Part shown: positions 1-64,000 of the stretch, in pieces
How the letters are laid out: each line of letters opens with the position of its first letter
How positions within the stretch are numbered: the first letter of the stretch is position 1
Origin: an uncultured Candidatus Bathyarchaeia archaeon
GTDB taxonomy: Archaea; Thermoproteota; CALKCG01; B24
Length of the DNA: 64,000 bases
Reading direction: 5' to 3'
NCBI GenBank assembly: GCA_964463005.1
Contig: CAYWZZ010000001.1
Span: forward strand, 30,952 to 94,951
Notes under the pieces: generated by a model
Told to the model about the DNA's origin: nothing
What the model saw: the letters and a program-made list of their open reading frames with translations, nothing else
The model's database searches: none
Translations under genes and position numbers: made by a program

Positions 1-108
1 TGCATATTCAACTGGGAGACATCGCCTACACGGTAAACCCATAAATGCTCTATCATCATCGATATCGCCATTACAATTGGGACATAGATTTCTAAAAATC
101 GCTCTCAT
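1..108 (-). CDS. rgy: Reverse gyrase, N-terminal fragment (gene continues beyond window start)
   Basis: Minus-strand ATG at 106-108. Translation MRAIFRNLCPNCNGDIDDDRAFMGLPCRRCLPVEYA carries the CPNC...GLPC..CL zinc finger typical of reverse-gyrase N-termini. Only 36 aa are visible. Confidence 0.45.
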   Translation of the reverse strand, partial: MRAIFRNLCPNCNGDIDDDRAFMGLPCRRCLPVEYA

Positions 109-154
109 TTTTTTCTAAAGGAATTTCACACATGGAGTTACATAAAAGTTTACA

Positions 155-970
155 TTAGAAAACATTTAGAAAAATAACAGTTATGAAGCTCAGCCATAAT
201 ATTATAACCACTATGATTGAGGATGTCCATACACTTTTACTCCACTTAAAGACCTTAGCACCATCCATTGGATCTAAAGGTATCAAATTGAATAGAGCAA
301 GGCTCAAATTTAAACTAACCAGTACGTAGAGTGATAAGGCGGTTAAACTACTACCAGCGTAGAATTTGAGCAGGAACGCGTAAACTATTGCTTGAATTAT
401 ATTGGTCAATGGTCCCGCGAAAGCTATTTTGCCTATGTGATCTTTATTGATGAATAGCCCAACAACTCTAACAGCTCCAGGAGCTATGATTTTAATCGGA
501 AAAATCACTGATAAAAGTGTTAACAGCAAACCTGGTATGCTTAGTCTAAACTCAGCCCAATATCCCATTTTCTGCGCTACAATTTTATGAGCAAGTTCAT
601 GTATCAAGAAGGAGGTTACCATTCCAAGGATTGTTAAAGTCAATAACCCAATGTTTAGGAGGAAGAATGGCATAGCGTTAATAAGCATGGAAAACCCTAT
701 GAGGGTGAAAACAGATAACCCAACGGCTAAATGTTTAAGCTCTTTAAGACTGGTCATTTGGAAAATGCTTTCAACCCTAAATCTAGTCGTATCCACATAC
801 GTTAGCGGCCTCTTGGGAGCCGTCGGAGCTAATCTAGGAGTATAAGCTCTAAACGTCAAATCACACCTATGGTTTTCCGGAAGTCTATGCTCGTAGCAGA
901 ATAGCTTTCCACAGTATGAGCATTTGAAAGGTATGGCGACTTCTATTCCACATTCCTGACACTTAACCAA
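155..970 (-). CDS. Intramembrane zinc metalloprotease (M50/S2P-like) with N-terminal AN1-type zinc finger
   Basis: N-term CQECG...CSYCGKLFCYEHRLPENHRC matches AN1 Cys/His spacing. Multi-pass hydrophobic body has an HELAH (HExxH) motif and a later NLIPLDPMDG (LDG) motif typical of the site-2 protease family. Confidence 0.6.
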   Translation of the reverse strand: MVKCQECGIEVAIPFKCSYCGKLFCYEHRLPENHRCDLTFRAYTPRLAPTAPKRPLTYVDTTRFRVESIFQMTSLKELKHLAVGLSVFTLIGFSMLINAMPFFLLNIGLLTLTILGMVTSFLIHELAHKIVAQKMGYWAEFRLSIPGLLLTLLSVIFPIKIIAPGAVRVVGLFINKDHIGKIAFAGPLTNIIQAIVYAFLLKFYAGSSLTALSLYVLVSLNLSLALFNLIPLDPMDGAKVFKWSKSVWTSSIIVVIILWLSFITVIFLNVF

Positions 971-1093
971 AAGTTGAACCCCGACTTCAATAACAAGACG
1001 TCATTATTAAAAGCTTATCTAATTACAGATTTTGACTTGGGGAAGACCATTCTATATAAACTTATTTAACCGTAGGTTAAGAAAAAGCTTAGG

Positions 1094-1468
1094 ATGACAA
1101 ATGGGGAGAAGTTCAGATATACGCAAAATATCGTAATTCGAACTGATATATTTATGAGTTGCGGTAAAATGTGTGCACAGGCAGCCCATGCTGCCGTAAC
1201 GGCTTGTGAAGAATCTAGGAAAATCAATGAAAAGTGGTTTAGAGAGTGGCTTATGGAAGGGCAGAGGAAAGTAGTTTTAAAAGCAAATTCTCTTGATGAG
1301 CTCATTAACTTGAAGAGGGAGGCGGATAAGTTGAATCTACCAAACGCTCTAATTGAAGATAGAGGGCTAACGGAGCTACCACCTGGAACAATAACATGTT
1401 TGGCCATAGGTCCTGCTCCTAAAGAACTTGTAGACAAAATCACTGGAAGACTTAAATTGATGGACTGA
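1094..1468 (+). CDS. pth2: Peptidyl-tRNA hydrolase, archaeal type (Pth2)
   Basis: 124 aa. The GKMCAQAAHAAV core and the length are typical of Pth2. Confidence 0.85.
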   Translation: MTNGEKFRYTQNIVIRTDIFMSCGKMCAQAAHAAVTACEESRKINEKWFREWLMEGQRKVVLKANSLDELINLKREADKLNLPNALIEDRGLTELPPGTITCLAIGPAPKELVDKITGRLKLMD

Positions 1469-1788
1469 TGCCTAAAATTAGAACATTGGTTCTCCTTCTA
1501 CCGTTAACTTCTTTTTCCTCATTACGTTATCACCACAGCATATTAATACCTAGCATTGCTCCCAACTAATCGAGGCGTTAAGCGTAATTTATATCAACCC
1601 TATTAAAACGCCTAAACTAAAAAGCAACGATATTTCTCCTGAAATTGATAGTCAAAGCTCCAGTTAAGATTAGTGACACTTAGTTAAAGATCTTCTGGAT
1701 TTAGAAGTTAATATTATAGCCATGAGAAACACCGAAGTCTTATAAAACCTACATTATGTTGCTAAAGTTTAATGCTTACATTCAAAAA

Positions 1789-3624
1789 TTAGACTTTTAT
1801 CGGAAAATTTAGGTTTTCTAAGAAAATCTTACTAAAGTCGGGTTTAATATAGAATTCGATAAATTTTATACGTTTAGCTAAATCTTCAGCTTTAATTCTT
1901 TCTTCATATGATACTAAACACATTTTCGCACCAATGCCAGCTGTATTTCCCACTGTTCTAATCCTACTTAGATCCACGTTGGGAAGTAGTCCTATTCTAA
2001 CGGCGCTTCTAGGGCTTATATAGGAACCGAATGATCCGGCTAAGTAAATGGTGGACAACTCTTCAACTTGAACACCCGCATCCCGCATTAGTAAGGTTAA
2101 ACCTGTAGCTATAGCTGATTTCGCTAATTGAATTTCTCTAACATCCCTCTGAGTTATAGTTATAGCGTTTCCAGTACCGCTTTCCTTAGAATCCGCTACT
2201 ACGAATTCGTAGTCTTTACCGGAGTTTATGAAGAGATTTGGAGATTTCAAAACATTAAATCTACCGTTTCTATCTAGGAGACCAGCATCTAAAAGCGATG
2301 CTAAAGCATCTACAATACCTGAACCGCATATCCCCATTGGTTTTACGCCTCCTATTACTTTATACTTCACGATGTCAGAATCTATGTAGATTGTCTCTAT
2401 TGCTCCTAAACCAGCCCTCATACCGTGTTTTATACGGGCCCCTTCAAAAGCTGGTCCAGAAGCGCAACTGCATGCATAGAGGTCTTTACCGTTATTTAGG
2501 ATGATTTCCGTGTTCGTTCCAATATCTATCACAACACTCGGTTTATTAGATTCATAGATTCTAGTTGCAAGAGCATCAGCAATAGCATCTGCCCCTATAA
2601 ACCCTGCTACAACAGGCAGAAGGAATAGATTTCCAGACTCGTTTATATTCAAGCCTATCTCAGACGCCTTCACATTTATAGAGTTCTGTACGACTGGAGT
2701 GAAGGGAGCTAATCCAAGGGTTTTGGGGGGTATTCCAAGGAATATATGATGCATAGCTGTATTTCCAACGGCTACAACCTCGTATATGTCTTGGGGAGAT
2801 ATGTTCACGTCTCTACAAAGTTCCTCTATCAATTGGTTAATACCTCCAACAACGGCCTTCTGGAGCTGAATGGTTCTCTCATAGTCTGAGGCATAAGTTA
2901 TCCGTGATATTACGTCTTCTCCGAAACTTATCTGAGGGTTTAACATAGATTTGACAGCCTCTGTTTCACCAGTTTTCAAATTTATGAGGTATGCAGCTAA
3001 TTTGGTTGTTCCAATGTCTACAGCAAGACCGTAGATTCTTTTAACCCCATCAGCGGGTAAGACATCTAATATGCCGAGATCTTTATGATAGATCACTCTT
3101 ACACCCCATCTACTTTCCCTTAAAACAGATGGAAGCTTTTTCAGAACCGTAAGTCGTGGAGCTACGTACGATTCAACTTTTAATGCATCTAAAACTCTAC
3201 TATAGTCTGATTTAAGATCGGATAGCGTCGGTTTTTTAACCTCGACTATGACTTCTTTAACAGCTGGATCAACCAATATTGGTAATTCTAAACCCTCTAC
3301 TGCTATCTTGAAAAAGTGGATGGTGGCCTCCGCTGGAATTTCTATTTCAACGTCTTCTAATATTTTTGCTTGACATGCCAGTCTAAAACCATTTGAAAGC
3401 TTTCCACTGAGTAGTTTGAGTTCTTGTTCAGATGGAGGTGAAAGCTTTCCCCTAACCACTTTTATGACACATTTACCGCATATGCCCAGACCGCCACATA
3501 TACTCTGAAGCACTATACCGTTTCTTCTAAGAGATTCTAGAACCGTCTCATTCATTTTAGTCTGTATTCTTAACCCGATGGGTTGAACAGTAAGCTTAGG
3601 CAACATTCCACCTCCCATTCTCAA
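1789..3624 (-). CDS. 2Fe-2S ferredoxin / ASKHA-domain ATPase (RACo-like, DUF4445 family)
   Basis: N-terminal plant-type 2Fe-2S motif CGGLGICGKC. The 611-aa length and the glycine-rich actin/Hsp70-like ATPase segments (DIGTT..., GNTAM) match the architecture of reductive activators of corrinoid proteins. Confidence 0.55.
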   Translation of the reverse strand: MRMGGGMLPKLTVQPIGLRIQTKMNETVLESLRRNGIVLQSICGGLGICGKCVIKVVRGKLSPPSEQELKLLSGKLSNGFRLACQAKILEDVEIEIPAEATIHFFKIAVEGLELPILVDPAVKEVIVEVKKPTLSDLKSDYSRVLDALKVESYVAPRLTVLKKLPSVLRESRWGVRVIYHKDLGILDVLPADGVKRIYGLAVDIGTTKLAAYLINLKTGETEAVKSMLNPQISFGEDVISRITYASDYERTIQLQKAVVGGINQLIEELCRDVNISPQDIYEVVAVGNTAMHHIFLGIPPKTLGLAPFTPVVQNSINVKASEIGLNINESGNLFLLPVVAGFIGADAIADALATRIYESNKPSVVIDIGTNTEIILNNGKDLYACSCASGPAFEGARIKHGMRAGLGAIETIYIDSDIVKYKVIGGVKPMGICGSGIVDALASLLDAGLLDRNGRFNVLKSPNLFINSGKDYEFVVADSKESGTGNAITITQRDVREIQLAKSAIATGLTLLMRDAGVQVEELSTIYLAGSFGSYISPRSAVRIGLLPNVDLSRIRTVGNTAGIGAKMCLVSYEERIKAEDLAKRIKFIEFYIKPDFSKIFLENLNFPIKV

Positions 3625-4528
3625 TAAGGGCTGTTGCTAGAATTGGTAAAGCTATGGTGAAATCACATGGAACGACAACTCTATAAGACTCTTGTTTAAC
3701 TTTACCCCAGCTTATAGCTTCATCTGGAGTTGCACCAGATAAACCCCCATATTCGGGTCTATCCGTAGTTATACTAACTACATACGTCAGAGGTTTTCCA
3801 GCCGTCATAATTGCTTGGTTAAGATAATTCTTAGGAACTCCTCCACCAAGTATAAGTGCTCCTGTTTTTTCAGAATCCCATATTAAATCAAGCAATTCTA
3901 TTTGATCTTGGAAAAGGTCTACTTTGAAATTGGAGTTGCGACTATGCATGCTGATGTGCAATCCGAGTATGCTGTCATTCAATGTTGGACAGAATATCGG
4001 TACGTTCACATCACTACATGTCTTAAGAATAGAGTTTCTATCTGAAATGATGCTCCCTAATGTGCTTAAAAACTCCCTACTACTCATAGTCTTTCTCGGA
4101 AGATTGTTTAGAATCTCCTTAAGTCTTTTCTCCAGCACTAGAAAACTCTCAGTCTTAACGTAGACGTCGTATATTCGGCTTAAACCCCTCTTCTTAAGCT
4201 CTAAATCGTCAACGTAAGGGCTTCCTTTGAAATGTCTCTCACCAAATGCTTCAAGTAAATCGTGCGTTAAATTGGCACCTGTGGTGATTACAACGTCAAA
4301 TAATCTTGCTTTAATCATCGCGGATATTGTAAACCTTAAACCTCCAGGAACAGCTGCTCCAGCAATTGTCAGAAATTTTAAGCACTCGCGATCCTTCGAC
4401 ATTCTATCGAGTATTTGATATGCTTCGTAAAGTTTCCTAGCTGTAAAGGAGCCGTTTCCAAACTCTTTCAAAAGCATTGAAACGGTCATTTTTGGCTCAA
4501 CTTTTATATGCTCAATTGGATTTAACAT
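3596..4528 (-). CDS. dys: Deoxyhypusine synthase
   Basis: 310 aa. N-terminus (...TARKLYEAYQIL...AGAAVPGGLR...) and the length match archaeal DHS. It overlaps the downstream ASKHA gene by 29 nt, suggesting co-transcription. Confidence 0.8.
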   Translation of the reverse strand: MLNPIEHIKVEPKMTVSMLLKEFGNGSFTARKLYEAYQILDRMSKDRECLKFLTIAGAAVPGGLRFTISAMIKARLFDVVITTGANLTHDLLEAFGERHFKGSPYVDDLELKKRGLSRIYDVYVKTESFLVLEKRLKEILNNLPRKTMSSREFLSTLGSIISDRNSILKTCSDVNVPIFCPTLNDSILGLHISMHSRNSNFKVDLFQDQIELLDLIWDSEKTGALILGGGVPKNYLNQAIMTAGKPLTYVVSITTDRPEYGGLSGATPDEAISWGKVKQESYRVVVPCDFTIALPILATALIENGRWNVA

Positions 4529-4839
4529 CTCTTCTCTATCTAAGAGAAGAAGAACGAATAAATTTATCTAAAAGGAGAGAGCAGTATGTATCAAGGTTAC
4601 CGTTGAGTGGTGAGAAGTATAGGGTTGAAATTAAAACTCTAGAAAAGCCTATGAAGGTTAATCCAGATTTTCTAAACGATGTAAAGGGGATTAGCCCAAA
4701 ACTTTTGGGGAGGATGAAGAAGGAGGCTGTAGAATGTCCAGTGAAGAAGACCATCATACCGTTCTTAGAGTGCTTCATATGTAGCAATTTCATTACAAGG
4801 GTGAGGGGGATAGTTTACTGCAAAGGTGAACTACTTTGA
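4477..4839 (+). CDS. Hypothetical small protein with C-terminal Cys cluster (CPx10CxxCx12C)
   Basis: ORF in the 550-bp gap between dys and aor. Its 5' end is antisense to the dys start, so the true start is probably internal (MKVNPDF..., about 4648). No family recognised. Confidence 0.2.
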   Translation: MKRSFLAQLLYAQLDLTSLLYLREEERINLSKRREQYVSRLPLSGEKYRVEIKTLEKPMKVNPDFLNDVKGISPKLLGRMKKEAVECPVKKTIIPFLECFICSNFITRVRGIVYCKGELL

Positions 4840-5093
4840 AGCTTGAAGCTAGACACGTATTTTTAACCATAAACTTAACGCTTTTCACAATACTTCTTTA
4901 TTATCTTTGGTTTATTGCCCTTCCACGGTATACACATACGTACTATTACGAAGCTATTAGGAACACTATAACTTTAGTATCCATCTTACTTCTAGTAGCT
5001 ATGCTACTTTCATCAATCCTCATACTTAGAGTAGGTAGGGAGGAGCAAGAAGAGATGGATATTGGGAAGGGAAGTAAACTAAGTCTTCCTTAA
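4836..5093 (+). CDS. Hypothetical 2-TM membrane protein
   Basis: Overlaps the upstream ORF by 4 nt (ATGA), with two strongly hydrophobic helices. No homology recognised. Confidence 0.2.
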   Translation: MKLEARHVFLTINLTLFTILLYYLWFIALPRYTHTYYYEAIRNTITLVSILLLVAMLLSSILILRVGREEQEEMDIGKGSKLSLP

Positions 5094-6947
5094 AAGACTG
5101 AGTTCTTCAGCAACATCTCCTAAACTTAGTTGTATAAGCCGCTCTTGACTCGGCACACCATCTTCATTCCATCCTCTAAGCTCATAATACTTTGGCAACA
5201 TTTTCTCTAGTTCAACCACCTGACCTGCAGCACCACCACTTTTGAGAGGCTCTTTGAGAAGCCTATACGGAAGAATATCATCCCTAGCAGTTACACCTCT
5301 CTTCACGTTAATTACTCGCTTAAGATTGTAGATTCTCTCACCAGCCTCAGCAAGTTCCTTAACAGTCTTATATCGACCAATAACCATTGATAGTATTGCT
5401 ACTACGGCAGCCGGAGGGATGAATGCAAATTTACAGAGTATCAGCGAATCTAAGACGTCATGCCAATCCTGCATAATCTTAACCACTCTAGGTTTTGATT
5501 CTAAATCGAATCGGTAAATCCGTTCATGTATACCTAAATCTGGTATACGCTCACCTTGCTCTATTATGAATACTTCACCTCTAAGGTGGCATGCACCCCT
5601 ATGAGAGGTGGCGTATTGAAGACCCATGCCCTTGAAAGCTCTAGGATCGTGCATGGGGATCTCCAACCCTTTAACATGCATAGCTATCTGCTTAGCTTCT
5701 CCCCCTATCTCCTCCGACATCCTTTTAACACCCTCTGCTAGGAAGGCGCCAATACCTTCACGGAAGGCTATTTTCTTTATAAGTTGTAGGATTAAATCGG
5801 GTTTTCCCCATTCTATTCTTAAACCATCAACTTCCCTGGATACTAGCCCTTTATCGCAACACTCCATTAAGAATGCTATGGAAACGCCAGTTGTTATGGT
5901 ATCTATTCCATACCTGTTGCATAGCTCGTTGGCCTTAACTATGGCCTCAATGTTATCATTTAAGCAGAGAGCCCCAAGCGAAGCGACTGTCTCATATTCA
6001 GGGCCCATCCCCTCCTCCGTCTTATACGGACCATTTTTCACTTCAACTATCCTGCCACATGCTATTGGACATCTGAAGCAAGCCCAATTCCTCTTTAAAA
6101 CCTTTTTCGCCATAGCTTCTCCAGAAATGTTTTCAATTCCACTCCAAACACCTTCTGTAAAATGTTTTATAGGCACGTCTCCGTATTCGTACATAATGCT
6201 CATAATTCCATCAGTACCATATGACGAATATATCTGAACGGTGGGGTGGCTTCTGATAGTTACGTAGAGTTTTTTCACGTATGACGTAAGCTTATCTTCT
6301 TCGGCTGCTGGAATAACTTTAATAGAGCCTTTGACAGCTATGGCCTTGAGGTTTTTCGAGCCCATAACGGCTCCAAGGCCGCATCTACCAGCAGCCCTAC
6401 CCTTATCGTTTATGATATTTGCATATTTAACGAGGTTTTCACCAGCCGGTCCAATAGATGCTACTTTAACATCTGGACTTAGCTCTTTCTTTAAAGCATC
6501 TTCACAACTATAAGTGTCTAAACCCCATAAGTGTCTAGCGTCCACTATCTCGCAACCAGACTCATGTATCCATAAGTAAACTGGCTTATCGGATTTACCT
6601 TCAACCACCACTCCGTCAAAACCAGCGAATTTAAGCTCAGGCCCCCAATATCCTGCTGCATGCGATTCAGCCCATATACCAGTTAAAGGTGAGAGCGCGC
6701 AGACAGTGTATCTGCCAGCTGAGGGTGTTATTGTACCAGTTAAGGGCCCAGTCATGAAAATCAATTTATTAGATGGATCTAAAGGGTCTATATCCATTGG
6801 CGTTTCCCTGTAGATCAACCAAGCTGCATATCCGCTTCCACCTATAAACCTCTCGGTTGCACTTTCATTTAAAGGCTCTACGAGTATTGATTTACTGTTC
6901 AAATTAACTCTTAATATCCGACCGACGTATCCTCCTTTAAATGGCAT
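5079..6947 (-). CDS. aor: Tungsten-containing aldehyde:ferredoxin oxidoreductase (AOR family)
   Basis: 622 aa. N-term MPFKGGYVGRILRVNL...ERFIGGSGYAAW and overall length are diagnostic of the AOR family. Confidence 0.85.
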   Translation of the reverse strand: MPFKGGYVGRILRVNLNSKSILVEPLNESATERFIGGSGYAAWLIYRETPMDIDPLDPSNKLIFMTGPLTGTITPSAGRYTVCALSPLTGIWAESHAAGYWGPELKFAGFDGVVVEGKSDKPVYLWIHESGCEIVDARHLWGLDTYSCEDALKKELSPDVKVASIGPAGENLVKYANIINDKGRAAGRCGLGAVMGSKNLKAIAVKGSIKVIPAAEEDKLTSYVKKLYVTIRSHPTVQIYSSYGTDGIMSIMYEYGDVPIKHFTEGVWSGIENISGEAMAKKVLKRNWACFRCPIACGRIVEVKNGPYKTEEGMGPEYETVASLGALCLNDNIEAIVKANELCNRYGIDTITTGVSIAFLMECCDKGLVSREVDGLRIEWGKPDLILQLIKKIAFREGIGAFLAEGVKRMSEEIGGEAKQIAMHVKGLEIPMHDPRAFKGMGLQYATSHRGACHLRGEVFIIEQGERIPDLGIHERIYRFDLESKPRVVKIMQDWHDVLDSLILCKFAFIPPAAVVAILSMVIGRYKTVKELAEAGERIYNLKRVINVKRGVTARDDILPYRLLKEPLKSGGAAGQVVELEKMLPKYYELRGWNEDGVPSQERLIQLSLGDVAEELSLLRKT

Positions 6948-7016
6948 CGTCTAGAAAATATAGAGATAAGAGATAAAACTTTTTACCTGATAGACGGACT
7001 TAAATAATGGAGTGTT

Positions 7017-8384
7017 TTGGTCAAAATAGCTGTTATAGGTGCGGGTAGTATAGCGTGGTCTATGACTTTAATCCGAGACTTATGCGCTACTCCAAGCCTA
7101 TGGAAGAGCACTGTTTTGTTAATGGACATAAATGAAGAACGTTTAAACTTATGCTATATTGCGGCTGAGAGATACGCATCTGAAGTTAAAGCGGATTTAA
7201 GATTTAATAAGACCACGGATAGGAAGGGGGCGATTAAGGACGCGGATTTCGTCATAAATACCGCCATGGCCGGAGGGCATCAATACTATGAGAAGATGAG
7301 GGAGATATCTGAGAAGCACGGCTACTACAGGGGGATAAACAGTGTAGAGTGGAATATGGTTTCAGACTACCATACGATTTGGGGGTATTATCAACTTAAG
7401 TTAATGATTGATATAGGTAGAGATATGGAGGAGCTATGTCCAGATGCATGGCTTCTCCTACTCGCAAATCCGGTTTTCGAAGGCACTACTCTATTATCAA
7501 GAGAAACGAAACTGAAGGTCGTAGGGCTCTGCCATGGACATTTGGGATATAAAGAAATGGCTAGGGTAATGGGGCTTGATTTAAAGGAAACAGAAGTTGA
7601 ATCCATAGGCTTAAACCATGTGATCTGGATGACGAAATTCCGTTACAAGGATGAAGATGGATACCAGCTCTTAGACGAGTGGATTGAGAAGAAGGCAGAA
7701 GATTATTGGAAACTATGGAGGCAAACCCAGAGAAATCCATTTGACCTGCAGATGTCTCCCGCAGCGGTGGATATGTACAAAAAGTATGGGTTATTTCCAA
7801 TAGGAGATTCCGTGAGAGGAGGGACATGGAAATACCACTGGAATCTGGAAACTAAGAGGAAGTGGTTTGGACCTACCGGTGGTCCAGACTCTGAAACGGG
7901 TTGGGCAATATACTTGAAATGGCAGAGGAGGAGTCTTGAAAATATAGCTAAACACATCAGAGATCAATCCACTCCTTTAATCAAAGTATTCCCACCACGT
8001 AGGAGTGAAGAATCAGTTGTACCTATAATGGAATCCATTGTCACTGACAATAGGGGAATATACCAAGTCAATATTTTGAATAAGGGAATGGTGAGGGGTA
8101 TTCCAGATGATGTGGCTGTAGAAGTACCTGTTGAAGTTGATGGGAGAGGAGTTCATAGAACATACTCGGGAGAACTACCTAAACGTGTAATGAAATACGT
8201 CATAACTCCTAGGATTATGAGGATGGAGTGGGCACTTGAAGCCTTCCTAGAAGGAGGTAGGGACCTCTTATTTGAATGGTTGATAGTAGACCCAAGGACT
8301 AAATCGAACGAGCAAATTGAGGAAACGATAAATGACATACTATCACTACCTGAGAATGTAGAAATGGCAAAACACTTTAAGTAG
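7017..8384 (+). CDS. Glycoside hydrolase family 4 (NAD+/Mn2+-dependent alpha-glucosidase/alpha-galactosidase type)
   Basis: N-terminal KIAVIGAGS Rossmann motif, conserved VVGLCHGH segment, about 455 aa. TTG start. Confidence 0.7.
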   Translation: MVKIAVIGAGSIAWSMTLIRDLCATPSLWKSTVLLMDINEERLNLCYIAAERYASEVKADLRFNKTTDRKGAIKDADFVINTAMAGGHQYYEKMREISEKHGYYRGINSVEWNMVSDYHTIWGYYQLKLMIDIGRDMEELCPDAWLLLLANPVFEGTTLLSRETKLKVVGLCHGHLGYKEMARVMGLDLKETEVESIGLNHVIWMTKFRYKDEDGYQLLDEWIEKKAEDYWKLWRQTQRNPFDLQMSPAAVDMYKKYGLFPIGDSVRGGTWKYHWNLETKRKWFGPTGGPDSETGWAIYLKWQRRSLENIAKHIRDQSTPLIKVFPPRRSEESVVPIMESIVTDNRGIYQVNILNKGMVRGIPDDVAVEVPVEVDGRGVHRTYSGELPKRVMKYVITPRIMRMEWALEAFLEGGRDLLFEWLIVDPRTKSNEQIEETINDILSLPENVEMAKHFK

Positions 8385-8598
8385 GAGGAAGATGAGCAAC
8401 ATTTAAAAATGCATGAGAGTGTTATTTGGGAATAATTTTATAGAAAAACTTATAAGCAAACCCCTAGCATTTGTTTTCAAATGCTGTTGTCCAACATGAA
8501 AAACGTTACAATATATCTTAAGAGGTTCTATATTACTGTAGGTTATAGTTTTTGACCTAAACCTCTAGTTGAATTGGAGGTGGTGTTGGGGGATCGCC

Positions 8599-9861
8599 AT
8601 GGTTTCTGAACGTATTGTTGTCGTGAAATTTGGTGGGAAAACCCTCTCCAATGGTTTAAGAATTAGGAGAGCTGCTGAGATGATCGCGGACGCTTATAAG
8701 AAGGGGATTAAGCCCATAGTAGTAGTTTCAGCTATGGGCAGTACAACAGATGATCTACTAAGTACAGTTAAAGAGGCGACAGGAGGAGCAGTCTCAAACG
8801 ACATTCTAGATGATATCCTTTCAATGGGTGAGAGGACGAGTGCTAGAATATTTACCTCAGCTCTTAGATCTTTAGGTCTAGAATCTGTATACTTAGACCC
8901 CTATATGGAAGATTGGCCTATAATCACGAATAGTAAATTTGGGAATGCTGATCCCCTGATACCGGAGACTTACGCTAAACTAAGAAGCGTTTTAATACCC
9001 TTGGTAGAGAAGGGCATTGTACCGATTGTACCCGGATTTATAGGTAAAACTTTGGATGGGCGGGTAATAACTTTAGGAAGAGGGGGAAGTGATTTGACAG
9101 CTATACTCATAGGTGGAGCCTTAGATTTAAGGGAAGTTATATTTGTCTCGGATGTAGATGGTATAATGACTGGCGACCCTAAGATTGTAGAAAATCCTAG
9201 GTTGATTAGGGAAATCGAAGTAAAGTCGCTTATAGGTTTAGCTGATTCTGATGTAAAGTTCCTTAAGAGAAAGACTTTGAAGTATAAGCCTTCCAATGTT
9301 GACATTAAGCTCATAAACTTTATGAATGGAAGCGTAGACGTTGAGGGTACTGTTATCAAAGGCTCTTTTCCAAATCCGAATTCGAACTCAAGACTTGAGG
9401 TTGAAGTGTATAAGGAACCTATAGCCGCTTTAACAGCAGTAGGTAAAGGCATTTTAAGTAGACCCGACGTCTTAGTTGAAGTCTTTAAATCGATCAGAGA
9501 GACCGGTATACAGCCGATAGGCGTTACAACAGATTCGGAATCTATAGTAATTTACATTTCTGAGTCTAAGAGTTTGGATATAGCTAAGAAAGTTCACGCT
9601 ATTGTCTTAAAAAACCCGGATACTCTTATAGCAGTTGCTCTAAGAAGGAGCTTGGCCTTAATTAGTATTAGAGGTATTGGTTTAGAGGAGACTCCAGGTA
9701 TTATTGGAAAGATAACGGAGCCCCTTGGGAGAAAGGGGATAAATATTCATGGCATTTTCACAATAACGTCTACCATAAATCTCATTGTAACTCAAGATGA
9801 TGTTGAACAAGCGTGTAAACTTATAATGGATGTCTTAAGCACGGTGAATGGAAATGATTAA
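8599..9861 (+). CDS. lysC: Aspartate kinase
   Basis: IVVVKFGGKTL...VVSAMGSTTDDL amino-acid-kinase N-terminus with C-terminal ACT-like repeats. Start placed at the ATG (8599) preceded by GGAGGTGGTG; the longer 8569 ORF adds an implausible MNWRWCW extension. Confidence 0.85.
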   Translation: MVSERIVVVKFGGKTLSNGLRIRRAAEMIADAYKKGIKPIVVVSAMGSTTDDLLSTVKEATGGAVSNDILDDILSMGERTSARIFTSALRSLGLESVYLDPYMEDWPIITNSKFGNADPLIPETYAKLRSVLIPLVEKGIVPIVPGFIGKTLDGRVITLGRGGSDLTAILIGGALDLREVIFVSDVDGIMTGDPKIVENPRLIREIEVKSLIGLADSDVKFLKRKTLKYKPSNVDIKLINFMNGSVDVEGTVIKGSFPNPNSNSRLEVEVYKEPIAALTAVGKGILSRPDVLVEVFKSIRETGIQPIGVTTDSESIVIYISESKSLDIAKKVHAIVLKNPDTLIAVALRRSLALISIRGIGLEETPGIIGKITEPLGRKGINIHGIFTITSTINLIVTQDDVEQACKLIMDVLSTVNGND

Positions 9862-10927
9862 CGTGATGGTTTTAGGAGCGACTGGAGTAGTAGGTCAGCA
9901 GTTTCTAGTAGCTTTAGCAAATCATCCCTGGTTTAACGTAGTTAAACTCATAGCTTCACAGAGATCAGCTGGTAAAAAGTACATAGAAGCGATCAGAGAT
10001 GAGTCTACCGGTTCCATCAGATGGTATTGCGATGAAGCGTTACCTGAGCAGTTTAAAGATGTGATTGTTGAAGCTTTTGAGGATAGTACGTTAAAGGATG
10101 TTGACCTAGTTTTTTCAGCTGTAGAATCAGATGTAGCTAGAGAAATTGAGCCGAAAATAGCTAGAGAAAAACCTGTAATAAGTACAGCTTCTGCATTTAG
10201 GTATGAAGAAGATGTCCCCCTCATGATTCCAGGTGTAAACGATGAACATTCTGCTCTAATAGAAGAGCAGAGACGTAGGAGAGGATGGAATGGATTTATA
10301 ACCCCAATACCCAATTGTACTACAACGGGTTTAGCGATAACACTTAAGCCAATTATGGATAGGTTTGGAATTAAACTCGTCTTAATGACATCTATGCAAG
10401 CACTCTCTGGAGCTGGCAGGTCTCCGGGGGTCATAGGGTTGGATATTTTAGACAACATAATCCCCTATATACCTAAGGAGGAGGAGAAGGTTCAAACAGA
10501 GGTTTTAAAGATACTAGGTAGTTATGACGGGAAGACTGTTCGACCAGCAGACTTCAGAGTGAGCTGTACATGTACAAGAGTCAATGTTAGAGATGGACAT
10601 ACTGAAAGCGTCTTTCTTTCGTTAAAGGAAAAAGCGAGCGTTGAAGAATTTAAGAGGACTTTAAGGGAATTTAAAGGTTGCTCAAATATGGGTTTACCTT
10701 CAGCTCCTAAGAGGATGATTATAGTTCATGACGACCCTTACAGGCCTCAGCCCAGACTTGACAGAAACTCAGAAGGGGGAATGGCTACAGTTGTTGGAAG
10801 GGTTAGAGAAGACCCTGCTCTAGAAAACGGTATAAAGTATATACTGTTATCTCATAATACTAAAATGGGGGCTGCGAAAGGCGCAGTCCTCTTAGCTGAA
10901 CTCCTATATAAAAAGGGGTTTATATGA
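9848..10927 (+). CDS. asd: Aspartate-semialdehyde dehydrogenase
   Basis: MINVMVLGATGVVGQQF NAD(P)-binding N-term, 359 aa. Overlaps the lysC stop. Confidence 0.85.
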   Translation: MEMINVMVLGATGVVGQQFLVALANHPWFNVVKLIASQRSAGKKYIEAIRDESTGSIRWYCDEALPEQFKDVIVEAFEDSTLKDVDLVFSAVESDVAREIEPKIAREKPVISTASAFRYEEDVPLMIPGVNDEHSALIEEQRRRRGWNGFITPIPNCTTTGLAITLKPIMDRFGIKLVLMTSMQALSGAGRSPGVIGLDILDNIIPYIPKEEEKVQTEVLKILGSYDGKTVRPADFRVSCTCTRVNVRDGHTESVFLSLKEKASVEEFKRTLREFKGCSNMGLPSAPKRMIIVHDDPYRPQPRLDRNSEGGMATVVGRVREDPALENGIKYILLSHNTKMGAAKGAVLLAELLYKKGFI

Positions 10928-10968
10928 CGCTAAAGGGGGTGGTTTAACTGATCGGAAAAATTAGGAGG

Positions 10969-11733
10969 TTGTCTAGAATATTTAGAAGTGATGGAAAAAC
11001 CGTGATAGTACCGATGGATCATGGCGTAACCCTTGGACCCATCGTTGGCATTGAGAACATTTCTAAGATTGTTGAAAAGCTTAAGAAGGGTGGTGCCGAT
11101 GCCGTACTTGTCCATAAGGGATGGGCTAGATTGATAGATACGAGGGGAATATCGCTGATTCTTCACATGTCAGCGAGTACAACGCTTGGACCTGATCCAG
11201 ATTGGAAAGTAGCAGTAGCCTCTGTAAAAGAGGCCGTGGCACTGGGTGCCGATGGAATTTCCATACATATAAATATTGGATGTGAAAAAGAGCCTGAAAT
11301 GCTGAGCTTACTAGGTGCTGTTTCAGAATCTTGCGAAGACTGGGGTATGCCTCTTCTAGTCATGGCATATCCTAGAGGACCTAAAATATCAAATCAACAT
11401 GATCCTGAACTCGTCTCGCATGCAGCTAGAGTAGCGGCAGAACTAGGGGCTGATGTTGTTAAAACAAATTACACTGGAAGTGTTGAAAGTTTTAGAAGAG
11501 TCGTTAATGGATGCCCTATTCCAGTCGTCATAGCGGGTGGGCCTAAGGTAAATTCAGACAGGGAATTGCTTAACATGATTAAAAGCTCTATAGATTCAGG
11601 TGGAGCTGGTGTTTCCATTGGTAGAAATATCTTTCAGCATGAAAAGCCTGACCTTATAACTAAAGCGATAGTAGGCATTGTTCACGATGGGATGGACGTT
11701 GAAGATGCTATGAAAATACTACATGGCGGTTAG
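10969..11733 (+). CDS. aroA': 2-amino-3,7-dideoxy-D-threo-hept-6-ulosonate (ADH) synthase / class I (DhnA-type) aldolase
   Basis: RIFRSDGKTVIVPMDHG...ADAVL class-I aldolase (DhnA/FbaB) signature. It sits directly upstream of DHQ synthase II, the arrangement of the archaeal alternative DHQ pathway. Confidence 0.7.
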   Translation: MSRIFRSDGKTVIVPMDHGVTLGPIVGIENISKIVEKLKKGGADAVLVHKGWARLIDTRGISLILHMSASTTLGPDPDWKVAVASVKEAVALGADGISIHINIGCEKEPEMLSLLGAVSESCEDWGMPLLVMAYPRGPKISNQHDPELVSHAARVAAELGADVVKTNYTGSVESFRRVVNGCPIPVVIAGGPKVNSDRELLNMIKSSIDSGGAGVSIGRNIFQHEKPDLITKAIVGIVHDGMDVEDAMKILHGG

Positions 11734-11736
11734 AAC

Positions 11737-12780
11737 TTGAGTAAGGAACTTTGGGTTAAATTGAGGGAAGATCAGAGAAATTTAGGAGAATTTATCGATG
11801 AAGTTAAAGAATTTGTCGATTTTTTCCTAATTTCCGACTGGAAGCTTATATCTAAAGATAAACCACCAAATGTTAAAGTAGTATCGAAAACTGGTGGAGA
11901 TTTAAAACTTATAGACCGTGTAGATGAAGCTTCTCCAGGCTCATGTTTAACAGTGGAAGTCTCTAGTAGAGAGGATGAATGGAAGATACTTGAAGGGTCA
12001 AATAGGGGATGTAATTATGTCATAATCAAATGTTTGAACTGGAAAATTATACCTTTAGAGAACGTCGTGGCTAGACTTCATGGAAAGACAAAGATAATAG
12101 CTGAAGCTTCGAGTGTAGAAGAGGCTGAAACCCTAATTAACGTCTTGGAAGTTGGGGTGGACGGCGTTTTAGTGGAAAACGTAAACCCTGAGGATATTAG
12201 AAGGCTTAGTAGAGCTATTAGAAAGAGAGCTAACCGCTTAGAGTTGAAAAGTGCAAAGATAGTACTTATTAAACCCGTTAAACTTGGAGCACGGGTATGT
12301 TTAGATACATGTGATCTTTTAAGTGAAGGAGAAGGTGTCCTAGTAGGATGTCAATCATCAGGGCTTTTTCTAGTAGAGGCTGAAGTTCATGGAAATCCAT
12401 ATGTGGAAGCCAGACCATTCAGAGTAAATGCAGGACCACCAGCACTCTACATACTTGTTCCAGAAGGTAAGACTAGATATTTATCTGAGCTTAAAGCCGG
12501 AGATACCATTTTAACTGTTAAAAGGGATGGAACCTTCAGAGAAGTTGAGCTGTGTAGGGTCAAAATAGAGTGGAGACCTCTCAAACTAGTTGAAGTCGAA
12601 TATGCTGGTGCGATCTATAAAACCGTCGTGCAGGATGCTGAAACCGTAAGGTTTGTGACTAGCGATGGGTCTAAATCCATAACTGATCTTAAAATTGGTG
12701 ATGAAGTTCTCCTATATACTCAAGAGGGGGGTAGACATTTCGGAACACTTGTGAAATCTGAGAGGATAATCGAAAGATGA
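11737..12780 (+). CDS. aroB': 3-dehydroquinate synthase II (archaeal type)
   Basis: 347 aa in an operonic position between the aldolase homolog and aroD. Length and context fit DHQS-II. Confidence 0.75.
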   Translation: MSKELWVKLREDQRNLGEFIDEVKEFVDFFLISDWKLISKDKPPNVKVVSKTGGDLKLIDRVDEASPGSCLTVEVSSREDEWKILEGSNRGCNYVIIKCLNWKIIPLENVVARLHGKTKIIAEASSVEEAETLINVLEVGVDGVLVENVNPEDIRRLSRAIRKRANRLELKSAKIVLIKPVKLGARVCLDTCDLLSEGEGVLVGCQSSGLFLVEAEVHGNPYVEARPFRVNAGPPALYILVPEGKTRYLSELKAGDTILTVKRDGTFREVELCRVKIEWRPLKLVEVEYAGAIYKTVVQDAETVRFVTSDGSKSITDLKIGDEVLLYTQEGGRHFGTLVKSERIIER

Positions 12781-12790
12781 GGCGTTAAGC

Positions 12791-13486
12791 TTGATTAAAA
12801 CCTATAGGATATGTGTACCTGTAAAAGCTGAAGATGTACACAGTGCCATTAAGATGATTATGGAAGCTGAAGAACTTATGGTGGATTTCATAGAGGTTAG
12901 AATGGATTATATGAAGAATATTGGCAATTTGTCAGATATCACGGGTTCAACGAATACTCCACTTATAGCTACGTTCAGACCTAAAAGACAAGGAGGGTTA
13001 TTCGATGGTAAAGATGAAGAGAGGATTAAAGTGTTAGAGAGGTCTATTAACGCTGGTTTCGAATACATAGATTTAGAGCTCGATACGAGTGGATTAGATA
13101 AAACAGTTGAAGATTTTAAGAGTATGGGAGTAAAACTCATAATTTCCCATCATGATCTTAACCGTACCCCGACTATTCTAGAGCTTAGATGGCTTCTCTC
13201 AAGAGAATTGAGTCATGAGCCCGATATATGTAAATTGGTCACTTACGCCAACAATCTAGAAGATAACTTGATGTGTTTAAAGTTCTTATCAAGATTTAGT
13301 AGAAATGTGAAGTTGGTCTGCTTCGCCATGGGTGAATTGGGTTTGATATCTAGAATTTTAAGTCCACTTTACGGTGGATTCTTTACATTTGCCTCCTTGA
13401 AGAAAGGATTGGAAACAGCTCCAAGTCAGCTCACCGTTGATGAATTAAGAACCATCGTTAAGGTTATGGAGGCTGTTGGATTTTGA
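12791..13486 (+). CDS. aroD: 3-dehydroquinate dehydratase, type I
   Basis: 231 aa, type-I DHQase-like, within the aro operon. Confidence 0.8.
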   Translation: MIKTYRICVPVKAEDVHSAIKMIMEAEELMVDFIEVRMDYMKNIGNLSDITGSTNTPLIATFRPKRQGGLFDGKDEERIKVLERSINAGFEYIDLELDTSGLDKTVEDFKSMGVKLIISHHDLNRTPTILELRWLLSRELSHEPDICKLVTYANNLEDNLMCLKFLSRFSRNVKLVCFAMGELGLISRILSPLYGGFFTFASLKKGLETAPSQLTVDELRTIVKVMEAVGF

Positions 13487-14349
13487 ATATGGATGGCAGA
13501 ACGGGGCTTTTATGTCTCATAGGAGACCCTGTTGATCATTCTCTAAGCCCTTTAATGCATAATATCGCTTTGAGAGAGCTTGGTTTAAATTACGTTTACA
13601 TGGCGTTTAGAGTGACTAAAGATAAACTTAGTCAAGTTGTTGAGGCTTTCAAAGTCATAGGTGTTAGGGGGTTTAACGTAACGATGCCTTTAAAGAAGGA
13701 CATAATACGCGTTTTAGATGAAGTAGACAGTAAGGCGTTGAAAATAGGCGCCGTCAATACTGTAGCGAACAGATCTGGAAGATTTATCGGATTCAACACC
13801 GACGGTATAGGTGCCATCAAAGCGCTGGAGAAAAATAACGTTAAACTGGATGGAGTTTATGTAGTTCTATTAGGCGCAGGCAATACGGGTAGGGCAATAG
13901 CGTATGCCTTGATGGATAGAGACTGCAACATAGCTATACTTAATAGAACTGTTGAAAGATCCAAGATGTTAGCAATGGAGATTTCTAACGGAAATGCCAG
14001 AGTTGAATGGGGATCTTTAACTGAAGAATCGCTAAGAATTCATCTTTCAAAAGCGGATGTCGTTATAAATTCTACGTCTGTTGGAATGAAGCCTATGGAC
14101 AATGAAACGCCCATTCCTAAAGATTTATTGAGAAGGGATCTCATAGTTTTTGACATCGTTTACAGTCCTCTTGAAACAAGACTTTTAAAAGAAGCTAGAG
14201 AAGTAGGCGCTCAAACAATAGATGGGTTGGAGATGCTTTTAAATCAAGGCTTAGAATCCTTCAAAATATGGTTTGGAGTATATCCTCCAATTGAACGTAT
14301 TGTAAATGCTCTAGAAAATGTTAGAAGGGGATATTTTGCCAGTAGGTAA
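13483..14349 (+). CDS. aroE: Shikimate dehydrogenase
   Basis: LCLIGDPVDHSLSPLMHN and LLGAGNTGRAIAYAL motifs. Confidence 0.85.
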   Translation: MNMDGRTGLLCLIGDPVDHSLSPLMHNIALRELGLNYVYMAFRVTKDKLSQVVEAFKVIGVRGFNVTMPLKKDIIRVLDEVDSKALKIGAVNTVANRSGRFIGFNTDGIGAIKALEKNNVKLDGVYVVLLGAGNTGRAIAYALMDRDCNIAILNRTVERSKMLAMEISNGNARVEWGSLTEESLRIHLSKADVVINSTSVGMKPMDNETPIPKDLLRRDLIVFDIVYSPLETRLLKEAREVGAQTIDGLEMLLNQGLESFKIWFGVYPPIERIVNALENVRRGYFASR

Positions 14350-15205
14350 GGCTGTAGCTTACGGTGCTGTTACAGTCGTTAACGCCTTGGCTACGGGCAG
14401 GGGATCTGCTTTAGGTATAAATCTCTGGACTAAAGCGACAGTTAAGCTTACAGATAAACCGGGCGTCGTGGATGGAGTTATAGTGTCAGACCATATGGAA
14501 GATAAAACGCTTATGGAAAAATGTGTTTTAAAGGTTCTAAGGAAATTTAATCTCGATGGAGTTTATGGTGCATACGTTGAAACGATATCGAATATACCGA
14601 TAGCTAGGGGATTGAAGAGTAGCAGTGTTGCTTCTAATGCTATAGTTTTAGCTACTCTTGACGCTCTGAATGAAGAATTATCAGATGACGAAGTGCTTAA
14701 ACTGAGTGTTGAAGCCTGTATTGAAGCTGGTGTGACAGTCACGGGAGCGTTAGATGATGCGTCGGCTTCATACTTGGGAGGGATGACGGTTACGGATAAT
14801 AGAGCTATGAAGATATTGAAACGGTTTGAAATAGATGAGGATATCAAGGTTTTAATTCACGTCCCTACGTTTAAACGATACACAACTAGGGTGGACTTAT
14901 CTAAGCTTAAACTCATGTCTGAAGAGTTGGACATAGCCTTTAGAGAAGCCATGGAAGGGAGATGGAAGACTGCGATGGTGTTGAACGGTTTAATATGCTG
15001 CTCGGCTTTAGACTACAGCATCAAACCAGTTTTAAATGCTTTAGAAGTTGGAGCATTAGCATCCGGGTTATCCGGTAAGGGGCCAGCTATCGTTGCATTA
15101 ACATATCAAGACTCCGTAGATTCCATAAAAAAGGCTTGGAGCAATTTAGATGGACAATTGATAGAAACGTCTGTTAACAACAGAAAAGCCCATACGTTGG
15201 AGTGA
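14318..15205 (+). CDS. aroK: Shikimate kinase, archaeal GHMP-kinase type
   Basis: GHMP-kinase glycine-rich loop (IPIARGLKSSS). Positioned between aroE and aroA. Confidence 0.8.
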   Translation: MLEGDILPVGKAVAYGAVTVVNALATGRGSALGINLWTKATVKLTDKPGVVDGVIVSDHMEDKTLMEKCVLKVLRKFNLDGVYGAYVETISNIPIARGLKSSSVASNAIVLATLDALNEELSDDEVLKLSVEACIEAGVTVTGALDDASASYLGGMTVTDNRAMKILKRFEIDEDIKVLIHVPTFKRYTTRVDLSKLKLMSEELDIAFREAMEGRWKTAMVLNGLICCSALDYSIKPVLNALEVGALASGLSGKGPAIVALTYQDSVDSIKKAWSNLDGQLIETSVNNRKAHTLE

Positions 15206-16503
15206 CGATTATGATTACCATTATAAGGAGAAGCTACATCGATGGCGTTTTAAACGCGCCTCCGTCAAAATCTCAAACCCATAGATTTTACATAGCAGCC
15301 ATGTTATCTACCGGGGAAAGCGTTATCGAACGGCCTTCCATATGTTCGGATACAAAAGCTACTCTAGACGCTATTAAACGTATGGGATGCGCAGTTACAG
15401 CTGAAAAGTCTACCGTGAGAATATTAAGTGATGGGATGCCCAAGCCTCCTGAAGATATTATAAATTGTCACGGTTCTGGGACGACATTAAGAATCCTAAC
15501 TGCAGTATCCTCTCTAGCATCCGGTATGACTATTCTTACGGGGAATAAATCTCTAAAACGGAGGCCAATGCGTCCCCTACTTAATGCCCTCAGAAAGCTA
15601 GGGGTTGTATGTTATTCTGCTCCTAATGAAAAACCACCGATAGCTGTCATAGGTGGAACTATTAAGGCTGGATGCGTGGAGATCGGCGGCGACTTAAGCT
15701 CACAATACGTATCAGGTTTATTATTCACCCTCACTAAAGTCAATGGTAAATCTAACATCAGATTGACTACTCCACTTGTTTCAAAGCCCTACGTCGACAT
15801 GACTATCGATGTTCTACGTATGTGTAACGTAGACGTTTATGTTTCCAAAAACTATAGAATGTTCGAATTAAACGGCCCCGCTGATTTTAAACCATTTAGA
15901 TGCATTGTTGAGGGTGATTATTCGTCAGCGGCTATGTTTATTGTTGCAGCAGCCATTACTGGAGGGAGGGTGAGGATTAATAACCTTAGAAGAGGAAGTC
16001 TTCAAGCAGATAAAGCCATAATAGACGTCATTAAGACAATTGGATGTCAAGTAGAAATTGGAAACGATTACGTAGTCGTCGAAGGAACCTTAGATGCTTT
16101 AGAGCCGTTTGAATTCGATGCAACAGATAGCCCGGATCTCGTACCCCCACTTGCAGTTTTAGCATCCTCTTGCAGAGGAGCGTCTACAATTAAAGGAATT
16201 TCAAGGTTAAGGTTTAAGGAGTCTAATAGAGTCGAAGCTTTAACTTCTCAACTATCTAAAATGGGGGTGAAGATCGAAGCCTATGATGATTGTATGCGAA
16301 TTTATGGATCTTCAAAGATCAAAGGTGCTGTTATAAATCCGTATGGTGATCATAGAATAGCAATGGCATGTTCAATAATGGCTTTAAAGGCCGAGGGCGA
16401 AACGGTCATAAGAGACGCTTTGTGTGTGAAAAAATCTTATCCAGAGTTCTTCACCGATCTAGCTAAACTCGGAGCACAAGTAGAATTGAGAAGACGGCTA
16501 TGA
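15202..16503 (+). CDS. aroA: 3-phosphoshikimate 1-carboxyvinyltransferase (EPSP synthase)
   Basis: PPSKSQTHRF...GSGTTLR...DHRIAMA motifs, 433 aa. Confidence 0.9.
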   Translation: MTIMITIIRRSYIDGVLNAPPSKSQTHRFYIAAMLSTGESVIERPSICSDTKATLDAIKRMGCAVTAEKSTVRILSDGMPKPPEDIINCHGSGTTLRILTAVSSLASGMTILTGNKSLKRRPMRPLLNALRKLGVVCYSAPNEKPPIAVIGGTIKAGCVEIGGDLSSQYVSGLLFTLTKVNGKSNIRLTTPLVSKPYVDMTIDVLRMCNVDVYVSKNYRMFELNGPADFKPFRCIVEGDYSSAAMFIVAAAITGGRVRINNLRRGSLQADKAIIDVIKTIGCQVEIGNDYVVVEGTLDALEPFEFDATDSPDLVPPLAVLASSCRGASTIKGISRLRFKESNRVEALTSQLSKMGVKIEAYDDCMRIYGSSKIKGAVINPYGDHRIAMACSIMALKAEGETVIRDALCVKKSYPEFFTDLAKLGAQVELRRRL

Positions 16504-16522
16504 CGACATGTTGTAACAATTT

Positions 16523-17275
16523 TTAAAATGTTGAAGCCACTATAAGGCCGTAGTTTTTCTTAACGTCTTTGAGAGTGCTTACAAACGCTCTCAGAAGGGA
16601 GTTTAAAACAGTAGCTGGATATGGAGAGAGAGCTACTTTAGACCAATCCACGTAAAGCTTAGTTGGAGGGTTTTCGATAACGCATTTTCCAATTTCAGCT
16701 TCACCTTTCATCAATTTCTCAACGTACTCATTGCAGTTAGTATAGCCGCATCTTTCACAATCCAATTTAGGCAATTTTGAGATGTACTCTTCAATGATAA
16801 ACTGTAAGATTTCATTCATGACGTTTTCACCTTCAACATTGACGAAACGAGCGTTAGGATATAGTTTGAAGGATGCTTCTCTAATGTCTTCAGGGCCTAT
16901 TATCATTTTTACAAGAGATCTATCTAAATCTATGTTAAGATGCTCTTCTCTTAATGCCGTTAAGATCTTAGGATATGGAGAGCTTTTAAATCCTTCATAA
17001 AGGATTACATGCGGGTTCAAGATATCTAAAAGTGCATCTAAATTGAAGCCGCGATTGAATAACAACACATTATCGTATGGCGATTGGTATGCTATCGCCA
17101 GGGGCTTTGAATTTAAGAGCCTAGCAGTACTCTTAATAGTCAAATCTATTCTTTCGTGAGAATGCTTAACTACAACTACTCTAAGCTCTCTTGAAGCCAA
17201 CATCCTAATTATGGAAGCTAATAGCCTAGTCTTACCTGTTCCCTTAAAACCTACCACGCAGATTCTTAAAACCAT
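16523..17275 (-). CDS. MobB-like P-loop NTPase fused to C-terminal Fe-S cluster-binding (CxxCGxxxC) domain
   Basis: N-term VVGFKGTGKTRL Walker A resembling MobB. C-term CERCGYTNC...GKC resembles the CxxCGxxxC Fe-S motif found in RACo/CFeSP-type proteins. Confidence 0.5.
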   Translation of the reverse strand: MVLRICVVGFKGTGKTRLLASIIRMLASRELRVVVVKHSHERIDLTIKSTARLLNSKPLAIAYQSPYDNVLLFNRGFNLDALLDILNPHVILYEGFKSSPYPKILTALREEHLNIDLDRSLVKMIIGPEDIREASFKLYPNARFVNVEGENVMNEILQFIIEEYISKLPKLDCERCGYTNCNEYVEKLMKGEAEIGKCVIENPPTKLYVDWSKVALSPYPATVLNSLLRAFVSTLKDVKKNYGLIVASTF

Positions 17276-17301
17276 GATCGATCTGAAAGCTGACTGGAAA
17301 C

Positions 17302-17937
17302 TTAAATAGCAGATTCCTCAACTTTCGCTTCGAAGTCTTCGGGTTTAAGTGGGAGATCCCCATCCTTAGGAATCACTCCTTTAACCCTCAGGAATTCTCT
17401 AGCTAGAAGCCAGAAAACCATGGCTAAGGCTCTTCTACCCTTATTGTTCACTGGTATGACTAAATCAACATTCTTAAACAAGTTGTCTGTATCGCACAGT
17501 GCTACAACTGGTATTCCGATCATAGACGCTTCTCTAACGGCCTGCTCATCCGCATTTGGATCTGAAACAAGTAAAACCTCAGGCTCAATGTAATATTTGA
17601 GGGAGGGGTTTGTAAAAATGCCTGGCAGAAACCTTCCAACAAGAGGCGTCGTATGCGTAAGTTCGCAAAACTTTAAGACAGGCATTCTAGCGTACAGTTT
17701 GGTTGATGCAACAACTATCTTTTCAGGAGGCTCAAATCTAGCGAGGAACATAGCCGCTAGCTTAATTCTCTCACACGTCTTGGCAATATCTAAGACGCAT
17801 AATCCATCTGGTCTGACTTTAAAGATAAAAAGCTTCATATGTCCAGTTTTAATTCTAGTACCTATTTGAATACCATATGGCAATAGTACCTCAAGAGGTA
17901 ATAGAAGCTCCTCTTTTGATTCATATTCATCGGACAT
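17302..17937 (-). CDS. rps2: 30S ribosomal protein S2 (uS2)
   Basis: Characteristic archaeal uS2 sequence, found downstream of eno. Confidence 0.9.
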   Translation of the reverse strand: MSDEYESKEELLLPLEVLLPYGIQIGTRIKTGHMKLFIFKVRPDGLCVLDIAKTCERIKLAAMFLARFEPPEKIVVASTKLYARMPVLKFCELTHTTPLVGRFLPGIFTNPSLKYYIEPEVLLVSDPNADEQAVREASMIGIPVVALCDTDNLFKNVDLVIPVNNKGRRALAMVFWLLAREFLRVKGVIPKDGDLPLKPEDFEAKVEESAI

Positions 17938-19193
17938 TATTTTACACCTACTTTATGCATAGATGCTTGACTTCCCATGTGTTCTTCAATCCTAAGAAAT
18001 TCGTTTATCTTAGCTATCCTCTCCCCGCCTAATACACCTATTTTAACTATGGGGCAGTTAAATGCTACCGCTAAGTGAGCTAAATGTCCGTCAACGGTCT
18101 CACCGGATCTGTGTGAGAATACCGTTATATACCCGTGTTTCTGCGCTAGTTTTGTGGCTTCGTAAGCATCTGTTATCGTACCTATCTGGTTTGGCTTTAT
18201 TATCACGGTGTTTCCAGCACGCATATCTATGCCTTTCTTAAGCCTTTCTACGTTTGTAACGAATATATCGTCTCCGCATATCATACATTTATCTCCAACT
18301 TTCTCCGTAAGTTCTCTAAAACCTTCAAAATCTTCTTCATGGAGTGGATCTTCGACATATACCAACTTATACTTATCTATACATTCGAGGATGTAGTCTA
18401 TTTGTTCACCCTTGCTCAAGGGCTTACCGTACTTGTACATGTACTTGCCTTTTTCCTCATCCCAGAATGAAGAAGATGCTAAATCAACGCCAAACCTTAT
18501 TTCAAAACCAAGCTTTTCTGATGCACGTTTAACTGCTTCAGCTACTGCTTCAAATGCCTCGTCATTGCTTAGTCTAGGAGCCCAAGCACCTTCATCTCCC
18601 CTTCCTCCAAAGAAGGGGATATTTCTCTCCTCTAAAACCCTACGAAGAGCTCTGTGAACTTCACGATTGCCGATATAAGCTTCTTCAAATTTCTTAGCTC
18701 CTACTGAAAGTATCAGGTATTCTTGTATATCTGGACAACCTTCACCAGTGTGTTTACCTCCACCTAGCACATTGCCTAGAGGGTATGGAAGATTTTTAAT
18801 CATAGTTCCACCTATATGCTGATACATTGGTATTCCGAGAGTTTTTGATGCAGCATCTGCTACCGCTAAGGATACGGCATACGCTGTATTTCCGCCTATT
18901 TTTGAGAAGTTGTTTGTCCCATCGATCTCTCTTAAAGCCTTATCGATATCTATCTGATTTGAGGCATCTAAACCTATTAGCCTTGGCTTGACTAGCATTA
19001 GTACTCTCCTCACGGCTTCTTCAACTCCACCTTCAGGATATGATACAGCCTCCCATTTACCCTTACTGGCTCCCGCTGGTGCTGAAGCTCTGCCGACGGC
19101 TTTACGGGTATATACCTCGACTTCTATAGTTTCTGATCCTCTACTGTCGAAAATTTTCCTAGCTTTCAAATCTACGATACATGTTTCACTCAT
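17937..19193 (-). CDS. eno: Enolase
   Basis: [27 protein letters not shown]... Start set at the MSET methionine; the longer ORF (to 19235) would run into rpoN. Confidence 0.9.
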
Positions 19194-19401
19194 TACTAAT
19201 ACTCCTCCTGACCATGAAGTATTGAAGGATATCATCTATTACTTCAACGTGAGATATCAATACAGACCTACAACAATACCTTTTAACACCTAAATCGTCT
19301 AAAACCTTACCTGGGTCTTCACCAGCATCAACTCTACGCTTAAACTCTTCCCATTTATCTCCTATAATTGCCCCGCAGGTGAAACATCTAATAGGAATCA
19401 T
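19186..19401 (-). CDS. rpoN: DNA-directed RNA polymerase subunit N (Rpo10)
   Basis: [10 protein letters not shown]...YCCR zinc-binding motif. Confidence 0.85.
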
Positions 19402-19466
19402 CCCCATGAAATATCCCTCAAATCTCCAGAAAGATCAGATATTTAAGTTTGTCCCCGATTTTAATG

Positions 19467-20229
19467 CTATTCTACTTTAAAGTTTCTCTTTAGGTATTCC
19501 AAAGCGAATTTAGCACTTTCAATTGAATCCATACTCGGTATATCGTTCTCAACTATATACCATTCTACTCCGGATGATTCGCAAGCTTTAACTACAGCTT
19601 TAAAATCTATCACGCCACATCCAAGCTCGATAAATCCTTTACTAACCCTATCCTTCATATCTTTAAGATGGACTAGAAAACACCTGTTTTTAAGAGCTTT
19701 TATAACTTCACAAGGGTCATACCCTGCATAATAGATCCAATAAACGTCTAGTTGGAAGAACACGTATGATGGGTCTGTGTTTTTAACAAGTATATCGTAT
19801 ATAGGGGTTCCATCAATCTTTCTCTCAAATTCTACAGCGTGATTATGCATACCAAACTTCAAACCATAATTCTCGGCGTCTTTACCTATGGAATTCATCT
19901 TCTCAGCTACTTTAAACACATAAACTTAAATCGTTGATACGTCTTACATCCGGCTCGGAAACCACATATTTAAGCCCGAGTTTATAAGCATAGTTGAAAA
20001 CAGTACTCCGCTTGTTGGATTCTATTACGTCAAAACTGACGTGGGTTGAGATCGGTTTAAGGTCGATTTGACCAAGAAATACTCTAAGCTCATCAACATC
20101 CGCTGTTAAAAATGGATGACCCGCGAATTCAACAAATCTATACCCGGATTCTCTAACCATGCGAAGAGCGTATCTATAATCCCTAGAGACCTTGTCCCTT
20201 ACAGTATAAAGTTGGAGGGCGACCTTCAT
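19467..20229 (-). pseudogene. Sugar phosphate isomerase/epimerase (xylose isomerase-like TIM barrel), split by a frameshift near 19912-19919
   Basis: ORF 19912-20229 encodes the N-terminal half (ALQLYTVRD...) and ORF 19467-19919 the C-terminal half (...GMHNHAVEFE...HLKD...). Removing one T from the AGTTTATG run would fuse them. Confidence 0.6.
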
Positions 20230-20502
20230 ATTCCAACCGAACCTTTAATACCGGAAAGTCTTTAAAAAGCATTGCCTTTTGAACACATTAAGTCTTCTTT
20301 CACGATATCATTATGTTTTAGTAGAGACAAATCCTCTATACGAAATACGAATATTTGTTAAACAACTTGTAAAGAGGAAGTGTATAGATGGTGGTGATCA
20401 CCCGTATGAAAATTCAACGATATACAAACATATTGGGAAAAATCTTTGGAAGATTTATCCAAAAGCTAGAAATGCCCCCACTTTAAACCAGCTTGCAATA
20501 AG

Positions 20503-20928
20503 TCACCTGTAACTTGTCTGATCTCTTCTTCTAGCCCCTGGTCCTCCGAATTTCTTAGGCTCTTTTCTCCTAGGGTCTCCTACTAGTAGAGGCCTATTGT
20601 ATGCCAATATCTGTTTCTTCAGAGCACTACTTTTAGTCCATTTCACTAGCGCTCTAGCTATACCTATGGCGGTAGCTTCAGCTTGACTCATGAACCCTCC
20701 ACCCTTAACATTGACGTCTATATCCAGGTTTTTCCACGCGTCTTTGCATATCATCAGAAGTTCTGTTATTACATTTCTAGCGGCTTCAGGCTGATATATT
20801 TCAATAGGAATAGAGTTTATTCTGATTCTACCCGCTCCCTCCCTCACGTAAACTCTAGCTATAGCGGTTTTACGTTTACCAACTTCTAGTAAGACTGCCT
20901 TGTCACGTTTATGCTTCTCACTCATCAC
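20503..20928 (-). CDS. rps9: 30S ribosomal protein S9 (uS9)
   Basis: C-terminal ...GGPGARRRDQTSYR signature. Confidence 0.9.
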   Translation of the reverse strand: MMSEKHKRDKAVLLEVGKRKTAIARVYVREGAGRIRINSIPIEIYQPEAARNVITELLMICKDAWKNLDIDVNVKGGGFMSQAEATAIGIARALVKWTKSSALKKQILAYNRPLLVGDPRRKEPKKFGGPGARRRDQTSYR

Positions 20929-21359
20929 TTACCCCTCCAACCAATCTGCTTAGCCAGTTCACCTAATCTGAAATACGGGCCTCTAAGCCTGCTGGCTTTA
21001 GCATCCTCAATAACCTCAAATTTCATATTTTTAAAAGCTTCTGGAATTCCAATATACACCTTAAGTCTTTTAAAGGCTTTCCTACCCTTAAATTTATCCC
21101 TGGGAAGCATCCCCTTAACGACACGTCTGAATATTGTATCTGGTCTACGTGGATGGAATGGCCCCTTCCTATACTTACCTACTTCGAGAAATTCCATCCA
21201 TTCTTCTAAAACCGAGTAGAAATCTCCCGAAACCACTATGTTTTCAGCATTTACAACAGCTATGTTCTCCCCTTGGAGAAGTCTCTTAGCTATGACGCTG
21301 GCAAGCCTACCCATTATATGGTTTGATCCGTCTATGACGGTAATATCCCTACTGGACAT
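20925..21359 (-). CDS. rpl13: 50S ribosomal protein L13 (uL13)
   Basis: Conserved uL13 sequence, adjacent to rps9. Confidence 0.9.
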   Translation of the reverse strand: MSSRDITVIDGSNHIMGRLASVIAKRLLQGENIAVVNAENIVVSGDFYSVLEEWMEFLEVGKYRKGPFHPRRPDTIFRRVVKGMLPRDKFKGRKAFKRLKVYIGIPEAFKNMKFEVIEDAKASRLRGPYFRLGELAKQIGWRGK

Positions 21360-21365
21360 TTAAGA

Positions 21366-21731
21366 TCACTCTACTATCTTAATATGTGATCCCTTAGGGT
21401 TTAATTCTGCAAGTTCACTTATTGATAAGCATTTACATCCAGCCTTCGTAAGTTTGGCTTTAGCTGTTTCTGAGAAGCCTAGGGCAGCTACAGTAATGCT
21501 ATGTGATATTTCACCTGAACCTAAGACTTTACCCGGAACTACTACAATTTCACCTTCTGAAGTAAGTTTTGAAAGCTTTGAAAGGTTAACCTCTGCCATA
21601 AGCCTTCTAGGTCTTTTAAGTCTTTCAGCAATATCAGCCCAAAGCCTAGACTTATTGCCGAGTATTTGAAGAAATTTAATGGTGTTTATCAACGTCGTGT
21701 TCGACTTACCGCGTTTAACCATTTCAGACAA
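21366..21731 (-). CDS. rpl18e: 50S ribosomal protein L18e
   Basis: Positional and sequence match to L18e. Confidence 0.8.
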   Translation of the reverse strand: MSEMVKRGKSNTTLINTIKFLQILGNKSRLWADIAERLKRPRRLMAEVNLSKLSKLTSEGEIVVVPGKVLGSGEISHSITVAALGFSETAKAKLTKAGCKCLSISELAELNPKGSHIKIVE

Positions 21732-22560
21732 CCCCTAGCTCACTTAACTGGCTTAAAAAAGTTTCACCTTTCATTCTTAGAATCCTACATGCTTCGGATA
21801 CAACCCTCCACGCTGGTATGGAGCCGGTAGTTTCTAGGAAGAATATCAATGAATTTTTGTCAAAATCGACATTAAGAGCGTTCTGAGCACACTTATTAAC
21901 ACATTCATTACATAAATCACATTTAAGCGGATCCGCCACATATGCTTTACCATCCTTAAGGGTGAACACGTTTTTATGACATACATCTATGCATGAACCG
22001 CACCCCGTACACTTAGAATCCATTACTGAAATAACCGGATAATACTTATACGTACACCTGACGACGGGGGACCATTTAGCATGCTTAGTGGCTTTTCCAA
22101 GTCTAGCATAAGCTTCAAGTCTAACTCTCTGACCTGGAGCAAGTTTAACAATTGGGATTTTATCACTCACAGGTTTAATCTCTGGATTAGCCTCGTGAGG
22201 TTTAAGGTCTCCAGAATAAACAGTAGTTATACCATTTCCTTTGCCTTCAGCATCTAAAACTAAAACGGCGGAACACCTACTACAACCTGTTTCAGTTCCA
22301 CATCCACATTCCTCGGGAAGAACATATCGGTCTAGATCTGTTTTTAAAGGTATTAAGCCGAGCCTATGTGCTAAAACCTCGTCATACATAACTGACGTAT
22401 TTTCAATTATATACACGTCGTCTATAGCCATCACTGGGACTTCAGCCATCATTATCCTCCTCAGGGAATTCATAAGCCTTGGAGAAATACCTCTAACTAT
22501 GAAATTTACCTCAGTATAGCTCTTCTTTAAGATCCCTATCTGCAAACAGTTATCCTCCAA
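21724..22560 (-). CDS. rpoD: DNA-directed RNA polymerase subunit D (Rpo3) with Fe-S domain
   Basis: CTGCGSCIDVC...CDLCNECVNKC ferredoxin-like insert, typical of crenarchaeal RpoD. Confidence 0.9.
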   Translation of the reverse strand: MEDNCLQIGILKKSYTEVNFIVRGISPRLMNSLRRIMMAEVPVMAIDDVYIIENTSVMYDEVLAHRLGLIPLKTDLDRYVLPEECGCGTETGCSRCSAVLVLDAEGKGNGITTVYSGDLKPHEANPEIKPVSDKIPIVKLAPGQRVRLEAYARLGKATKHAKWSPVVRCTYKYYPVISVMDSKCTGCGSCIDVCHKNVFTLKDGKAYVADPLKCDLCNECVNKCAQNALNVDFDKNSLIFFLETTGSIPAWRVVSEACRILRMKGETFLSQLSELGVV

Positions 22561-22585
22561 GTTAGAGGAGAAAAGGTCTGAACTT

Positions 22586-22595
22586 CCATATAATC
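22586..22595 (-). promoter_or_regulatory. TATA-like element about 30 nt upstream of the rpoD start
   Basis: ATATAAT centred about 31 nt from the rpoD start codon (22560), in the 101-bp divergent intergenic region. Confidence 0.3.
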
Positions 22596-22624
22596 TTTAC
22601 TTCAACTTGAATGCTGAGGAAGGA

Positions 22625-22634
22625 ATATTTAAAT
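22625..22634 (+). promoter_or_regulatory. TATA-like element (TATTTAAA) about 32 nt upstream of the rps11 start
   Basis: Perfect ATTTAAAT palindrome centred at about -32 from the ATG at 22662. Confidence 0.3.
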
Positions 22635-22661
22635 TGAAGTTTGCAATATAGCTAAGCTGGC

Positions 22662-23084
22662 ATGTCTGAAGAAGACAAAAGCGAAACTAAGAGTAGCAAA
22701 GAAGAGAGGTGGGGTATAGCACACATTTATAGCTCATCTAACAATACGATAGTTCATATTACAGATTTAACGGGAGCTGAAACAATAGCCCTATGTACGG
22801 GTGGTATGTTTGTTGACGCCGATAGACTTCAAGGCTCTCCTTATGCAGCCATGCAAGCAGCTTCGGCCGCAGCTGAAATAGCTAAGGAGAAGGGCATAAC
22901 GGCACTTCACATAAAGGTTAGAGCGCCTGGAGGTATTAAATCCAAGATTCCAGGACCCGGGGCCATGCATGCTATAAGGATACTAGCTAGAGCAGGTTTT
23001 AAAATAGGTAGAGTTGATGATGTTACACCGATTCCACATGATGGATGTAGGAGAAAGGGAGGCCGTAGGGGTAGAAGACCGTAA
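22662..23084 (+). CDS. rps11: 30S ribosomal protein S11 (uS11)
   Basis: ...[17 protein letters not shown]...RAPGG...[27 protein letters not shown]. On the opposite strand to its flanking partners. Confidence 0.9.
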
Positions 23085-23086
23085 AA

Positions 23087-23668
23087 CTACATTTTTTCTG
23101 AGGGCTCAAGTTCCCTCGAAACTTCTTCCATTTTACTCGTTACATGCATTGCTTCTATGGATGCCCTAATAGGATGCTTTGGGTCATTGAATGGGCTATC
23201 TGAAGCATAATGTATCTTATCCTCCTCTCCAGCTTTAACAAGGTAAGATGGCACTCTGACAACTCTATTATTAACCGCTATATGTCCATGCACTATGAAC
23301 TGCCTAGCTTGATGAATTGTTTTGGCTAAACCGAGCTTGTAGACAAGCGTTTGGAGCCTACGGTTTAAAATATCTTCCAATGTTAAATCCAACACGTGGT
23401 CTAACGTAGCAGATTCTGAAAGCAAACCCATACGTTTAAGTTTATCTAGAAGAACAGTTTCAGCTTTAACTCTAACCTCTTGAGGCTTAGCCAATAAACT
23501 CCTAGCCATAGCCCTTATGCGTGAAAGCTGAGTTCTATGTCTCCAAAGTTCACGTTTATTTCTAAGACCATATTCACCTAAGTAGCGCAATTCGAGTTGG
23601 AGCCTCTGCATATCCCAAGGCTTCTTAGGAGTTTCATACTTCTTCCGTTGTCTTTTAGGATCGCCCAA
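23087..23668 (-). CDS. rps4: 30S ribosomal protein S4 (uS4)
   Basis: MGDPKRQRKKYETPKKPW...YGLRNKRELW. Confidence 0.9.
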   Translation of the reverse strand: MGDPKRQRKKYETPKKPWDMQRLQLELRYLGEYGLRNKRELWRHRTQLSRIRAMARSLLAKPQEVRVKAETVLLDKLKRMGLLSESATLDHVLDLTLEDILNRRLQTLVYKLGLAKTIHQARQFIVHGHIAVNNRVVRVPSYLVKAGEEDKIHYASDSPFNDPKHPIRASIEAMHVTSKMEEVSRELEPSEKM

Positions 23669-23679
23669 ATTTCACACCT

Positions 23680-24141
23680 CTATGAAACCTTCTTCCTCTG
23701 AACACCTACAGTTCTACCCTTCCTACCCGTTGTCCTAGTTTTCTGACCTCTAACCTTTAAACCTAAGCTATGCCTCCAACCCTTCCAAGAGCGGATACTT
23801 TTCATAAACTCAATGTCTTGCTTAATCCTAAGCTCTAGATCGGAGCCTATCAGGTGCATATCTTTACCCGTCTCTAAGTCTTTACGTCTATTAAACATCC
23901 AACTTGGAATATTGAATTTTGAAGGCGCTTTTAGAGTAGCCTCTATTTTTTTAAGTTCTTCATCAGACAATTCGCCTAAACGCTTATTCGGATCTACGCC
24001 TACACTTCTGGCTATAGCCCAACCTAACGTAATGCCTACGCCCTTAATCTTCATAAGAGCGTAGGGGACTTTCTTAAACCCATCTAAGTCTGTATCAACT
24101 AAACGTACGATGTATCTGAGTCCTTCCGTCAAATACCGCAC
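23680..24141 (-). CDS. rps13: 30S ribosomal protein S13 (uS13)
   Basis: ...IKGVGITLGWAIARSVG... uS13 signature. Confidence 0.9.
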   Translation of the reverse strand: MRYLTEGLRYIVRLVDTDLDGFKKVPYALMKIKGVGITLGWAIARSVGVDPNKRLGELSDEELKKIEATLKAPSKFNIPSWMFNRRKDLETGKDMHLIGSDLELRIKQDIEFMKSIRSWKGWRHSLGLKVRGQKTRTTGRKGRTVGVQRKKVS

Positions 24142-24242
24142 CGCGTGTAAAACACATAATTACAAAACCTAGATATAAGTTTATTTTTAAACTCAGCTTT
24201 TCCCATTAGACTTGACGATTCCATCGTATTGCCTATAGTACT

Positions 24243-26702
24243 TCACCATTTTAAAAAGCCGTACTCTAACATGGATCTAAATTCATCAACTGTAAGGTCT
24301 TTAGGGGTTTCAACTAAAATCTCAGCCCTGCTATTTGGAGGAATGCTTAGGTAATTTTCAGAATATTTCGCGTCGAGATTCCTAAGTTTAACGTAAACTC
24401 CATAAGCGTAGTTTTTAACGGTTAAAGTTACCTTAAATGTCCGTGACTTTAGTTTATTAACTTCAACATTTAAAATTGGATCTGGAAACTCTACATGTTT
24501 AAACTTGCCAATTAAGACGTCATTAATTACTTTACTTCCATTAAACGACACTTCTGCGACGGCTACGGCTCCTCTAAAATTCTCAACATCTACAATTAAA
24601 CATTCTTTCGCAGAGTTTGCTTCAATCTCTAGATCTTCAATGGTTTTACTAAACAATAATTCACCTGTAAGTTTCTGAATGGAAAGTTTTAAAACTCCAC
24701 GTATACATTGAAGTGTATCATTCACTATGGAGACCTGAAGATTTCGTCCTCTTAAATTTAATGCGATGTAAATAGGGCTGAAAGCCCTCTTAACGTAGTA
24801 ATAGGCAGGTTTAGGTCTAAAGTAGTAATCTATAAGGCTCCAGCTTATAACAGGCCAGCAATCATTAATCTGCCATATGAGACACCCATTCGTTTTAAAC
24901 ATTCTGCTTCTCCAATGGGATATAGCGGTTTTCAAAGCTTCTCCCTGATTAAGTTGCGTTAAATATATGAATTTTTCAAGGTTTTCCGGAACTCTAAAGT
25001 AACCTGCTAAAAACCTGTATAGTCTCTCAGCCCCTTCATGCATCTTATTATGCTATTCCATAACTTGACTTTGAACCCATCTATCTTCCTCAGCCGTAAA
25101 GGATTCAACGGTTTCAATACATGGAAAGGCTTGAAAACCAAACTCGCTGATAAACCTACCGTTATCCAGCAAATAGGCCCTCCAATCCCTCTACCCACTC
25201 CATACATCCCAGCTATGTCTATCGCCCTCTCTAGGACTATCGGGATCGTCTCCCCCATATGGACTACTAGGCCAATACGGTCTGGTAGGGTCAAGCCGCT
25301 TAATTATTTCAGGTATAACTTTATGGTAGATTTTCTCACCATAAAATCTATCCCTCACCCACCATCTAGCTTTAAAACCCCATTCATTTTCGTTATTTCC
25401 ACACCATAGTACTATAGATGGATGATTTCTAAGCCTCTTAACATTCTCCTCAACTTCCCTCTCAATGGAAGCTATGAAGAAGTCTTCTTCAGAATACTCT
25501 CCGCATGCGAACATAAAGTCATGCCAAATCATTATACCTAATTCATCACATAAATCGTAGAAATCGTCGGCTTCATACACACCACCACCCCAGACCCTGA
25601 GCATGTTCATATTCGCCTTAGATGTTGCTTCTAAAAGCTTTCTATAGATCTCTTTGTCAACTCTAGGCAGAAAACTGTCTGCTGGAATCCAGTTGGCACC
25701 TTTACAGAAAACGCATATACCGTTAATTTTAAATATGAAGCACTCTCCTTCTTCATCTTCAGTCCTTTGAAGCTCAATGGATCTAATGCCGAATCTGACC
25801 TTACGACTATCTAAGATAATATTTGCATTATTTAAAAGGAGGGCGTTAAGTGTATACAGGTATTGAGCCCCATAGCCTCTTGGATACCAGAGTTTAGGCT
25901 TTTTGACTTTAAGTTCAGAGCGAAAAATGTTTAACCCTTCTTTAGCCAATCCTTCTACGCATACTTTAACGTTTTCCTCCTCTATTTTAAAAATTAATCT
26001 AACATAACTCGGTTTAGTAGAGTAAACTTCAGCCTCAACTTCAACCAAAGCTTCTTCTTCTGAAATTCTTAAAGGTAATGCTGAAATGTAACCTAATCTG
26101 GCCTCATCGTATGCTAGCAGTTCAACGCTTCTCCATATACCAACAGTTGGCAATCTTGGATCCCAATCCCATCTAAATGAATACTGAGCCTTCCTACCAT
26201 ATACTCTAGCAGTGTAGAATGCGGCCCATAACTTCCCATATTTAGATTCCAGCATCTCCAGAACCTTTGATGGAGATTTAAATCTAACGACTAGTATGTT
26301 TTTCCCAGGTTTCACAAGTCCATCAACTTTAAAAATCCACGGGTGAAACATGTTACACGTTTCACCGAGCATTACACTGTTAAGCCAAATCTCTGCGTAA
26401 GTATCTAAACCGTGGAAAATGAGTTCCAGACAGTTCTTGCTGGCTATGTGATCTGAAACTTCGAATTCTTTAACGTATAACCAATCCTTCTCCTCAACCC
26501 ATGAAACTTCAAACTCGTTCATCCTATAGAAGGGATCTGGAATCACTCCATTTCTCATAAGGTCTAAATGAACTACACCTGGAACCTCAGCCTTTAACCA
26601 GTCTTCGGCGGTGAGATCTAACTTTGAAACATCTATACACTCATTAAATTCTAGCTTCTTAAAAAACCAAACGCCGTTAAGGGGGATTCTTATGATAGAC
26701 AT
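24243..26702 (-). pseudogene. GH2 beta-mannosidase-like glycoside hydrolase with two in-frame TAG codons (25191-25193 and 25053-25055)
   Basis: A single reading frame gives LRNHPSIVLWCGNNE (acid/base region), GDRHSWDVWSG[TAG]RDWRAYLLDNGRFISEFGFQAFP (nucleophile region) and ...VME[TAG]HNKMHEGAERLYRF.... The ORF track splits this into three pieces, but there is no frameshift. Confidence 0.65.
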
Positions 26703-26899
26703 ACACTATACGATAGTATTGATCGAATTTAAATGTATAACCGCTTTTAAAACTTCGACCGCCGTCATCAAAGACTTTTCTGGAAACTTACTTCATCCGT
26801 TGGACTGAATTTTAATTTTTTACTTTACCAATTTTGCCGTATTATTAGGCAGGTGTAAACTTCTAAGTTTTAAAGGCTTCCGTTACTACATAACTTAAG

Positions 26900-27940
26900 G
26901 TGTTTAAAATGGATAGAATTAGGGTGGGGTTTATAGGGTGCGGTTCTCATTCAACGGAAAACCTATACCCATGTTTGAGATATTTTACCGATAGAGTTGA
27001 GCTTGTAGCCACGTGTGATATAGATACTGAGAGAGCGGAGAGAAACGCTAGATTATTCGGATTTAATATGTGGTATAAGGATTATAGGCAGATGATTGAA
27101 GCAGAAGACTTAGATGGGGTTTTCATAGTAGGTCATCCAAATATGCACTATGAAATTGGTCTTGAATGTTTAAAATCTGGAATTCACGTATTTGTGGAAA
27201 AACCACCGGCATTAAATTCAGACCAGGCATACGGACTTTTAGAAGCATCTAAGAAATACAATAGATTTGTAATGGTTGCTTTTATGAAAAGGTTTTCAGT
27301 AGGCTATAGACTTGCTAAAACAATTATAGATAAGCTAGAGCATGGTAAAATTGCTCATATATCGACTAAATTCGCCAATGGACCATATGGATCCATATGG
27401 GGTGCAGAGCCGCCAGCAAAGGCATTTCTAATAGGTCAAGTCGTACACCATTTTGACCTCGTACGATTTTTAGTAGGAGAAGTTAAGGAGGTCTACGCCA
27501 AGCTTCACATACTAACAGATACGAAGTTCTCATTTTCAATACTACTAACCTTTGAAAATGAAGCAACAGGCATCATGAATCTTAATTCGTGTCAATCATG
27601 GTCTAAAATAGATGAATATGTAGAAGTTACGTGCGATGAGTCATTTATATTCGTTGATGATATGGCTTCTCAAGTTAAGTATTACCCAAGGGGTTTGTGG
27701 ATTGAAACAGATGGCTTTAAAGCTGCAAATCAAGGATATTTTTGGGAAATAAACCACCTACCTACCATAGAGTACCAAAGTAGGTATCTTAGGGGATATT
27801 ACGGTGAAATTGAGCACTTTATAGATTCCATTTTGAAAAATAGTCCTCCAAAACCGGATGCAGAAGACGGGTTTAAAGCACTCAAACTAGCCGAAGCGGT
27901 ATGGAAGAGCGTTTGTGAGAGGAAGGCGGTAAACGTTTGA
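26900..27940 (+). CDS. Gfo/Idh/MocA family NAD(P)-dependent oxidoreductase
   Basis: RVGFIGCGSHS Rossmann N-terminus, EKP motif and a C-terminal alpha/beta domain. Confidence 0.8.
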   Translation: MFKMDRIRVGFIGCGSHSTENLYPCLRYFTDRVELVATCDIDTERAERNARLFGFNMWYKDYRQMIEAEDLDGVFIVGHPNMHYEIGLECLKSGIHVFVEKPPALNSDQAYGLLEASKKYNRFVMVAFMKRFSVGYRLAKTIIDKLEHGKIAHISTKFANGPYGSIWGAEPPAKAFLIGQVVHHFDLVRFLVGEVKEVYAKLHILTDTKFSFSILLTFENEATGIMNLNSCQSWSKIDEYVEVTCDESFIFVDDMASQVKYYPRGLWIETDGFKAANQGYFWEINHLPTIEYQSRYLRGYYGEIEHFIDSILKNSPPKPDAEDGFKALKLAEAVWKSVCERKAVNV

Positions 27941-27972
27941 TAACTTAATCTAAATCTTTGCATAAAGTATAG

Positions 27973-28506
27973 TTGGGGTGTCTCTACTTGATCCATGTAA
28001 TAATAATCTGTGAAAGAGGGGGAGGTTTCATAGTTTTAAGAGAAATCAGCGATTTGGGGGAGTTCAAAGAAACTGGTTTTAGAGATGTTTTACAAGGTCA
28101 GGTCGATGATTTAGAAACTTTTTTAGAAGAGCTATCTAAAAGACAGACCATAAACGTGAGCCGTGTAATACCAGTAGAGGAATTCTTTAAATTTAAACCA
28201 GAAAATTTACTGGAAATATTAAGGGAAAAAATTAAGTGTTTAATAGATAGGATTGGAAAAGATGAAAGTTTCTGTGTAAGGGTTGAACGTAGAGGATTCA
28301 AAGGAGCCATTTCTAGCAGTGACTTAGAGAAAAGTATAGGTGAATACGTATGGCAACTCTTAAAAGACAAGTATGGAAAACCTCCGAAGGTTGATTTAAA
28401 GAATCCAGATAAACTGATATCCATTCAAACCATAGGAGGGTTATGCGGAGTAGCGTTAATAGATCGAAGGCTTAGAGAGAAGTATCCAATTGTTAAAGTT
28501 AAGTAG
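27973..28506 (+). CDS. THUMP-domain protein (putative RNA-modification associated)
   Basis: ...CVRVERRGFKG... pattern and about 170-aa size resemble stand-alone archaeal THUMP proteins. Start codon uncertain. Confidence 0.4.
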   Translation: MGCLYLIHVIIICERGGGFIVLREISDLGEFKETGFRDVLQGQVDDLETFLEELSKRQTINVSRVIPVEEFFKFKPENLLEILREKIKCLIDRIGKDESFCVRVERRGFKGAISSSDLEKSIGEYVWQLLKDKYGKPPKVDLKNPDKLISIQTIGGLCGVALIDRRLREKYPIVKVK

Positions 28507-28556
28507 GAGGAATTGAGTAAACTAGCGGTTTCCCCCATCAAAATACCGTAAAAAGA

Positions 28557-29081
28557 TCAAAGTTTATAGCCTATCTTTCTCAGAAACTCCTTCCTTTCTT
28601 TAACGTCTTCCTCTTTCTCAACCCCCTTTGTTTTAAAGCCATCTATAACGCCCAATATCCCCCTACCCTGATCTGTTTCAGCTATTATTACTTGCAACGG
28701 GTTAGCCGTAGCGGCTATTATTCTACAGACTTCGGGAACATGTTTAATAGCATTAAGTACGTTTATTGGATACGCATCCCTAATATATATTATGAAAACG
28801 TGGCCGCAACCCATTTTTAAAGCATTATCAGCTGCGAGTTTTTTCAACTCATCGTCGTTACCACTTACTCTAATAAGACACGGTCCACTGGATTCGTTAA
28901 AAGCTATCCCGAATTTTATAGTTGGAACAGAATTTACTAAAGCCTCATGTAGATCTTCAACAGTCTTTATAAAATGGGCCTGTCCAATTATAACATTCAC
29001 GGTCTTAGGAACATCTAATGTTACAACTTCAATTTTCGGCTCCAAGACCCAGACCCCTCCAACCCGTATTAATTCTAGCAA
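28557..29081 (-). CDS. Adenosine-specific kinase-like protein (PF04008/DUF355-like), tentative
   Basis: 174 aa, soluble. Assignment is by weak remembered similarity only. Confidence 0.25.
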
Positions 29082-29214
29082 ACATATTAAAATTACTCCT
29101 ACCGAGTAAACAAACCTTTTGAAAACGCATGTACATATGCATAAAAGTATGTAAGTTTGAGATAAGCTTAAAAGTATTTATGTTTACAGTTTTCCAGAAT
29201 CATTAGGCGATATT

Positions 29215-29898
29215 TTGAACTTTAAAATTAGACTGTTACTGATAGTGTTAATTGTAATAATCTTAGGGTTGGGTATCAGAATTGCATATAGGGATGTTGA
29301 AAAGTTTACAATCTATGGTTCTCCAGTGTATAGGGGATTCGGTATCTTCACCCTATGTTTTATAGGAAGTGCTTCTCCAATTATTCCAATACCTTATACA
29401 GCAGTTATTCTAATTTTAGCTGCATCTATACCAAGTCTCAACTTAATCGAGATAGCAGTATGGGGAGGCTTAGGATCCGGATTGGGGCAAACTACAAGCT
29501 GGATTGTAGGCAAACTTATAGGTAAAGGTGTTAGATCGCCTAAGTATGAAAGGCGACTTAAAATTCTAGCAACTCTAACTCAAAAACATAGTCTAATAAT
29601 CTCCTTTATTATATTCATATTTGCACTTACACCACTACCGGACAACATTCTATTCATAATATTGGGTACTATAAACTACAGTCTAATACATGTATTGGTA
29701 CCAGCTGTACTAGGTAAGATCGCTATGATTTGTATAATCGGTTTATTTGGTAGAATTGTAGGCGAAAAGCTGCCTTTTTGGTTTTCCCTACTCTTAACTG
29801 TACTTCTCACCGCTATATTTATAGCTGTCGTTGAATTCGTAGATTGGGAGAAGTTGGCTAAAAAGTATGCTAAAACTCTCTTCTCCAAAGAAGATTAG
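29215..29898 (+). CDS. Polytopic membrane protein (DedA/TVP38-like?)
   Basis: Five to six hydrophobic helices. Family assignment is weak. Confidence 0.35.
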   Translation: MNFKIRLLLIVLIVIILGLGIRIAYRDVEKFTIYGSPVYRGFGIFTLCFIGSASPIIPIPYTAVILILAASIPSLNLIEIAVWGGLGSGLGQTTSWIVGKLIGKGVRSPKYERRLKILATLTQKHSLIISFIIFIFALTPLPDNILFIILGTINYSLIHVLVPAVLGKIAMICIIGLFGRIVGEKLPFWFSLLLTVLLTAIFIAVVEFVDWEKLAKKYAKTLFSKED

Positions 29899-29953
29899 AA
29901 AAAGTCGGAGAAAATTCAGAAATCAAATATCAACTGTCTTTCCGAGAAAAATC

Positions 29954-31021
29954 CTATTCTACTTTTATGGGTAAGTTTCCATATTCCCATAAGATTCTAG
30001 TGACGGCCTCTATGCCTTTCTTGAAATGAGCTGGATGAACGTCTTCAGTTACGCTTATGATGTATCCAAAGCCCGGGGCCATTTCCCTTAAAAGATTTTT
30101 CGTATATGACTCTATTTCTCCTTTACTTCTAAGGAAGACTTCTTCCGGAAAATTTATCCATATCACTTTGTCCCTCCAAACTTTTCTAGCTTCAGTTATA
30201 GTTAGATCCCCCATTGGGGGAGGTGTGAAGGCTTCAATAGCGTCTAATTTCGTCTTAGCTATAAGTTCTTTTAGCGTCTTCAATCTACCGTCCATGTGAG
30301 ATATAACGTATTTCCCAGATCTCTTTAAGATCTCCGCATATTTGTTATAGTATGGTAGGCAGTATTTCTCAAAAAGTTTTGGAGAAACCATAACTCCATC
30401 GATGTTATCACCAACTCTAACTATCTTAGCAGGGGATTTAGCTATGATAGAGTACATCTCCATATACTTTCTATCTAAAGCATCTATGAGCTCGTTTATT
30501 TTATCCATATATTTCATTTGCATCAAAGCGAAGTTTTGAAAACCCATAAAGTTCACTATGATCTTCATCAACGGTGTGTAATCCCCACCTACTGTGACTA
30601 TACCGTCGCCCTCTAGCTCTTCCTCAATTTGCTCATAAATGTCGTATTGAGGTTCATAAATAGTGTCCTCAACAATAAACTTCACAATATCTATATCTTC
30701 AACCTTCTTTATCGGATGCTCCACTATCCAAGAACCTTGTCCTTTAAACTGGAAAGTTAAACCAGTCCTATACTTGGAGTACACTTCTCCTATAGGCGTA
30801 CAGTAAACTATGTACGTGTAATTCCCCATAGTTTTAGATTCTACTTTAACATTAGGCGTATAGGATTTGTAAACGCTACATCGCACATCTAAACCTAAAC
30901 CCATGTTACGCATTCTACGTTCAAAACCTCCCCTAGGTAGATGGTTTGAATATATGAGCCAAGGTATTTTATCGGCAACTCCCCCTTTCAAGGTTAAGTA
31001 TACTCTCTCAGCCACATCCAT
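29954..31021 (-). CDS. Hypothetical protein, possibly uroporphyrinogen decarboxylase (URO-D)-like TIM barrel
   Basis: 355 aa. C-terminal ...HMDGRLKTLKELI...DAIEAF... resembles the URO-D/MtaA family. Low confidence. Confidence 0.3.
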   Translation of the reverse strand: MDVAERVYLTLKGGVADKIPWLIYSNHLPRGGFERRMRNMGLGLDVRCSVYKSYTPNVKVESKTMGNYTYIVYCTPIGEVYSKYRTGLTFQFKGQGSWIVEHPIKKVEDIDIVKFIVEDTIYEPQYDIYEQIEEELEGDGIVTVGGDYTPLMKIIVNFMGFQNFALMQMKYMDKINELIDALDRKYMEMYSIIAKSPAKIVRVGDNIDGVMVSPKLFEKYCLPYYNKYAEILKRSGKYVISHMDGRLKTLKELIAKTKLDAIEAFTPPPMGDLTITEARKVWRDKVIWINFPEEVFLRSKGEIESYTKNLLREMAPGFGYIISVTEDVHPAHFKKGIEAVTRILWEYGNLPIKVE

Positions 31022-31126
31022 ACACGATCAAATAGTATTGTAGAGAGTAGAATTTAAGAGCTTTTGATATTGTAATAATGAACATAACACTTTTAAGCAT
31101 ATATGCAAAATCTATTTCAGTAGACT

Positions 31127-32155
31127 TTGGGAATAGATTTAGGAGATCTCATAGTTAAAACTCCTTTAACCTTTGAACAGCTTTCAGGCAAATCCATAGC
31201 CGTAGATGCGTATAACGCACTATATCAATTTCTCGCCATAATAAGAGGCCCTAGCGGTGAGCCTCTTAAGGATAGGACTGGTAGAATTACCAGCCATTTA
31301 AGTGGGTTGCTCTACAGAAGTTGCGCGCTAATGTCATACGGTATTAAACTAGTATACGTTTTCGATGGAAAACCTCCGACAGAGAAGGAAATCGAAATTA
31401 AACGTAGAATGAAGATCAAAGAGGAGGCTATCGTAAAATATGAAGAGGCGTTAAAAGCAGGAGACTTTGAAAGCGCTAGAAAATACGCTCAGGCTACGGC
31501 AATACTTAAAGATGATATGGTTGAAGATGCTAAAAGACTCTTATCTTACTTAGGTATTCCTTGGATTCAGGCACCATCAGAAGGTGAAGCGCAAGCGTCA
31601 TATATGGCTTCTAAGGGTCACGTATGGGCGGTGGCTTCACAAGATCATGATTGTCTACTATTTGGAGCCCCTAGGCTTGTTAGAAATCTCGCAGTAACTG
31701 GTAGGAGGAAACTTCCTGGGCGAAAACTCTACGTTGAACTACAACCCGAACTCATCGAACTTGAAAAGGTTCTTAAGGCAAATGCAATAACTAGAGAGCA
31801 ACTCATAGATATAGCTATTCTAATAGGTACAGACTACAATCCAGATGGCGTTAAAGGTATAGGTCCTAAAAAGGGTTTAAAACTCATAAAAGAGTATGGA
31901 AATTTGAAAACTCTGATAGATGAACGCATCATAGATCCTTCAAGTTTTCCAGTAGACCCAGAGACTATAAAGAAGAGGTTTTTAAATCCCGACGTTACAA
32001 CGGATTATGAGCTTGTATGGGAGGAGCCGAAAATTTCAGATGTTATAAAGTTTCTATGCTATGAAAGGGATTTCTCTGAAAGTAGAGTTAAGAATGCATT
32101 GGATCAGGCGATTAAAGCTTTTAGGGAAAAATATAAGCAGAGGCGTCTATTTTGA
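31127..32155 (+). CDS. fen1: Flap endonuclease 1
   Basis: MGIDLGDLI...IAVDAYNALYQFL... XPG-N/XPG-I motifs, 342 aa. Confidence 0.9.
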   Translation: MGIDLGDLIVKTPLTFEQLSGKSIAVDAYNALYQFLAIIRGPSGEPLKDRTGRITSHLSGLLYRSCALMSYGIKLVYVFDGKPPTEKEIEIKRRMKIKEEAIVKYEEALKAGDFESARKYAQATAILKDDMVEDAKRLLSYLGIPWIQAPSEGEAQASYMASKGHVWAVASQDHDCLLFGAPRLVRNLAVTGRRKLPGRKLYVELQPELIELEKVLKANAITREQLIDIAILIGTDYNPDGVKGIGPKKGLKLIKEYGNLKTLIDERIIDPSSFPVDPETIKKRFLNPDVTTDYELVWEEPKISDVIKFLCYERDFSESRVKNALDQAIKAFREKYKQRRLF

Positions 32156-32331
32156 CCCTTAATGTTTCCACGCTTTAAATTGAAGTATTTTATCACGTTT
32201 ATGATAAGGCGATGGAGGGGCGCGATATTTTCCATGCAGTTTGCTATGGAAAAAACTTTCATAGAAAGCATTAGTTTTAAAAAGCACTACGATAAACATC
32301 TTTTATAGAGAGGGGAGAAAATGAGCGGTGA

Positions 32332-32415
32332 AAAATATAAGTGTGAAATATGCAATAAGGAATTTCCAAGTAAGAAAAGCCTTGCCGCTCATAAGAGGGT
32401 GCATAAGAAAAAGTA
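32332..32415 (+). CDS. Small (28 aa) C2H2 zinc-finger protein
   Basis: Absent from the ORF track (shorter than 60 aa). ATG...TAA encodes MSGEKYKCEICNKEFPSKKSLAAHKRVHKKK, a canonical C-x2-C-x12-H-x3-H finger with a basic tail. Confidence 0.45.
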
Positions 32416-32497
32416 AACCCTAAATTTCTCCCATTTTTTATTGCAATCTACATTTTTAAATGCTAAGTTTTTCAAAACACTTTTATCTTTGTAAAAT

Positions 32498-32515
32498 ATT
32501 TTATAATTATAAAAT
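32498..32515 (+). promoter_or_regulatory. Perfect 18-bp palindromic TATA element ATTTTATAATTATAAAAT upstream of the MIPS gene
   Basis: Centred about 24 nt upstream of the TTG start at 32530. Consistent with a leaderless archaeal promoter. The dyad symmetry could also bind a dimeric regulator. Confidence 0.35.
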
Positions 32516-32529
32516 TTGAGGGAGAAATA

Positions 32530-33720
32530 TTGACTGAGGTAAGAACTCTAATACTTGGAGCAGGTTACGTAGCTACTTTCTTCACAGTTGGCCTTGAAAG
32601 GTTGAAAAAAGGTGAGATTAAACCGTATGGAGTGCCATTAGCTGACTTCGATATAGGCGTAGGTATTGATGATATTAAAGTCACAGCATGCGTCGATGTT
32701 GACGCTAGAAAAGTTGGAAAAACGATGTACGATATTGCAAAGAAATTTTACAAACTTAAGAACGTGCCAGTTACACTCAAAGATGTAGCCGTTTATCCCG
32801 GAGTAGAAATGGGGTTTGTTAGAGACCTATTTCCGGTAAATTCATTAGATTATGGAGGAGATTTTCAGCGTTCCGTTGAAGAAATGTATGCGTTTATCGA
32901 AAAAGCTAAACCAGACGTAATAGTGGATGTTACGACGACTCAGTATTCTAAACCGTTTAATGGATATAGACGTTTAGAAAAAGCAGTAAAGAGGGGTAAA
33001 GTCACTCCAACACAACTCTACGCATATTTAGCACTAAGACTTATGGAGGAGGGGGAACAACTTGCTTATGTTAATTTGATTCCGACTCCCATAGCAAATG
33101 ACTATGCGTATATTTTAGCAGCTAGAAAGTTTGGAGGACTTATATTGGGTGATGATGGTGCAACAGGTGCAACCCCCTTTACAGCAGATATGTTAGAACA
33201 CCTTAAAGAGAGAAATAGGAGAGTGCTTGGTCTAGCTCAACTGAATATAGGGGGAAACAGCGACTTTAAATCTCTCCTCAATGAAAAAAGGAATAGAGCT
33301 AAAGAGTATACGAAAAGCAGTGTAGTTAAGGATATACTTGGCTACTATATACCTAGCTATATCAAGCCTACAGGTTTCCTTAGTTCTCTGGGTGATAAAA
33401 AGTTCGTCTCAATACATGTGGAGTATGTTTCATTTAACGGCGTTAAAGATGAAATTGTAGTTAATATGCGTATAAACGATAGCCCAGCATTAGCCGGATA
33501 CATAGTCGATTTAGTGAGGCTTGCTAAATTGGCTTTAAATGCTGGCTTCTATGGGACAATATATGACATTAATGCTTTTTATATGAAAAAACCCGGGCCT
33601 CCAAATTCAAGAAACATAGCTCGAATACTCGCATTTGAAAGGTTAAAGTCATTCATCAAAACAATAGCCGATAGTAATCGATTAAACATTCAACAGAATG
33701 TATGTTGGAAAAGCCCGTAG
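32530..33720 (+). CDS. myo-Inositol-1-phosphate synthase (archaeal type)
   Basis: 396 aa. N-terminus (LILGAGYVATFFTVG) and length match archaeal MIPS. Confidence 0.7.
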   Translation: MTEVRTLILGAGYVATFFTVGLERLKKGEIKPYGVPLADFDIGVGIDDIKVTACVDVDARKVGKTMYDIAKKFYKLKNVPVTLKDVAVYPGVEMGFVRDLFPVNSLDYGGDFQRSVEEMYAFIEKAKPDVIVDVTTTQYSKPFNGYRRLEKAVKRGKVTPTQLYAYLALRLMEEGEQLAYVNLIPTPIANDYAYILAARKFGGLILGDDGATGATPFTADMLEHLKERNRRVLGLAQLNIGGNSDFKSLLNEKRNRAKEYTKSSVVKDILGYYIPSYIKPTGFLSSLGDKKFVSIHVEYVSFNGVKDEIVVNMRINDSPALAGYIVDLVRLAKLALNAGFYGTIYDINAFYMKKPGPPNSRNIARILAFERLKSFIKTIADSNRLNIQQNVCWKSP

Positions 33721-33796
33721 AGAATAAAGGCAATGCTACTGTGACCGCTCTAGAATAGTTTAAAAGCTTTGAGTAGAAAATTAAAGGAGGGTTTAA

Positions 33797-34882
33797 ATGG
33801 AGAAGGTGAAGTTTGGAGTCATAGGACTTAAAGGCATAGGTATGACCCACATAGAAGCAATAAGAAGATGTGAAGATGCTGAGTTGATAGCGGTATGTGA
33901 TATTGTTGAGGGGCTCGCTAAAAACGTTGGAGAAAAATATGGAGTTAGATGGTTTACAGACTATAGGGAGATGGTCGCGCTTAAAGATTTGGATGCTGTG
34001 TGCATATGTACTCCACACTTTCTACACCATCCAATGACACTAGATGCTTTAGATGAGGGGAAGCATGTTCTAGTCGAAAAGCCGATGGCTATAACAGTTA
34101 GAGAAGCTGATGAGATGATTGAAAAAGCTAAGGTTAAAGGGCTTAAGCTTGGAGTAGCATTCACGTATAGGACAGCACCAGCCTTAAAAAGTGCAAAGGA
34201 TATGATAGGGAGAGGAGAGCTGGGTAAGCTACTTAGAGCTACACTTGAGGTTGCAAGCTACCGTACTCAACTCTATTACGAAGAATCTCCATGGCGTAAA
34301 AGCTGGAGAACATCTGGAGCTGGCGTTTTGATAAATCAGACGATCCACCACCTAGATGTAATGTACTGGTTTCTTGGGAAGCCTAAGAAAGTTTCAGGTT
34401 TCATAGATACAAAGTTGCATGACATCGAAGTTGAAGATTTAGCGAGTGCTATAGTGATTTTTGAAAATAACTGCCATGCGACTATTCAAATGAGTCTAGT
34501 TGATAGCCCCCAATTTGAGAGAATGATTGTGAGCGGGACCAAAGGCAAAGTCGTATTAGATTTTGGGTCACAATTGAAGATCGGTATATCTGAACCGGAT
34601 GTTGAAACACATATTAGAACTTCTAAAGAACCCTGGAGTAGGCCGAGCGCGAGCTGGAAGGAGATAACTATGCAAAGAGGTGGAGGACATAGCGATATTA
34701 TTAGAGATTTTACTGAGGCCATTAAATACGATAGGGAACCTCTAGTACCTGGTAAAGACGGCATATGGTCTCTTGAAATCGTTAATGCAATAATTTTATC
34801 AAACTTCACGGGTAAAGTCGTTGATATACCTGTTGATAGGGAAATCTACGAAAGGCTCATGGATAAGCTTAGGAGCGGTTAA
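33797..34882 (+). CDS. Gfo/Idh/MocA family oxidoreductase (inositol/sugar dehydrogenase-like)
   Basis: KFGVIGLKGIGMTH...VEKP motifs. Immediately downstream of MIPS. Confidence 0.8.
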   Translation: MEKVKFGVIGLKGIGMTHIEAIRRCEDAELIAVCDIVEGLAKNVGEKYGVRWFTDYREMVALKDLDAVCICTPHFLHHPMTLDALDEGKHVLVEKPMAITVREADEMIEKAKVKGLKLGVAFTYRTAPALKSAKDMIGRGELGKLLRATLEVASYRTQLYYEESPWRKSWRTSGAGVLINQTIHHLDVMYWFLGKPKKVSGFIDTKLHDIEVEDLASAIVIFENNCHATIQMSLVDSPQFERMIVSGTKGKVVLDFGSQLKIGISEPDVETHIRTSKEPWSRPSASWKEITMQRGGGHSDIIRDFTEAIKYDREPLVPGKDGIWSLEIVNAIILSNFTGKVVDIPVDREIYERLMDKLRSG

Positions 34883-34897
34883 AACATACCTAATGAA

Positions 34898-35900
34898 CTA
34901 TTTCCACATCCTAGGATACGTGTTAGGCTTCATTATTACTCTTTCAGTTTTAACAGCTACACCTTTTTCTCTTTCAAGCATTTCCTCACTTGTCATCAAA
35001 GCTTTACCTAAAGCTACAAGTTCACCCTTAAGAGTAAATATTGCCACTAGATCATCAACTTCTATATCAGAGTTTAGCCTTACAATACCAGGTAATGCTA
35101 GACCTGCACCGTGACATATAGCGTCAACCGCTGTATCGCGGATCCAAATCTTCGGTATAAGAGCGGTAACCTCTTCCACAGGCTGAACGATAGACCTGAG
35201 TGGTTTTTCATCCCCAGCCCTATATGCTTCGACTGCGCCAACCAGATCCCTCAACGACGTTAAACCTCTATCTTCAGCAAAAGGACCAACTCTGGTCCTT
35301 CGAAGCTCTCTCATATGCGCCCCACAGCCTAAAACCTCGCCCATATCGTGTATCAATTTTCTGATATATGTGCCTGCTTGACAGCAGACTCTTAAAAGTA
35401 CATGACGCTTATCAACCTCTAGCACATCTATGTAGTAAATTCTCCTGGTTCTAAGAGCTTTTTTAACAGAAGATCTTAGGGGAGGCTTTTGGTAGATATC
35501 GCCCTGAAACTCTTCAGCAACTTCCCTAACCCTGTCCTCGGAAACATCATCATGAAGCTTCATTACACATACGTATTCTTTGCCTCCAGTCAATAGAACT
35601 TGGAGAACCTTTGTAGCTTCATTCAACGCTATAGGCAGTACACCAGTAGCGGGGGGATGTCTCCGAGGGAGACTCTAGAGTCCCCCCGTGACCAGCTTTC
35701 TTAACGTTCATAATCCTCTTAACGGTAGCTGTTACATCGTGACTCGTAGGACCAGCTGGTTTATCTAAAATGATGACTCCATATTCTAGATGTTCATCTA
35801 TGGTTCTTTTCCAAGGCGGTTTACCGTAAGCTTCATTTGTCTCTTCAAACGTTTTGTAAAGTACTTCTCTTTTAATTTCCCAAGGCGGTTGTAGCCTCAA
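34898..35900 (-). CDS. cbf5: H/ACA RNP pseudouridine synthase Cbf5 (TruB family), interrupted by a putative 16-nt BHB intron
   Basis: N-terminal exon (35675-35900) ends ...[10 protein letters not shown]-terminal exon (34898-35658) starts [17 protein letters not shown]... with TruB and PUA domains. Removing 16 nt restores the universally conserved GHGGTLDP motif. Confidence 0.8.
35659..35674 (-). other. Putative archaeal bulge-helix-bulge intron inside cbf5 (boundary ambiguous by 1-2 nt)
   Basis: Coding strand reads GGGGGGACUCUAG|AGUCUCCCUCGGAGAC|AUCCCCCC. The insert forms a GUCUC/GAGAC hairpin, and the flanking exons pair G6A/UC6. Confidence 0.55.
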
Positions 35901-36184
35901 ACAATGACCCCCTTTTTAGGTTTTAGACTCGTCTCGAATAATTCCCGTAATCCAGCCTTTTCAATAGCCTTTATCACTTCATCATCAGTTGCTCCTCTAG
36001 GTATCTCTAGTTTATAAGGAGTTGGCTCTATATGCTTAATATTTACTCGTCTCCTTTTAACACCACTGATCGATTTAGGTCCAGTTATTAAAACGAAGTT
36101 TTCATCTATCACATCTACTACAATGCACTTCTTACCCGCTTCTCTACCCATGGTTTTAACGCAAACTCGACCTACTTCTATCAT
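35897..36184 (-). CDS. rpl14e: 50S ribosomal protein L14e
   Basis: KOW-like [23 protein letters not shown]... Confidence 0.85.
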
Positions 36185-36216
36185 GGTAGAACCACCGTTT
36201 AATTCACAACAAACAG

Positions 36217-36768
36217 CTACTTGTTTTTAAGTTTAGCATACTCATCTATTAACGTTTTCAAAACTCTGAAGACGGAGTCTGCTGGAAGCCTATCGGTGTT
36301 TAACACGATGTCATATATACTGAGGTTTTGAAACTCTATCCCGTAGAATCTACTGTATCTGAGCCTATCATTAGTCTCTCTACGTAAGGTCTCTTCAGCA
36401 ACTTCTTCGATAGATTTTCCTTCACGCTTTGCTAACCGTTTAAACCTAACGTCGTCTGAAGCCGTTAAGAATATTTTAACGTCGGCCAATTCGCCAGCCA
36501 TCCAGGCTGCTAAATCGCCCTCTAGAACGACGGAGCCTTTTAAAGCTTCCTCCCTCGTTCTAGAATCTATATAGTTGTCCAGTTTAGGGTCATTCTTAAG
36601 CTTCTCCGAGGCTTCAGCCAAGTTTAAACTTTTCCGTTTACAGTATTCGCGGAACAAATTCCCAGCTGAAACATACCTGAGGTTAAATGCCGAAGCTATC
36701 ATCTTAGCTTGAGTAGATCTACCAGCTCCATGCAGACCACTAACGGCTATTACAAGGTTACTGTTCAA
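36217..36768 (-). CDS. cmk: Cytidylate kinase (archaeal CMP kinase)
   Basis: [21 protein letters not shown]-loop. In the conserved position after L34e. Confidence 0.85.
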
Positions 36769-37033
36769 TGCTTGATACCACCTCCTTAATCAGGAGGCGT
36801 TTGAGACAATTGTGGCATATACTTCCTCCGTGAAGTCTTGAAACGGTCCTCTGACTCTTAACCGTATCACGACGGATACCGTGTAATATACCACCGCATA
36901 AGCCACAGTAAGCCACATTAGACTTTCTCTTTACAACCCTTGTAATAGATTTTCCACTTGGGAGCTTGACTTTCACTTTAGGTTTTGCTAGGAGACTTTT
37001 CATCACTACCCACAACCTCCGGAGACGTTGGTA
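36758..37033 (-). CDS. rpl34e: 50S ribosomal protein L34e
   Basis: ...AYCGLCGG...SICHNC... zinc-ribbon. Start placed at MKSLLAKPKVKV; the long ORF's N-terminal extension overlaps the upstream gene. Confidence 0.75.
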   Translation of the reverse strand, partial: YQRLRRLWVVMKSLLAKPKVKVKLPSGKSITRVVKRKSNVAYCGLCGGILHGIRRDTVKSQRTVSRLHGGSICHNCLKRLLIKEVVSSIEQ

Positions 37034-37532
37034 TAAATGATACACCCATAAGCTTAGATATCGGAAGGTTTGATGCGAAAACGCATATTGTGTACCATAT
37101 GGGTATGTTAATTGGCGTTTCAAATGGGAAAGGAACCAATATCGCGTAATTTGAGCCAAAAATACCGTAAAGTATTGAGAAAAATATCCAGAAGATAAAC
37201 CAGAACACTGCTATTCTGATAATAAATCTCGTGAAAACTTTCGTACCGAGGCTTCTAATTATGGGCTCTTTTTTCCTAATTTTTATTAAAATTTTCTTAT
37301 CACTTTTCAATTTATACTCTTCTAGTAACTGCTTATATTCGCTGAACTCTTTCATATATTGTCTCTGAAGCGCTTCATCCATTATGAGTTTATTTATAGA
37401 AATTGATAATAGACCCATTAATAAAGAAAAGCATAGGATAAGAAGGGATCCCATTCCCTGACTAGCAGTTAAAGGTTTTAAAGGGCTCAGAAGCTCTACA
37501 AACATGTTTATAAAAGCTTCAAACGGATTCAT
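36978..37532 (-). CDS. DUF106/EMC3-like membrane protein (putative insertase homolog)
   Basis: Three hydrophobic segments with a coiled-coil loop. Sits in the conserved position between secY and rpl34e. Overlaps the rpl34e start by about 55 nt. Confidence 0.6.
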   Translation of the reverse strand: MNPFEAFINMFVELLSPLKPLTASQGMGSLLILCFSLLMGLLSISINKLIMDEALQRQYMKEFSEYKQLLEEYKLKSDKKILIKIRKKEPIIRSLGTKVFTRFIIRIAVFWFIFWIFFSILYGIFGSNYAILVPFPFETPINIPIWYTICVFASNLPISKLMGVSFIPTSPEVVGSDEKSPSKT

Positions 37533-37538
37533 AATGCA

Positions 37539-38963
37539 TCACTTCTCAAGAATGGGTCTTAAAGCAGGATACATCTCTACAACCCTCTCCTGAACTAGAA
37601 GCTGATAATACTGGTAGGCTATGTCTACGGATAATAGTACACCTGTACCAGATCCGAACACATTAAATAGGTCGGATACCACCGCTATAAACCCTATGAG
37701 CGCCCCTCCGAGAATCGCAACAACTGGAATATACTTACTCATCACAGATTCGACGCTTTTAACGGTCCGCCTTCTACCTGGTATTTGAACACCAGCATCT
37801 ATGAGCTGTTCAGCTACATTCTTAGGCCCCATTCCACCGACTTCTATCCACATGATTGAGAAAACGATGCATAAGGATACAAATGCTACTATGTAAACTA
37901 TCGTCCTAATAGGATCTTCCATAGCTGATGTGAGGTTTCTAGGTGATGTCAAATAGTATGCAACGCAACCCTTTAGTGGCTCCATGGTCTCTGGGTCAAA
38001 TTGAGCCATAATGTTTAACCAGATGTTTTGATTTGAATAATTAAACCTTGCCCAAATAAACCTCAATCCGACGAAAATGTTGGCAATTAGAGCTGACGTG
38101 AATATAACAGGGATAACCGAGACATATAAGAGTTTAAGTGGAAACCTGGCTCTGAAGCCTCTAAACCTTGCGTAGGATATGGGTATTTCTATTCTAACCC
38201 CTTCCAAATACATTATCACTAGAAAAGTTATAACAGTCGATATAAAACCGATCATGTTGGGCGGATTTTCTGTACCACTCCTCACAAATGCTTTAACAAC
38301 ATCTTCTCCCTTTATGAGACCTTCTATGAAGGCTGGAAGAGCCCCGAAGAGTTTTCCATCGTTAGCTATCCCAGGCAGAGGGGAGAAGCCAAACCACCAT
38401 ATTTGCTTAGCAACACCAGCAAGTATGAAGAGGCTTATACCGCTTCCCAAACCCCACTTTTGAACCATTTCATCTAAGAGTATTACAATTATACCAGCGG
38501 CTAGAAGCTGAACAAAAACCAATACACCAGCCTCTATGGATAGTAAGCCGTAAACCCCACCTAAAATGTATACAGCAGCTTGGAAAATGGTCATGAGTAT
38601 GCTCATAAATCTGTTAGCCGTTGTGTAGAGGACTCTATCCTCTGGATTTGAAAGGTCACATTCTACAATTCCAGAACCGACTAAAAGTTGTAGGATTAAA
38701 CCCCCGGTAACTATTGGCCCTATACCTAGCTCCATAAGTGTTCCATGTGTAGAGGCAAATATGACTCTAGCAACTATGAGCGGGTCATACAACCCCCGGT
38801 AAGCTATACCGTATAGGGGGGTTTCGCTCATAATGTAGTATATTAAAAGGGCGAGAAACGTCCATAAAAGCTTAGAGGAAAAACTAACCTTTCTTTCAGG
38901 CTTTTTAACTTCAAACATTAACCTTGAGAAGGGTCTGAAGAAGTTTAGAAACTTACCCGGCAT
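37539..38963 (-). CDS. secY: Preprotein translocase subunit SecY
   Basis: 474 aa, 10 TM helices, downstream of rpl15. Confidence 0.9.
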   Translation of the reverse strand: MPGKFLNFFRPFSRLMFEVKKPERKVSFSSKLLWTFLALLIYYIMSETPLYGIAYRGLYDPLIVARVIFASTHGTLMELGIGPIVTGGLILQLLVGSGIVECDLSNPEDRVLYTTANRFMSILMTIFQAAVYILGGVYGLLSIEAGVLVFVQLLAAGIIVILLDEMVQKWGLGSGISLFILAGVAKQIWWFGFSPLPGIANDGKLFGALPAFIEGLIKGEDVVKAFVRSGTENPPNMIGFISTVITFLVIMYLEGVRIEIPISYARFRGFRARFPLKLLYVSVIPVIFTSALIANIFVGLRFIWARFNYSNQNIWLNIMAQFDPETMEPLKGCVAYYLTSPRNLTSAMEDPIRTIVYIVAFVSLCIVFSIMWIEVGGMGPKNVAEQLIDAGVQIPGRRRTVKSVESVMSKYIPVVAILGGALIGFIAVVSDLFNVFGSGTGVLLSVDIAYQYYQLLVQERVVEMYPALRPILEK

Positions 38964-38969
38964 AAATCA

Positions 38970-39416
38970 TCAAACCTTAACCGTTATTATTTCTCCACCA
39001 GCCTTCTTAATCTTCTCAGCAGCATTCTCAGTAAAACTGATCGCTTTAACTATTACTGGAGTTTTTAGCTCGCCCCTTCCTAGAAGTTTACCGTACCCTA
39101 GAAGCGGTAAGTCTATAACGGGTTTACCATTTTGAAGTTCAACTTTCTCCAGCTTTGACAGTATATCCGTGAGTTCTCCGACGTTAATCTCTTTAAACTT
39201 CAACTTAATCTTCTGCATAGGTGATTTAAAACCCCTCTTGCCAAAATGGTTTGGAGCGTATTTAACCGTCCAAGTCCACTTATGTTTATGTAAGCCAGCT
39301 TTACCGAAACCTCCTCTCATACCACTTTTCCTATGCTGACCTACTTTACCCCAACCGCAGGTTCTAGATCCTCTAAGTTTTCTTATCTTGCGGAGTCTAG
39401 TTGGCATGAAAGTCAC
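38970..39416 (-). CDS. rpl15: 50S ribosomal protein L15 (uL15)
   Basis: ...RGGFGKAG... glycine-rich signature. Confidence 0.9.
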   Translation of the reverse strand: MTFMPTRLRKIRKLRGSRTCGWGKVGQHRKSGMRGGFGKAGLHKHKWTWTVKYAPNHFGKRGFKSPMQKIKLKFKEINVGELTDILSKLEKVELQNGKPVIDLPLLGYGKLLGRGELKTPVIVKAISFTENAAEKIKKAGGEIITVKV

Positions 39417-39439
39417 CGGTTTTCGAGAGAAAAAGGAGA

Positions 39440-39985
39440 CTACTCTATTTTAAGTTTCTCTCCTTTTGTACTATGTTCAACCTTTTTAAGCCGTACTTCG
39501 AGGACGCCGTTCTTATAAGTTGCTTTGGAAGATTTGGGATCTATAGTGCTTGGAAGCTCAAGTTCCTTACGATAGCGTCTATTGGGAGCATTTACATTTA
39601 TCATTAGAGATTTCTCCGTAGCATTAATTTCTATCTGTTCTTTCTCAACTCCAGGAAGCTCAGCTACAACGACTATTTCATCGTCCTTCTCTATTACGTC
39701 AACTAAAGGTTCAATTTCAGATTTTACTTCAGGACCATATCTGCCTGGGAAAATGTTACCAAATTCTCTTATCACGGGTTTCCCATCAGGGCCTATACGG
39801 ATTGAGAAACCATAAGTGTATACCTTAGATTCACCAGGCTCCATTCTCTCAAACATTCTCTCTGGTTCGAATCTAAAACTTCTACGTATAATATCCTCTA
39901 TCATTCTGTTCATACGCTCGAATTCTTCGTATACATCAAACCACCAATCTCTTCTACGTCTTGACCATCGCTCTTCATCACCCAT
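39440..39985 (-). CDS. Small heat shock protein (Hsp20/alpha-crystallin family)
   Basis: C-terminal alpha-crystallin domain ending ...ATYKNGVLEVRLKK. Confidence 0.7.
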   Translation of the reverse strand: MGDEERWSRRRRDWWFDVYEEFERMNRMIEDIIRRSFRFEPERMFERMEPGESKVYTYGFSIRIGPDGKPVIREFGNIFPGRYGPEVKSEIEPLVDVIEKDDEIVVVAELPGVEKEQIEINATEKSLMINVNAPNRRYRKELELPSTIDPKSSKATYKNGVLEVRLKKVEHSTKGEKLKIE

Positions 39986-40040
39986 AGTAGCACCTCCGAG
40001 ACATATAGGAGAGAACTCAGCTATAAACTTAGTTCTAAAC

Positions 40041-40496
40041 TTACAACATTCTCTTTATTAGGGATGCTATATTTGAACCCCAATCGCCAAAACTACCTTC
40101 GGGATACGGTTTTTTAATTGACTTATAGCCTTTACTAGGTGGATGTAAACGGAAAACTTTTTTAAGCCTTGAAATTTCTTTCAAGGAAACCTTACCTTTG
40201 TATAAGGCTTCAGCAAGCTCATCTATCGAGTTGAACCCTAGAAGCTTAACATTATCTTCATTAAGCCTACCCACCCCCTCTATTTCACCCCTCTTCTTCA
40301 AGAGTTCTTTCAGTGTTTCCAAGTCTATGGTACCGTAGGCTACGTAATGCCTCACTTTATTTACCATACTTATGTATGGTTCAGTATTTGGTAACACTAC
40401 ACAGTGGTTAGGTTTTCTCAAATTCAATCTCTTAAGAGTTTCAGCAAAATCCTTTCTAACGTTTACGGTTCCTCTTATTCTAATGACCGCTATCAA
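40041..40496 (-). CDS. rpl30: 50S ribosomal protein L30 (uL30)
   Basis: MIAVIRIRGTVNVRKDFAETLKRLNL. Confidence 0.85.
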   Translation of the reverse strand: MIAVIRIRGTVNVRKDFAETLKRLNLRKPNHCVVLPNTEPYISMVNKVRHYVAYGTIDLETLKELLKKRGEIEGVGRLNEDNVKLLGFNSIDELAEALYKGKVSLKEISRLKKVFRLHPPSKGYKSIKKPYPEGSFGDWGSNIASLIKRML

Positions 40497-40511
40497 CGTC
40501 TAAAACCTCCT

Positions 40512-41147
40512 TTAACGTTTTTGCAGAGCCAACTCATACGTGCTTTTAAGAGCTTCAAAGGTGGCTTTTATCAGAGAAGAATGTGTTCTAGTGGAGCCGA
40601 ATGTTCTAACCCAACAATCCTTTATACCAGCCAATCTTAGTAGAACTCTAGTAATATCACCAGCTACCAGCCCCAAACCTTTGGGGGCAGGTAGAAGAAC
40701 GACCGAAACGCCTCCACATCTACCTTCAACTTTAAATGGCAGAGAATGAGGAAGATTGCAATCACACTCCCACGAGCCGCATCCACGTCTAATGATTGTC
40801 ATGTTTAATTTAGCGTCTTTGATGGCTTTTTGGAAAGCTGTTCTCCACTGGGTAGCTTTTCCAAAACCTATGCCTAAATGACCATTCATATCTCCAGATG
40901 CCACTATAACTCTAAACCTTGACCGCTCACCAGCATCTGTCTGCTTCTGGACAAAAGCTGTATCTAAAACCTCGTGAGTTAAATTTGGAAGGAGAATGTC
41001 TATTATCTCAGGTTCTCTAATCTTATACCCATTTCTAAAAATCTCTTCAATAGAGGTTATTTTCCCTTCCAACACCAGTCTACCTAGAGTAGTTTTAGGA
41101 GTCCAACCTTCTAGAATACTCTTATCGGATGCCCCGGTTTCAAACAA
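40512..41147 (-). CDS. rps5: 30S ribosomal protein S5 (uS5)
   Basis: dsRBD plus S5 C-terminal domain motifs. Confidence 0.9.
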   Translation of the reverse strand: MFETGASDKSILEGWTPKTTLGRLVLEGKITSIEEIFRNGYKIREPEIIDILLPNLTHEVLDTAFVQKQTDAGERSRFRVIVASGDMNGHLGIGFGKATQWRTAFQKAIKDAKLNMTIIRRGCGSWECDCNLPHSLPFKVEGRCGGVSVVLLPAPKGLGLVAGDITRVLLRLAGIKDCWVRTFGSTRTHSSLIKATFEALKSTYELALQKR

Positions 41148-41149
41148 GT

Positions 41150-41743
41150 TTAAACCCTCCCATAAGCCTTTAGAATTCTATTTTTAACCTCATTGAAGTG
41201 GTCTACAATTGACTCTGCGTCCAAACCTTTCTTAAGATAGTTTGAGAATACTCTCTTATAAAGCTCTGGATTCTCAGTTTTAAGTTTACTGGCATATTCT
41301 GCAATATGCTTCCCACAAATTCTATCGATGCTCGGAAGTATCTCTTCTCCATGGGGGATTTCAAGCCCTGCATCTAAAGCACCTTTAAGAGCTATCGAAA
41401 TACGACCCCCCTTGGTGGGTTTAAAAATACCAGAATCTAATACAGCCTTATTCACACCAATTTTCATGCATTTTAAACCAGCCAATAAACCAGTTAGATA
41501 CGCAATGGGAGAATTATTCCCATGACCAAGCCAACCGAAGTCTCTCATAACTTCTCTACTGTGAGCAGATGCAAGAACAACATCACCTTTAAGTGTAGCT
41601 TTAACAACTTGAACTATTATATTCTTCGATGTTCTTCTGATTACAAACCTAGGCAAACCAGATAGTAGAAGTTTTTTTCTACGTCTATAGTCTGTTTTGA
41701 ATTGAAGCCTTCTCTTCAAAGGGAATTTACGTATCCTATTCAT
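41150..41743 (-). CDS. rpl18: 50S ribosomal protein L18 (uL18)
   Basis: Sequence and position. Confidence 0.9.
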   Translation of the reverse strand: MNRIRKFPLKRRLQFKTDYRRRKKLLLSGLPRFVIRRTSKNIIVQVVKATLKGDVVLASAHSREVMRDFGWLGHGNNSPIAYLTGLLAGLKCMKIGVNKAVLDSGIFKPTKGGRISIALKGALDAGLEIPHGEEILPSIDRICGKHIAEYASKLKTENPELYKRVFSNYLKKGLDAESIVDHFNEVKNRILKAYGRV

Positions 41744-42183
41744 TTAAATCGCCTTCTAGCTAAGTTGTTAACCTCTATATAACGTTTTAAAGACGCTATG
41801 CTATCGAAAGCTCCACCTTTAGCCTTAAGATAGAGTTCTCTGTAAACTCGCCTAGTTATTATCCTCCTGTCTCTTAAGTACTTGAGAAATCTTCTTAGAG
41901 CTCTTACCTTAGCGGGCCAAACGTTTTCCGGGTTTAACCTTGCTTTGAAAGCACCCTTTCGACTACCAGGGCCCCTACGTTTACCCTTACGTGTTCTAGC
42001 TCTAACGCGACTTGTTCCTTTTACAGGTCTTTTGGATATTATTCCACGTTCTATAAGACCTTTAACATCTTCCCTCGTTAAAGCAGACGTTACCTCCTCT
42101 AATTTTGATGGGTCTATCCAAACCCTATTAACTCCAACTCCGAGTATTTCAGCAGCTATTCTTCTTTGAACGCTCACATTCAT
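41740..42183 (-). CDS. rpl19e: 50S ribosomal protein L19e
   Basis: MNVSVQRRIAAEILGVG. Confidence 0.9.
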   Translation of the reverse strand: MNVSVQRRIAAEILGVGVNRVWIDPSKLEEVTSALTREDVKGLIERGIISKRPVKGTSRVRARTRKGKRRGPGSRKGAFKARLNPENVWPAKVRALRRFLKYLRDRRIITRRVYRELYLKAKGGAFDSIASLKRYIEVNNLARRRFK

Positions 42184-42186
42184 CGT

Positions 42187-42663
42187 TTAACCTCCAGTAG
42201 ATGGATTTAATATTCGTATATTCAATTCCTTCGCCTTCTCCAATATTTTAAGCCTCTTCCTTCTACCAACTGTATGAGCTATACGTGCAGCTTGAATGGT
42301 TGGATTTAAACTATCGAGATCATCGGGATTATAAACGATTACTTCCTCAAAACCAGAGGGGTGTAAGTTACGAACTGCCCTAGGGCTGCCATAACCAGAT
42401 TTAACTCTAGCAGGCCAACCTTTAACTTCACGTCTCATCTTATTTGAATGACCCCTTGGAGCTCTCCAATTCTCCTTAACCCTAGTAAGCCTCCAACTTT
42501 CACATCTTACAAAGTCGGGTCTATTGGCGTCAAGTTTAGTCCTAATTTTTAAAAGTCTTATAATGTCTGTGGAAAGTTTAGGTTTAATCTTTACCGATGT
42601 TTTCTCAGAAACTGTTTCCTCAGATGACTTTTCTAAGGCTCTATCTTTGTCTTCAGATGTCAC
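42187..42663 (-). CDS. rpl32e: 50S ribosomal protein L32e
   Basis: ...WRAPRGHSNKMRRE... signature. Confidence 0.85.
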   Translation of the reverse strand: MTSEDKDRALEKSSEETVSEKTSVKIKPKLSTDIIRLLKIRTKLDANRPDFVRCESWRLTRVKENWRAPRGHSNKMRREVKGWPARVKSGYGSPRAVRNLHPSGFEEVIVYNPDDLDSLNPTIQAARIAHTVGRRKRLKILEKAKELNIRILNPSTGG

Positions 42664-43202
42664 ATCCCCACCTCCCTATGGTATATGAAGATTCCATCTA
42701 AGAAGACCCTGGGGTCTCTACCGGTGATTTTAGTAGCGTTCTCTATGTTAGCTGCTGTCTGACCCACTTCTTCAATATCTATTCCTTTGACCACTATATC
42801 ATCTTGCTCAACTGTAACTTTCACGTTTCCAAGTATTTTCGCATATCTCGGTGCGCGTTCACCTATGAAATTTTCAATGATTACATAATTACCTTTAACT
42901 CTAACAGTCATTGGAAAGTGCGCGTATACTATTTTTAAACGGTACGTAAAGCCTTTTGTAACGCCTATTATCATGTTATTTATATGAGCGGCTATAGTAC
43001 CTACTAGGGCTCGTTTATTCCTTCTAGGTTTTCCTATGACTTCAACTATTACTTTATCATCGCCATTTTTTCTGATGGTGAGTTGGCCCATGGCATGAGA
43101 GAAGTCTTTACAAAGCTCACCCAACGGTCCTTTAACCTTAACCTTTAAACCATCTACTTCAACGCTGACGCCTTCAGGAATTTCAATAATTCTAGAACTC
43201 AA
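42660..43202 (-). CDS. rpl6: 50S ribosomal protein L6 (uL6)
   Basis: Sequence and position. Confidence 0.9.
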   Translation of the reverse strand: MSSRIIEIPEGVSVEVDGLKVKVKGPLGELCKDFSHAMGQLTIRKNGDDKVIVEVIGKPRRNKRALVGTIAAHINNMIIGVTKGFTYRLKIVYAHFPMTVRVKGNYVIIENFIGERAPRYAKILGNVKVTVEQDDIVVKGIDIEEVGQTAANIENATKITGRDPRVFLDGIFIYHREVGM

Positions 43203-43220
43203 GGTTTTATACCTCCATGC

Positions 43221-43613
43221 TCAGTAGACATAGGCTAGAAGTTTTCCACCTAAGTGTTTAGCCTCAGCCTCTTTATGAGACATTACTCCCAAAGGTGTTG
43301 AGAGTATTAAGATTCCTATATCTCGAGATGGAAGAAACATCCGTTTATATTCATCAAGTTCTTTAAGTCTAACGGAAAATCTAGGTTTAATAGCTTTACA
43401 CTTATTTATGTTACCCAGAAGTTGTACTCTGAATTTACCCCCTCTTCCATCATCTATAAGTTCAAATTCACCTATATAGCCGTAGATTTGCATAACTCTT
43501 AAAACATTCCCTATTAATTTAGAGGCGGGGTAAATTATGCACTCTCTCTCATGTCTAGCTTCACTGTTGGTGATTATTGCCAGAGCATTCGCAAGAGTAT
43601 CATTCATAACCAT
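43221..43613 (-). CDS. rps8: 30S ribosomal protein S8 (uS8)
   Basis: [12 protein letters not shown]... ATG at 43613 is preceded by GGAGG (7-nt spacer). Confidence 0.9.
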
Positions 43614-43626
43614 AACGCATCCTCCT

Positions 43627-43791
43627 CTAATTGTACTTCTTAAAGCCAAGTTTTGGAGCTACTTCTCTAAAACATTGACGACATAGCATAAGTCCATACT
43701 GCTGAATAACTGGGCCGTATGAGCCGCATCTGGAGCAAGGTCTAGAACCTTTACCAAACTTACGTTCCTTTTTAGGCTTCTGTTTAGCCAC
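43627..43791 (-). CDS. rps14: 30S ribosomal protein S14 type Z (uS14), zinc-binding
   Basis: Not in the ORF track (54 aa, GTG start). [54 protein letters not shown] with a CxxC...CxxC motif. Terminated by TAG. Confidence 0.8.
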
Positions 43792-44337
43792 TTAAACCAC
43801 CTCCACACCCAACGTCTCTCTAACGAATGCTATCGATTCCTCCTTTGTTAACCTATGACTCTTTCCAATTTTGCTACGCTTCCATTTTCTTCTAGTTACT
43901 CTATAACCTGGTCTTTCAACGTTTACACAGACATCCATACCTATTATACCCAACGCAGGGTCGTATGTTGTGTTAGGTAAGTCTAAATGGTTTCTTATAC
44001 CTATTGAAAAGTTTCCATGTTCAGTGAAGCTACTAGCAGGTATTTTATAGTTAATTGCTTCGAGGACCCTTTTGAGGAAGTTCATGGCTTTACTTCCCCT
44101 TAAAGTTACTTTAGCAGCTATGGGCTCACCCTTATGTATGTTGAAATCCCGTATTGTTCTCCTCGCTCTACATACGCATGGCTTTGCACCAGTTATGATT
44201 TCGAGGATTTTTAAAGCCTTTTCCAGCGGCTCACCACTCTTACCAACACAGGTATTTACAACAACCTTAGTTATCCTAGGTTTAAGCATGGGATTCATGT
44301 AGCTCAAGATTTTCAACCCCCGGGTAGAGATAAACAT
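43792..44337 (-). CDS. rpl5: 50S ribosomal protein L5 (uL5)
   Basis: Sequence and position. Confidence 0.9.
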   Translation of the reverse strand: MFISTRGLKILSYMNPMLKPRITKVVVNTCVGKSGEPLEKALKILEIITGAKPCVCRARRTIRDFNIHKGEPIAAKVTLRGSKAMNFLKRVLEAINYKIPASSFTEHGNFSIGIRNHLDLPNTTYDPALGIIGMDVCVNVERPGYRVTRRKWKRSKIGKSHRLTKEESIAFVRETLGVEVV

Positions 44338-45062
44338 GGCTTTTCATATCCAACTGGAAAAACATAATCAAGAATTGTGGAGACATTTAAGCCATTTTCG
44401 ATTTCTATGACAGCGGAAGCCTTAGAGGTTAATGAGCCCGGTACCACTTCAACGAGTTTACCCCATTTACCGACGTTGCGACCACCGATAATAAGAACGC
44501 ATACACCTTTTTCAAGTTTAAAATGATCGAGAGTAAGTGGCTTGCTAATATCCATTTTTAAAGTATCGTGAACTTTATACACATCCTCAACGGGGTTTTT
44601 CGGATCTGAAACACGTATCATCATGTTATAGCCATCATGCATGTTAAGTTGAATATGCCCACCCTTCAGGGTAGATTTACCTATTATCTTCCGAAGTTTA
44701 AATTGTGCTTCTTCAGGTTGAATCGGATGTGGAATCAATCCTTTACTTGAGGGAAGTATGCGGTAAAATTTATCGAGTTTCTCTATATGTATTACATCCA
44801 TAAGTCCAACGGGAAAGCCCTTATCACGGACAATCTTACCGTCGACTTTAACGTATCCCCTATTCAGGATAAACTTGACTTCTTTAGCTGTGTGAGCTAG
44901 ACCGAGGTAATCCCTTATAAGGATTTGAAGAGGAATACATCTATCTATCGCATAAGGCCCTGGGCTAGGTTTAACGACCCATTTAAAGGTTTTTCTAGGT
45001 ATATTCCATGATTTCGGCGCCGCCAATCGTTTTAAATGTCTTGACCCACTAATCTTTCCCAA
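44313..45062 (-). CDS. rps4e: 30S ribosomal protein S4e
   Basis: MGKISGSRHLKRLAAPKSW. Confidence 0.9.
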   Translation of the reverse strand: MGKISGSRHLKRLAAPKSWNIPRKTFKWVVKPSPGPYAIDRCIPLQILIRDYLGLAHTAKEVKFILNRGYVKVDGKIVRDKGFPVGLMDVIHIEKLDKFYRILPSSKGLIPHPIQPEEAQFKLRKIIGKSTLKGGHIQLNMHDGYNMMIRVSDPKNPVEDVYKVHDTLKMDISKPLTLDHFKLEKGVCVLIIGGRNVGKWGKLVEVVPGSLTSKASAVIEIENGLNVSTILDYVFPVGYEKPCLSLPGG

Positions 45063-45075
45063 GATAAAAACACCT

Positions 45076-45465
45076 CTACGCTTTTACCACTTCAGGAGTT
45101 TGAATCTTAATTTTCCGCTCTAACGCTTCAACCCTTCTCTTATCATCTAAGTTGAGCTTAGTTATGATTACTTTAGATGGATGTATGGGTATAGGAACTT
45201 TTGAACCGTCGACTTTCTCACGAGTGACACCTTCCACGTAAATACGCATTTTATCCCGATCCACGGCTAAAACAGTACCTGAAAAGCCTTTGAAATCCCC
45301 TCTGACGATTTTAACAGTATCTCCTTTACGTATTGGAAAAGATCTGCGCTTATACTTATCCCTGAGCTCACCGGATAAGTGTGCGGAAAGCATCTTAGCC
45401 TTAACGTGCTTAGAAGCGTTAAAGAGCGCACGTCTCTGTTTTCTAGGTTGTTTAGACATAATCAA
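45076..45465 (-). CDS. rpl24: 50S ribosomal protein L24 (uL24)
   Basis: KOW motif ...IRKGDTVKIVRGDFKG. Confidence 0.9.
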   Translation of the reverse strand: MIMSKQPRKQRRALFNASKHVKAKMLSAHLSGELRDKYKRRSFPIRKGDTVKIVRGDFKGFSGTVLAVDRDKMRIYVEGVTREKVDGSKVPIPIHPSKVIITKLNLDDKRRVEALERKIKIQTPEVVKA

Positions 45466-45470
45466 CCACC

Positions 45471-45935
45471 CTATACGATCATACCCGCTAATGCCGCAAT
45501 TCTAGGCCATCTCTCAGCAGCTTCCATCGCAACGGAGCCTCTTATTTCAGTACCCCGTAGATCTCCCTCAGGTGTTAAGAGAACCGCTGCATTATCTTCG
45601 AAACATATCCAAGTTCCATCAGCTCTTCTATATGGCTTTTTCTGACGGACTATGACAGCGTGCATGACCTGCCCCTTCAATTCAGCTACGCCTCTCCTAA
45701 CACTTACAACAACCATGTCACCTACAGCCGCCGACGGCATTCGTTTAAGCCTACCCTTATACCCTATGACTCCTATTAACTTTAGAAGTTTTGCTCCGGT
45801 GTTATCAGTACACTCTAGGTAAGCACCTACGGGTAAACAACGTGGTATATGAGGCCTATATTCTATGACTGCTACGGCTGATACGGCTCTGGTTTTAGGT
45901 CCACCCTTTGGAGGCCCTTTACGGGACATTTTCAC
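45471..45935 (-). CDS. rpl14: 50S ribosomal protein L14 (uL14)
   Basis: ...[16 protein letters not shown]... signature. The true start may be internal. Confidence 0.85.
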
Positions 45936-46243
45936 CTACCCTCCAATTTTTCAATAACTACGAAATGTACGGTCTTACTTAAAGGTCTACACTCGGCAAT
46001 GCGGACCTTATCACCCTCCTTGACTTTCAAACATGGTGGACAATGTGCGGGTATTCGGCTACGTCTACGCTCATATCTACGATATTTGGGAACATAGTGA
46101 AAGTACTCTCTAGTGACAATAATCGTATTCTGACTTTTAGCACTAGCGACTATTCCTTCAAAAACTTGGCCTCTTGGATGTAAGACCCCATGGAAAGGAC
46201 AATTTTTATCTCCACAGCTGACATCAGAAGACATCAAGGTCAC
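45932..46243 (-). CDS. rps17: 30S ribosomal protein S17 (uS17)
   Basis: OB-fold sequence ...[17 protein letters not shown].... Confidence 0.85.
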
Positions 46244-46509
46244 CTCTTAAGTCTATCTTCAGGCCTCCCTACGAGTTTTATACCGTCTAGTTCGACCTTA
46301 ACACCATCTTTAAGCGTAAATACAAATGTGCAGACTGCTTTCGGAATAGCTTTAATACGTTGTCTGGATTTAATATATATCATGTTCTTAGTTTCATCTA
46401 CAACTTCTCCTTCTACACTCTCATATGCTCTACACAATGATTTAACGACATGAACTTTAAGACCTATAAGTTCATGCTTCAATATGTTAAAGGGAGTAAT
46501 TGAGCTCAT
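46240..46509 (-). CDS. rnp1: Ribonuclease P protein component 1 (Rpp29/Pop4)
   Basis: ...[12 protein letters not shown]...[13 protein letters not shown]... Sits in the conserved slot between rpl29 and rps17. Confidence 0.7.
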
Positions 46510-46733
46510 TTAGACACCGCCTTACGAAGCTTAAGCTCCTCTTCCCTTTGAACTGTGAGAATACGGGCAATGGTACGTCTTATTTCTCTCACTCTAGAAT
46601 AATTTTCAACTGCCCCACCAGCTTTAATAACGGCGTTAAGTTTCATTAGCTCAATCTTAAGCTCAATAAGACGGCGAGCTCTATCCTCAGGGCTCATCGA
46701 CCTTATTTCGCTCATTCTAAGAATAGGCATCAA
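46506..46733 (-). CDS. rpl29: 50S ribosomal protein L29 (uL29)
   Basis: Coiled-coil uL29 sequence. Confidence 0.85.
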   Translation of the reverse strand: MMPILRMSEIRSMSPEDRARRLIELKIELMKLNAVIKAGGAVENYSRVREIRRTIARILTVQREEELKLRKAVSK

Positions 46734-47383
46734 CTACCACTCTCCTGCTTAGACTCTTCACCTTCTTCAAATTCAATCTTTTGAGCTAAATCTTTAATAG
46801 TGATTTTGTCTGGAAACTCCACCCCAGGTGGTAGGATTGTAACCTTTATCCCAAATATTCCGGGTTTAAGCAACAGAGAATATACAGCCGATTTCACATA
46901 TTTCATAGCTGGATCTCCAGATTTAGGGAGATACCCTACTTTATACTTCTCATATCTAGCTCTTTCAGATGTAAGCTTGCCGCTTATCTTAACTTCAGCA
47001 CCTAATGCCCCCGCCTTCATAATACGTTCTAAAGCCCAGAATGCAGCTCTGCGGAAGTGTATACCCTTCTGCATGGCTAATGCTATTCTACTAGCCATTA
47101 TGTATGGGTTAAGCTCGGGGACTGGTATATCAGCCACAGCTATCTGAGGGTTATAAACGTTGAATTTGCTCTGAAGGTCTTTACTTAAAGCCTTAATTAT
47201 CTCTCCACCTTTACCTATGACAAGCCCAGGCCTTAATGCGAAAATTGTAATTCTAGTCCCTAAAGGCGTTTTAGAGATTTCAGCACCACCATATCCTGCG
47301 TCTTTCAAATACTCCATTAGAAATTCATCTAGCTTAAACCTATCCATGTACGGCTTTATGAAGTGTTTTCTAATTGCAGACAT
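46730..47383 (-). CDS. rps3: 30S ribosomal protein S3 (uS3)
   Basis: KH domain plus S3-C domain. Confidence 0.9.
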   Translation of the reverse strand: MSAIRKHFIKPYMDRFKLDEFLMEYLKDAGYGGAEISKTPLGTRITIFALRPGLVIGKGGEIIKALSKDLQSKFNVYNPQIAVADIPVPELNPYIMASRIALAMQKGIHFRRAAFWALERIMKAGALGAEVKISGKLTSERARYEKYKVGYLPKSGDPAMKYVKSAVYSLLLKPGIFGIKVTILPPGVEFPDKITIKDLAQKIEFEEGEESKQESGS

Positions 47384-47483
47384 CTACAGCACCGAGAATC
47401 CCAATCATTATTGAGACTGGCTAATCTAAGATTAGATGGCTTATTAATAAGGTTTACGAAAAATCGCCGAGTAGAGGTATGGT

Positions 47484-47957
47484 TTAAAGTTCGGCTAAAG
47501 CTATTTCAATATGAGTTAAAACTCTAAAGTTAGGAGTTGCACGGGCAAAGGCTCTAGGAGTATAACGTTTTAATACAGTACCTTTTTGAGCAGACGCATG
47601 TATGATTTTAAGTCTATCAACGCTCAGTCCCTTATACTCAGCATTAGCTTCAGCATTCTCTAAAACCTTGAGAATAGCTCTACACGCTTTGACGGGGTAT
47701 CTACCTGCGGACCACTTTTGTAAATCTCTTCTATGTGGAACCTTCTTTTTATAACGTCGATAGGGGATGCTTCTCTTAAGATTGATTACATCTTCCAGAA
47801 GACGCTTCGCATCATCTAGGGATAGCCCTTTTATAGCCCTACAAACTTCTACAGCAGCTTTATGAGAGATCCTTAAATCTCTACCGGAGGCTAGGACTGT
47901 TTTTTCAGGGTCTAAATTTTTCACCGAATAGCCCCAGTTCGGCATAGTTTCCACCAA
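47484..47957 (-). CDS. rpl22: 50S ribosomal protein L22 (uL22)
   Basis: Sequence and position. Confidence 0.85.
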   Translation of the reverse strand: MVETMPNWGYSVKNLDPEKTVLASGRDLRISHKAAVEVCRAIKGLSLDDAKRLLEDVINLKRSIPYRRYKKKVPHRRDLQKWSAGRYPVKACRAILKVLENAEANAEYKGLSVDRLKIIHASAQKGTVLKRYTPRAFARATPNFRVLTHIEIALAEL

Positions 47958-47983
47958 CTCACAATTGGGTTAGCATCAAACCT

Positions 47984-48214
47984 TTAAACATTACGTGTTA
48001 TTATGTTTCTAAAAAGCTTTATGGTTAAAAATCTCCATAAGAATAGCCATAAGAGAAAGAGCAAAACCGTTATAAGAACTTCACATACATTCAGAAGCAT
48101 GGAGTCATCGAACCCTCTCATATAAGTTATCAGAACCGATAAAGAGTAAAGGCCAGCTAACATGCTAATCCAGGCTATTAACAGGTTTATGTAAATCCAA
48201 AGAGTAAACTTCAA
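47984..48214 (-). CDS. Hypothetical small membrane protein
   Basis: 76 aa, two hydrophobic helices, immediately downstream of the glycosyltransferase. Confidence 0.25.
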   Translation of the reverse strand: MKFTLWIYINLLIAWISMLAGLYSLSVLITYMRGFDDSMLLNVCEVLITVLLFLLWLFLWRFLTIKLFRNIITRNV

Positions 48215-48217
48215 TCC

Positions 48218-49207
48218 TTAACCCCCCAATGGCATTACTAGAAGTGTTATGAGAGCGAGCATGGATGAAAACATCGTTAATGTTAAAAATTCTCTAGCAA
48301 TTTCCTTCTCGGTTTTAGCTGAATCCGCCAGTATCATCCTTACAAGTGTTAAGGGAGCCCGTTGATCTTTAACCATTTCTATTAATCCATTCTCTAAAAG
48401 CCTAGTAGGTCTAACGATGATATTCTTCTTCCCCCTAAAACCTCCAGTAGAAAGTATCATGTATGAGTTTAAGATCTGAGGGAGCATAGCTATTATTGCT
48501 ATAATTTCTAAACCGCTCGTAACAACTAAACTCCCTATTGCAGCACCTACTGCAAAGCTCCCCACATTACCAGAGAATACTTTAGCCGGAAATCTATTGT
48601 ATAAGTAAAATGCGAGAGTTGCTCCAGTGAGGGCTAAACCCGTGAGGAAGGCTACGTAATTGCCAGTTAATAGATATGCTACTGTTAATGTCACCATTAT
48701 TATTAGCGCAGAGCCACTCATGGCCCCATTGACGGGGTCGGACATATTCATAGCATTTGCAGTTACACTGAGTGCAATTGGTATGGCTAATGGATACGTT
48801 ATGGTAAGCCTGACCTTACCGATAAACGGTATTATGGGTCTAGGGTTATACACCTTTAAGATCAATATTGGAAAACCGCTTAGTAGCGCAAGAGATATTT
48901 TAGAGATAGTGGGTAAGTCTTTAAAATCATCTAAAAATCCCACAAACGCAGCTATTGCTATAGAGAGTAGAACAGCTAGATACACATTACTAGACTTCGG
49001 AACCGCTATGCTTAGGAAGGCTAAAGATGTAGAGAAGCCGATTAGCATGGATATTCCAACCATTTCCGGAATTTTAGGCTTATCGAGCTTATGTACATCA
49101 ATACCAACTATGCCCCTACTTTTCATGAAAGCGGCCACCTTAGGGGTCGATATGAACGTTGTTAAGAAGCTTATTACGAATGCCGTCAACGCGTGGATGA
49201 TGAACAT
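48218..49207 (-). CDS. Glycosyltransferase family 4 (MraY/WecA/AglH-like) polyprenyl-phosphate HexNAc-1-phosphate transferase
   Basis: Polytopic protein. NAMNMSDPVNG motif matches the N-x-x-N-x-x-D-G-x-D-G family signature. Confidence 0.7.
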   Translation of the reverse strand: MFIIHALTAFVISFLTTFISTPKVAAFMKSRGIVGIDVHKLDKPKIPEMVGISMLIGFSTSLAFLSIAVPKSSNVYLAVLLSIAIAAFVGFLDDFKDLPTISKISLALLSGFPILILKVYNPRPIIPFIGKVRLTITYPLAIPIALSVTANAMNMSDPVNGAMSGSALIIMVTLTVAYLLTGNYVAFLTGLALTGATLAFYLYNRFPAKVFSGNVGSFAVGAAIGSLVVTSGLEIIAIIAMLPQILNSYMILSTGGFRGKKNIIVRPTRLLENGLIEMVKDQRAPLTLVRMILADSAKTEKEIAREFLTLTMFSSMLALITLLVMPLGG

Positions 49208-49555
49208 GCCACCATTCCTGCCTAGCGTGTATAATGAGGATGTCTAAAGTTGTATTTAAACTATAATCAAACTACTCATGAAAGCCTTTTCGCATTTATC
49301 CCTATCCATTTTCAAATTAAGACAAATAATGTTGGGTTGGGTATGTAAAGGTTTTTGGAAGATTTCAGCCGTACAGCTGACCGTGAGTGTTGATGAGTAC
49401 GTTAGACAGGCTTTAAAACTTATAGAGGCAGAATTCAAGTATGTAAAAACCTATAGCAGGGTAATTTGTTCCGAAAACTAGAGTGGAAAAATTAAGGCTC
49501 GAATTTTTAAGACTAGGCATAAAGTTTATTAGATTGAGAATTTTGAATCTAGCCT

Positions 49556-50101
49556 TTGGTAGATATTATGGTTAGTTTAGCACCCTTTGTAGCATCTCCT
49601 CCGGAAGTTGTCCGCGCAATGCTTGAGTTAGCGCAAGTTTCCAAGGATGATGTTGTATGCGATATGGGTTGTGGAGATGGGCGAATCCTCTTTATGGCTG
49701 TTTCTGAATTTGGAGCGAAGAAGGCTATAGGTTATGAGATTAGGAGAGATTTATACAACATGGTATTCGATAAGATTATAAGTGAGAATCTATCGGATAG
49801 AGTGGTCGTCTACAATAGAGACTGTACAACGGCGGATCTTTCAGATGTCACCGTAATAACTCTATATTTAACGACATCTGGTAACGATAGGCTCAGACCC
49901 AAGTTTGAAAGAGAGGCTAAACCTGGTACTAGAATTGTCAGTCACGATTTCAGTATAACGGGTTGGAAGCCAGCTAAAATTGAAAGATTTGGCGGTCATA
50001 CCATCTACTTATACATAGTTCCAGACGCCTTCCGAGGGAAGCCTTACGAAAACGAAACTAAGGAGAAGACGCGAAGCTTTTGGCCTTTTGGAAGAATCTA
50101 G
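49556..50101 (+). CDS. Class I SAM-dependent methyltransferase
   Basis: VCDMGCGDGRI motif I. Confidence 0.65.
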   Translation: MVDIMVSLAPFVASPPEVVRAMLELAQVSKDDVVCDMGCGDGRILFMAVSEFGAKKAIGYEIRRDLYNMVFDKIISENLSDRVVVYNRDCTTADLSDVTVITLYLTTSGNDRLRPKFEREAKPGTRIVSHDFSITGWKPAKIERFGGHTIYLYIVPDAFRGKPYENETKEKTRSFWPFGRI

Positions 50102-50107
50102 CTAAAC

Positions 50108-50794
50108 GTGAAAAAACCCCAATTGAACCAAGTAGATTTAACTTTAAGGTTTGAAAATCCCATACTATTGTATGTTGGTGCTGAAGCCGAGGTTTACAGG
50201 GCTAAATGGTATGGAATAGATGTCGTAGTTAAACGTAGAATTTCAAAGCCATATAGGATTAGAAAACTGGATGATGAAATAAGGTTTAAGAGAACTATGA
50301 GAGAGGCTAGGATCTTACACTACGCCAAAAAGTCTGGAGTCCCCACTCCAACAGTATACTTCTTAGATCTGACAAACTGTATGATAATCATGAGTTTTAT
50401 TGAGGGGAAGAGAATTAAAGAAGCTTTGGGTAAATTTGATAGGGAGGAACGTATTAGAAAAACCGAACTCATAGGAGTATACACAGGTAGACTTCACCAA
50501 GCGGGGATACAGCATGGAGATTTAACAACTTCAAACATGATTTTAACAGGAGATGGAAGGATATTCTTAATAGACTTCGGTTTAAGCATATTCACAAACG
50601 ACGTTGAGGATATTGCTGTAGATTTAATACTATTCAAAAGGGCTTTAATGAGCACCCACTACATGTTTGCAGAGGAATGTTTTAAAGCCTTTCTTAAAGG
50701 CTATGTAAGCGTCAGAGGGAGAGACGTAGTTGATAGGGTTTTAAACAAGGTTAGAGATATAGAGAAGAGGGGGCGTTACATCGCCAGAAGCTAG
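50108..50794 (+). CDS. bud32: KEOPS complex kinase/ATPase Bud32
   Basis: ...HQAGIQHGDLTTSNMIL...FLIDFGLS atypical RIO-like kinase motifs, 228 aa. Confidence 0.8.
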   Translation: MKKPQLNQVDLTLRFENPILLYVGAEAEVYRAKWYGIDVVVKRRISKPYRIRKLDDEIRFKRTMREARILHYAKKSGVPTPTVYFLDLTNCMIIMSFIEGKRIKEALGKFDREERIRKTELIGVYTGRLHQAGIQHGDLTTSNMILTGDGRIFLIDFGLSIFTNDVEDIAVDLILFKRALMSTHYMFAEECFKAFLKGYVSVRGRDVVDRVLNKVRDIEKRGRYIARS

Positions 50795-51720
50795 GTTGTA
50801 GGTTGTGCCTCCAATTTTACAAGAGCCCTAAAAACCTTTGAAGCTCTCCCGATTGAAAGTTCTATAACATCACCAACTTGCTTACCCCGTAGAGACTTAG
50901 TTATATCATCCATAGAAGATATGTTAAACTCGTCAATTCTGAGAATGACGTCTCCAGGTCTGATGCCGGCTTTAAACGCAGGGCCGTTTTCAAACACACT
51001 TACGACTAGAACACCCCTCATAAACGATATGCCGTAGTATGATGCGATTGCCCTATTAAGGTCTATACCAGCTATGCCGATCCATGGTCTAGCGAGACCA
51101 TAGACTCGTATATCTTCGAAAATTCTTCTAACAGTATCCGACGGTACTGCAAATCCTATACCTTGAGCAAATGGCACAATTGCCGTACTCATACCCACCA
51201 TCTCAGCCTTCATATTGATCAGGGGACCCCCGCTGTTACCCGGGTTTATGGCAGCATCCGTCTGAATGATACGGCTCATTACACCTCTAGGGGTTTGAAG
51301 GGTACGGTTTAATGCACTTATAACGCCTATTGTAACAGTCGGCCCGCCAGGTAATCCCAGTGGATTACCAATGGCGACTACGAGTTGCCCGACTTTGAGA
51401 TTCTCATAATCGCAGAATTTGATCGGTTTTAGATTTGAAGCGTCTATTTTCAGGATCGCCACGTCCATCAGTTTATCCGCACCGATAAAGGAGGCTTCAA
51501 ATCTCTCACCATTATATAGTGTCACCTCTATCTGCTGAACCCCTTCTACAACGTGGTAGCTTGTAGCAATGTAGCCATCTTTATCTATTATCGTACCAGA
51601 GCCTACGCCTTTAACAGGCATTACTTGGAGAAGCATATCTCTACGCAATGCAATCGTACTCACGTTTACAACACTTGGAAGAGCTTCTTCAACAACCTTA
51701 ACTATTTTTTCCTCCTCCAT
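50791..51720 (-). CDS. HtrA/DegP-family serine protease with PDZ domain
   Basis: Catalytic motifs ...TSYHVV..., ...D..., GNSGGPLIN, plus a C-terminal PDZ domain. Confidence 0.8.
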   Translation of the reverse strand: MEEEKIVKVVEEALPSVVNVSTIALRRDMLLQVMPVKGVGSGTIIDKDGYIATSYHVVEGVQQIEVTLYNGERFEASFIGADKLMDVAILKIDASNLKPIKFCDYENLKVGQLVVAIGNPLGLPGGPTVTIGVISALNRTLQTPRGVMSRIIQTDAAINPGNSGGPLINMKAEMVGMSTAIVPFAQGIGFAVPSDTVRRIFEDIRVYGLARPWIGIAGIDLNRAIASYYGISFMRGVLVVSVFENGPAFKAGIRPGDVILRIDEFNISSMDDITKSLRGKQVGDVIELSIGRASKVFRALVKLEAQPTT

Positions 51721-52571
51721 TCTAAACCCTCCACTATATTTTTCATTTTAATGGCGTCGAAGTCGAGAACTGGAGATTCACTTACTATGACTGGTTTATA
51801 TCCGTTTTCAACTATGACTTCAGCTAGGATTTCGAAACTTGGGCCAAACGGTTCATCTAAAGTTCTATGTTTAACTTCTCCTTTATCACTGTATTCAACG
51901 TTTGTAAAGTGGAAGTGAAGCTTCTCAATGCCTCTAGAGCCTAAAACCTTTTCAATCTTCTCAAAGACTTTTAAATAATCGTCTTTGGAGTGGAGGCAAC
52001 CTCCACATCTAGCGTAGATGTGAGCCCAATCTATGGTGGGATATACTGAGCCAAATTTCTGACACATGGCTAAAATTTCATCTAAATTGCCAAGTTGACT
52101 AGGTTTACCAGTCGTTTCAGGACGAAGATAAACCTTAGACCCAATAACGCCCATATACTCTACCAGTTCATTTAAAGCTTTAAGACAGATTTCAAAAGCT
52201 TCCTTAGGCGAACGGTTTCCGTAGAAGCCAGGGTGGAAGACAATGCTTTCAGCCCCAAGCCACTCAGCCGCTTCCAAACAAGCTCTAATCCTCTCAATAC
52301 TCTTAGCTACAACGCTTTCATCTCCGGCAAGATTTATAAAGTAAGATCCATGCATTGTAACCCATACATCATTCTTTAGCGCTTCATACTTAAACTCCTC
52401 AGCGAGTTCGCGTCTAATTTGGGGTTTAACACTCCAACGTACGGCTTGATATTCGAAGGCATTTAACCCCTCACTTCTAAGATAGGAAGGTACTAGTGTA
52501 AGTGGACCATTGAATCCCACCGGTAAACCAGCTGGTCCGAATCTGACTTTATCCGCCAAGAAACCACCCAC
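51702..52571 (-). CDS. nfo: Endonuclease IV (AP endonuclease family 2)
   Basis: ...VTMHGSYFINLAG...VFHPG...HFHF... metal-binding pattern of Nfo. Confidence 0.8.
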   Translation of the reverse strand: MGGFLADKVRFGPAGLPVGFNGPLTLVPSYLRSEGLNAFEYQAVRWSVKPQIRRELAEEFKYEALKNDVWVTMHGSYFINLAGDESVVAKSIERIRACLEAAEWLGAESIVFHPGFYGNRSPKEAFEICLKALNELVEYMGVIGSKVYLRPETTGKPSQLGNLDEILAMCQKFGSVYPTIDWAHIYARCGGCLHSKDDYLKVFEKIEKVLGSRGIEKLHFHFTNVEYSDKGEVKHRTLDEPFGPSFEILAEVIVENGYKPVIVSESPVLDFDAIKMKNIVEGLEWRRKK

Positions 52572-52661
52572 CTGGAATTAGTAAGCCATGTTTTAATTAA
52601 ACTTTAGTATGGGGAGGAAAAGTAATTAAGTAGATTTTAATATTTTTGATATTGGGTTAAA

Positions 52662-52871
52662 ATGCCTAAGTATTGTCCTGAATGCGGTGGAGAGTTGTTC
52701 TATGATCCATCTATGAAACTTTACATGTGCAGGAGCTGTGGGGCTACATATAATCAGCAAGAACTTGCAGATGCGTGGAAAAAGATAAGGGGACGATTAA
52801 GTGAGGAAGATCGTAAGGAGAAGCTTCAGAAAGAGTATTTAAGATGGTGGCTTTCAAGAAAAGAGTCTTAA
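52662..52871 (+). CDS. Zinc-ribbon protein (CPECG...CRSCG) with basic helical tail
   Basis: C-x2-C-x15-C-x2-C N-terminus followed by a charged helix. No specific family assigned. Confidence 0.35.
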   Translation: MPKYCPECGGELFYDPSMKLYMCRSCGATYNQQELADAWKKIRGRLSEEDRKEKLQKEYLRWWLSRKES

Positions 52872-53127
52872 TATTTTGAATAGAGAAACACCCATGCGGG
52901 ATCAGTTGAATACGCTCCACTGTGCCATGTTTTACATGGACTTTGCTATGGATTTTCATAAATTCTGATCTCTCTAAGGAAATGGTCATTTTCCATCTAA
53001 GACGGATTGCGTGCGAAATGTCGTGATCAGGTGATAATAGGTGTCTGTAGATATACTTAACAACTCTTAAGTTTAATAAGGAACTGTTTTCTTAAACAAG
53101 TAAAGGTATACCGATGTGTGACCTATA

Positions 53128-53952
53128 ATGGTTGAACAGCTTAAATTTGAGATATTGACCATAGGAAATGAGTTGCTTATAGGTAAAATTCTAAATACAA
53201 ACGCCTATTGGCTTAGTAAACGTATAACGAGTTTAGGAGGCCGCGTTACTAGGATAATCACAATAAGTGATGATGTTAACGAAATATCGTCAACAATAAG
53301 GGACTGTTTAGCTAGAAAACCAGATTTCATAATAACCGTAGGTGGACTTGGGCCAACGTTTGATGATAAAACTCTAGAAGGTGTTGCACACGCCTTAAAT
53401 TTAAGGCTTGAAGTGAATAAAGAGGCATTGGATATGGTTAGAATGAGATATAAGAGTTTAGGAAGGATTAGAGGGGAAAAAATCGAGCTTACACCTGCGA
53501 GAATTAAAATGGCTACTCTACCTGAGAAGGCCAAACCCATAAAGAACCCTGTTGGAACCGCTCCAGGCGTCTTACTTGAGGTTAATGGAGTGACAATAAT
53601 ATGTCTACCGGGTGTTCCTGAGGAGATGAAGGCCATATTCGAAGAACATATAAGTCCAATTATCCGTGAGCGGTCTAAACTCGTCTTCTATGAGAAAAGT
53701 TTAAGAGTTGAAAATATATACGAGTCCGACCTAGCACCTATAATAGATCAAGTCCTTAGTATAAATCCTAAAGTCTATATAAAGTCTCATCCAAAGAGGG
53801 AGGAGGGGGTTTCTTACATAGAGTTGCATCTTTCAACATCGAATGAAAGCTTTGAAGAGTGTCTTAAGCTGGTAGATGTTACAGTGTCCGAGATTAAGAG
53901 GCGGGTAGTTGAACGGGGTGGTAAGGTTATTGAAATACCAGCTAAGGAATAG
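53128..53952 (+). CDS. CinA-like / molybdopterin-binding (MoCF biosynthesis) domain protein
   Basis: ...ILTIGNELLIGKILNTNA...ITVGGLGPTFDDKT... MoaB/MogA/CinA-N fold motifs. Confidence 0.6.
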   Translation: MVEQLKFEILTIGNELLIGKILNTNAYWLSKRITSLGGRVTRIITISDDVNEISSTIRDCLARKPDFIITVGGLGPTFDDKTLEGVAHALNLRLEVNKEALDMVRMRYKSLGRIRGEKIELTPARIKMATLPEKAKPIKNPVGTAPGVLLEVNGVTIICLPGVPEEMKAIFEEHISPIIRERSKLVFYEKSLRVENIYESDLAPIIDQVLSINPKVYIKSHPKREEGVSYIELHLSTSNESFEECLKLVDVTVSEIKRRVVERGGKVIEIPAKE

Positions 53953-53954
53953 CA

Positions 53955-55532
53955 CTAGCTTATAATATTCGTCACAAAACCTATTCCCCTAGTCCGACCT
54001 TCTCTGAATACAAACCAGTCTCCAGTTCTAATGTAAACAGGTCTGTACTTGAAGCCGAATTTCACATATGCTGTTACACCCGTTCTTAATGGCTCACGAC
54101 TAGACTCTAGAAGTTCAGCCGTCTGCCTTATTGTGTGAATATGTATCACAGCGTTATATCCCCTCCATATGGTTGTAGGATGATGGAGGATCGTTATCTT
54201 AGCTTCGAATACCCTGACAGGTTTTAAGATCTCAGATTTATCGAGAAGACACATGCCCTTTAAAACCTCACCATACTCTATATTGGATAGAGCTAAACAA
54301 ACATCTTGACCTGGGAAAACTCTTTGAACTGGGACTCTATGTAAGTGTATGGATTTAATTTTCACAAGCCTAGAACTTCCATCGTCGAATGGACCTATTT
54401 GAACGTAGTCATCAATACCTATGCTACCTTGAAGGACTACGCCGCTTACAACAACACCGACTCCTTTAACGTTAAATTTATCATCAACATACATCATAAA
54501 CGGCTCATTCAACTTCTCTTCCCACTTCATCCTCGGAGGAAGAAGGTTTAAGAAAAGCTTCAATAGGTTTAAACCTTCACCAGTCTTATTGGAAATAAGG
54601 AATACAGGCGTTACTCTCCCAGATTGTATCGTTTTAACAGCTACAGATATATCGTCCACTCCTCGAACTAATATTGGGATCTTATCTACACCAGGCATTT
54701 TCAAGAGCTTAAACACATCATCTAAGACGTATTCAATTCTCTCGTGATTTACCATGTCGATTTTACTGATCACCAGTATTATAGGGATCTTTAAAGCAAC
54801 AGCTATTCCTAAGTGCTCTTTTGTAGTACCTACGACCCCCGCGTTAGCCCCCACGACTAGTAGAGCATAATCGGGCGCCCTCCCCATTATACCCTTAAGC
54901 GTCGTCCTCAGGTATTTTTCATGCCCTCCAAGATCTATGAGGTTTATGATTTTAGAGCTTTTTAAGAAGACCTGTGATTCATCTAGGGGAGATGTAAGAC
55001 TATGATTCACTATGCAACCGTCCTCTGAAAACCCGATTGGATGGATGGATATTGAAGACGTTCTACCAGTTTTGACCTCATGTATATATCTAGCTACTTT
55101 ACTCATAGCTGATCCTCTACCGTTATCCAGTTCACCAGTCGTCAGAACTCCAACTAGACTAGACTTACCAGCATCAACATTTCCAATTACCGGAATCTCT
55201 AAGAGAATTGGAAGATTGCCTTCCCTAGAAACCCTTACATGAACTTCAGCTATTTTACCCAATCTACCAGTTCCAACTCTTAGAAGTCTACATTTAGCTC
55301 CAATCAACTTGGCAGCTTTTTCTAAAACGTTTAAAGATAGTTCAAGCGCTTTATCATCAAGCCCCACAGGGTCCCCGTCATCTGAAACACCTATTTCATA
55401 GAAGGCTTCTCCCCCACCTTCGTTAAGCCTATACCGCATTTGAGTAGCCAAATGTTCGATTGTTTTCTGATCGTCTTTTAAAAGAACGAGTTTATACTCT
55501 ACATTACCTTCATCCCTTTCCGCTTCTTTCAA
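53955..55532 (-). CDS. GTPBP1-family (EF-1alpha-like) GTPase
   Basis: GNVDAGKSSLVG P-loop, DLGGHEKY, ISKIDM motifs. About 525 aa with an archaeal GTPBP1-type N-terminus. Confidence 0.75.
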   Translation of the reverse strand: MKEAERDEGNVEYKLVLLKDDQKTIEHLATQMRYRLNEGGGEAFYEIGVSDDGDPVGLDDKALELSLNVLEKAAKLIGAKCRLLRVGTGRLGKIAEVHVRVSREGNLPILLEIPVIGNVDAGKSSLVGVLTTGELDNGRGSAMSKVARYIHEVKTGRTSSISIHPIGFSEDGCIVNHSLTSPLDESQVFLKSSKIINLIDLGGHEKYLRTTLKGIMGRAPDYALLVVGANAGVVGTTKEHLGIAVALKIPIILVISKIDMVNHERIEYVLDDVFKLLKMPGVDKIPILVRGVDDISVAVKTIQSGRVTPVFLISNKTGEGLNLLKLFLNLLPPRMKWEEKLNEPFMMYVDDKFNVKGVGVVVSGVVLQGSIGIDDYVQIGPFDDGSSRLVKIKSIHLHRVPVQRVFPGQDVCLALSNIEYGEVLKGMCLLDKSEILKPVRVFEAKITILHHPTTIWRGYNAVIHIHTIRQTAELLESSREPLRTGVTAYVKFGFKYRPVYIRTGDWFVFREGRTRGIGFVTNIIS

Positions 55533-55615
55533 GTCGTTCCTAAATTGTAAACACCCCTCGAATGTAAAATCTTTAACAAGTTGAATTTAAAATTTTATTT
55601 TATGTTATAAGTCTC

Positions 55616-56392
55616 TTGGAGGGGTTTGCTCTGTACACAGTGTATATATTAGGAACAGCTGGTTCAGGGAAATCTCACCTAACACAAGCCTTAGTGGACT
55701 TCCTAAGAGCTAAAGATCAGAGCGTGGCTTCCTTAAACTTAGACCCCGGTGTCATAGATCTACCTTACATTCCAGATATGGATGTTAGAGATTACGTGGA
55801 CGTATATGACATTATGGAGAGGTATAGGCTTGGACCCAACGGAGCTTTAATACTCGCAGCGGATATGATAGCAGCTCATATAGACGATTTGAGGAGAGAC
55901 GTAGAAGATTTAAAGGTAGATTACCTGATAATTGATACACCAGGACAGCTTGAACTCTTCGCATTCAGAGCAAGCGGTCCTTTAATAGCTTCAACTCTTA
56001 CAGATGGCATTAAAGTCATAGTATACCTCTTTGAATCTACATTCTCAAGCGATCCGTTTAACTACATGTCGAACATGTTTTTATCAGCTGCAATTTACTC
56101 TAGGTTTCTTCTGCCTCAAATCCACGTAATATCCAAAAGCGACCTAGTATCCGATGAAGTGATAGAGGAAATGATTTCTTGGTATGAGGATGAGGAGGCT
56201 CTGGAGAATGCTATTGAAAGCCGATTAACGGGTGAACGATACATTTTCACGAGACGGCTTAGACTGTCGCTTAAAGACTTATGCTCAGTATCTGCGCTAA
56301 TACCAGTATCATCTAAAACGGGTTTAGGGCTTACAGAACTATCGGCTACTTTAACTAGAATATTCACTGGTGGAGAAGAGTTATTGATTTAA
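55616..56392 (+). CDS. GPN-loop GTPase
   Basis: GTAGSGKS P-loop and the diagnostic GPNGA motif. Confidence 0.8.
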   Translation: MEGFALYTVYILGTAGSGKSHLTQALVDFLRAKDQSVASLNLDPGVIDLPYIPDMDVRDYVDVYDIMERYRLGPNGALILAADMIAAHIDDLRRDVEDLKVDYLIIDTPGQLELFAFRASGPLIASTLTDGIKVIVYLFESTFSSDPFNYMSNMFLSAAIYSRFLLPQIHVISKSDLVSDEVIEEMISWYEDEEALENAIESRLTGERYIFTRRLRLSLKDLCSVSALIPVSSKTGLGLTELSATLTRIFTGGEELLI

Positions 56393-56470
56393 ATTTTTCA
56401 AAAATCTTCTTTCGATAAGAGGCTTCAATTTTTATCCTCTAAAATATGTTACACTATAATAGTGTGAGAC

Positions 56471-57055
56471 TTGTATAATGGAGGATGGATTAAGGAAACC
56501 CTGCTCCTATACGCTTTAAGACATTTTGAACCGTTAGGTAGGAAGACGTTATCAAAGATACTAAGGGTTACGGAGGGGGTAGTTAGAAGCATGGTCAGCA
56601 GATTAGAAGAGCAGGATTACGTAAGTGTAGATAGAGCTGGCGTTAAAGTAACATCTAAGGGGATTCTAGAACTTCAAAGAAGACTTGAGAAGATGCATAT
56701 TAAGGGTATAAAGGACTTTCCACACAGAGAACTTAATATAGGTCCAAGTTCAGTAGCTATTCTAATAAGCGGTGCAACTGCTAAAGTGACGTCAGGTTTA
56801 GAGGAGAGAGATCAAGCGGTTAGAGCTGGCGCCTTAGGAGCTATTACGATAATTTATAGTGGTGGCGTTTACAAAATGCCCAGAGTCTATGGAAACCTTG
56901 AAGTTGAAGCTCCCAACTGGTATAGGGCTATTCTAGATACGTTTAAACCAGAGGATGAATCTTGCATAGTGATAGTTTTTGGAGAAAACTACTGGGTTGC
57001 TGTTGAAGCCGCTCTTACGGTAGCTGTTAAAATGACGGCTACTTCTCAAAGATAA
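56471..57055 (+). CDS. Hypothetical protein with predicted N-terminal winged-helix domain
   Basis: No recognised catalytic motif. The N-terminal about 70 aa look like wHTH (LSKILRVTEGVVRSMVSRLEEQDYV). Sits immediately upstream of the NAD kinase on the same strand. Confidence 0.3.
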   Translation: MYNGGWIKETLLLYALRHFEPLGRKTLSKILRVTEGVVRSMVSRLEEQDYVSVDRAGVKVTSKGILELQRRLEKMHIKGIKDFPHRELNIGPSSVAILISGATAKVTSGLEERDQAVRAGALGAITIIYSGGVYKMPRVYGNLEVEAPNWYRAILDTFKPEDESCIVIVFGENYWVAVEAALTVAVKMTATSQR

Positions 57056-57118
57056 TTATGCATTTAGCCAGAGGTATGCGTATAGAGTTTTATTTAAGAC
57101 TAAGAAAGTGGAAAATAT

Positions 57119-57949
57119 ATGATGAGTAGAATGCTTAAGAGAGCAGTACTTATCTGTAGGTCTGATACTTCTGAAGCATTGGAACTAGCGAATGAGATTA
57201 GGCTGAGACTTTTGGAGTTAGGTTTAAGCGTTGAAGTCGAAGAAAGCGTGGCTTCCAAGCTTGGATTCCATGGAAAACCCATAGATGAATTAGATGGCGA
57301 TTTTGCGGTCGTAGTTGGCGGAGATGGAACGATTCTTAGAGCGGTACACGGTTTGAAACGGGATATACCTCTATTAACTGTAAGGCTAGGAAGAGTTGGA
57401 TTTCTCGCGGAAGTTGAGAAGGAGGAAGTATCTGAGGCATTAAACCGGTTTATTTCTGGAGATTTTATGATTGATGAGTGCTTTACACTTGCAAACAATA
57501 AGAATCTTCCTGAAGCGTTGAATGAAATAATGGTAGGTGCTGAGCTACCTCTCAAAACCATTGACGTAGAAGTTTACGTTGATGGATGGTTTATAGCTAG
57601 AGATAGAGTCGATGCCATCATAGTATCTACAACAACTGGTGCTACGGGGTATTCTCTGAGCGCTGGAGGATGCCTAGTGGATAGTAGAGTTAAAGCCATT
57701 ATGGTGGTTCCAGTATGTCCACTTTCAACAAACTTTAAACCCTATGTTCTTCCAGAAGAATCTGAAATCAGAATAAGCGTAGCTGCAGGGGATAGTATTG
57801 TCGTTGTAATAGATGGGCAGTTTATGAGCCAGTTTAGACCGCCGTTTGACGTCATTATAAGGAGGGGGAAACGCACTGTTAAATTCATAAGGTTTGAGTC
57901 GAATTTCTACAAGAGAATTAGAAGAAGACTTGCTTTAAGCTCAATCTAG
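57119..57949 (+). CDS. nadK: NAD+ kinase
   Basis: VVVGGDGTILRA and downstream NE/D motifs. Confidence 0.85.
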   Translation: MMSRMLKRAVLICRSDTSEALELANEIRLRLLELGLSVEVEESVASKLGFHGKPIDELDGDFAVVVGGDGTILRAVHGLKRDIPLLTVRLGRVGFLAEVEKEEVSEALNRFISGDFMIDECFTLANNKNLPEALNEIMVGAELPLKTIDVEVYVDGWFIARDRVDAIIVSTTTGATGYSLSAGGCLVDSRVKAIMVVPVCPLSTNFKPYVLPEESEIRISVAAGDSIVVVIDGQFMSQFRPPFDVIIRRGKRTVKFIRFESNFYKRIRRRLALSSI

Positions 57950-59212
57950 CTACTGGTGGTATTTAAGAATTGCTGCAATTCCTCCGAAGCTTTTTAGAAG
58001 CATTTCTCCCTCTTCTGTTTTCGAAGAGATCACTTCGACTTTAACTCCCAGGTTTTCAGCCATATCTATAAGCTCATCTATTAGATCCTTCCTATCTTTT
58101 ATCCTAAATGTTTGAAGGCCGCAGTTTGCACATTTACGCGTAGTAAGTTCATTTTCCAGCATAGGTATATCTGTCAATTGAGCTGTAATCCATTCAGAGT
58201 ATCCGCAGTTTGAACACTCAATTTGAATCCTCTGAGTTTGAAGGTCCTCTGAAAGCAACAACACTTCAACCGTACCCTTTTCAAGATGGCGTTTAACTTC
58301 TTTTTCACCGTAAACAGCTAAACCCGTATCTTTGGACACTTGATCTAAAAAACTTTGAACGAGCTTCTTCTCCTCAATTCTTCTAACTTCTTTCAAAACA
58401 TCTGAAACTCTATCGATTACGTCTCTTAAGCCCGATTCATCTGCGTAAGCTGTATCTACTATAGCTATCACCTTTTTCTTAAGTATGTAGTTCATGTAAT
58501 CTCCTTCTAAGAAATATCTCTTAGTGGGACCCGGACCCCCCACTATTATACCCTTTAGACCATCCATGTTTAAGAATAGTGAGTCTGCATGCTTACCAGC
58601 TCTTCTAAAAAAATCGTTAAGCTCCATCTCTCTAAGTCTTTCAAATCTCCTAGCTGATTGACCACCAGCTCTATGTTTACCTGGTATTCCAGAGGTTATT
58701 TCTTGAAGAACCTCAAGACGATTACCGGCTAAAGTTGCAAATGTTGCTCTACTAGAGTCTATGAGAATCACCCCGTAAATCTCCTTCTCCCTAAGCATTT
58801 CTAAGAGAGGCTCGACGTAGAATTTTGAGCCGCAACCATAGTAGTATATGTCTATGGGCTCCGGGGGGATTATAACGTAAGTCTCCATCTTCTCAGAACC
58901 GGGACCATCTTGGGGGATAGCTCCACAGAAAATTATTAACCCATTTGGAGGAGTCTGCTTAAACAATCTAAGCCTCTGCATAACCTTTTCCAAAGCCGAC
59001 TGAACATTCTTACGAGTTCTATCGGATTTTATATTCATAGCAGTACTATACTCTTGTCTAAGATTATTCATGACGTCTGATATAGGCCTACCAGACGGTA
59101 CGTAAAGTGAAACTAACTCAGTACCCCGCCCTTCCTTCGAAGCAAGCATTTTAAGCGTCTTCCTAAGCTTGTAAAGCTCGACCGAACTATACTTCTCTCT
59201 AATTCTAGCCAT
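57950..59212 (-). CDS. prf1: Peptide chain release factor aRF1, with CxxC...CxxC zinc-ribbon insertion in domain 3
   Basis: NIKS and GGQ motifs present. Insert reads ...IECSNCGYSE...RKCANCGLQTF... Confidence 0.9.
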   Translation of the reverse strand: MARIREKYSSVELYKLRKTLKMLASKEGRGTELVSLYVPSGRPISDVMNNLRQEYSTAMNIKSDRTRKNVQSALEKVMQRLRLFKQTPPNGLIIFCGAIPQDGPGSEKMETYVIIPPEPIDIYYYGCGSKFYVEPLLEMLREKEIYGVILIDSSRATFATLAGNRLEVLQEITSGIPGKHRAGGQSARRFERLREMELNDFFRRAGKHADSLFLNMDGLKGIIVGGPGPTKRYFLEGDYMNYILKKKVIAIVDTAYADESGLRDVIDRVSDVLKEVRRIEEKKLVQSFLDQVSKDTGLAVYGEKEVKRHLEKGTVEVLLLSEDLQTQRIQIECSNCGYSEWITAQLTDIPMLENELTTRKCANCGLQTFRIKDRKDLIDELIDMAENLGVKVEVISSKTEEGEMLLKSFGGIAAILKYHQ

Positions 59213-59261
59213 GGCTCGCTAGAAAAAAAGAAGGCAAGAGTTATTTAAACCCTATTTACAA

Positions 59262-59271
59262 ATCTATATAG
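59262..59271 (+). promoter_or_regulatory. TATA-like element (CTATATA) about 30 nt upstream of tRNA-Leu
   Basis: Position relative to the mature tRNA 5' end. Confidence 0.3.
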
Positions 59272-59297
59272 GGGAAACTATAGTCTCCCTAAGACGG

Positions 59298-59385
59298 GCG
59301 GGGGTAGCCAAGCCTGGTTTAAGGCGCAGGGCTCAGAACCCTGTGGGGTAGCCCTTCGTGGGTTCGAATCCCACCCCCCGCACCA
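59298..59385 (+). tRNA. tRNA-Leu (anticodon CAG), CCA encoded, no intron
   Basis: Acceptor GCGGGGG/CCCCCGC, anticodon stem CAGGG/CCCTG with loop CUCAGAA, long variable arm, T-arm GTGGGTTCGAATCCCAC. Ends in discriminator A plus CCA. Confidence 0.85.
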
Positions 59386-59632
59386 ATACCTTTAGCTCTG
59401 GTGTGGTTGACATAAACCCGATTTTTAGGTGTCCGAGTAGTCCTGCTATTGGAGTGACTAGCGTATGTTAGAGTTCAGCAGTAGGACTTTAACGTAGTCA
59501 AAAGATCAAGAAAACTAAGGGAGAAATCAGTCCAGTAACTAGGTCTATGTTAATTGAAAAGCCGCATAATACAACATTGTCAGAGAATTCAAAAGTATTA
59601 TTGATGTAAGGAAATGCTACAATTCATGTACC

Positions 59633-60169
59633 TTAGATTTTTTTACGTTTCGTGAGGATATTGGAAAGAATGTCGTAAGCTATGAGTATCACTAAGACTG
59701 TTATAATGCTCCATCGAACCCATGCTTCTTGGAAAATCATCGGTATAAATCCTATAAATCTAACCCAGAAGAATACTTTTCCTACCACATACTTTGAATC
59801 GAAGTCTTTTTCCCAATACCAAGGTGAAGGGTTGTTATCTCCTTTCGTTGTTACTAGAATTCTACCATCGACTTCTTTTATGTCAATAATCCTATGGACT
59901 ATGTATTCGCCGTCTCCGACGGGTTTTACAAACACTATTATGTCCCCCTTTTTCAACTCTTCGGGTTTAACCCCCTTAACAAAGAGTAAATCGCCCACTT
60001 TCAACGTAGGATACATGCTACCAGATGCTACGTAGACAACAGGGTTCTCCGTGAGGAGGATGTACTTAGCTAAAGTCCATAACAAGAAGATGCTGAGAAA
60101 TATTAGAACAGCCAATACGATAAGCTTAATCGAAGGGTCTAATGCGTTAATTCTATCTTTAAGCTTCAA
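59633..60169 (-). CDS. Signal peptidase I (archaeal/eukaryal Sec11 type)
   Basis: N-terminal TM followed by the SGSMYPTL serine box. Confidence 0.7.
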   Translation of the reverse strand: MKLKDRINALDPSIKLIVLAVLIFLSIFLLWTLAKYILLTENPVVYVASGSMYPTLKVGDLLFVKGVKPEELKKGDIIVFVKPVGDGEYIVHRIIDIKEVDGRILVTTKGDNNPSPWYWEKDFDSKYVVGKVFFWVRFIGFIPMIFQEAWVRWSIITVLVILIAYDILSNILTKRKKI

Positions 60170-60368
60170 TCTTCAACCGAAGATACCTAGGAAGGGTATA
60201 TAAAATTATAGAGGCTAGGGATGGTATGTGTATGCAGAAAATCTCAAATGATTCATCGAATAGACGATACCCAGCAATTCTAATAACGATTAGAAGAACC
60301 GACAATGATGTTAAGGTTAGCATAGACGTTTTTAAAGCTTTAAGATCTTTATAGTCCATAATACTCAC
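60159..60368 (-). CDS. Hypothetical small membrane protein
   Basis: 69 aa with two hydrophobic segments. Its start overlaps the rpoK stop (GTGA). Confidence 0.25.
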   Translation of the reverse strand: MSIMDYKDLKALKTSMLTLTSLSVLLIVIRIAGYRLFDESFEIFCIHIPSLASIILYTLPRYLRLKIEA

Positions 60369-60683
60369 TCAGATTTCTCTAGAAGCCATTTCAGTGGGAT
60401 ATCTTGGTAAGTTCCATCGGGAAGCTTTCTACGAACTGTTATAGGTAGTACACCTTTCTCCAGCTCGTAGAGAGCTATTTCCACAGGGTCTTTAATATCC
60501 TCCGGAAGCTTTACGAGAATTGGAGCTCCCATAGATATCTGAAGAGCTCTAGCTCCTGCAATTCTAGCCTTCTCATACTTAGTTAACCTAGGAGGACCTA
60601 TTGAAATTTTCTTGGAAGGTTTTTCAAAACCTTCCCTACTCTTCTCAACAACCGTCCTGTGAATACCCCCTTAGGTCTACCAT
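60365..60683 (-). CDS. rpoK: DNA-directed RNA polymerase subunit K (Rpo6), apparent frameshift in a C5 run at 60666-60670
   Basis: Not in the ORF track. The frame encodes ...PPRLTKYEKARIAGARALQISMGAPILVKLPEDIKDPVEIALYELEKGVLPITVRRKLPDGTYQDIPLKWLLEKSE*. The only upstream ATG (60683, MVDLRG...) is in another frame. Confidence 0.7.
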
Positions 60684-60840
60684 TAAGATAGCTTGTTTAA
60701 AAGCGATATGGAAAACGCTATAAAGATTCATATAAATCTTACTAATCTCTGACCACTCATTTACACATTCTGAAACACTCTCTTTGAACCACCACATCCA
60801 TTACTGTCATGAAAGATCGCACGTTAAACTTGCGAATGCG

Positions 60841-61122
60841 TCATTCCTCCTTCTTAAATTCTCTTAAAGCTATAATCCACGGATATACTGCCGTTAATGC
60901 AAATCCTGCTAATGGGCTGTAGTCGAAAAGCATGTAGCCCGTTTTATACAGGAGGAGCCATATAAGATACGTTATGAACGTCGCCATGAAAAAACCTGAG
61001 GAGAACCTTAACAGTTTAATTTTTTTAGCCTTACCTCCCCTGTATGTGACGGCGTAATGACTAACCACTAGGGAACATGCTACAACCGACCACCATACTA
61101 TGGGCCAGAATATCTCATTCAA
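60841..61122 (-). CDS. Hypothetical membrane protein (3 TM)
   Basis: Hydrophobicity only. Confidence 0.25.
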   Translation of the reverse strand: MNEIFWPIVWWSVVACSLVVSHYAVTYRGGKAKKIKLLRFSSGFFMATFITYLIWLLLYKTGYMLFDYSPLAGFALTAVYPWIIALREFKKEE

Positions 61123-61140
61123 AGTTGCAGGTAAGCCTCC

Positions 61141-61359
61141 TTAGTCAGCGATTCCAAGTAGAAATTTAAGCTGCGCGATCCTATCCATAACTTCTACTAT
61201 TTGACGCTCTATATCATAACGGTTTCTATTGTAGGTTTCATCATCAAGCTCGCCGATTTCATAACGTTTTTTAAGCTTCCGCAATTCATCAATGAGTCTA
61301 TCCCTTTCCTTTAAGAGTCTCTTATACTCCCTCTCAACGTCTTTATCTCCAGCCATCAA
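61141..61359 (-). CDS. Hypothetical coiled-coil protein with SHOCT-like C-terminal motif
   Basis: 72 aa, highly charged. ...YEIGELDDETYNRNRYDIERQI... resembles the SHOCT short C-terminal motif. Confidence 0.25.
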   Translation of the reverse strand: MMAGDKDVEREYKRLLKERDRLIDELRKLKKRYEIGELDDETYNRNRYDIERQIVEVMDRIAQLKFLLGIAD

Positions 61360-61364
61360 GAAAT

Positions 61365-61778
61365 ATGCACCTAAAAATCATTTATACAGAAGTGGTTATA
61401 AATTTATGTGTGAAAGAGACAGCGTATAAAGTACTTTTCGAGTTTGAGGAAGGGTTTAAAATTTACGGTGAACTCTCAAGGATACATGCACCTATTACGG
61501 TCAGTCGTCTAGTATCGAATCTACCGCTAGACGGTAGAGTGGAGGCTTCGAAAGGGTGGCTCTATTTCATAACAGGGATAGGGCTAAGGCCTGAGAAACC
61601 GAGGTTTGTCTGCGAACCAGGATGGATAGGATATTGGCCTCTAGCTAAAGCCATTTGCCTATTCTATGAAAAGACCAGTCTAAAATCACCCATCAATAGG
61701 ATAGGGTCTATTATAGAGGTGGAAAAACCACTAGCAGAGATACCTTCAGGCGTAAGAGTTAGACTTAAACTCATTTAG
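61365..61778 (+). CDS. Hypothetical protein (possibly cyclophilin-like fold, PF04126-type)
   Basis: 137 aa. Weak resemblance only. Confidence 0.25.
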   Translation: MHLKIIYTEVVINLCVKETAYKVLFEFEEGFKIYGELSRIHAPITVSRLVSNLPLDGRVEASKGWLYFITGIGLRPEKPRFVCEPGWIGYWPLAKAICLFYEKTSLKSPINRIGSIIEVEKPLAEIPSGVRVRLKLI

Positions 61779-62095
61779 CCTCCGGTAAACTTGAATACCC
61801 GTATACGGTTATTGCCAGAAACCGGCGTAATATAGCCCTTCTTCCAAAGTTCTTCAAGAATATCCTTAGCTACGCTTATCTTCAGTTTAAACTTTGAAGC
61901 TACTTCAAAAGGCGTTATTACTTTCATAGTTGAAACCTCCTTAACTAGTGTGTCGCCATCCATATTTATGAATAGCCCCTTGGTAGAAACATCCGTCACC
62001 TTAACTTTCTCTTTTTTAGGCTCTTTTTCCTTTTTCTCCTTCACCATTTGAGCTTTAGCCATTTGAGAAATAGACTTTTTCTTAACCCCGCCCAC
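61775..62095 (-). CDS. rps25e: 30S ribosomal protein S25e
   Basis: Lysine-rich N-terminus followed by ...VITPFEVASKFKLKISVAKDILEELWKKGYITPV... (S25e winged-helix). Confidence 0.7.
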   Translation of the reverse strand: MGGVKKKSISQMAKAQMVKEKKEKEPKKEKVKVTDVSTKGLFINMDGDTLVKEVSTMKVITPFEVASKFKLKISVAKDILEELWKKGYITPVSGNNRIRVFKFTGG

Positions 62096-62390
62096 GTTAA
62101 ATTTAGATTGACTGCGTTACTAATAGGCTTTTCAGTTTTACTTTGAAAACTCCGTAGACAGCATAGTTCACTGTTGGGGGTTTTACAGAGAAATATAAAT
62201 CTCTCCTATCTGGAGGACGGATTAAGCCATGATGTTTTTAAACATTCAACCAGCTTATTAACCTCAGAAATAGCAGATAAGATGGGGATATTTCACGAGA
62301 TGAGTTAATAATACTTTAAGAAGATTGGAAGCTTTCAAAAGACGACTGTAAAAATCTTGATTAATGCAAGTTTCTTTCTAAAGAAGACGC

Positions 62391-62579
62391 ATGAGGCTTG
62401 TAACAGTTAAAATACCAGAGGCCCTCCTAGAGGATCTGGATGAACTAGTAAGAATAGGATTGTACCCAAATAGAAGCTCCGTTATAAGAGCGGCTGTAAG
62501 AGACCTTGTTAGAAGAGAGCTTTGGGATAGGGGTGGTGGAAGCTATAGAAGAGCTTTGAATAGCAATAGAAGTACGTAG
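62391..62579 (+). CDS. Ribbon-helix-helix (CopG/NikR-type) DNA-binding protein
   Basis: MRLVTVKIPEALLEDLDELVRIGLYPNRSSVIRAAVRDLV matches a beta-strand plus two-helix RHH pattern. Confidence 0.55.
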   Translation: MRLVTVKIPEALLEDLDELVRIGLYPNRSSVIRAAVRDLVRRELWDRGGGSYRRALNSNRST

Positions 62580-62587
62580 ATTTCAAA

Positions 62588-63343
62588 CTATCGGCCATGA
62601 TATGACATTTCTTTAAATTTTAAAGACTCACTCCAAGGGTTTTCACTTAAACATATAGCTCTGCCAACTATAAGATATGTCGCGCCCGCGTTTAAAGCGT
62701 CTTCGGGAGAACCCCCTTGAAAAATCACACCGGGTGAGAATATCGACATGTCTAGTCCAACTATTTCACGCACCTCGCGTATTACACTTGGTCTAGTAGC
62801 ACCTACAATTAAACCATCAACGCCCCAACTTTTAGCTTTCTCAGCCAGAATTAAATACTGTTTTCTGAATACTTTACCCCTCTCTACTACGAACTGCCCA
62901 AAAGTTTCTTCAGCCCCCGCATGACTCATGTAGATTAATGGCAGTATCCCTCTACCTCTCTTCTTTGCATCTTCTAAAACCAAATCTAAACCATCTTTAA
63001 AACCTACAAGCGGATTTACCGTTAGAGCATCAAAGCCAACGTCAAAGTAAAGTTTAGCCATAATTCTATTGACGTGACCAACGTCACCCAGTTTACAATC
63101 CATTATAATGGGCATATCCATTTCATGAGACTTCTCAACCAATTTAGCTACACCATCTTGTAATCCAAGAATCAGCACCGTCGGTATCCCTATTTTAAAA
63201 GCACAGACATTTTCAGAAGTCTCCATCATAACCCACAACGTTTTCTCATAAAGCCTTTCCTTGGAAAACTCAGGTATATCCAAAGCTAATACGATCCTGG
63301 ATTTCCTCTCCCTACTACTTCTCTCAATTTTAAGATTGAACAT
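62588..63343 (-). CDS. pyrF: Orotidine 5'-phosphate decarboxylase
   Basis: ...IVLALD... and ...DCKLGDVGH... (DxKxxD) motifs. Confidence 0.8.
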   Translation of the reverse strand: MFNLKIERSSRERKSRIVLALDIPEFSKERLYEKTLWVMMETSENVCAFKIGIPTVLILGLQDGVAKLVEKSHEMDMPIIMDCKLGDVGHVNRIMAKLYFDVGFDALTVNPLVGFKDGLDLVLEDAKKRGRGILPLIYMSHAGAEETFGQFVVERGKVFRKQYLILAEKAKSWGVDGLIVGATRPSVIREVREIVGLDMSIFSPGVIFQGGSPEDALNAGATYLIVGRAICLSENPWSESLKFKEMSYHGR

Positions 63344-63574
63344 TTCAATGATTAATCGGCGAGGTGAGATTTAAGCTCTAATATCGATCGGAGAATACAC
63401 AGGCCGCTTATTTATAAAATCTATAAACCTATTCAAAGGATCAACTTTAAATCTAAAGGCAATGCCTTATCAAACTAAAGATTCAGATACTTAACGCATT
63501 TAGCTAAAGCATTAGACATGAATCCCGAAATAGTCGGTTAATGTTAAAGGCTCCATAGCCGTGTATTAGAAAAC

Positions 63575-63586
63575 AATAAATAAAAG
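63575..63586 (+). promoter_or_regulatory. A/T-rich TATA-like box (AATAAATAAAAG) about 30 nt upstream of tRNA-Met
   Basis: Position relative to the tRNA 5' end. Confidence 0.3.
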
Positions 63587-63609
63587 AAATGTCTTCTTCA
63601 AATTTTGAG

Positions 63610-63683
63610 GGGCCCGTAGCTCAGCCAGGTAGAGCGACAGGCTCATAACCTGTTGGTCGGGGGTTCGAATCCCTCCGGGCCCA
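63610..63683 (+). tRNA. tRNA-Met (anticodon CAT; elongator type, or tRNA-Ile2 if C34 is modified), no intron, CCA not encoded
   Basis: Acceptor GGGCCCG/CGGGCCC, D-arm GCTCAGCCAGGTAGAGC, anticodon stem ACAGG/CCTGT with loop CUCAUAA, T-arm GGGGGTTCGAATCCCTC, discriminator A. Confidence 0.85.
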
Positions 63684-63688
63684 CGCCT

Positions 63689-64000
63689 TTATGGTATTTT
63701 TAGAAGACCCCATAACTCCTTGGGAAGTCTGATATCGTATTTTCCGGGCTTTTCAACTGGTAGTTCACCGCTCTTTATCATCGCGAATAGTGGGTTTTCC
63801 AATGTTTTAAGCGGCATATGTACGAGGCTTCTTGAACGGCTTGATTGGTAGATCGCCATCATTATCTCCATGTCTATTCTAGATTGGTAGCCACTACTTC
63901 TATGCATGCTGACTTTCCCCTCAACCCAATCTATCAGTTGAGAAAACTCAGTAGTCTTATCTTCCACAGGTTTGAGTTTACTCCACCCATTAGATGATAG
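63689..64000 (-). CDS. Gfo/Idh/MocA-type oxidoreductase, C-terminal fragment (gene starts beyond window end)
   Basis: ...LIDWVEGKVSMHRSSGYQSRIDMEIMMAIYQSSRS... matches the C-terminal domain pattern seen in the other two Gfo/Idh/MocA paralogs here. Confidence 0.35.
   Translation of the reverse strand, partial: LSSNGWSKLKPVEDKTTEFSQLIDWVEGKVSMHRSSGYQSRIDMEIMMAIYQSSRSRSLVHMPLKTLENPLFAMIKSGELPVEKPGKYDIRLPKELWGLLKIP

Follow-up and report, generated by a model that had tools for sequence, protein, structure and literature searches.

Two solved GH2 exo-β-mannosidases, the Dictyoglomus-type enzyme (5n6u) and Bacteroides thetaiotaomicron BtMan2A (2je8/2vjx), have a five-domain architecture and carry GNNE (acid/base), SEFG (nucleophile) and WDW motifs. 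Genes that use pyrrolysine (Pyl), of the mtmB/mtbB/mttB type, carry an in-frame UAG past which homology runs on, and this property served as the detection criterion in a survey of Pyl archaea (PMC9723677). Pyl is used foremost in methylamine methyltransferases, and a UAG share of <6% among terminators is usual in Pyl archaea, although this is not universal (PMC9723677). Since Sifarchaeia combine a full Pyl system with 21% UAG stops (PMC9723677), a high usage of TAG does not by itself rule out Pyl. One Bathyarchaeota genome, JdFR-11, carries pylSBCD (PMC9723677). The locus described here combines a GH2 β-mannosidase frame with two in-frame TAG codons, and it is compared with both kinds of gene, and with ordinary unitary pseudogenes.

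The gene lies in the minus strand, at positions 24243-26702, of a 64-kb stretch of DNA (64,000 nucleotides, the whole of it hereafter called the window) from an uncultured Candidatus Bathyarchaeia archaeon. The best named matches were with Candidatus Bathyarchaeia/Bathyarchaeota, the flanks are archaeal ribosomal-protein and RNA-polymerase genes, and the source was called a hot-spring-type archaeon. Translation of the minus strand revealed a single frame of 819 codons that ends in TGA, and its only internal stops are TAG codon 504 (25191-25193) and TAG codon 550 (25053-25055). A GH2 gene kept in one frame and interrupted by two TAGs had been proposed in a first-pass annotation made from the sequence alone, and the translation bears this out; the coordinates of the TAGs and the peptides quoted there were also correct. 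Codons 1-503 (25194-26702) form an N-terminal fragment, the sole part expected to be translated, within which lies the acid/base Glu438 of the GNNE motif (25389-25391). The 45 codons between the stops (25056-25190) include the nucleophile Glu520 of the FISEFG motif (25143-25145). The C-terminal remainder (24243-25052) comprises codons 551-819 and the terminal TGA; it codes for the end of the TIM barrel and the Mannosidase_ig and Ig_mannosidase domains, and is reported by gene callers as a separate ORF of 266 aa. The first-pass annotation had placed three ORFs in the same frame; this holds for the 503- and 266-aa pieces, but the 95-aa ORF (25007-25294) is offset by one from the GH2 frame. The inter-stop piece, which is in the GH2 frame, was absent from the ORF list.

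When both stops were bridged, the translation matched a full GH2 β-mannosidase from residue 8 to residue 811. Pfam domains extend across all three pieces (Glyco_hydro_2_N2, Glyco_hydro_2, Glyco_hydro_2_C, Mannosidase_ig and Ig_mannosidase; PF22666 at 5e-54, PF00703, PF02836, PF17786 and PF17753), and correspond to a sugar-binding N-domain, an Ig-like domain, a TIM barrel, a mannosidase Ig/CBM-like domain and a C-terminal Ig domain. Homology past each stop, as claimed at first, is thus confirmed. About 314 more sense codons stay open past the first TAG, which in DNA of 40% GC should be far beyond chance. We consider it very probable that the gene is a young, fixed unitary pseudogene of a GH2 exo-β-mannosidase in one Bathyarchaeia population, and that no recoding of the genetic code is involved.

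Both stops recur in five independent assemblies, among them L001 (JGI 3300017406), L002 (ENA ERZ27245635), L003 (JGI 3300009590) and L093 (JGI 3300008019). A sixth record, L004, a Logan contig of 1.8 kb (SRR5468564) that is 100% identical to the window over its overlap, covers the first TAG only. Records of the same population are 99.96-100% identical to the window. L001 (Ga0185307_1000005) is identical to it over the 21.5 kb compared, and is probably its source. Since JGI, ENA and Logan assemblies from different samples agree on these TAGs as far as they cover them, an error of sequencing or assembly can be dismissed with near certainty as the source of the stops. Furthermore, the changes are substitutions rather than homopolymer indels, and the flanking genes are intact. 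Among the members listed in the 90% identity clusters, none represents an intact allele of the window lineage or an intermediate with a single stop. The stops are fixed in the window lineage.

Comparison of orthologous loci, which the first-pass annotation had suggested as a check, proved decisive, and showed that six related lineages of Bathyarchaeia have a syntenic orthologue. In all six the gene is intact, with 818-819 aa and 80-90% identity, and both stop sites carry TGG. The first of these, P0002 (L005-L008), has 818 aa and is 90% identical at the amino acid level to the N-terminal piece of the window gene. P0131 (L011; P0131 itself comes from the cluster listing) has 819 aa and is 87% identical to P0002, P0003 (L009-L010; L009 is GCA_038854475.1) has 818 aa and is 80% identical to the window gene, and L012, L013 and L014 are each 82% identical to P0002. 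L011-L014 are four species-representative genomes obtained from a genome scan. Trp had been expected at one stop site, as is the case, and Lys or Arg at the other, where Trp was found as well. The order GFO/IDH/MocA oxidoreductase, GH2, rps13-rps4, inverted rps11 and rpoD is shared by the window and the P0002 and P0003 contigs. Flanking genes are conserved in L005-L010, and flanking DNA matches in three of the four species representatives. As this order is kept in both flanks, P0002 and P0003 are true orthologues. Relative to these intact orthologues the window gene thus carries, at the same locus, two disabling TGG-to-TAG changes.

As TGG is present in every intact orthologue, both window stops are single G-to-A transitions on the window branch. 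The ancestral gene coded for a normal enzyme of 818 aa, which the related lineages analyzed retain whole at this locus, and two of its Trp codons were each converted from TGG to TAG on the way to the window gene. In 113 more distant homologues the column of codon 504 holds W, G, L, M or V, and that of codon 550 holds H, A or F. Hence, neither stop position appears, from the alignment, to call for a special amino acid.

The route to the stops was considered in view of the mutation spectrum. On the window branch 122 of 130 substitutions are transitions, with G-to-A as the commonest class, and the gene is rich in Trp (30 TGG codons). With this spectrum and these codons, TGG to TAG makes up 33% of the possible nonsense hits; the probability that both stops are TGG to TAG is 0.11, and that of two TAGs of any origin is 0.17-0.21. 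Two such hits are not unusual, and in this Trp-rich gene stops arise by this change more often than by any other. These values bear on a further explanation, in which A-to-I editing of the middle adenosine restores UGG (Trp) in the RNA. A-to-I editing at stop-loss sites occurs in some filamentous fungi, and we know of no mRNA A-to-I editing system in archaea. Both UAGs stand at an ancestral UGG, so that editing would restore Trp exactly, although this is a pattern only, and one expected by chance with P ∼0.11. The two sites share neither structure nor sequence context, and editing leaves the motif damage described below unexplained. We give this explanation virtually no credence.

Whether UAG acts as a stop in this organism was analyzed within the window. 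Of the 72 ORFs that reach 100 aa and do not overlap, 26 end in TAG, 24 in TAA and 22 in TGA. The first-pass annotation had noted that rps14 (43627-43791, minus strand) ends in TAG, which is correct, and rps13 and rps4 do so too. The terminator of rps4 is TAG in the window and TAA at the same position in both sisters, and among the window and the two sisters the terminators of rpoD (TGA/TAA/TAG) and rps9 (TGA/TGA/TAG) are likewise exchanged. The aRF1 of the window is canonical (TIGR03676, 544 bits, with NIKS and YxCxxxF motifs). No tRNA with a CUA anticodon was detected in the 64-kb window by ARAGORN or Rfam, which gave only tRNA-Leu(CAG) and tRNA-Met(CAT), and no pyl family came up for the window ORFs that were searched, nor in the precomputed annotation that covers 15191-36702; the earlier statements that the window holds neither a suppressor tRNA nor pyl genes are thus upheld.

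When TAG was treated as a sense codon, no other TAG-interrupted gene supported by homology was found in the window. Two ORF pairs were tried as such genes and rejected: 10969-11733/11737-12780 are a complete DeoC-type aldolase and a complete DHQ synthase II, and 49556-50101/50108-50794 are a complete methyltransferase and a complete RIO/Bud32-like kinase. The frame shared by the members of each TAG-separated pair is a coincidence. An EF1A-family GTPase (53955-55532) was also tried, as a SelB-like recoding factor, and was rejected, as it falls below both the selB and the EF1A cut-offs; its motifs resemble those of the GTPBP1 type. A SelB-like factor was once proposed as EF-Pyl (PMC3037878). Folding of 123 nt from each TAG revealed no TAG-specific RNA element. 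A hairpin follows the first TAG (z = -2.15), but the sister that carries TGG at this site has it as well (z = -1.92), and none follows the second TAG (z = +0.25). The 3′ contexts also differ (TAG-AGG and TAG-CAT). A downstream structure or context specific to the stops, as in programmed read-through, is thus not seen.

These data can be set against the possibility that the gene is functional and its UAGs are decoded, be it as pyrrolysine, by a suppressor tRNA with a CUA anticodon, or through context-dependent leaky termination. The frame is open over 819 codons with no frameshift, the codons of both catalytic Glu residues are retained, the whole-branch ratio of non-synonymous to synonymous changes (see below) is not significantly raised, and both stop sites vary in distant homologues, such that a read-through product could tolerate another residue there; the absence of a frameshift, the ratio and this variability are among the points that speak against a pseudogene. 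Furthermore, at least one Bathyarchaeota genome has a Pyl system, and frequent UAG stops are compatible with such systems (PMC9723677). However, UAG is not conserved at either site, where the six related lineages have TGG and the 113 further homologues have sense codons. No glycoside hydrolase is counted among the Pyl proteins, and the window lacks a pyl gene or a CUA-anticodon tRNA. TAG is not rare in the window, where it ends about one third of the genes (26 of 72 stops), including rps4 where the sisters have TAA, and no other gene of the window needs read-through. The hairpin is not specific to the stop, and read-through would leave the conserved-motif changes G177R, G181D and P404S unrepaired. 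Nothing that was found speaks for read-through, and decoding of the UAGs seems to us very unlikely. The preference of the first-pass annotation for a pseudogene over amber read-through is supported by the TGG codons of the sisters, by the damage to conserved motifs and by the ordinary use of TAG in termination.

The damage to conserved motifs is confined to the window branch and affects columns conserved to 96-100% in the 113 homologues. The GWDWGP motif reads RWDWDP in the window gene (RWDWD at 26160-26174), through G177R and G181D; Gly is found in 99% and 96% of the 113 homologues, respectively, and both Gly residues are kept in all six close lineages. In the EYPEE motif, P404 is replaced by Ser (25491-25493) at a column where Pro is present in 100% of the 113 homologues. 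In addition, one Ile codon is inserted, giving NANI-I-LD, where every other homologue has a gap (25815-25817, assigned to Ile296, one of the II pair 295-296). The first-pass annotation had reported no indels: the gene is indeed free of frameshifts, but this in-frame insertion of one codon is seen in no other homologue. At columns conserved to at least 96%, the window gene has three hits and its sister P0002 none; P0002 has no change even at columns conserved to at least 90%. A variant of the population (P0121/L093) adds G372D, in the WGGG motif. G177R and G181D may predate the stops.

The substitution counts give a borderline sign of relaxed constraint. Under strict polarization, in which counting was limited to nucleotides that do not vary among five relatives (the sister and four outgroups), the window branch shows 32 non-synonymous and 36 synonymous changes and the sister branch 15 and 36 (odds ratio 2.1, p = 0.06). 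The whole-branch GH2 counts are 45/85 for the window and 32/74 for the sister (p = 0.49), and comparison of the 45/85 with the 161/391 of 21 neighbouring genes gave p = 0.24. Since the whole-branch ratio is not significantly raised, constraint acted on the gene during most of the time after the split. In GH2 the window branch carries ∼24 more substitutions than the sister branch, whereas in the other genes the two branches are equally long (552 vs 543). Of random point mutations in this gene 4.4% are nonsense, or one stop per ∼23 substitutions, and the excess of ∼24 substitutions would thus fit one to two stops. We infer a short neutral period, roughly the final quarter of the time after the P0002 lineage branched off, which would account for one to two stops, about three hits at conserved columns and one small indel; these figures are mutually consistent.

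The intact orthologue P0002 matches 5n6u (E = 6e-245) and BtMan2A (2je8/2vjx; 1.7e-153) over its full length, and the catalytic residues were assigned from this alignment, in which the GNNE, SEFG and WDW motifs align with P0002. We take Glu438 and Glu520 to be the equivalents of E462 and E555, as reported for BtMan2A by Tailford et al. 2007, which fits the chain numbering of the alignment. TAG codon 504 separates Glu438 from Glu520, such that the acid/base and the nucleophile do not lie in one polypeptide. Translation should end at codon 504 and give a fragment of 503 aa that keeps the acid/base Glu, without Glu520 and the C-terminal domains. As it would lack the nucleophile and these domains, the product should be catalytically dead; judged from its sequence, the fragment would be inactive or not made.

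A fragment without catalytic activity could still have been kept, if the N-terminal 503 aa (sugar-binding domain, Ig-like domain and partial TIM barrel) served as a non-catalytic protein or one with a new function while the downstream part decayed. The 503-aa ORF is unbroken in all assemblies. Strict polarization of the window branch gave 19 non-synonymous and 21 synonymous changes upstream of the first TAG, and 13 and 15 downstream of it; neither half is more decayed, which fits a retained fragment to this extent, but equal ratios on both sides of the first TAG also mean that the N-terminal part enjoys no special protection. Furthermore, G177R, G181D, P404S and the G372D of the population variant all fall inside it, and a TIM barrel cut before the strand that bears the nucleophile would be unlikely to fold. 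Retention of the fragment is, in our view, very unlikely, and loss of the gene as a whole is the preferred reading.

Gene loss of an ordinary kind is seen close by. An AP_endonuc_2 gene (xylose-isomerase-like TIM barrel; 19467-20229), 4 kb away, is split into two ORFs by the insertion of a single T, and its orthologue is whole in both sisters (253 aa). A frameshift is beyond rescue by read-through of stops, therefore ordinary gene loss is operating in the window population.

The GH2 gene is also disrupted, in another way, on a contig of a sister lineage (P0135/L091; JGI 3300005860), where unrelated DNA that bears an integrase cuts it at nucleotide 1890; this truncation looks real. JGI 3300005860 derives from Washburn Spring, Yellowstone (PMC7380581). 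The truncation by integrase-bearing DNA suggests that the β-mannosidase is dispensable in the clade. P0127/L092 was considered as a further disrupted sister allele and was discounted, as its assembly is frameshifted in several genes and probably contains sequencing errors.

A full-length β-mannosidase might still be made if both UAGs were decoded or edited to UGG. A glycoside hydrolase from one of the Thermoproteota would then be the target of amber suppression, Pyl insertion or mRNA editing; we hold this to be highly improbable. With the pseudogene as the preferred reading, the consequences matter little beyond annotation: i) the 503- and 266-aa ORFs should be merged and flagged as one β-mannosidase pseudogene, and ii) the window population is not to be credited with β-mannoside hydrolysis through the 24243-26702 locus. 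The locus is a clean early-stage pseudogene, with two nonsense hits, three hits in conserved motifs, one in-frame insertion and no frameshift, and possibly a calibration case for tools that separate recoding from decay. A Pyl screen that asks for an in-frame TAG with downstream homology yields false positives, which comparison with sister lineages settles.

In comparison with known systems, the window gene has the five-domain architecture and the catalytic motifs of 5n6u and BtMan2A, and differs from them in its two premature stops, the first of which precedes the nucleophile, in RWDWD and in the replacement of P404; it should not be classed with the functional GH2 β-mannosidases. With the Pyl genes it shares an in-frame UAG and homology that runs on past it. 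Unlike them, its UAG is not conserved, it is not a methyltransferase, the window is without pyl genes and tRNA-Pyl, and UAG is the commonest terminator there. The intact sister orthologues (P0002, P0131/L011 and P0003/L009) stand at the same locus with 80-90% amino acid identity and a length equal but for one codon, and differ in having TGG at codons 504 and 550, GWDWGP and EYPEE, and in lacking the extra Ile. The likeness is to the ordinary unitary pseudogenes that arise by nonsense mutation in bacteria and archaea: the disabling changes are point mutations, they are fixed and a neighbouring gene is disrupted too, with borderline early signs that constraint has relaxed. Relative to these there is nothing notable about the locus beyond its early stage, at which no frameshift or deletion has yet occurred, and the feature is of an ordinary, already-known kind.

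Besides the GH2 beta-mannosidase gene, the split AP_endonuc_2/xylose-isomerase-like TIM-barrel gene at 19467-20229 (minus strand) is a second lineage-specific pseudogene in the window. It is present as two ORFs, of 105 and 150 amino acids, with a frameshift at about 19910-19923, where a one-base T insertion (TGTG-TTAAAG to TGTGTTTAAAG) breaks the frame. In the sister-lineage contigs L005 and L009 the orthologue is unbroken and codes for 253 amino acids. An unbroken paralogue was located at window positions 51702-52571.

Variant and disrupted GH2 alleles were found in other assemblies. The allele of L093 (JGI 3300008019; positions 3001-5460), a contig from the window population, is a variant of the pseudogene in which one further non-synonymous G>A substitution gives G372D in RVWGGG, a conserved motif; just 3 SNPs separate L093 from the window across the 7.5 kb compared. 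In the sister-lineage contig L091 (positions 3001-7896; JGI 3300005860, Washburn Spring), the similarity of the GH2 orthologue to that of L005 ends at nucleotide 1890. Beyond this point the DNA is unrelated and encodes a 428-amino acid protein of the Phage_integrase family; the gene was probably truncated by an integrated element, or the break may be an assembly chimera. In a further sister-lineage contig, L092 (JGI 3300042910 Ga0453288_0089), frameshifts split both GH2 and an adenosine-kinase-like gene, a pattern which suggests indel errors of that assembly rather than biology.

Two adjacent gene pairs on the plus strand share a frame with only a TAG between the partners: a DeoC-type aldolase and a 3-dehydroquinate synthase II (10969-12780), and a methyltransferase and a RIO/Bud32-like kinase (49556-50794). 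Read-through fusions were rejected, since every partner covers its Pfam family end to end, and the members of both pairs are separate genes.

A 525-amino acid GTPase of the EF1A/SelB family is encoded on the minus strand at 53955-55532, 2.4 kb away from the aRF1 gene (57950-59212). The protein has an N-terminal extension of ~110 amino acids, and its G1 and G4 motifs are GNVDAGKS and SKID, respectively. It scored 136 bits against the NCBIfam selB model, below the cut-off of 242, and was also under the NCBIfam EF-1alpha cut-off. It looks more like a GTPBP1-type protein than like aSelB or aSelBL.

The rps11 gene (22662-23084) lies on the plus strand, whereas rps13-rps4 (23087-24141) and rpoD (21724-22560), with which it usually forms an operon, are on the minus strand. 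This is a single-gene inversion within a normally co-directional cluster, and the same arrangement was found in L005 and L009.

The pseudouridine synthase gene cbf5 (34898-35900, minus strand) was called as two overlapping ORFs, DKCLD (93 amino acids) and TruB_N/PUA (242 amino acids). A 16-nt insert at about 35658-35673 interrupts the catalytic Asp codon, GAU (GGTLD|PP), and a single frame is regained once it is taken out. By manual reading, the flanks of the insert could form a relaxed bulge-helix-bulge, with a putative outer helix GGGGGGA/UCCCCCC, a 4-bp helix CUCU/GGAG, and two bulges of 3 nt each (AGA and ACA). L005 has the insert too, again of 16 nt, as does L009, where it is 17 nt long and its loop differs. 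Because it is common to these three sequences, it looks like an archaeal cbf5 pre-mRNA intron. Such introns are known from Desulfurococcales and Sulfolobales (PMC2738675); the insert in the window appears similar to these, but its host is a member of the Bathyarchaeia.

Follow-up and report, generated by a model that had tools for sequence, protein, structure and literature searches.

A 16-nt bulge-helix-bulge intron predicted in the catalytic aspartate codon of cbf5 from a Bathyarchaeia lineage

The cbf5 gene of the archaeal DNA analysed here (a stretch of 64,000 nucleotides, hereafter the window) is interrupted by a 16-nt insert, AGUCUCCCUCGGAGAC, which is very probably a genuine archaeal bulge-helix-bulge (BHB) intron of the cbf5 pre-mRNA, presumably spliced by EndA and RtcB. 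This reading is based on (i) the restoration of the reading frame when the insert is removed, (ii) the BHB cut rule, (iii) covariation across 17 junctions, (iv) purifying selection and (v) the match to the published cbf5 intron (PMC2738675), and it bears out the first-pass annotation of this DNA, in which a 16-nt BHB intron at the GHGGTLDP site had been proposed. The element displays every mechanistic character of the published cbf5 intron family, cleavage itself being predicted, and is an ordinary instance of a textbook intron with a modestly interesting taxonomic extension. EndA cleavage, ligation and any regulatory role are proposed here by analogy with the published crenarchaeal cases.

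The split gene and the protein rebuilt by removal of 16 nt

Cbf5 is a pseudouridine synthase and a core enzyme of the H/ACA RNP. According to the ORF list, cbf5 is encoded on the minus strand of the window and is split into two ORFs of 93 and 242 aa. At the junction, the coding strand reads GGG GGG ACU CUA GAG UCU CCC UCG GAG ACA UCC CCC CGC UAC UGG, and 28 nt are present between CUA (Leu) and ACU (Thr), versus the 12 that are needed. When the 16 nt are deleted (window 35674..35659, minus strand), a 987-nt ORF is obtained, which encodes a 328-aa Cbf5 with a restored GHGGTLDP motif; the predicted exon-exon junction after this removal is ...GGGACUCUAG^AUCCCCCC.... The two-piece split, the 28 nt in place of 12 and the frame restored by a 16-nt deletion had all been described beforehand, and the ORF coordinates, the count on the coding strand and the length of the rebuilt ORF agree with that description. 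The features of the gene are as follows:

35619..35900, minus strand: N-terminal cbf5 ORF of 93 aa, which ends in ...KKAGHGGTL followed by 18 unrelated residues
34898..35626, minus strand: C-terminal cbf5 ORF of 242 aa, with its start at (M)NEATK, inside ...NEATKVLQ...
35675..35900, minus strand: cbf5 exon 1, with a TTG start, codons 1-75 and the G of the Asp76 codon (DKCLD domain and beginning of TruB_N, up to ...KKAGHGGTL)
35659..35674, minus strand: predicted 16-nt intron AGUCUCCCUCGGAGAC, whose removal restores the frame and GHGGTLDP, which follows the BHB cut rule and which has homologous inserts elsewhere
34898..35658, minus strand: cbf5 exon 2, from the AU of the Asp76 codon to the stop codon (rest of TruB_N, TruB_C_2 and PUA)

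The spliced protein contains the DKCLD, TruB_N, TruB_C_2 and PUA domains (Pfam). Its residues 6-327 align with the solved Cbf5 structures of Pyrococcus (E = 3e-121 to P. abyssi 2AUS), and a stretch of 10 residues is identical in the Pyrococcus structures. The Asp76 codon is split as G|AU, and the counterpart of Asp76 in the solved structures is the D of GHGGTLDP. The residue rebuilt by removal of the 16 nt is the catalytic Asp of Cbf5, to use the term applied to the interrupted residue in the published work. Furthermore, dN/dS values calculated in the spliced frame were 0.036-0.081 for exon 1 (against L001-L004) and 0.042-0.076 for exon 2; both cbf5 exons are under strong purifying selection (dN/dS 0.04-0.08).

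The same split was encountered in the relatives of this archaeon. In a search of 5.8 billion proteins, every match above 62% identity was a C-terminal fragment of 221-246 aa, so that the close relatives are all split alike. Indeed, five close relatives sharing 75-94% identity (one genome per species) show a frame break at residue 76/77, with an insert of 16-17 nt. Three independent assemblies, obtained from different samples, share the 1003-nt cbf5 region without a single difference, insert included, and ten further distinct members of the clade (JGI, ENA, NCBI, Logan) carry 16-17 nt at the same site. Contig look-ups in JGI, ENA and Logan assemblies showed that cbf5 was called there as two pieces and that the L34e-cmk-L14e-cbf5 neighbourhood is conserved in these assemblies. 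A genome scan revealed no intact second cbf5, each related genome having one cbf5 locus.

The bulge-helix-bulge structure and its conservation

Around the insert, the coding strand can be folded into a BHB composed of the following elements:

35681..35688, minus strand: 5' strand of helix h, CGGGGGGA (third base of His, Gly, Gly, first base of Thr), pairing with 35650-35657
35650..35657, minus strand: 3' strand of helix h, UCCCCCCG (third base of Asp, Pro, Pro, first base of Ala)
35677..35680, minus strand: 5' strand of the central helix H, CUCU, in the exon (second and third bases of Thr, first and second bases of Leu)
35661..35664, minus strand: 3' strand of the central helix H, GGAG, in the intron, forming 4 bp with the exon CUCU
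35674..35676, minus strand: 5' bulge B1, AG|A, with the 5' splice site at 35675|35674, placed by hand and by motif scan
35658..35660, minus strand: 3' bulge B2, AC|A, with the 3' splice site at 35659|35658, cleanly closed on both sides
35665..35673, minus strand: intron loop GUCUCCCUC of 9 nt, which varies in length and sequence among relatives

Helix h is an exon-exon helix of 8 bp, and the complementarity of the flanking exons pointed out in the first-pass annotation, (C)GGGGGGA / UCCCCCC(G), is present. The hand-drawn BHB also emerged from a motif scan (35688..35650, h = 8 bp), and it has a central 4-bp helix and two 3-nt bulges on opposite strands, which are the defining elements of a BHB. 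In BHB introns, the cuts fall between the second and third residues of the bulges (PMC2738675), and application of this rule releases exactly the 16 nt whose removal restores the frame and the Asp codon. The canonical hBHBh' motif requires that both outer helices have at least two Watson-Crick pairs (PMC7714728). In the window sequence, h has 8 bp but the intron-side helix h' has at most one G-C pair; bulge B1, closed by H on its other side, is therefore formally relaxed, the 5' site lies formally in a 12-nt loop and the motif is of the relaxed hBH type. The canonical arrangement is found in the relatives L005, L127, L128, L098 and L034, in which h' has 2-3 bp. According to the literature, efficient cutting of relaxed hBH motifs is limited to the broad-specificity (alpha-beta)2 and epsilon2 endonucleases.

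BHB geometry was rejected as evidence in itself, since 285 BHB-like motifs were counted in the window on both strands, versus a mean of 271 in dinucleotide shuffles. The weight is carried only by the match with the frame-restoring boundaries and by covariation. The chance rate of a BHB-like motif is about 5e-5 per (site, length) combination, and 2e-6 with a flanking helix of at least 8 bp, and only two (site, length) choices restore ...TLDP...; a BHB on the frame-restoring boundaries is therefore not attributable to chance.

Sixteen other distinct sequences have homologous inserts of 13-34 nt at this site, and an alignment of 17 distinct junctions (A2) was scored against the BHB. In this alignment, helix H is paired in 68/68 cells, i.e. 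in all 17 sequences. At one of its pairs, eight sequences have C-G and eight have U-A; a second pair occurs as C-G, U-G and U-A, and two-sided changes were observed at two pairs of H and at one pair of h. The observed covariation score was reached by none of 500 shuffles, and all slid registers scored lower. The exon bases that vary occupy synonymous positions in the Thr and Leu codons, and the intron has changed in compensation. Helix H and a 3-nt bulge were also predicted independently by RNAalifold, and the core made of h, H and a 3-nt bulge is the unconstrained minimum free energy (MFE) fold in 11 of the 17 homologues.

Helix h is contiguous (7/7) throughout the window clade and in the archaeon HR01 (L037) too, where this is achieved via a swap from G-C to C-G (Gly GGC with Ala GCC). 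The possibility that the Gly-Gly and Pro codons of GGTLDP give helix h automatically was rejected: in the same register, 93 intronless cbf5 genes have a mean of 0.7 contiguous pairs, with 0-1 pairs in 88 of them. Helix h is specific to intron-bearing genes. The 3' strand of this helix is supplied by an unusual Pro-Ala after Asp-Pro: the window clade reads DP-PA, and the 12 commonest pairs at this place in the 93 intronless genes include KV, QV and AV. In the window clade, the coding sequence may have been shaped by the RNA structure.

The first-pass annotation had also drawn attention to an internal hairpin and to a 12-nt palindrome. Both exist: the hairpin GUCUCC/GGAGAC lies at 35659-35673 and forms in the unconstrained MFE fold with the exon flanks paired, and the palindrome GACTCTAGAGTC lies at 35671-35682. 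However, the hairpin is not the splice-site helix, which is CUCU/GGAG, and it is specific to the window sequence; hairpin and palindrome are absent even from a 94%-identical relative, in which the palindrome is replaced by GACTCTAGAGCT. As recognition elements, both were rejected because they are not conserved among relatives, and the palindrome is incidental. Compared with shuffled sequences, the 91-nt region has the better fold (z = -3.1). As regards the folding check that had been recommended, the motif scan yielded a BHB with 3-nt bulges at the junctions, and the MFE structure is the competing hairpin. In the window sequence, the BHB conformer lies 4.5 kcal/mol above the MFE at 37 C, and the hairpin is still favoured over helix H by 2.4-2.7 kcal/mol at 75-85 C. 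The lower stability of the BHB is explained by the fact that the GGAG of the intron can pair with either partner, the hairpin and helix H being mutually exclusive. A search of the window with Rfam at gathering thresholds returned two tRNAs only and no match at the intron site.

Proposed splicing, rival explanations and known systems

In the proposed mechanism, cbf5 would be transcribed colinearly, and within the transcript the Gly-Gly codons would pair with the Pro-Pro codons (helix h, 8 bp) while the Thr/Leu bases CUCU would pair with the GGAG of the intron (helix H, 4 bp). This double pairing would leave the bulges AG|A and AC|A. The tRNA-splicing endonuclease EndA could then cut each bulge between bases 2 and 3, freeing the 16-nt intron, and a ligase of the RtcB type could join the exons, by which the catalytic Asp codon (G + AU) and the reading frame would be rebuilt. 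From an unspliced transcript, only the 93-aa fragment devoid of the catalytic Asp would be made, so that Cbf5 synthesis would depend on splicing. A scan of 30 window ORFs turned up neither endA nor rtcB; linkage of these genes to cbf5 is not required.

Four other explanations were considered. The gene is out of frame as written and is split by gene callers, and two other broken genes are present in the same window, as might be expected if cbf5 had been inactivated by a 16-nt insertion and were now decaying. Such a pseudogene is nevertheless very unlikely, given that (i) dN/dS is 0.04-0.08 on both exons, in frames that are joined only by splicing, (ii) the insert persists down to 75% identity, its sequence changing while the helix pairing stays, and (iii) the genome scan gave no intact second copy of this gene, which codes for a core H/ACA RNP enzyme. 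It is more improbable still that the 16 nt are absent from the real genome. The region is a palindrome rich in G/C homopolymers, which can cause errors, and the source is possibly a metagenome; yet a sequencing or assembly artefact, which had been named beforehand as a potential refutation, is hardly compatible with the identity of the 1003-nt region in three independent assemblies from different samples, or with the inserts of 16-17 nt that ten more distinct members of the clade carry at this site. The insert is real.

The insert might also be dealt with by translational recoding, in the form of a programmed frameshift or of ribosomal bypass, or the 93-aa and 242-aa products might assemble into a two-piece enzyme. 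In favour of these readings, both ORFs are intact and a stable stem surrounds the site, structured elements being able to promote recoding. However, a frameshift would keep five foreign residues in GHGGTL-DP and lose the Asp codon, and the catalytic Asp is in neither ORF product, its codon existing only after removal of the 16 nt. Moreover, the conserved feature is a BHB with bulges at the needed junctions, and not a slippery site or take-off and landing codons, and RNA splicing was demonstrated with cDNA in the known cbf5 cases (PMC2738675); these explanations accordingly have very little probability. Finally, the insert could be a real BHB intron that is removed inefficiently by design, the hairpin acting as a regulated or temperature-dependent switch that throttles Cbf5. 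The hairpin of the window is indeed favoured over helix H, with a margin of 4.5 kcal/mol at 37 C that shrinks to 2.4-2.7 kcal/mol at 75-85 C, and Watanabe and colleagues proposed that the cbf5 intron is a negative regulator of expression (PMC2738675). On the other hand, most relatives fold straight into the BHB core, and the hairpin is lacking in the 94%-identical relative; being unconserved, it looks incidental, and a switch of this kind is considered unlikely. A BHB intron removed from the cbf5 pre-mRNA by splicing is the reading retained below.

The published cbf5 intron measures 16-44 bp, disrupts the codon of a catalytic residue and has BHB-like boundaries; its splicing was verified by cDNA in Aeropyrum, Sulfolobus, Desulfurococcus and others, and it is present in most Desulfurococcales and Sulfolobales but absent from Thermoproteales, Thaumarchaeota and Korarchaeum (PMC2738675). 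The introns of Desulfurococcus mobilis and D. mucosus are of 16 bp (PMC2738675). The predicted intron of the window resembles those of Desulfurococcales and Sulfolobales (Watanabe 2002; Yoshinari 2006; Yokobori 2009) in that it interrupts the same gene at the catalytic Asp codon, has a length (16 nt) within the published range, contains no ORF and would be cut between bulge bases 2 and 3. An alignment with cbf5 loci of Thermoprotei, suggested in the first-pass annotation, showed that both junctions of Desulfurococcaceae and Sulfolobales genomes (L029, L030, L033 and L035) match those of the window base for base. The junction bases shared with the crenarchaeal introns are CUAG|AG...GGRGAN|AYCC, but both the codons and the BHB restrict what can stand at these positions. 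The outer helices differ: the exon-side helix h has 8 bp here versus 0-5 in crenarchaeal cbf5 introns, and its greater strength is due to the protein reading DP-PA instead of DP-KV, whereas h' is nearly absent here but long in the crenarchaeal cbf5 introns, whose exon side is relaxed.

BHB introns of archaeal tRNA and rRNA comprise hBHBh' as well as relaxed hBH and HBh' motifs (Marck & Grosjean 2003; reviewed in PMC6379350). Like them, the cbf5 element has two 3-nt bulges, a 4-bp helix and symmetric cuts, with EndA and RtcB as presumed enzymes. Unlike them, it interrupts the coding part of an mRNA, so that the exon strands of h and H double as codons; there is no tRNA body to aid recognition, and the 16-nt intron is almost without h'. 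The BHB intron in the 5' UTR of Haloferax volcanii HVO_1309 (PMC7714728) is, similarly, an EndA substrate within an mRNA, this status being predicted for cbf5 here. However, the HVO_1309 intron lies in an untranslated region, in a euryarchaeon with an alpha2 enzyme, whereas the cbf5 intron interrupts a codon and has to be removed for the frame. HAC1/XBP1 offers a more distant parallel, with a small frame-changing mRNA intron, a structure-recognising endonuclease, ligation of the tRNA type and an active protein that needs the splice. In HAC1/XBP1 splicing, cleavage is carried out by IRE1 and joining by tRNA ligase or RtcB; IRE1 recognises paired stem-loops and not a BHB, and stress regulation is proven for HAC1/XBP1.

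Host and taxonomic spread

The depositors of four of the five nearest genomes assigned them to Bathyarchaeota or Bathyarchaeia, and every named match to the SecY protein of the window, from 88% down to 53% identity, bears one of these labels. The Cbf5 of the window is only 52-56% identical to crenarchaeal Cbf5, and a rough NJ tree places it with intronless Bathyarchaeota. The first-pass annotation had presented cbf5 as the classic intron-containing protein gene of Crenarchaeota, in line with the published work (PMC2738675), but the host is labelled Bathyarchaeia and not Crenarchaeota; unlike the hosts of the Desulfurococcales and Sulfolobales introns, it is not labelled Thermoprotei. It falls outside the published distribution (Desulfurococcales or Sulfolobales), a difference that concerns the range of the intron and not its mechanism. 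In other Bathyarchaeota, Cbf5 is a full-length protein and its gene has no intron.

Frame breaks at the same codon were found in (i) three Desulfurococcaceae genomes and one Sulfolobales genome, with inserts of 20-34 nt, (ii) the unclassified archaeon HR01, with 13 nt, which is shorter than any published cbf5 intron, (iii) three genomes of Acidifodinimicrobium (Parvarchaeota at NCBI, DPANN) and relatives, with 16 nt and, in Acidifodinimicrobium, CUUU/AAAG as central helix, and (iv) the metagenome contig L098, with 19 nt. Conceptual splicing yielded a full-length Cbf5 in the Desulfurococcaceae and Sulfolobales genomes, in HR01, in the Acidifodinimicrobium group and in L098. Among the metagenome loci listed, 79/80 are intronless and distant, a proportion that is no estimate of intron frequency, one of the two patterns of the metagenome scan being the uninterrupted GHGGTLDP. 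In the rough NJ tree, which is indicative only, intron-bearing cbf5 genes occur in at least five separate clades, each beside intronless ones.

In reviews of 2020 and 2023, the cbf5 intron is still treated as a crenarchaeal feature or as one shared by just a few related archaea, and no report of a cbf5 intron outside Crenarchaeota was found in a literature search made without most subscription journals. Its wider distribution is probably unreported so far. A joint reading of the spread, for which the chances look evenly balanced, has three parts. The Asp-codon intron would extend beyond Crenarchaeota to a Bathyarchaeia clade (the window and at least ten relatives), HR01, Acidifodinimicrobium and L098. 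As each intron-bearing group has intronless neighbours, the intron would either be older than the phylum split and have been lost often, or have been repeatedly gained or transferred at one codon. Lastly, the change from DP-KV to DP-PA in the Bathyarchaeia clade seems to supply the exon strand of the helix; if this is true, DP-PA would represent a constraint of RNA structure that overrides a conserved active-site neighbourhood.

The occurrence of the intron at the same codon in Bathyarchaeia, in a DPANN lineage and in others would reopen the question of when the only well-established intron of archaeal protein genes arose, and that of why it has been kept in a catalytic codon. There is also a consequence for annotation: the cbf5 gene of this lineage is reported as two fragments or as a C-terminal piece only and, the database proteins above 62% identity all being truncated, an essential enzyme looks broken or missing in these genomes. 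Furthermore, the introns of 13-19 nt could serve as very short natural substrates for testing the endonucleases of uncultured lineages.

Introns at the same cbf5 codon in other lineages

An intron at the identical Asp codon of cbf5 was found in three additional lineages, each with intronless neighbours beside it in a rough NJ tree:

L037:3221-3233, 13 nt, unclassified archaeon HR01
L034:3224-3239 (also L036 and L039), 16 nt, Acidifodinimicrobium (NCBI Parvarchaeota, DPANN)
L098 about 1729-1747, 19 nt, lineage represented by a metagenome contig

The HR01 intron is shorter than the published minimum of 16 bp, and the central helix of the Acidifodinimicrobium intron is CUUU/AAAG.

RNA structure and coding sequence at the cbf5 junction

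The bulge-helix-bulge of the window is lengthened in the MFE fold by an outer stem that is also seen in the RNAalifold consensus of 17 aligned homologous junctions:

35692-35697 paired to 35641-35646, minus strand, strands GCUGGU and ACUGGU

This stem, which pairs mostly through G-U and G-C, is composed of the conserved Ala-Gly and Thr-Gly codons of cbf5, and its conservation is therefore inseparable from protein constraint. The codons that follow Asp-Pro (35650-35657) encode Pro-Ala in the intron-bearing Bathyarchaeia clade (GTLDP-PA), while the most frequent pairs at this position in the 93 intronless genes are KV, QV, AV and similar. Since these Pro-Ala codons provide the 3' strand of the exon-exon helix h, comparison of the sequences suggests that RNA structure has influenced a conserved protein motif of Cbf5 in this clade.

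Other features of the window

Two further genes are disrupted and a large operon lies immediately upstream of the cbf5 cluster:

24243-26702, minus strand, GH2 beta-mannosidase-like gene
19467-20229, minus strand, xylose-isomerase-like TIM-barrel gene, junction near 19912-19925
37539-47957, minus strand, large ribosomal-protein operon with SecY, adjoining L34e-cmk-L14e-cbf5

The beta-mannosidase-like gene is a single reading frame with two in-frame TAG codons (...DVWSG*RDW... and ...QVME*HNK...); as TAG is a normal stop within the window (27 of 83 ORFs), this gene is probably a pseudogene. The xylose-isomerase-like gene is split by a frameshift, without an inserted segment, into ORFs of 105 and 150 aa, which looks like a frameshift mutation or a sequencing error rather than an intron. 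SecY was the sole marker taken from the ribosomal-protein operon, which is a source of useful phylogenetic markers.

Follow-up and report, generated by a model that had tools for sequence, protein, structure and literature searches.

Where does translation begin on an archaeal rpoK gene that lacks a conventional start codon? The question is raised by a locus in the window, which is the whole 64,000-nucleotide stretch of DNA from an uncultured Candidatus Bathyarchaeia archaeon that was analyzed here. An open frame on the minus strand, extending from 60670 to a TGA at 60367-60365, reads GGIHRTVVEKSREGFEKPSKKISIGPPRLTKYEKARIAGARALQISMGAPILV...LPITVRRKLPDGTYQDIPLKWLLEKSE in translation and contains ...GPPRLTKYEKARIAGARALQISMGAPILV...LPITVRRKLPDGTYQDIPLKWLLEKSE. 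An earlier note on this DNA had recognized an RpoK sequence in this frame that was missing from the list of open reading frames (ORFs), and everything that it said about the sequence proved correct. The Pfam family RNA_pol_Rpb6 (PF01192) matched the frame with 46.1 bits against a curated cut-off of 26 bits (E value, 4.8e-12) over profile positions 5 to 53 of 53, placing the Rpb6 domain core at 60440..60592 on the minus strand, or residues 27 to 77 of the stop-to-stop frame. Solved chains of Rpb6 and archaeal RpoK, among them 4qiw_K and 2pmz_K, matched with E values of 1e-12 to 7e-18 in an alignment that spans residues 16 to 93, the aligned part of the chains beginning at about residue 16 to 26. 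Identity to Bathyarchaeia RpoK proteins annotated by NCBI was 89 to 93%, and LTKYEKARIAGAR is a stretch of the full-length RpoK.

The frame is limited upstream by an in-frame TAA (60671..60673, minus strand), and no ATG, GTG, or TTG of this frame precedes the conserved core, as had been stated. The earliest such codon, ATG 60532, lies within the core, and for this reason the ORF list holds only a 55-residue fragment. Because the solved chains align from about residue 16 to 26, that fragment would lack the first conserved helix; residues ahead of ATG 60532 are required by the core. By chance alone, 46 N-terminal codons free of any start are no rarity (roughly 10% by our estimate), and the significance of the stretch comes from its conservation in relatives. 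Across 68 codons of the core, 13 to 24 synonymous versus 3 to 5 nonsynonymous codon differences were counted per pair of sequences. This pattern points to strong purifying selection, argues against a pseudogene, and indicates an intact, selected rpoK gene.

The start region was compared within the window's clade, which was sampled as the window and four further lineages (L001 to L003; L010; L011; and L004 to L009 with L012), comprising 12 independent assemblies besides the window. L010, L011, and L012 were added by a scan of species representatives, and a search of metagenomes for nearer relatives of the clade yielded none above 75%. At the position of an ATT in the window (60664-60662, minus strand), ATT was found in L001 to L003 and in L011, and ATC was found in L004 to L009, L010, and L012. 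None of the five lineages has a canonical start before the core, save that two of them have TTG as the first codon of the core. The nearest matches among database proteins were Bathyarchaeia RpoK sequences annotated by NCBI, P0001 (MYRTVVEKS...) and P0002 (MNRTVVEKS...), whose annotated methionine is encoded by ATT (L001 to L003) and ATC (L004 to L009). The NCBI annotation of a further locus, L095, also uses an ATT, after a thermosome stop codon. The ATT or ATC has been kept over roughly 20 to 30% divergence at third codon positions, and the codon that follows is not fixed, being CAC, TAC, or AAT across the clade. Two codons upstream, four clade lineages, including L001 to L003, L010, and L011, have a TAA or TGA in frame, as does the outgroup L091. 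Taken by itself, conservation of ATT or ATC would equally fit an ordinary isoleucine codon if translation began elsewhere.

The outgroups carry an ATG at this very codon. The start regions read TAA GGG GGT ATG GTT AGG in L091, ATG GGG GGT ATG in L090, and GTG GGG GGT ATG in L096, the last of which was compared with the window by its start region, and in all three the ATG stands exactly at the position of the window ATT, after the same GGGGGT. The same codon position and the same G-run argue that the ATT corresponds by position to a start codon that was ancestrally ATG. A rare start, ATT or ATA, had been among the options of the earlier note, which had also proposed a comparison with the rpoK loci of relatives; that comparison, with ATT or ATC kept in all five lineages at the outgroup ATG position, supports the ATT. 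We infer from it that rpoK translation probably starts at this near-cognate codon. The coding sequence would then occupy 60365..60664 on the minus strand (99 codons plus TGA) and would yield an RpoK of 99 residues whose N-terminal methionine presumably comes from initiator tRNA. The outgroups still have the ancestral ATG, which would have become ATT or ATC in the ancestor of the window's clade and been kept in that form since.

The proposed start would give RpoK a 25-residue N-terminal extension that is specific to the window's clade, and its frame is open in all of the clade lineages. Over the 26 codons from the ATT to GPPR, variable sites were distributed 7:3:12 over codon positions 1:2:3 by hand count, a bias that is only modest (about p = 0.06 in our rough chi-square calculation). 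Purely synonymous variation was seen at several extension codons (ACG/ACA, AAG/AAA, GAA/GAG, GGT/GGG/GGC, and TCC/TCT/TCG), the earliest such difference being the ACG/ACA at codon 4. With a stop two codons upstream and the first synonymous change at codon 4, the start would be narrowed to GGG, GGT, ATT, CAC, AGG, or ACG. Among those candidates, the ATT (or ATC) is the only recognized near-cognate codon that is present in all lineages.

The DNA preceding the gene is also conserved. A block of about 75 nucleotides from AAGATTTATATG (60740) to the start is 85 to 94% identical among lineages, which is above the identity of third codon positions. At its 5' edge lies a TATA-box-like element, TTTATATG (60729..60736, minus strand), that does not vary in the clade or the outgroups and is almost unchanged in the sister clade, where it is TTTATATG in L025 and TTTATATT in L016. 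Similarity among lineages ends just 5' of this element (60736-60729), for which a promoter function may be proposed. A second TATA-like element, TTTTAAAC (60695..60702, minus strand), is kept in the clade and not in the outgroups, and it too is a putative promoter element. It begins 30 nucleotides before A60672; if it is used, transcription would produce an 8-nucleotide leader, AAGGGGGU, and an mRNA without ATG 60683. In the proposed arrangement, rpoK would have its own conserved upstream block, with the TATA-like elements and with a GGGGGT that adjoins the start codon. A scan for sigma-70 promoters and intrinsic terminators, which does not apply to archaea, found nothing. We also considered the upstream block as a decayed coding extension homologous to the sister-clade MPLQVAYNSREAYGIVGLSG, and rejected this. 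Indels in T- and G-runs shift the frame between lineages while the DNA is kept, which indicates that conservation of the block is at the nucleotide and not the peptide level. In the sister clade itself, RpoK has a 40-residue extension (MPLQVAYNSREAYGIVGLSG...; L016:2920-3060 and L025:2880-3020) with an ATG start about 29 nucleotides after a TTTATAT(G/T) box, a distance that suggests a near-leaderless mRNA.

The GGGGGT (60665..60670, minus strand; a G5 corresponding to C5 on the plus strand, plus one base) resembles a Shine-Dalgarno motif and abuts the ATT. It is kept in the clade and before the outgroup ATG, with GGGGGG plus A in one lineage (L004 to L009 and L012). The G-run is only 1 nucleotide from the ATT in the window and likewise 1 nucleotide from the ATG in the outgroups. 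We judged this spacing atypical because GGAGGT motifs of other genes in the window genome sit 6 to 9 nucleotides before their starts. The initiation geometry of rpoK is thus unusual, and at the usual spacing stand an invariant AGG and, in the window only, an ACG. Elsewhere in the window, a long co-directional cluster at 36000-47500 (minus strand) shows clear GGAGGT-type motifs 6 to 9 nucleotides before starts, and many first genes of transcription units have no Shine-Dalgarno motif. Upstream of rpoK, a membrane-like ORF of 93 amino acids (60841-61122, minus strand) has a strong TAAGGAGG motif 13 nucleotides before its first canonical start, a TTG; given this odd spacing, the true start of that ORF may also be uncertain.

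The geometry bears directly on the main rival to an ATT start, namely, initiation at another noncanonical codon downstream, with the G-run serving as a Shine-Dalgarno sequence. The codon would be the AGG at 60658-60656, 6 nucleotides after GGGGGT, or the ACG at 60655-60653 (minus strand), which is in frame as codon 4 and lies 9 nucleotides after the G-run. Such spacing is that of other Shine-Dalgarno motifs in the window, for instance, AAGGGGGT followed by 6 nucleotides and a TTG in the gene at 35619-35900. The AGG is invariant in the clade and the outgroups, and in other Bathyarchaeia rpoK mostly appears to start at an ACG, which follows a G-rich motif by about 9 nucleotides. However, the ACG is not conserved, its codon being ACA in all four related lineages, and AGG ranks with the weakest near-cognate starts known from bacteria and eukaryotes. 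Moreover, the outgroups carry a plain ATG at the ATT position after the same adjacent G-run. We therefore regard a downstream start as unlikely. Loss of function was also considered. No canonical ORF exists in the frame other than the 55-residue one from ATG 60532, which could be read as a truncated product or as the remnant of a pseudogene. Yet purifying selection appears strong across the whole core, including the codons upstream of 60532, and the truncated product would be missing the first conserved helix, which aligns with all of the solved RpoK and Rpb6 chains. Of the explanations considered, this one is the hardest to credit.

The remaining alternatives involve ATG 60683, which opens a 12-codon ORF, MVDLRGYSQDGC* (60645..60683, minus strand), out of frame with rpoK. 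As the earlier note had worked out, this ORF would join rpoK only if the G5 at 60670-60666 lost one base or gained two. A sequencing or assembly error would be one way to reconcile them, with a true G4 that joins ATG 60683 to rpoK or with a true ATG in place of the ATT, and homopolymer length errors are indeed common in some sequencing chemistries. But the same G5 and the same out-of-frame ATG recur in the three independent assemblies L001 to L003 and in L010, and a G5 also precedes the ATG start of the outgroup L091, which argues that the homopolymer length is real. The absence of a canonical start likewise recurs, with ATT or ATC in 12 assemblies of four other lineages. The error that had been suggested is thus very improbable. 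A programmed frameshift, also raised previously, would start at ATG 60683 (MVDLRG) and shift by +1 within AGG GGG T into the rpoK frame; it is scarcely more plausible. Weak hints in its favor are that the two substitutions seen between this ATG and the G-run (GAC/GAT and CTA/CTG) are both synonymous in the ATG frame, that the sister-clade protein P0008 begins MVGLGG, and that re-pairing from AGG to GGG is conceivable. These hints are outweighed by the contrary points. The ATG is an ACG in L011 and in L004 to L009 and L012, and it is missing from the outgroups, of which L090 and L091 have no equivalent ORF. The shift needed to join the frames is +1 in the G5 lineages and would be -1 in the G6 lineage. 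The ATG frame runs six more codons past the putative shift site, with neither a zero-frame stop nor a rare-codon pause, and no significant RNA structure was found in the leader (fold z = -0.25; consensus, -4.3 kcal/mol, with little covariation). In addition, ATG 60683 would not be transcribed if the second TATA-like box is used. With the ATG, the ORF, and the direction of the shift all nonconserved, a frameshift or fusion with MVDLRG was rejected.

The surroundings of rpoK are shared among its relatives. Directly downstream lies a small ORF of 66 amino acids with no Pfam match (60159..60359, minus strand), which overlaps the start of an S26 signal peptidase gene (59633..60169, minus strand; Pfam PF10502), the conserved downstream neighbor. 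A gene of 66 to 71 amino acids is called at the same place in L001 to L007, L090, and L091. The gene order of L090 and L091 is that of the window, namely, S25e, a cyclophilin-like gene, two small ORFs, rpoK, the 66-residue ORF, and the S26 signal peptidase gene, and L091 was compared as far as its short contig reaches. The earlier note had described rpoK as displaced from a usual place between rpoN and eno, a remark that fits only in part. The gene comes after a thermosome gene in most Bathyarchaeia, and its place beside the signal peptidase gene is common to the whole clade, the outgroups, and the sister clade (L016 and L025). Because it is shared so widely, the arrangement is best read as an old rearrangement, not as something peculiar to the window genome.

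Just upstream of the rpoK TATA-like box (window 60740-60840), the DNA differs between lineages. PIN and PaREP1 genes lie upstream of rpoK in L001 to L003 (L001:4479-5783), a phage-type integrase gene ends about 100 bp before rpoK in L008 (L008:1-988) and L009 (L009:1-1137), and about 940 bp without called genes is found in L004 to L007 (L004:5060-6000). This stretch of variable DNA may mark a hot spot for insertion or an attachment site. An Rfam scan of the window returned two tRNAs only. A tRNA-Leu(CAG) lies at 59298-59385 (plus strand), between the signal peptidase and aRF1 genes, and a tRNA with a CAT anticodon lies at 63610-63684 (plus strand). The latter combines a G1-C72 pair with an anticodon stem that is not of the GGG/CCC type, features that indicate an elongator tRNA-Met or a tRNA-Ile2, not the initiator.

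Noncanonical starts on rpoK do not seem to be confined to the window's clade. We surveyed 146 distinct rpoK loci of other Bathyarchaeia in genome and metagenome collections (L013 to L089 and L096 to L175), which are the best matches to the query and not a random sample. An invariant ACG stands 8 to 12 codons before GPP(K/R)L in 101 of these 146 loci, and 86 of the 101 have no canonical in-frame start upstream of the core, save for an occasional TTG or GTG within two codons of it. The ACG is typically one codon after the stop of a thermosome gene (Cpn60_TCP1; e.g., L024:2940-3030 and L095:2480-2530). The codon preceding it takes 19 different forms, and the one following it is mostly a serine TCN with all four synonyms represented. 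ACG makes up only 16% of threonine codons in the rpoK core. Where these loci have ACG, close relatives carry ATG, GTG, or CTG, as illustrated by ATG TCA GAA CAA AAA ATA AAT GTT in L053 and ACG TCA GAA CAA AAA ATA AAT GTT in L089, and a few have ATC there (L157 and apparently also L174). RpoK proteins in the database are often shortened to an internal TTG (MLIGPP...) or absent.

Readthrough of the thermosome stop codon was considered for the ACG group and ruled out. At least nine genomes have the thermosome stop in a different frame from rpoK and still retain the ACG, which excludes readthrough and favors the ACG as the start. Editing of ACG to AUG by C-to-U conversion, a process that occurs in plant organelles, would be an unlikely explanation. 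The ACG start is probably reached by terminating ribosomes, and most other Bathyarchaeia would in this way arrive at the same outcome as the window's clade, through an ACG start just after the thermosome stop codon. Judged from these comparisons, the weak rpoK start codons appear to be a selected, clade-wide trait, and such a codon probably holds the translation of this small RNA polymerase subunit at a low rate. We lean, with some reservation, toward a broader proposal in which Bathyarchaeia keep rpoK on deliberately weak near-cognate starts as a conserved translational set-point for the supply of the subunit. These starts would be mostly ACG, with some CTG or ATH, and ATT or ATC behind the gene's own promoter in the window's clade; the thermosome-linked form would operate by termination-reinitiation. 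The occurrence across the clade of ACG, ATT or ATC, and possibly CTG on rpoK is a more interesting result than the start in the window alone.

Archaeal start codons are given in a review as AUG, GUG, and UUG (PMC7531240), and aIF1 is the archaeal fidelity factor that discriminates against noncanonical codons (PMC6237735). Translational coupling by termination-reinitiation is documented in archaea (PMC6728339 and PMC10666635). A literature search yielded nothing specific on rpoK start codons or on ACG, AUU, or AUC starts in archaea. If the reading proposed here is true, rpoK would supply strong comparative evidence for initiation at ACG and AUY codons, the first of its kind in Archaea. That rpoK has kept a near-cognate start in over 100 genomes suggests that a low rate of initiation is selected for on this subunit, and a near-cognate start would have been regained, as ATT or ATC, in a clade that has rpoK away from the thermosome gene and whose outgroups have ATG. 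The rpoK starts would thereby offer a testable natural system for start-codon stringency, including aIF1 function, and for translational coupling in Archaea. There is also a practical side. Gene finders limited to ATG, GTG, and TTG drop or shorten this essential gene, and because the Rpb6 profile also serves as a single-copy marker for archaea, genome completeness and annotation of Bathyarchaeia suffer when rpoK is missed. The NCBI pipeline already places such starts (ATT or ATC) on rpoK in relatives of the window, and also in L095.

The product of the window gene is like archaeal RpoK/Rpo6 (eukaryotic Rpb6 and bacterial omega; PF01192), with a full domain match and the 89 to 93% identity to Bathyarchaeia RpoK, and it differs in its clade-specific 25-residue N-terminal extension and in the lack of a canonical start. 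Several known systems of unconventional initiation or decoding invite comparison. Genes with a programmed +1 frameshift, such as prfB, Ty1, and antizyme, resemble the locus in having a short upstream ORF one base out of frame and then a run permitting re-pairing; unlike in those genes, the window's relatives have conserved neither the upstream start nor its ORF, and the direction of the shift also varies among them. Termination-reinitiation coupling fits most Bathyarchaeia, in which the rpoK ACG is typically one codon after the thermosome stop, whereas the window's clade has lost the thermosome linkage and has rpoK behind its own promoter-like block. To our knowledge, the published archaeal cases of coupling use canonical starts.

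The closest parallels are bacterial genes that start with AUU, namely, infC, which encodes IF3, and pcnB. The infC AUU acts as the sensor in an autoregulatory loop of IF3, and we know of no autoregulatory loop for rpoK. Like infC and pcnB, rpoK would be an essential or housekeeping gene that keeps a weak AUU-type start over evolution, and such persistence argues that a low or regulated initiation rate has been selected. The window gene differs from infC in that its Shine-Dalgarno-like run abuts the start codon and in that the fidelity factor of archaea is aIF1 (PMC6237735). Taking these likenesses and differences together, the rpoK of the window most probably joins the known class of genes with near-cognate start codons.
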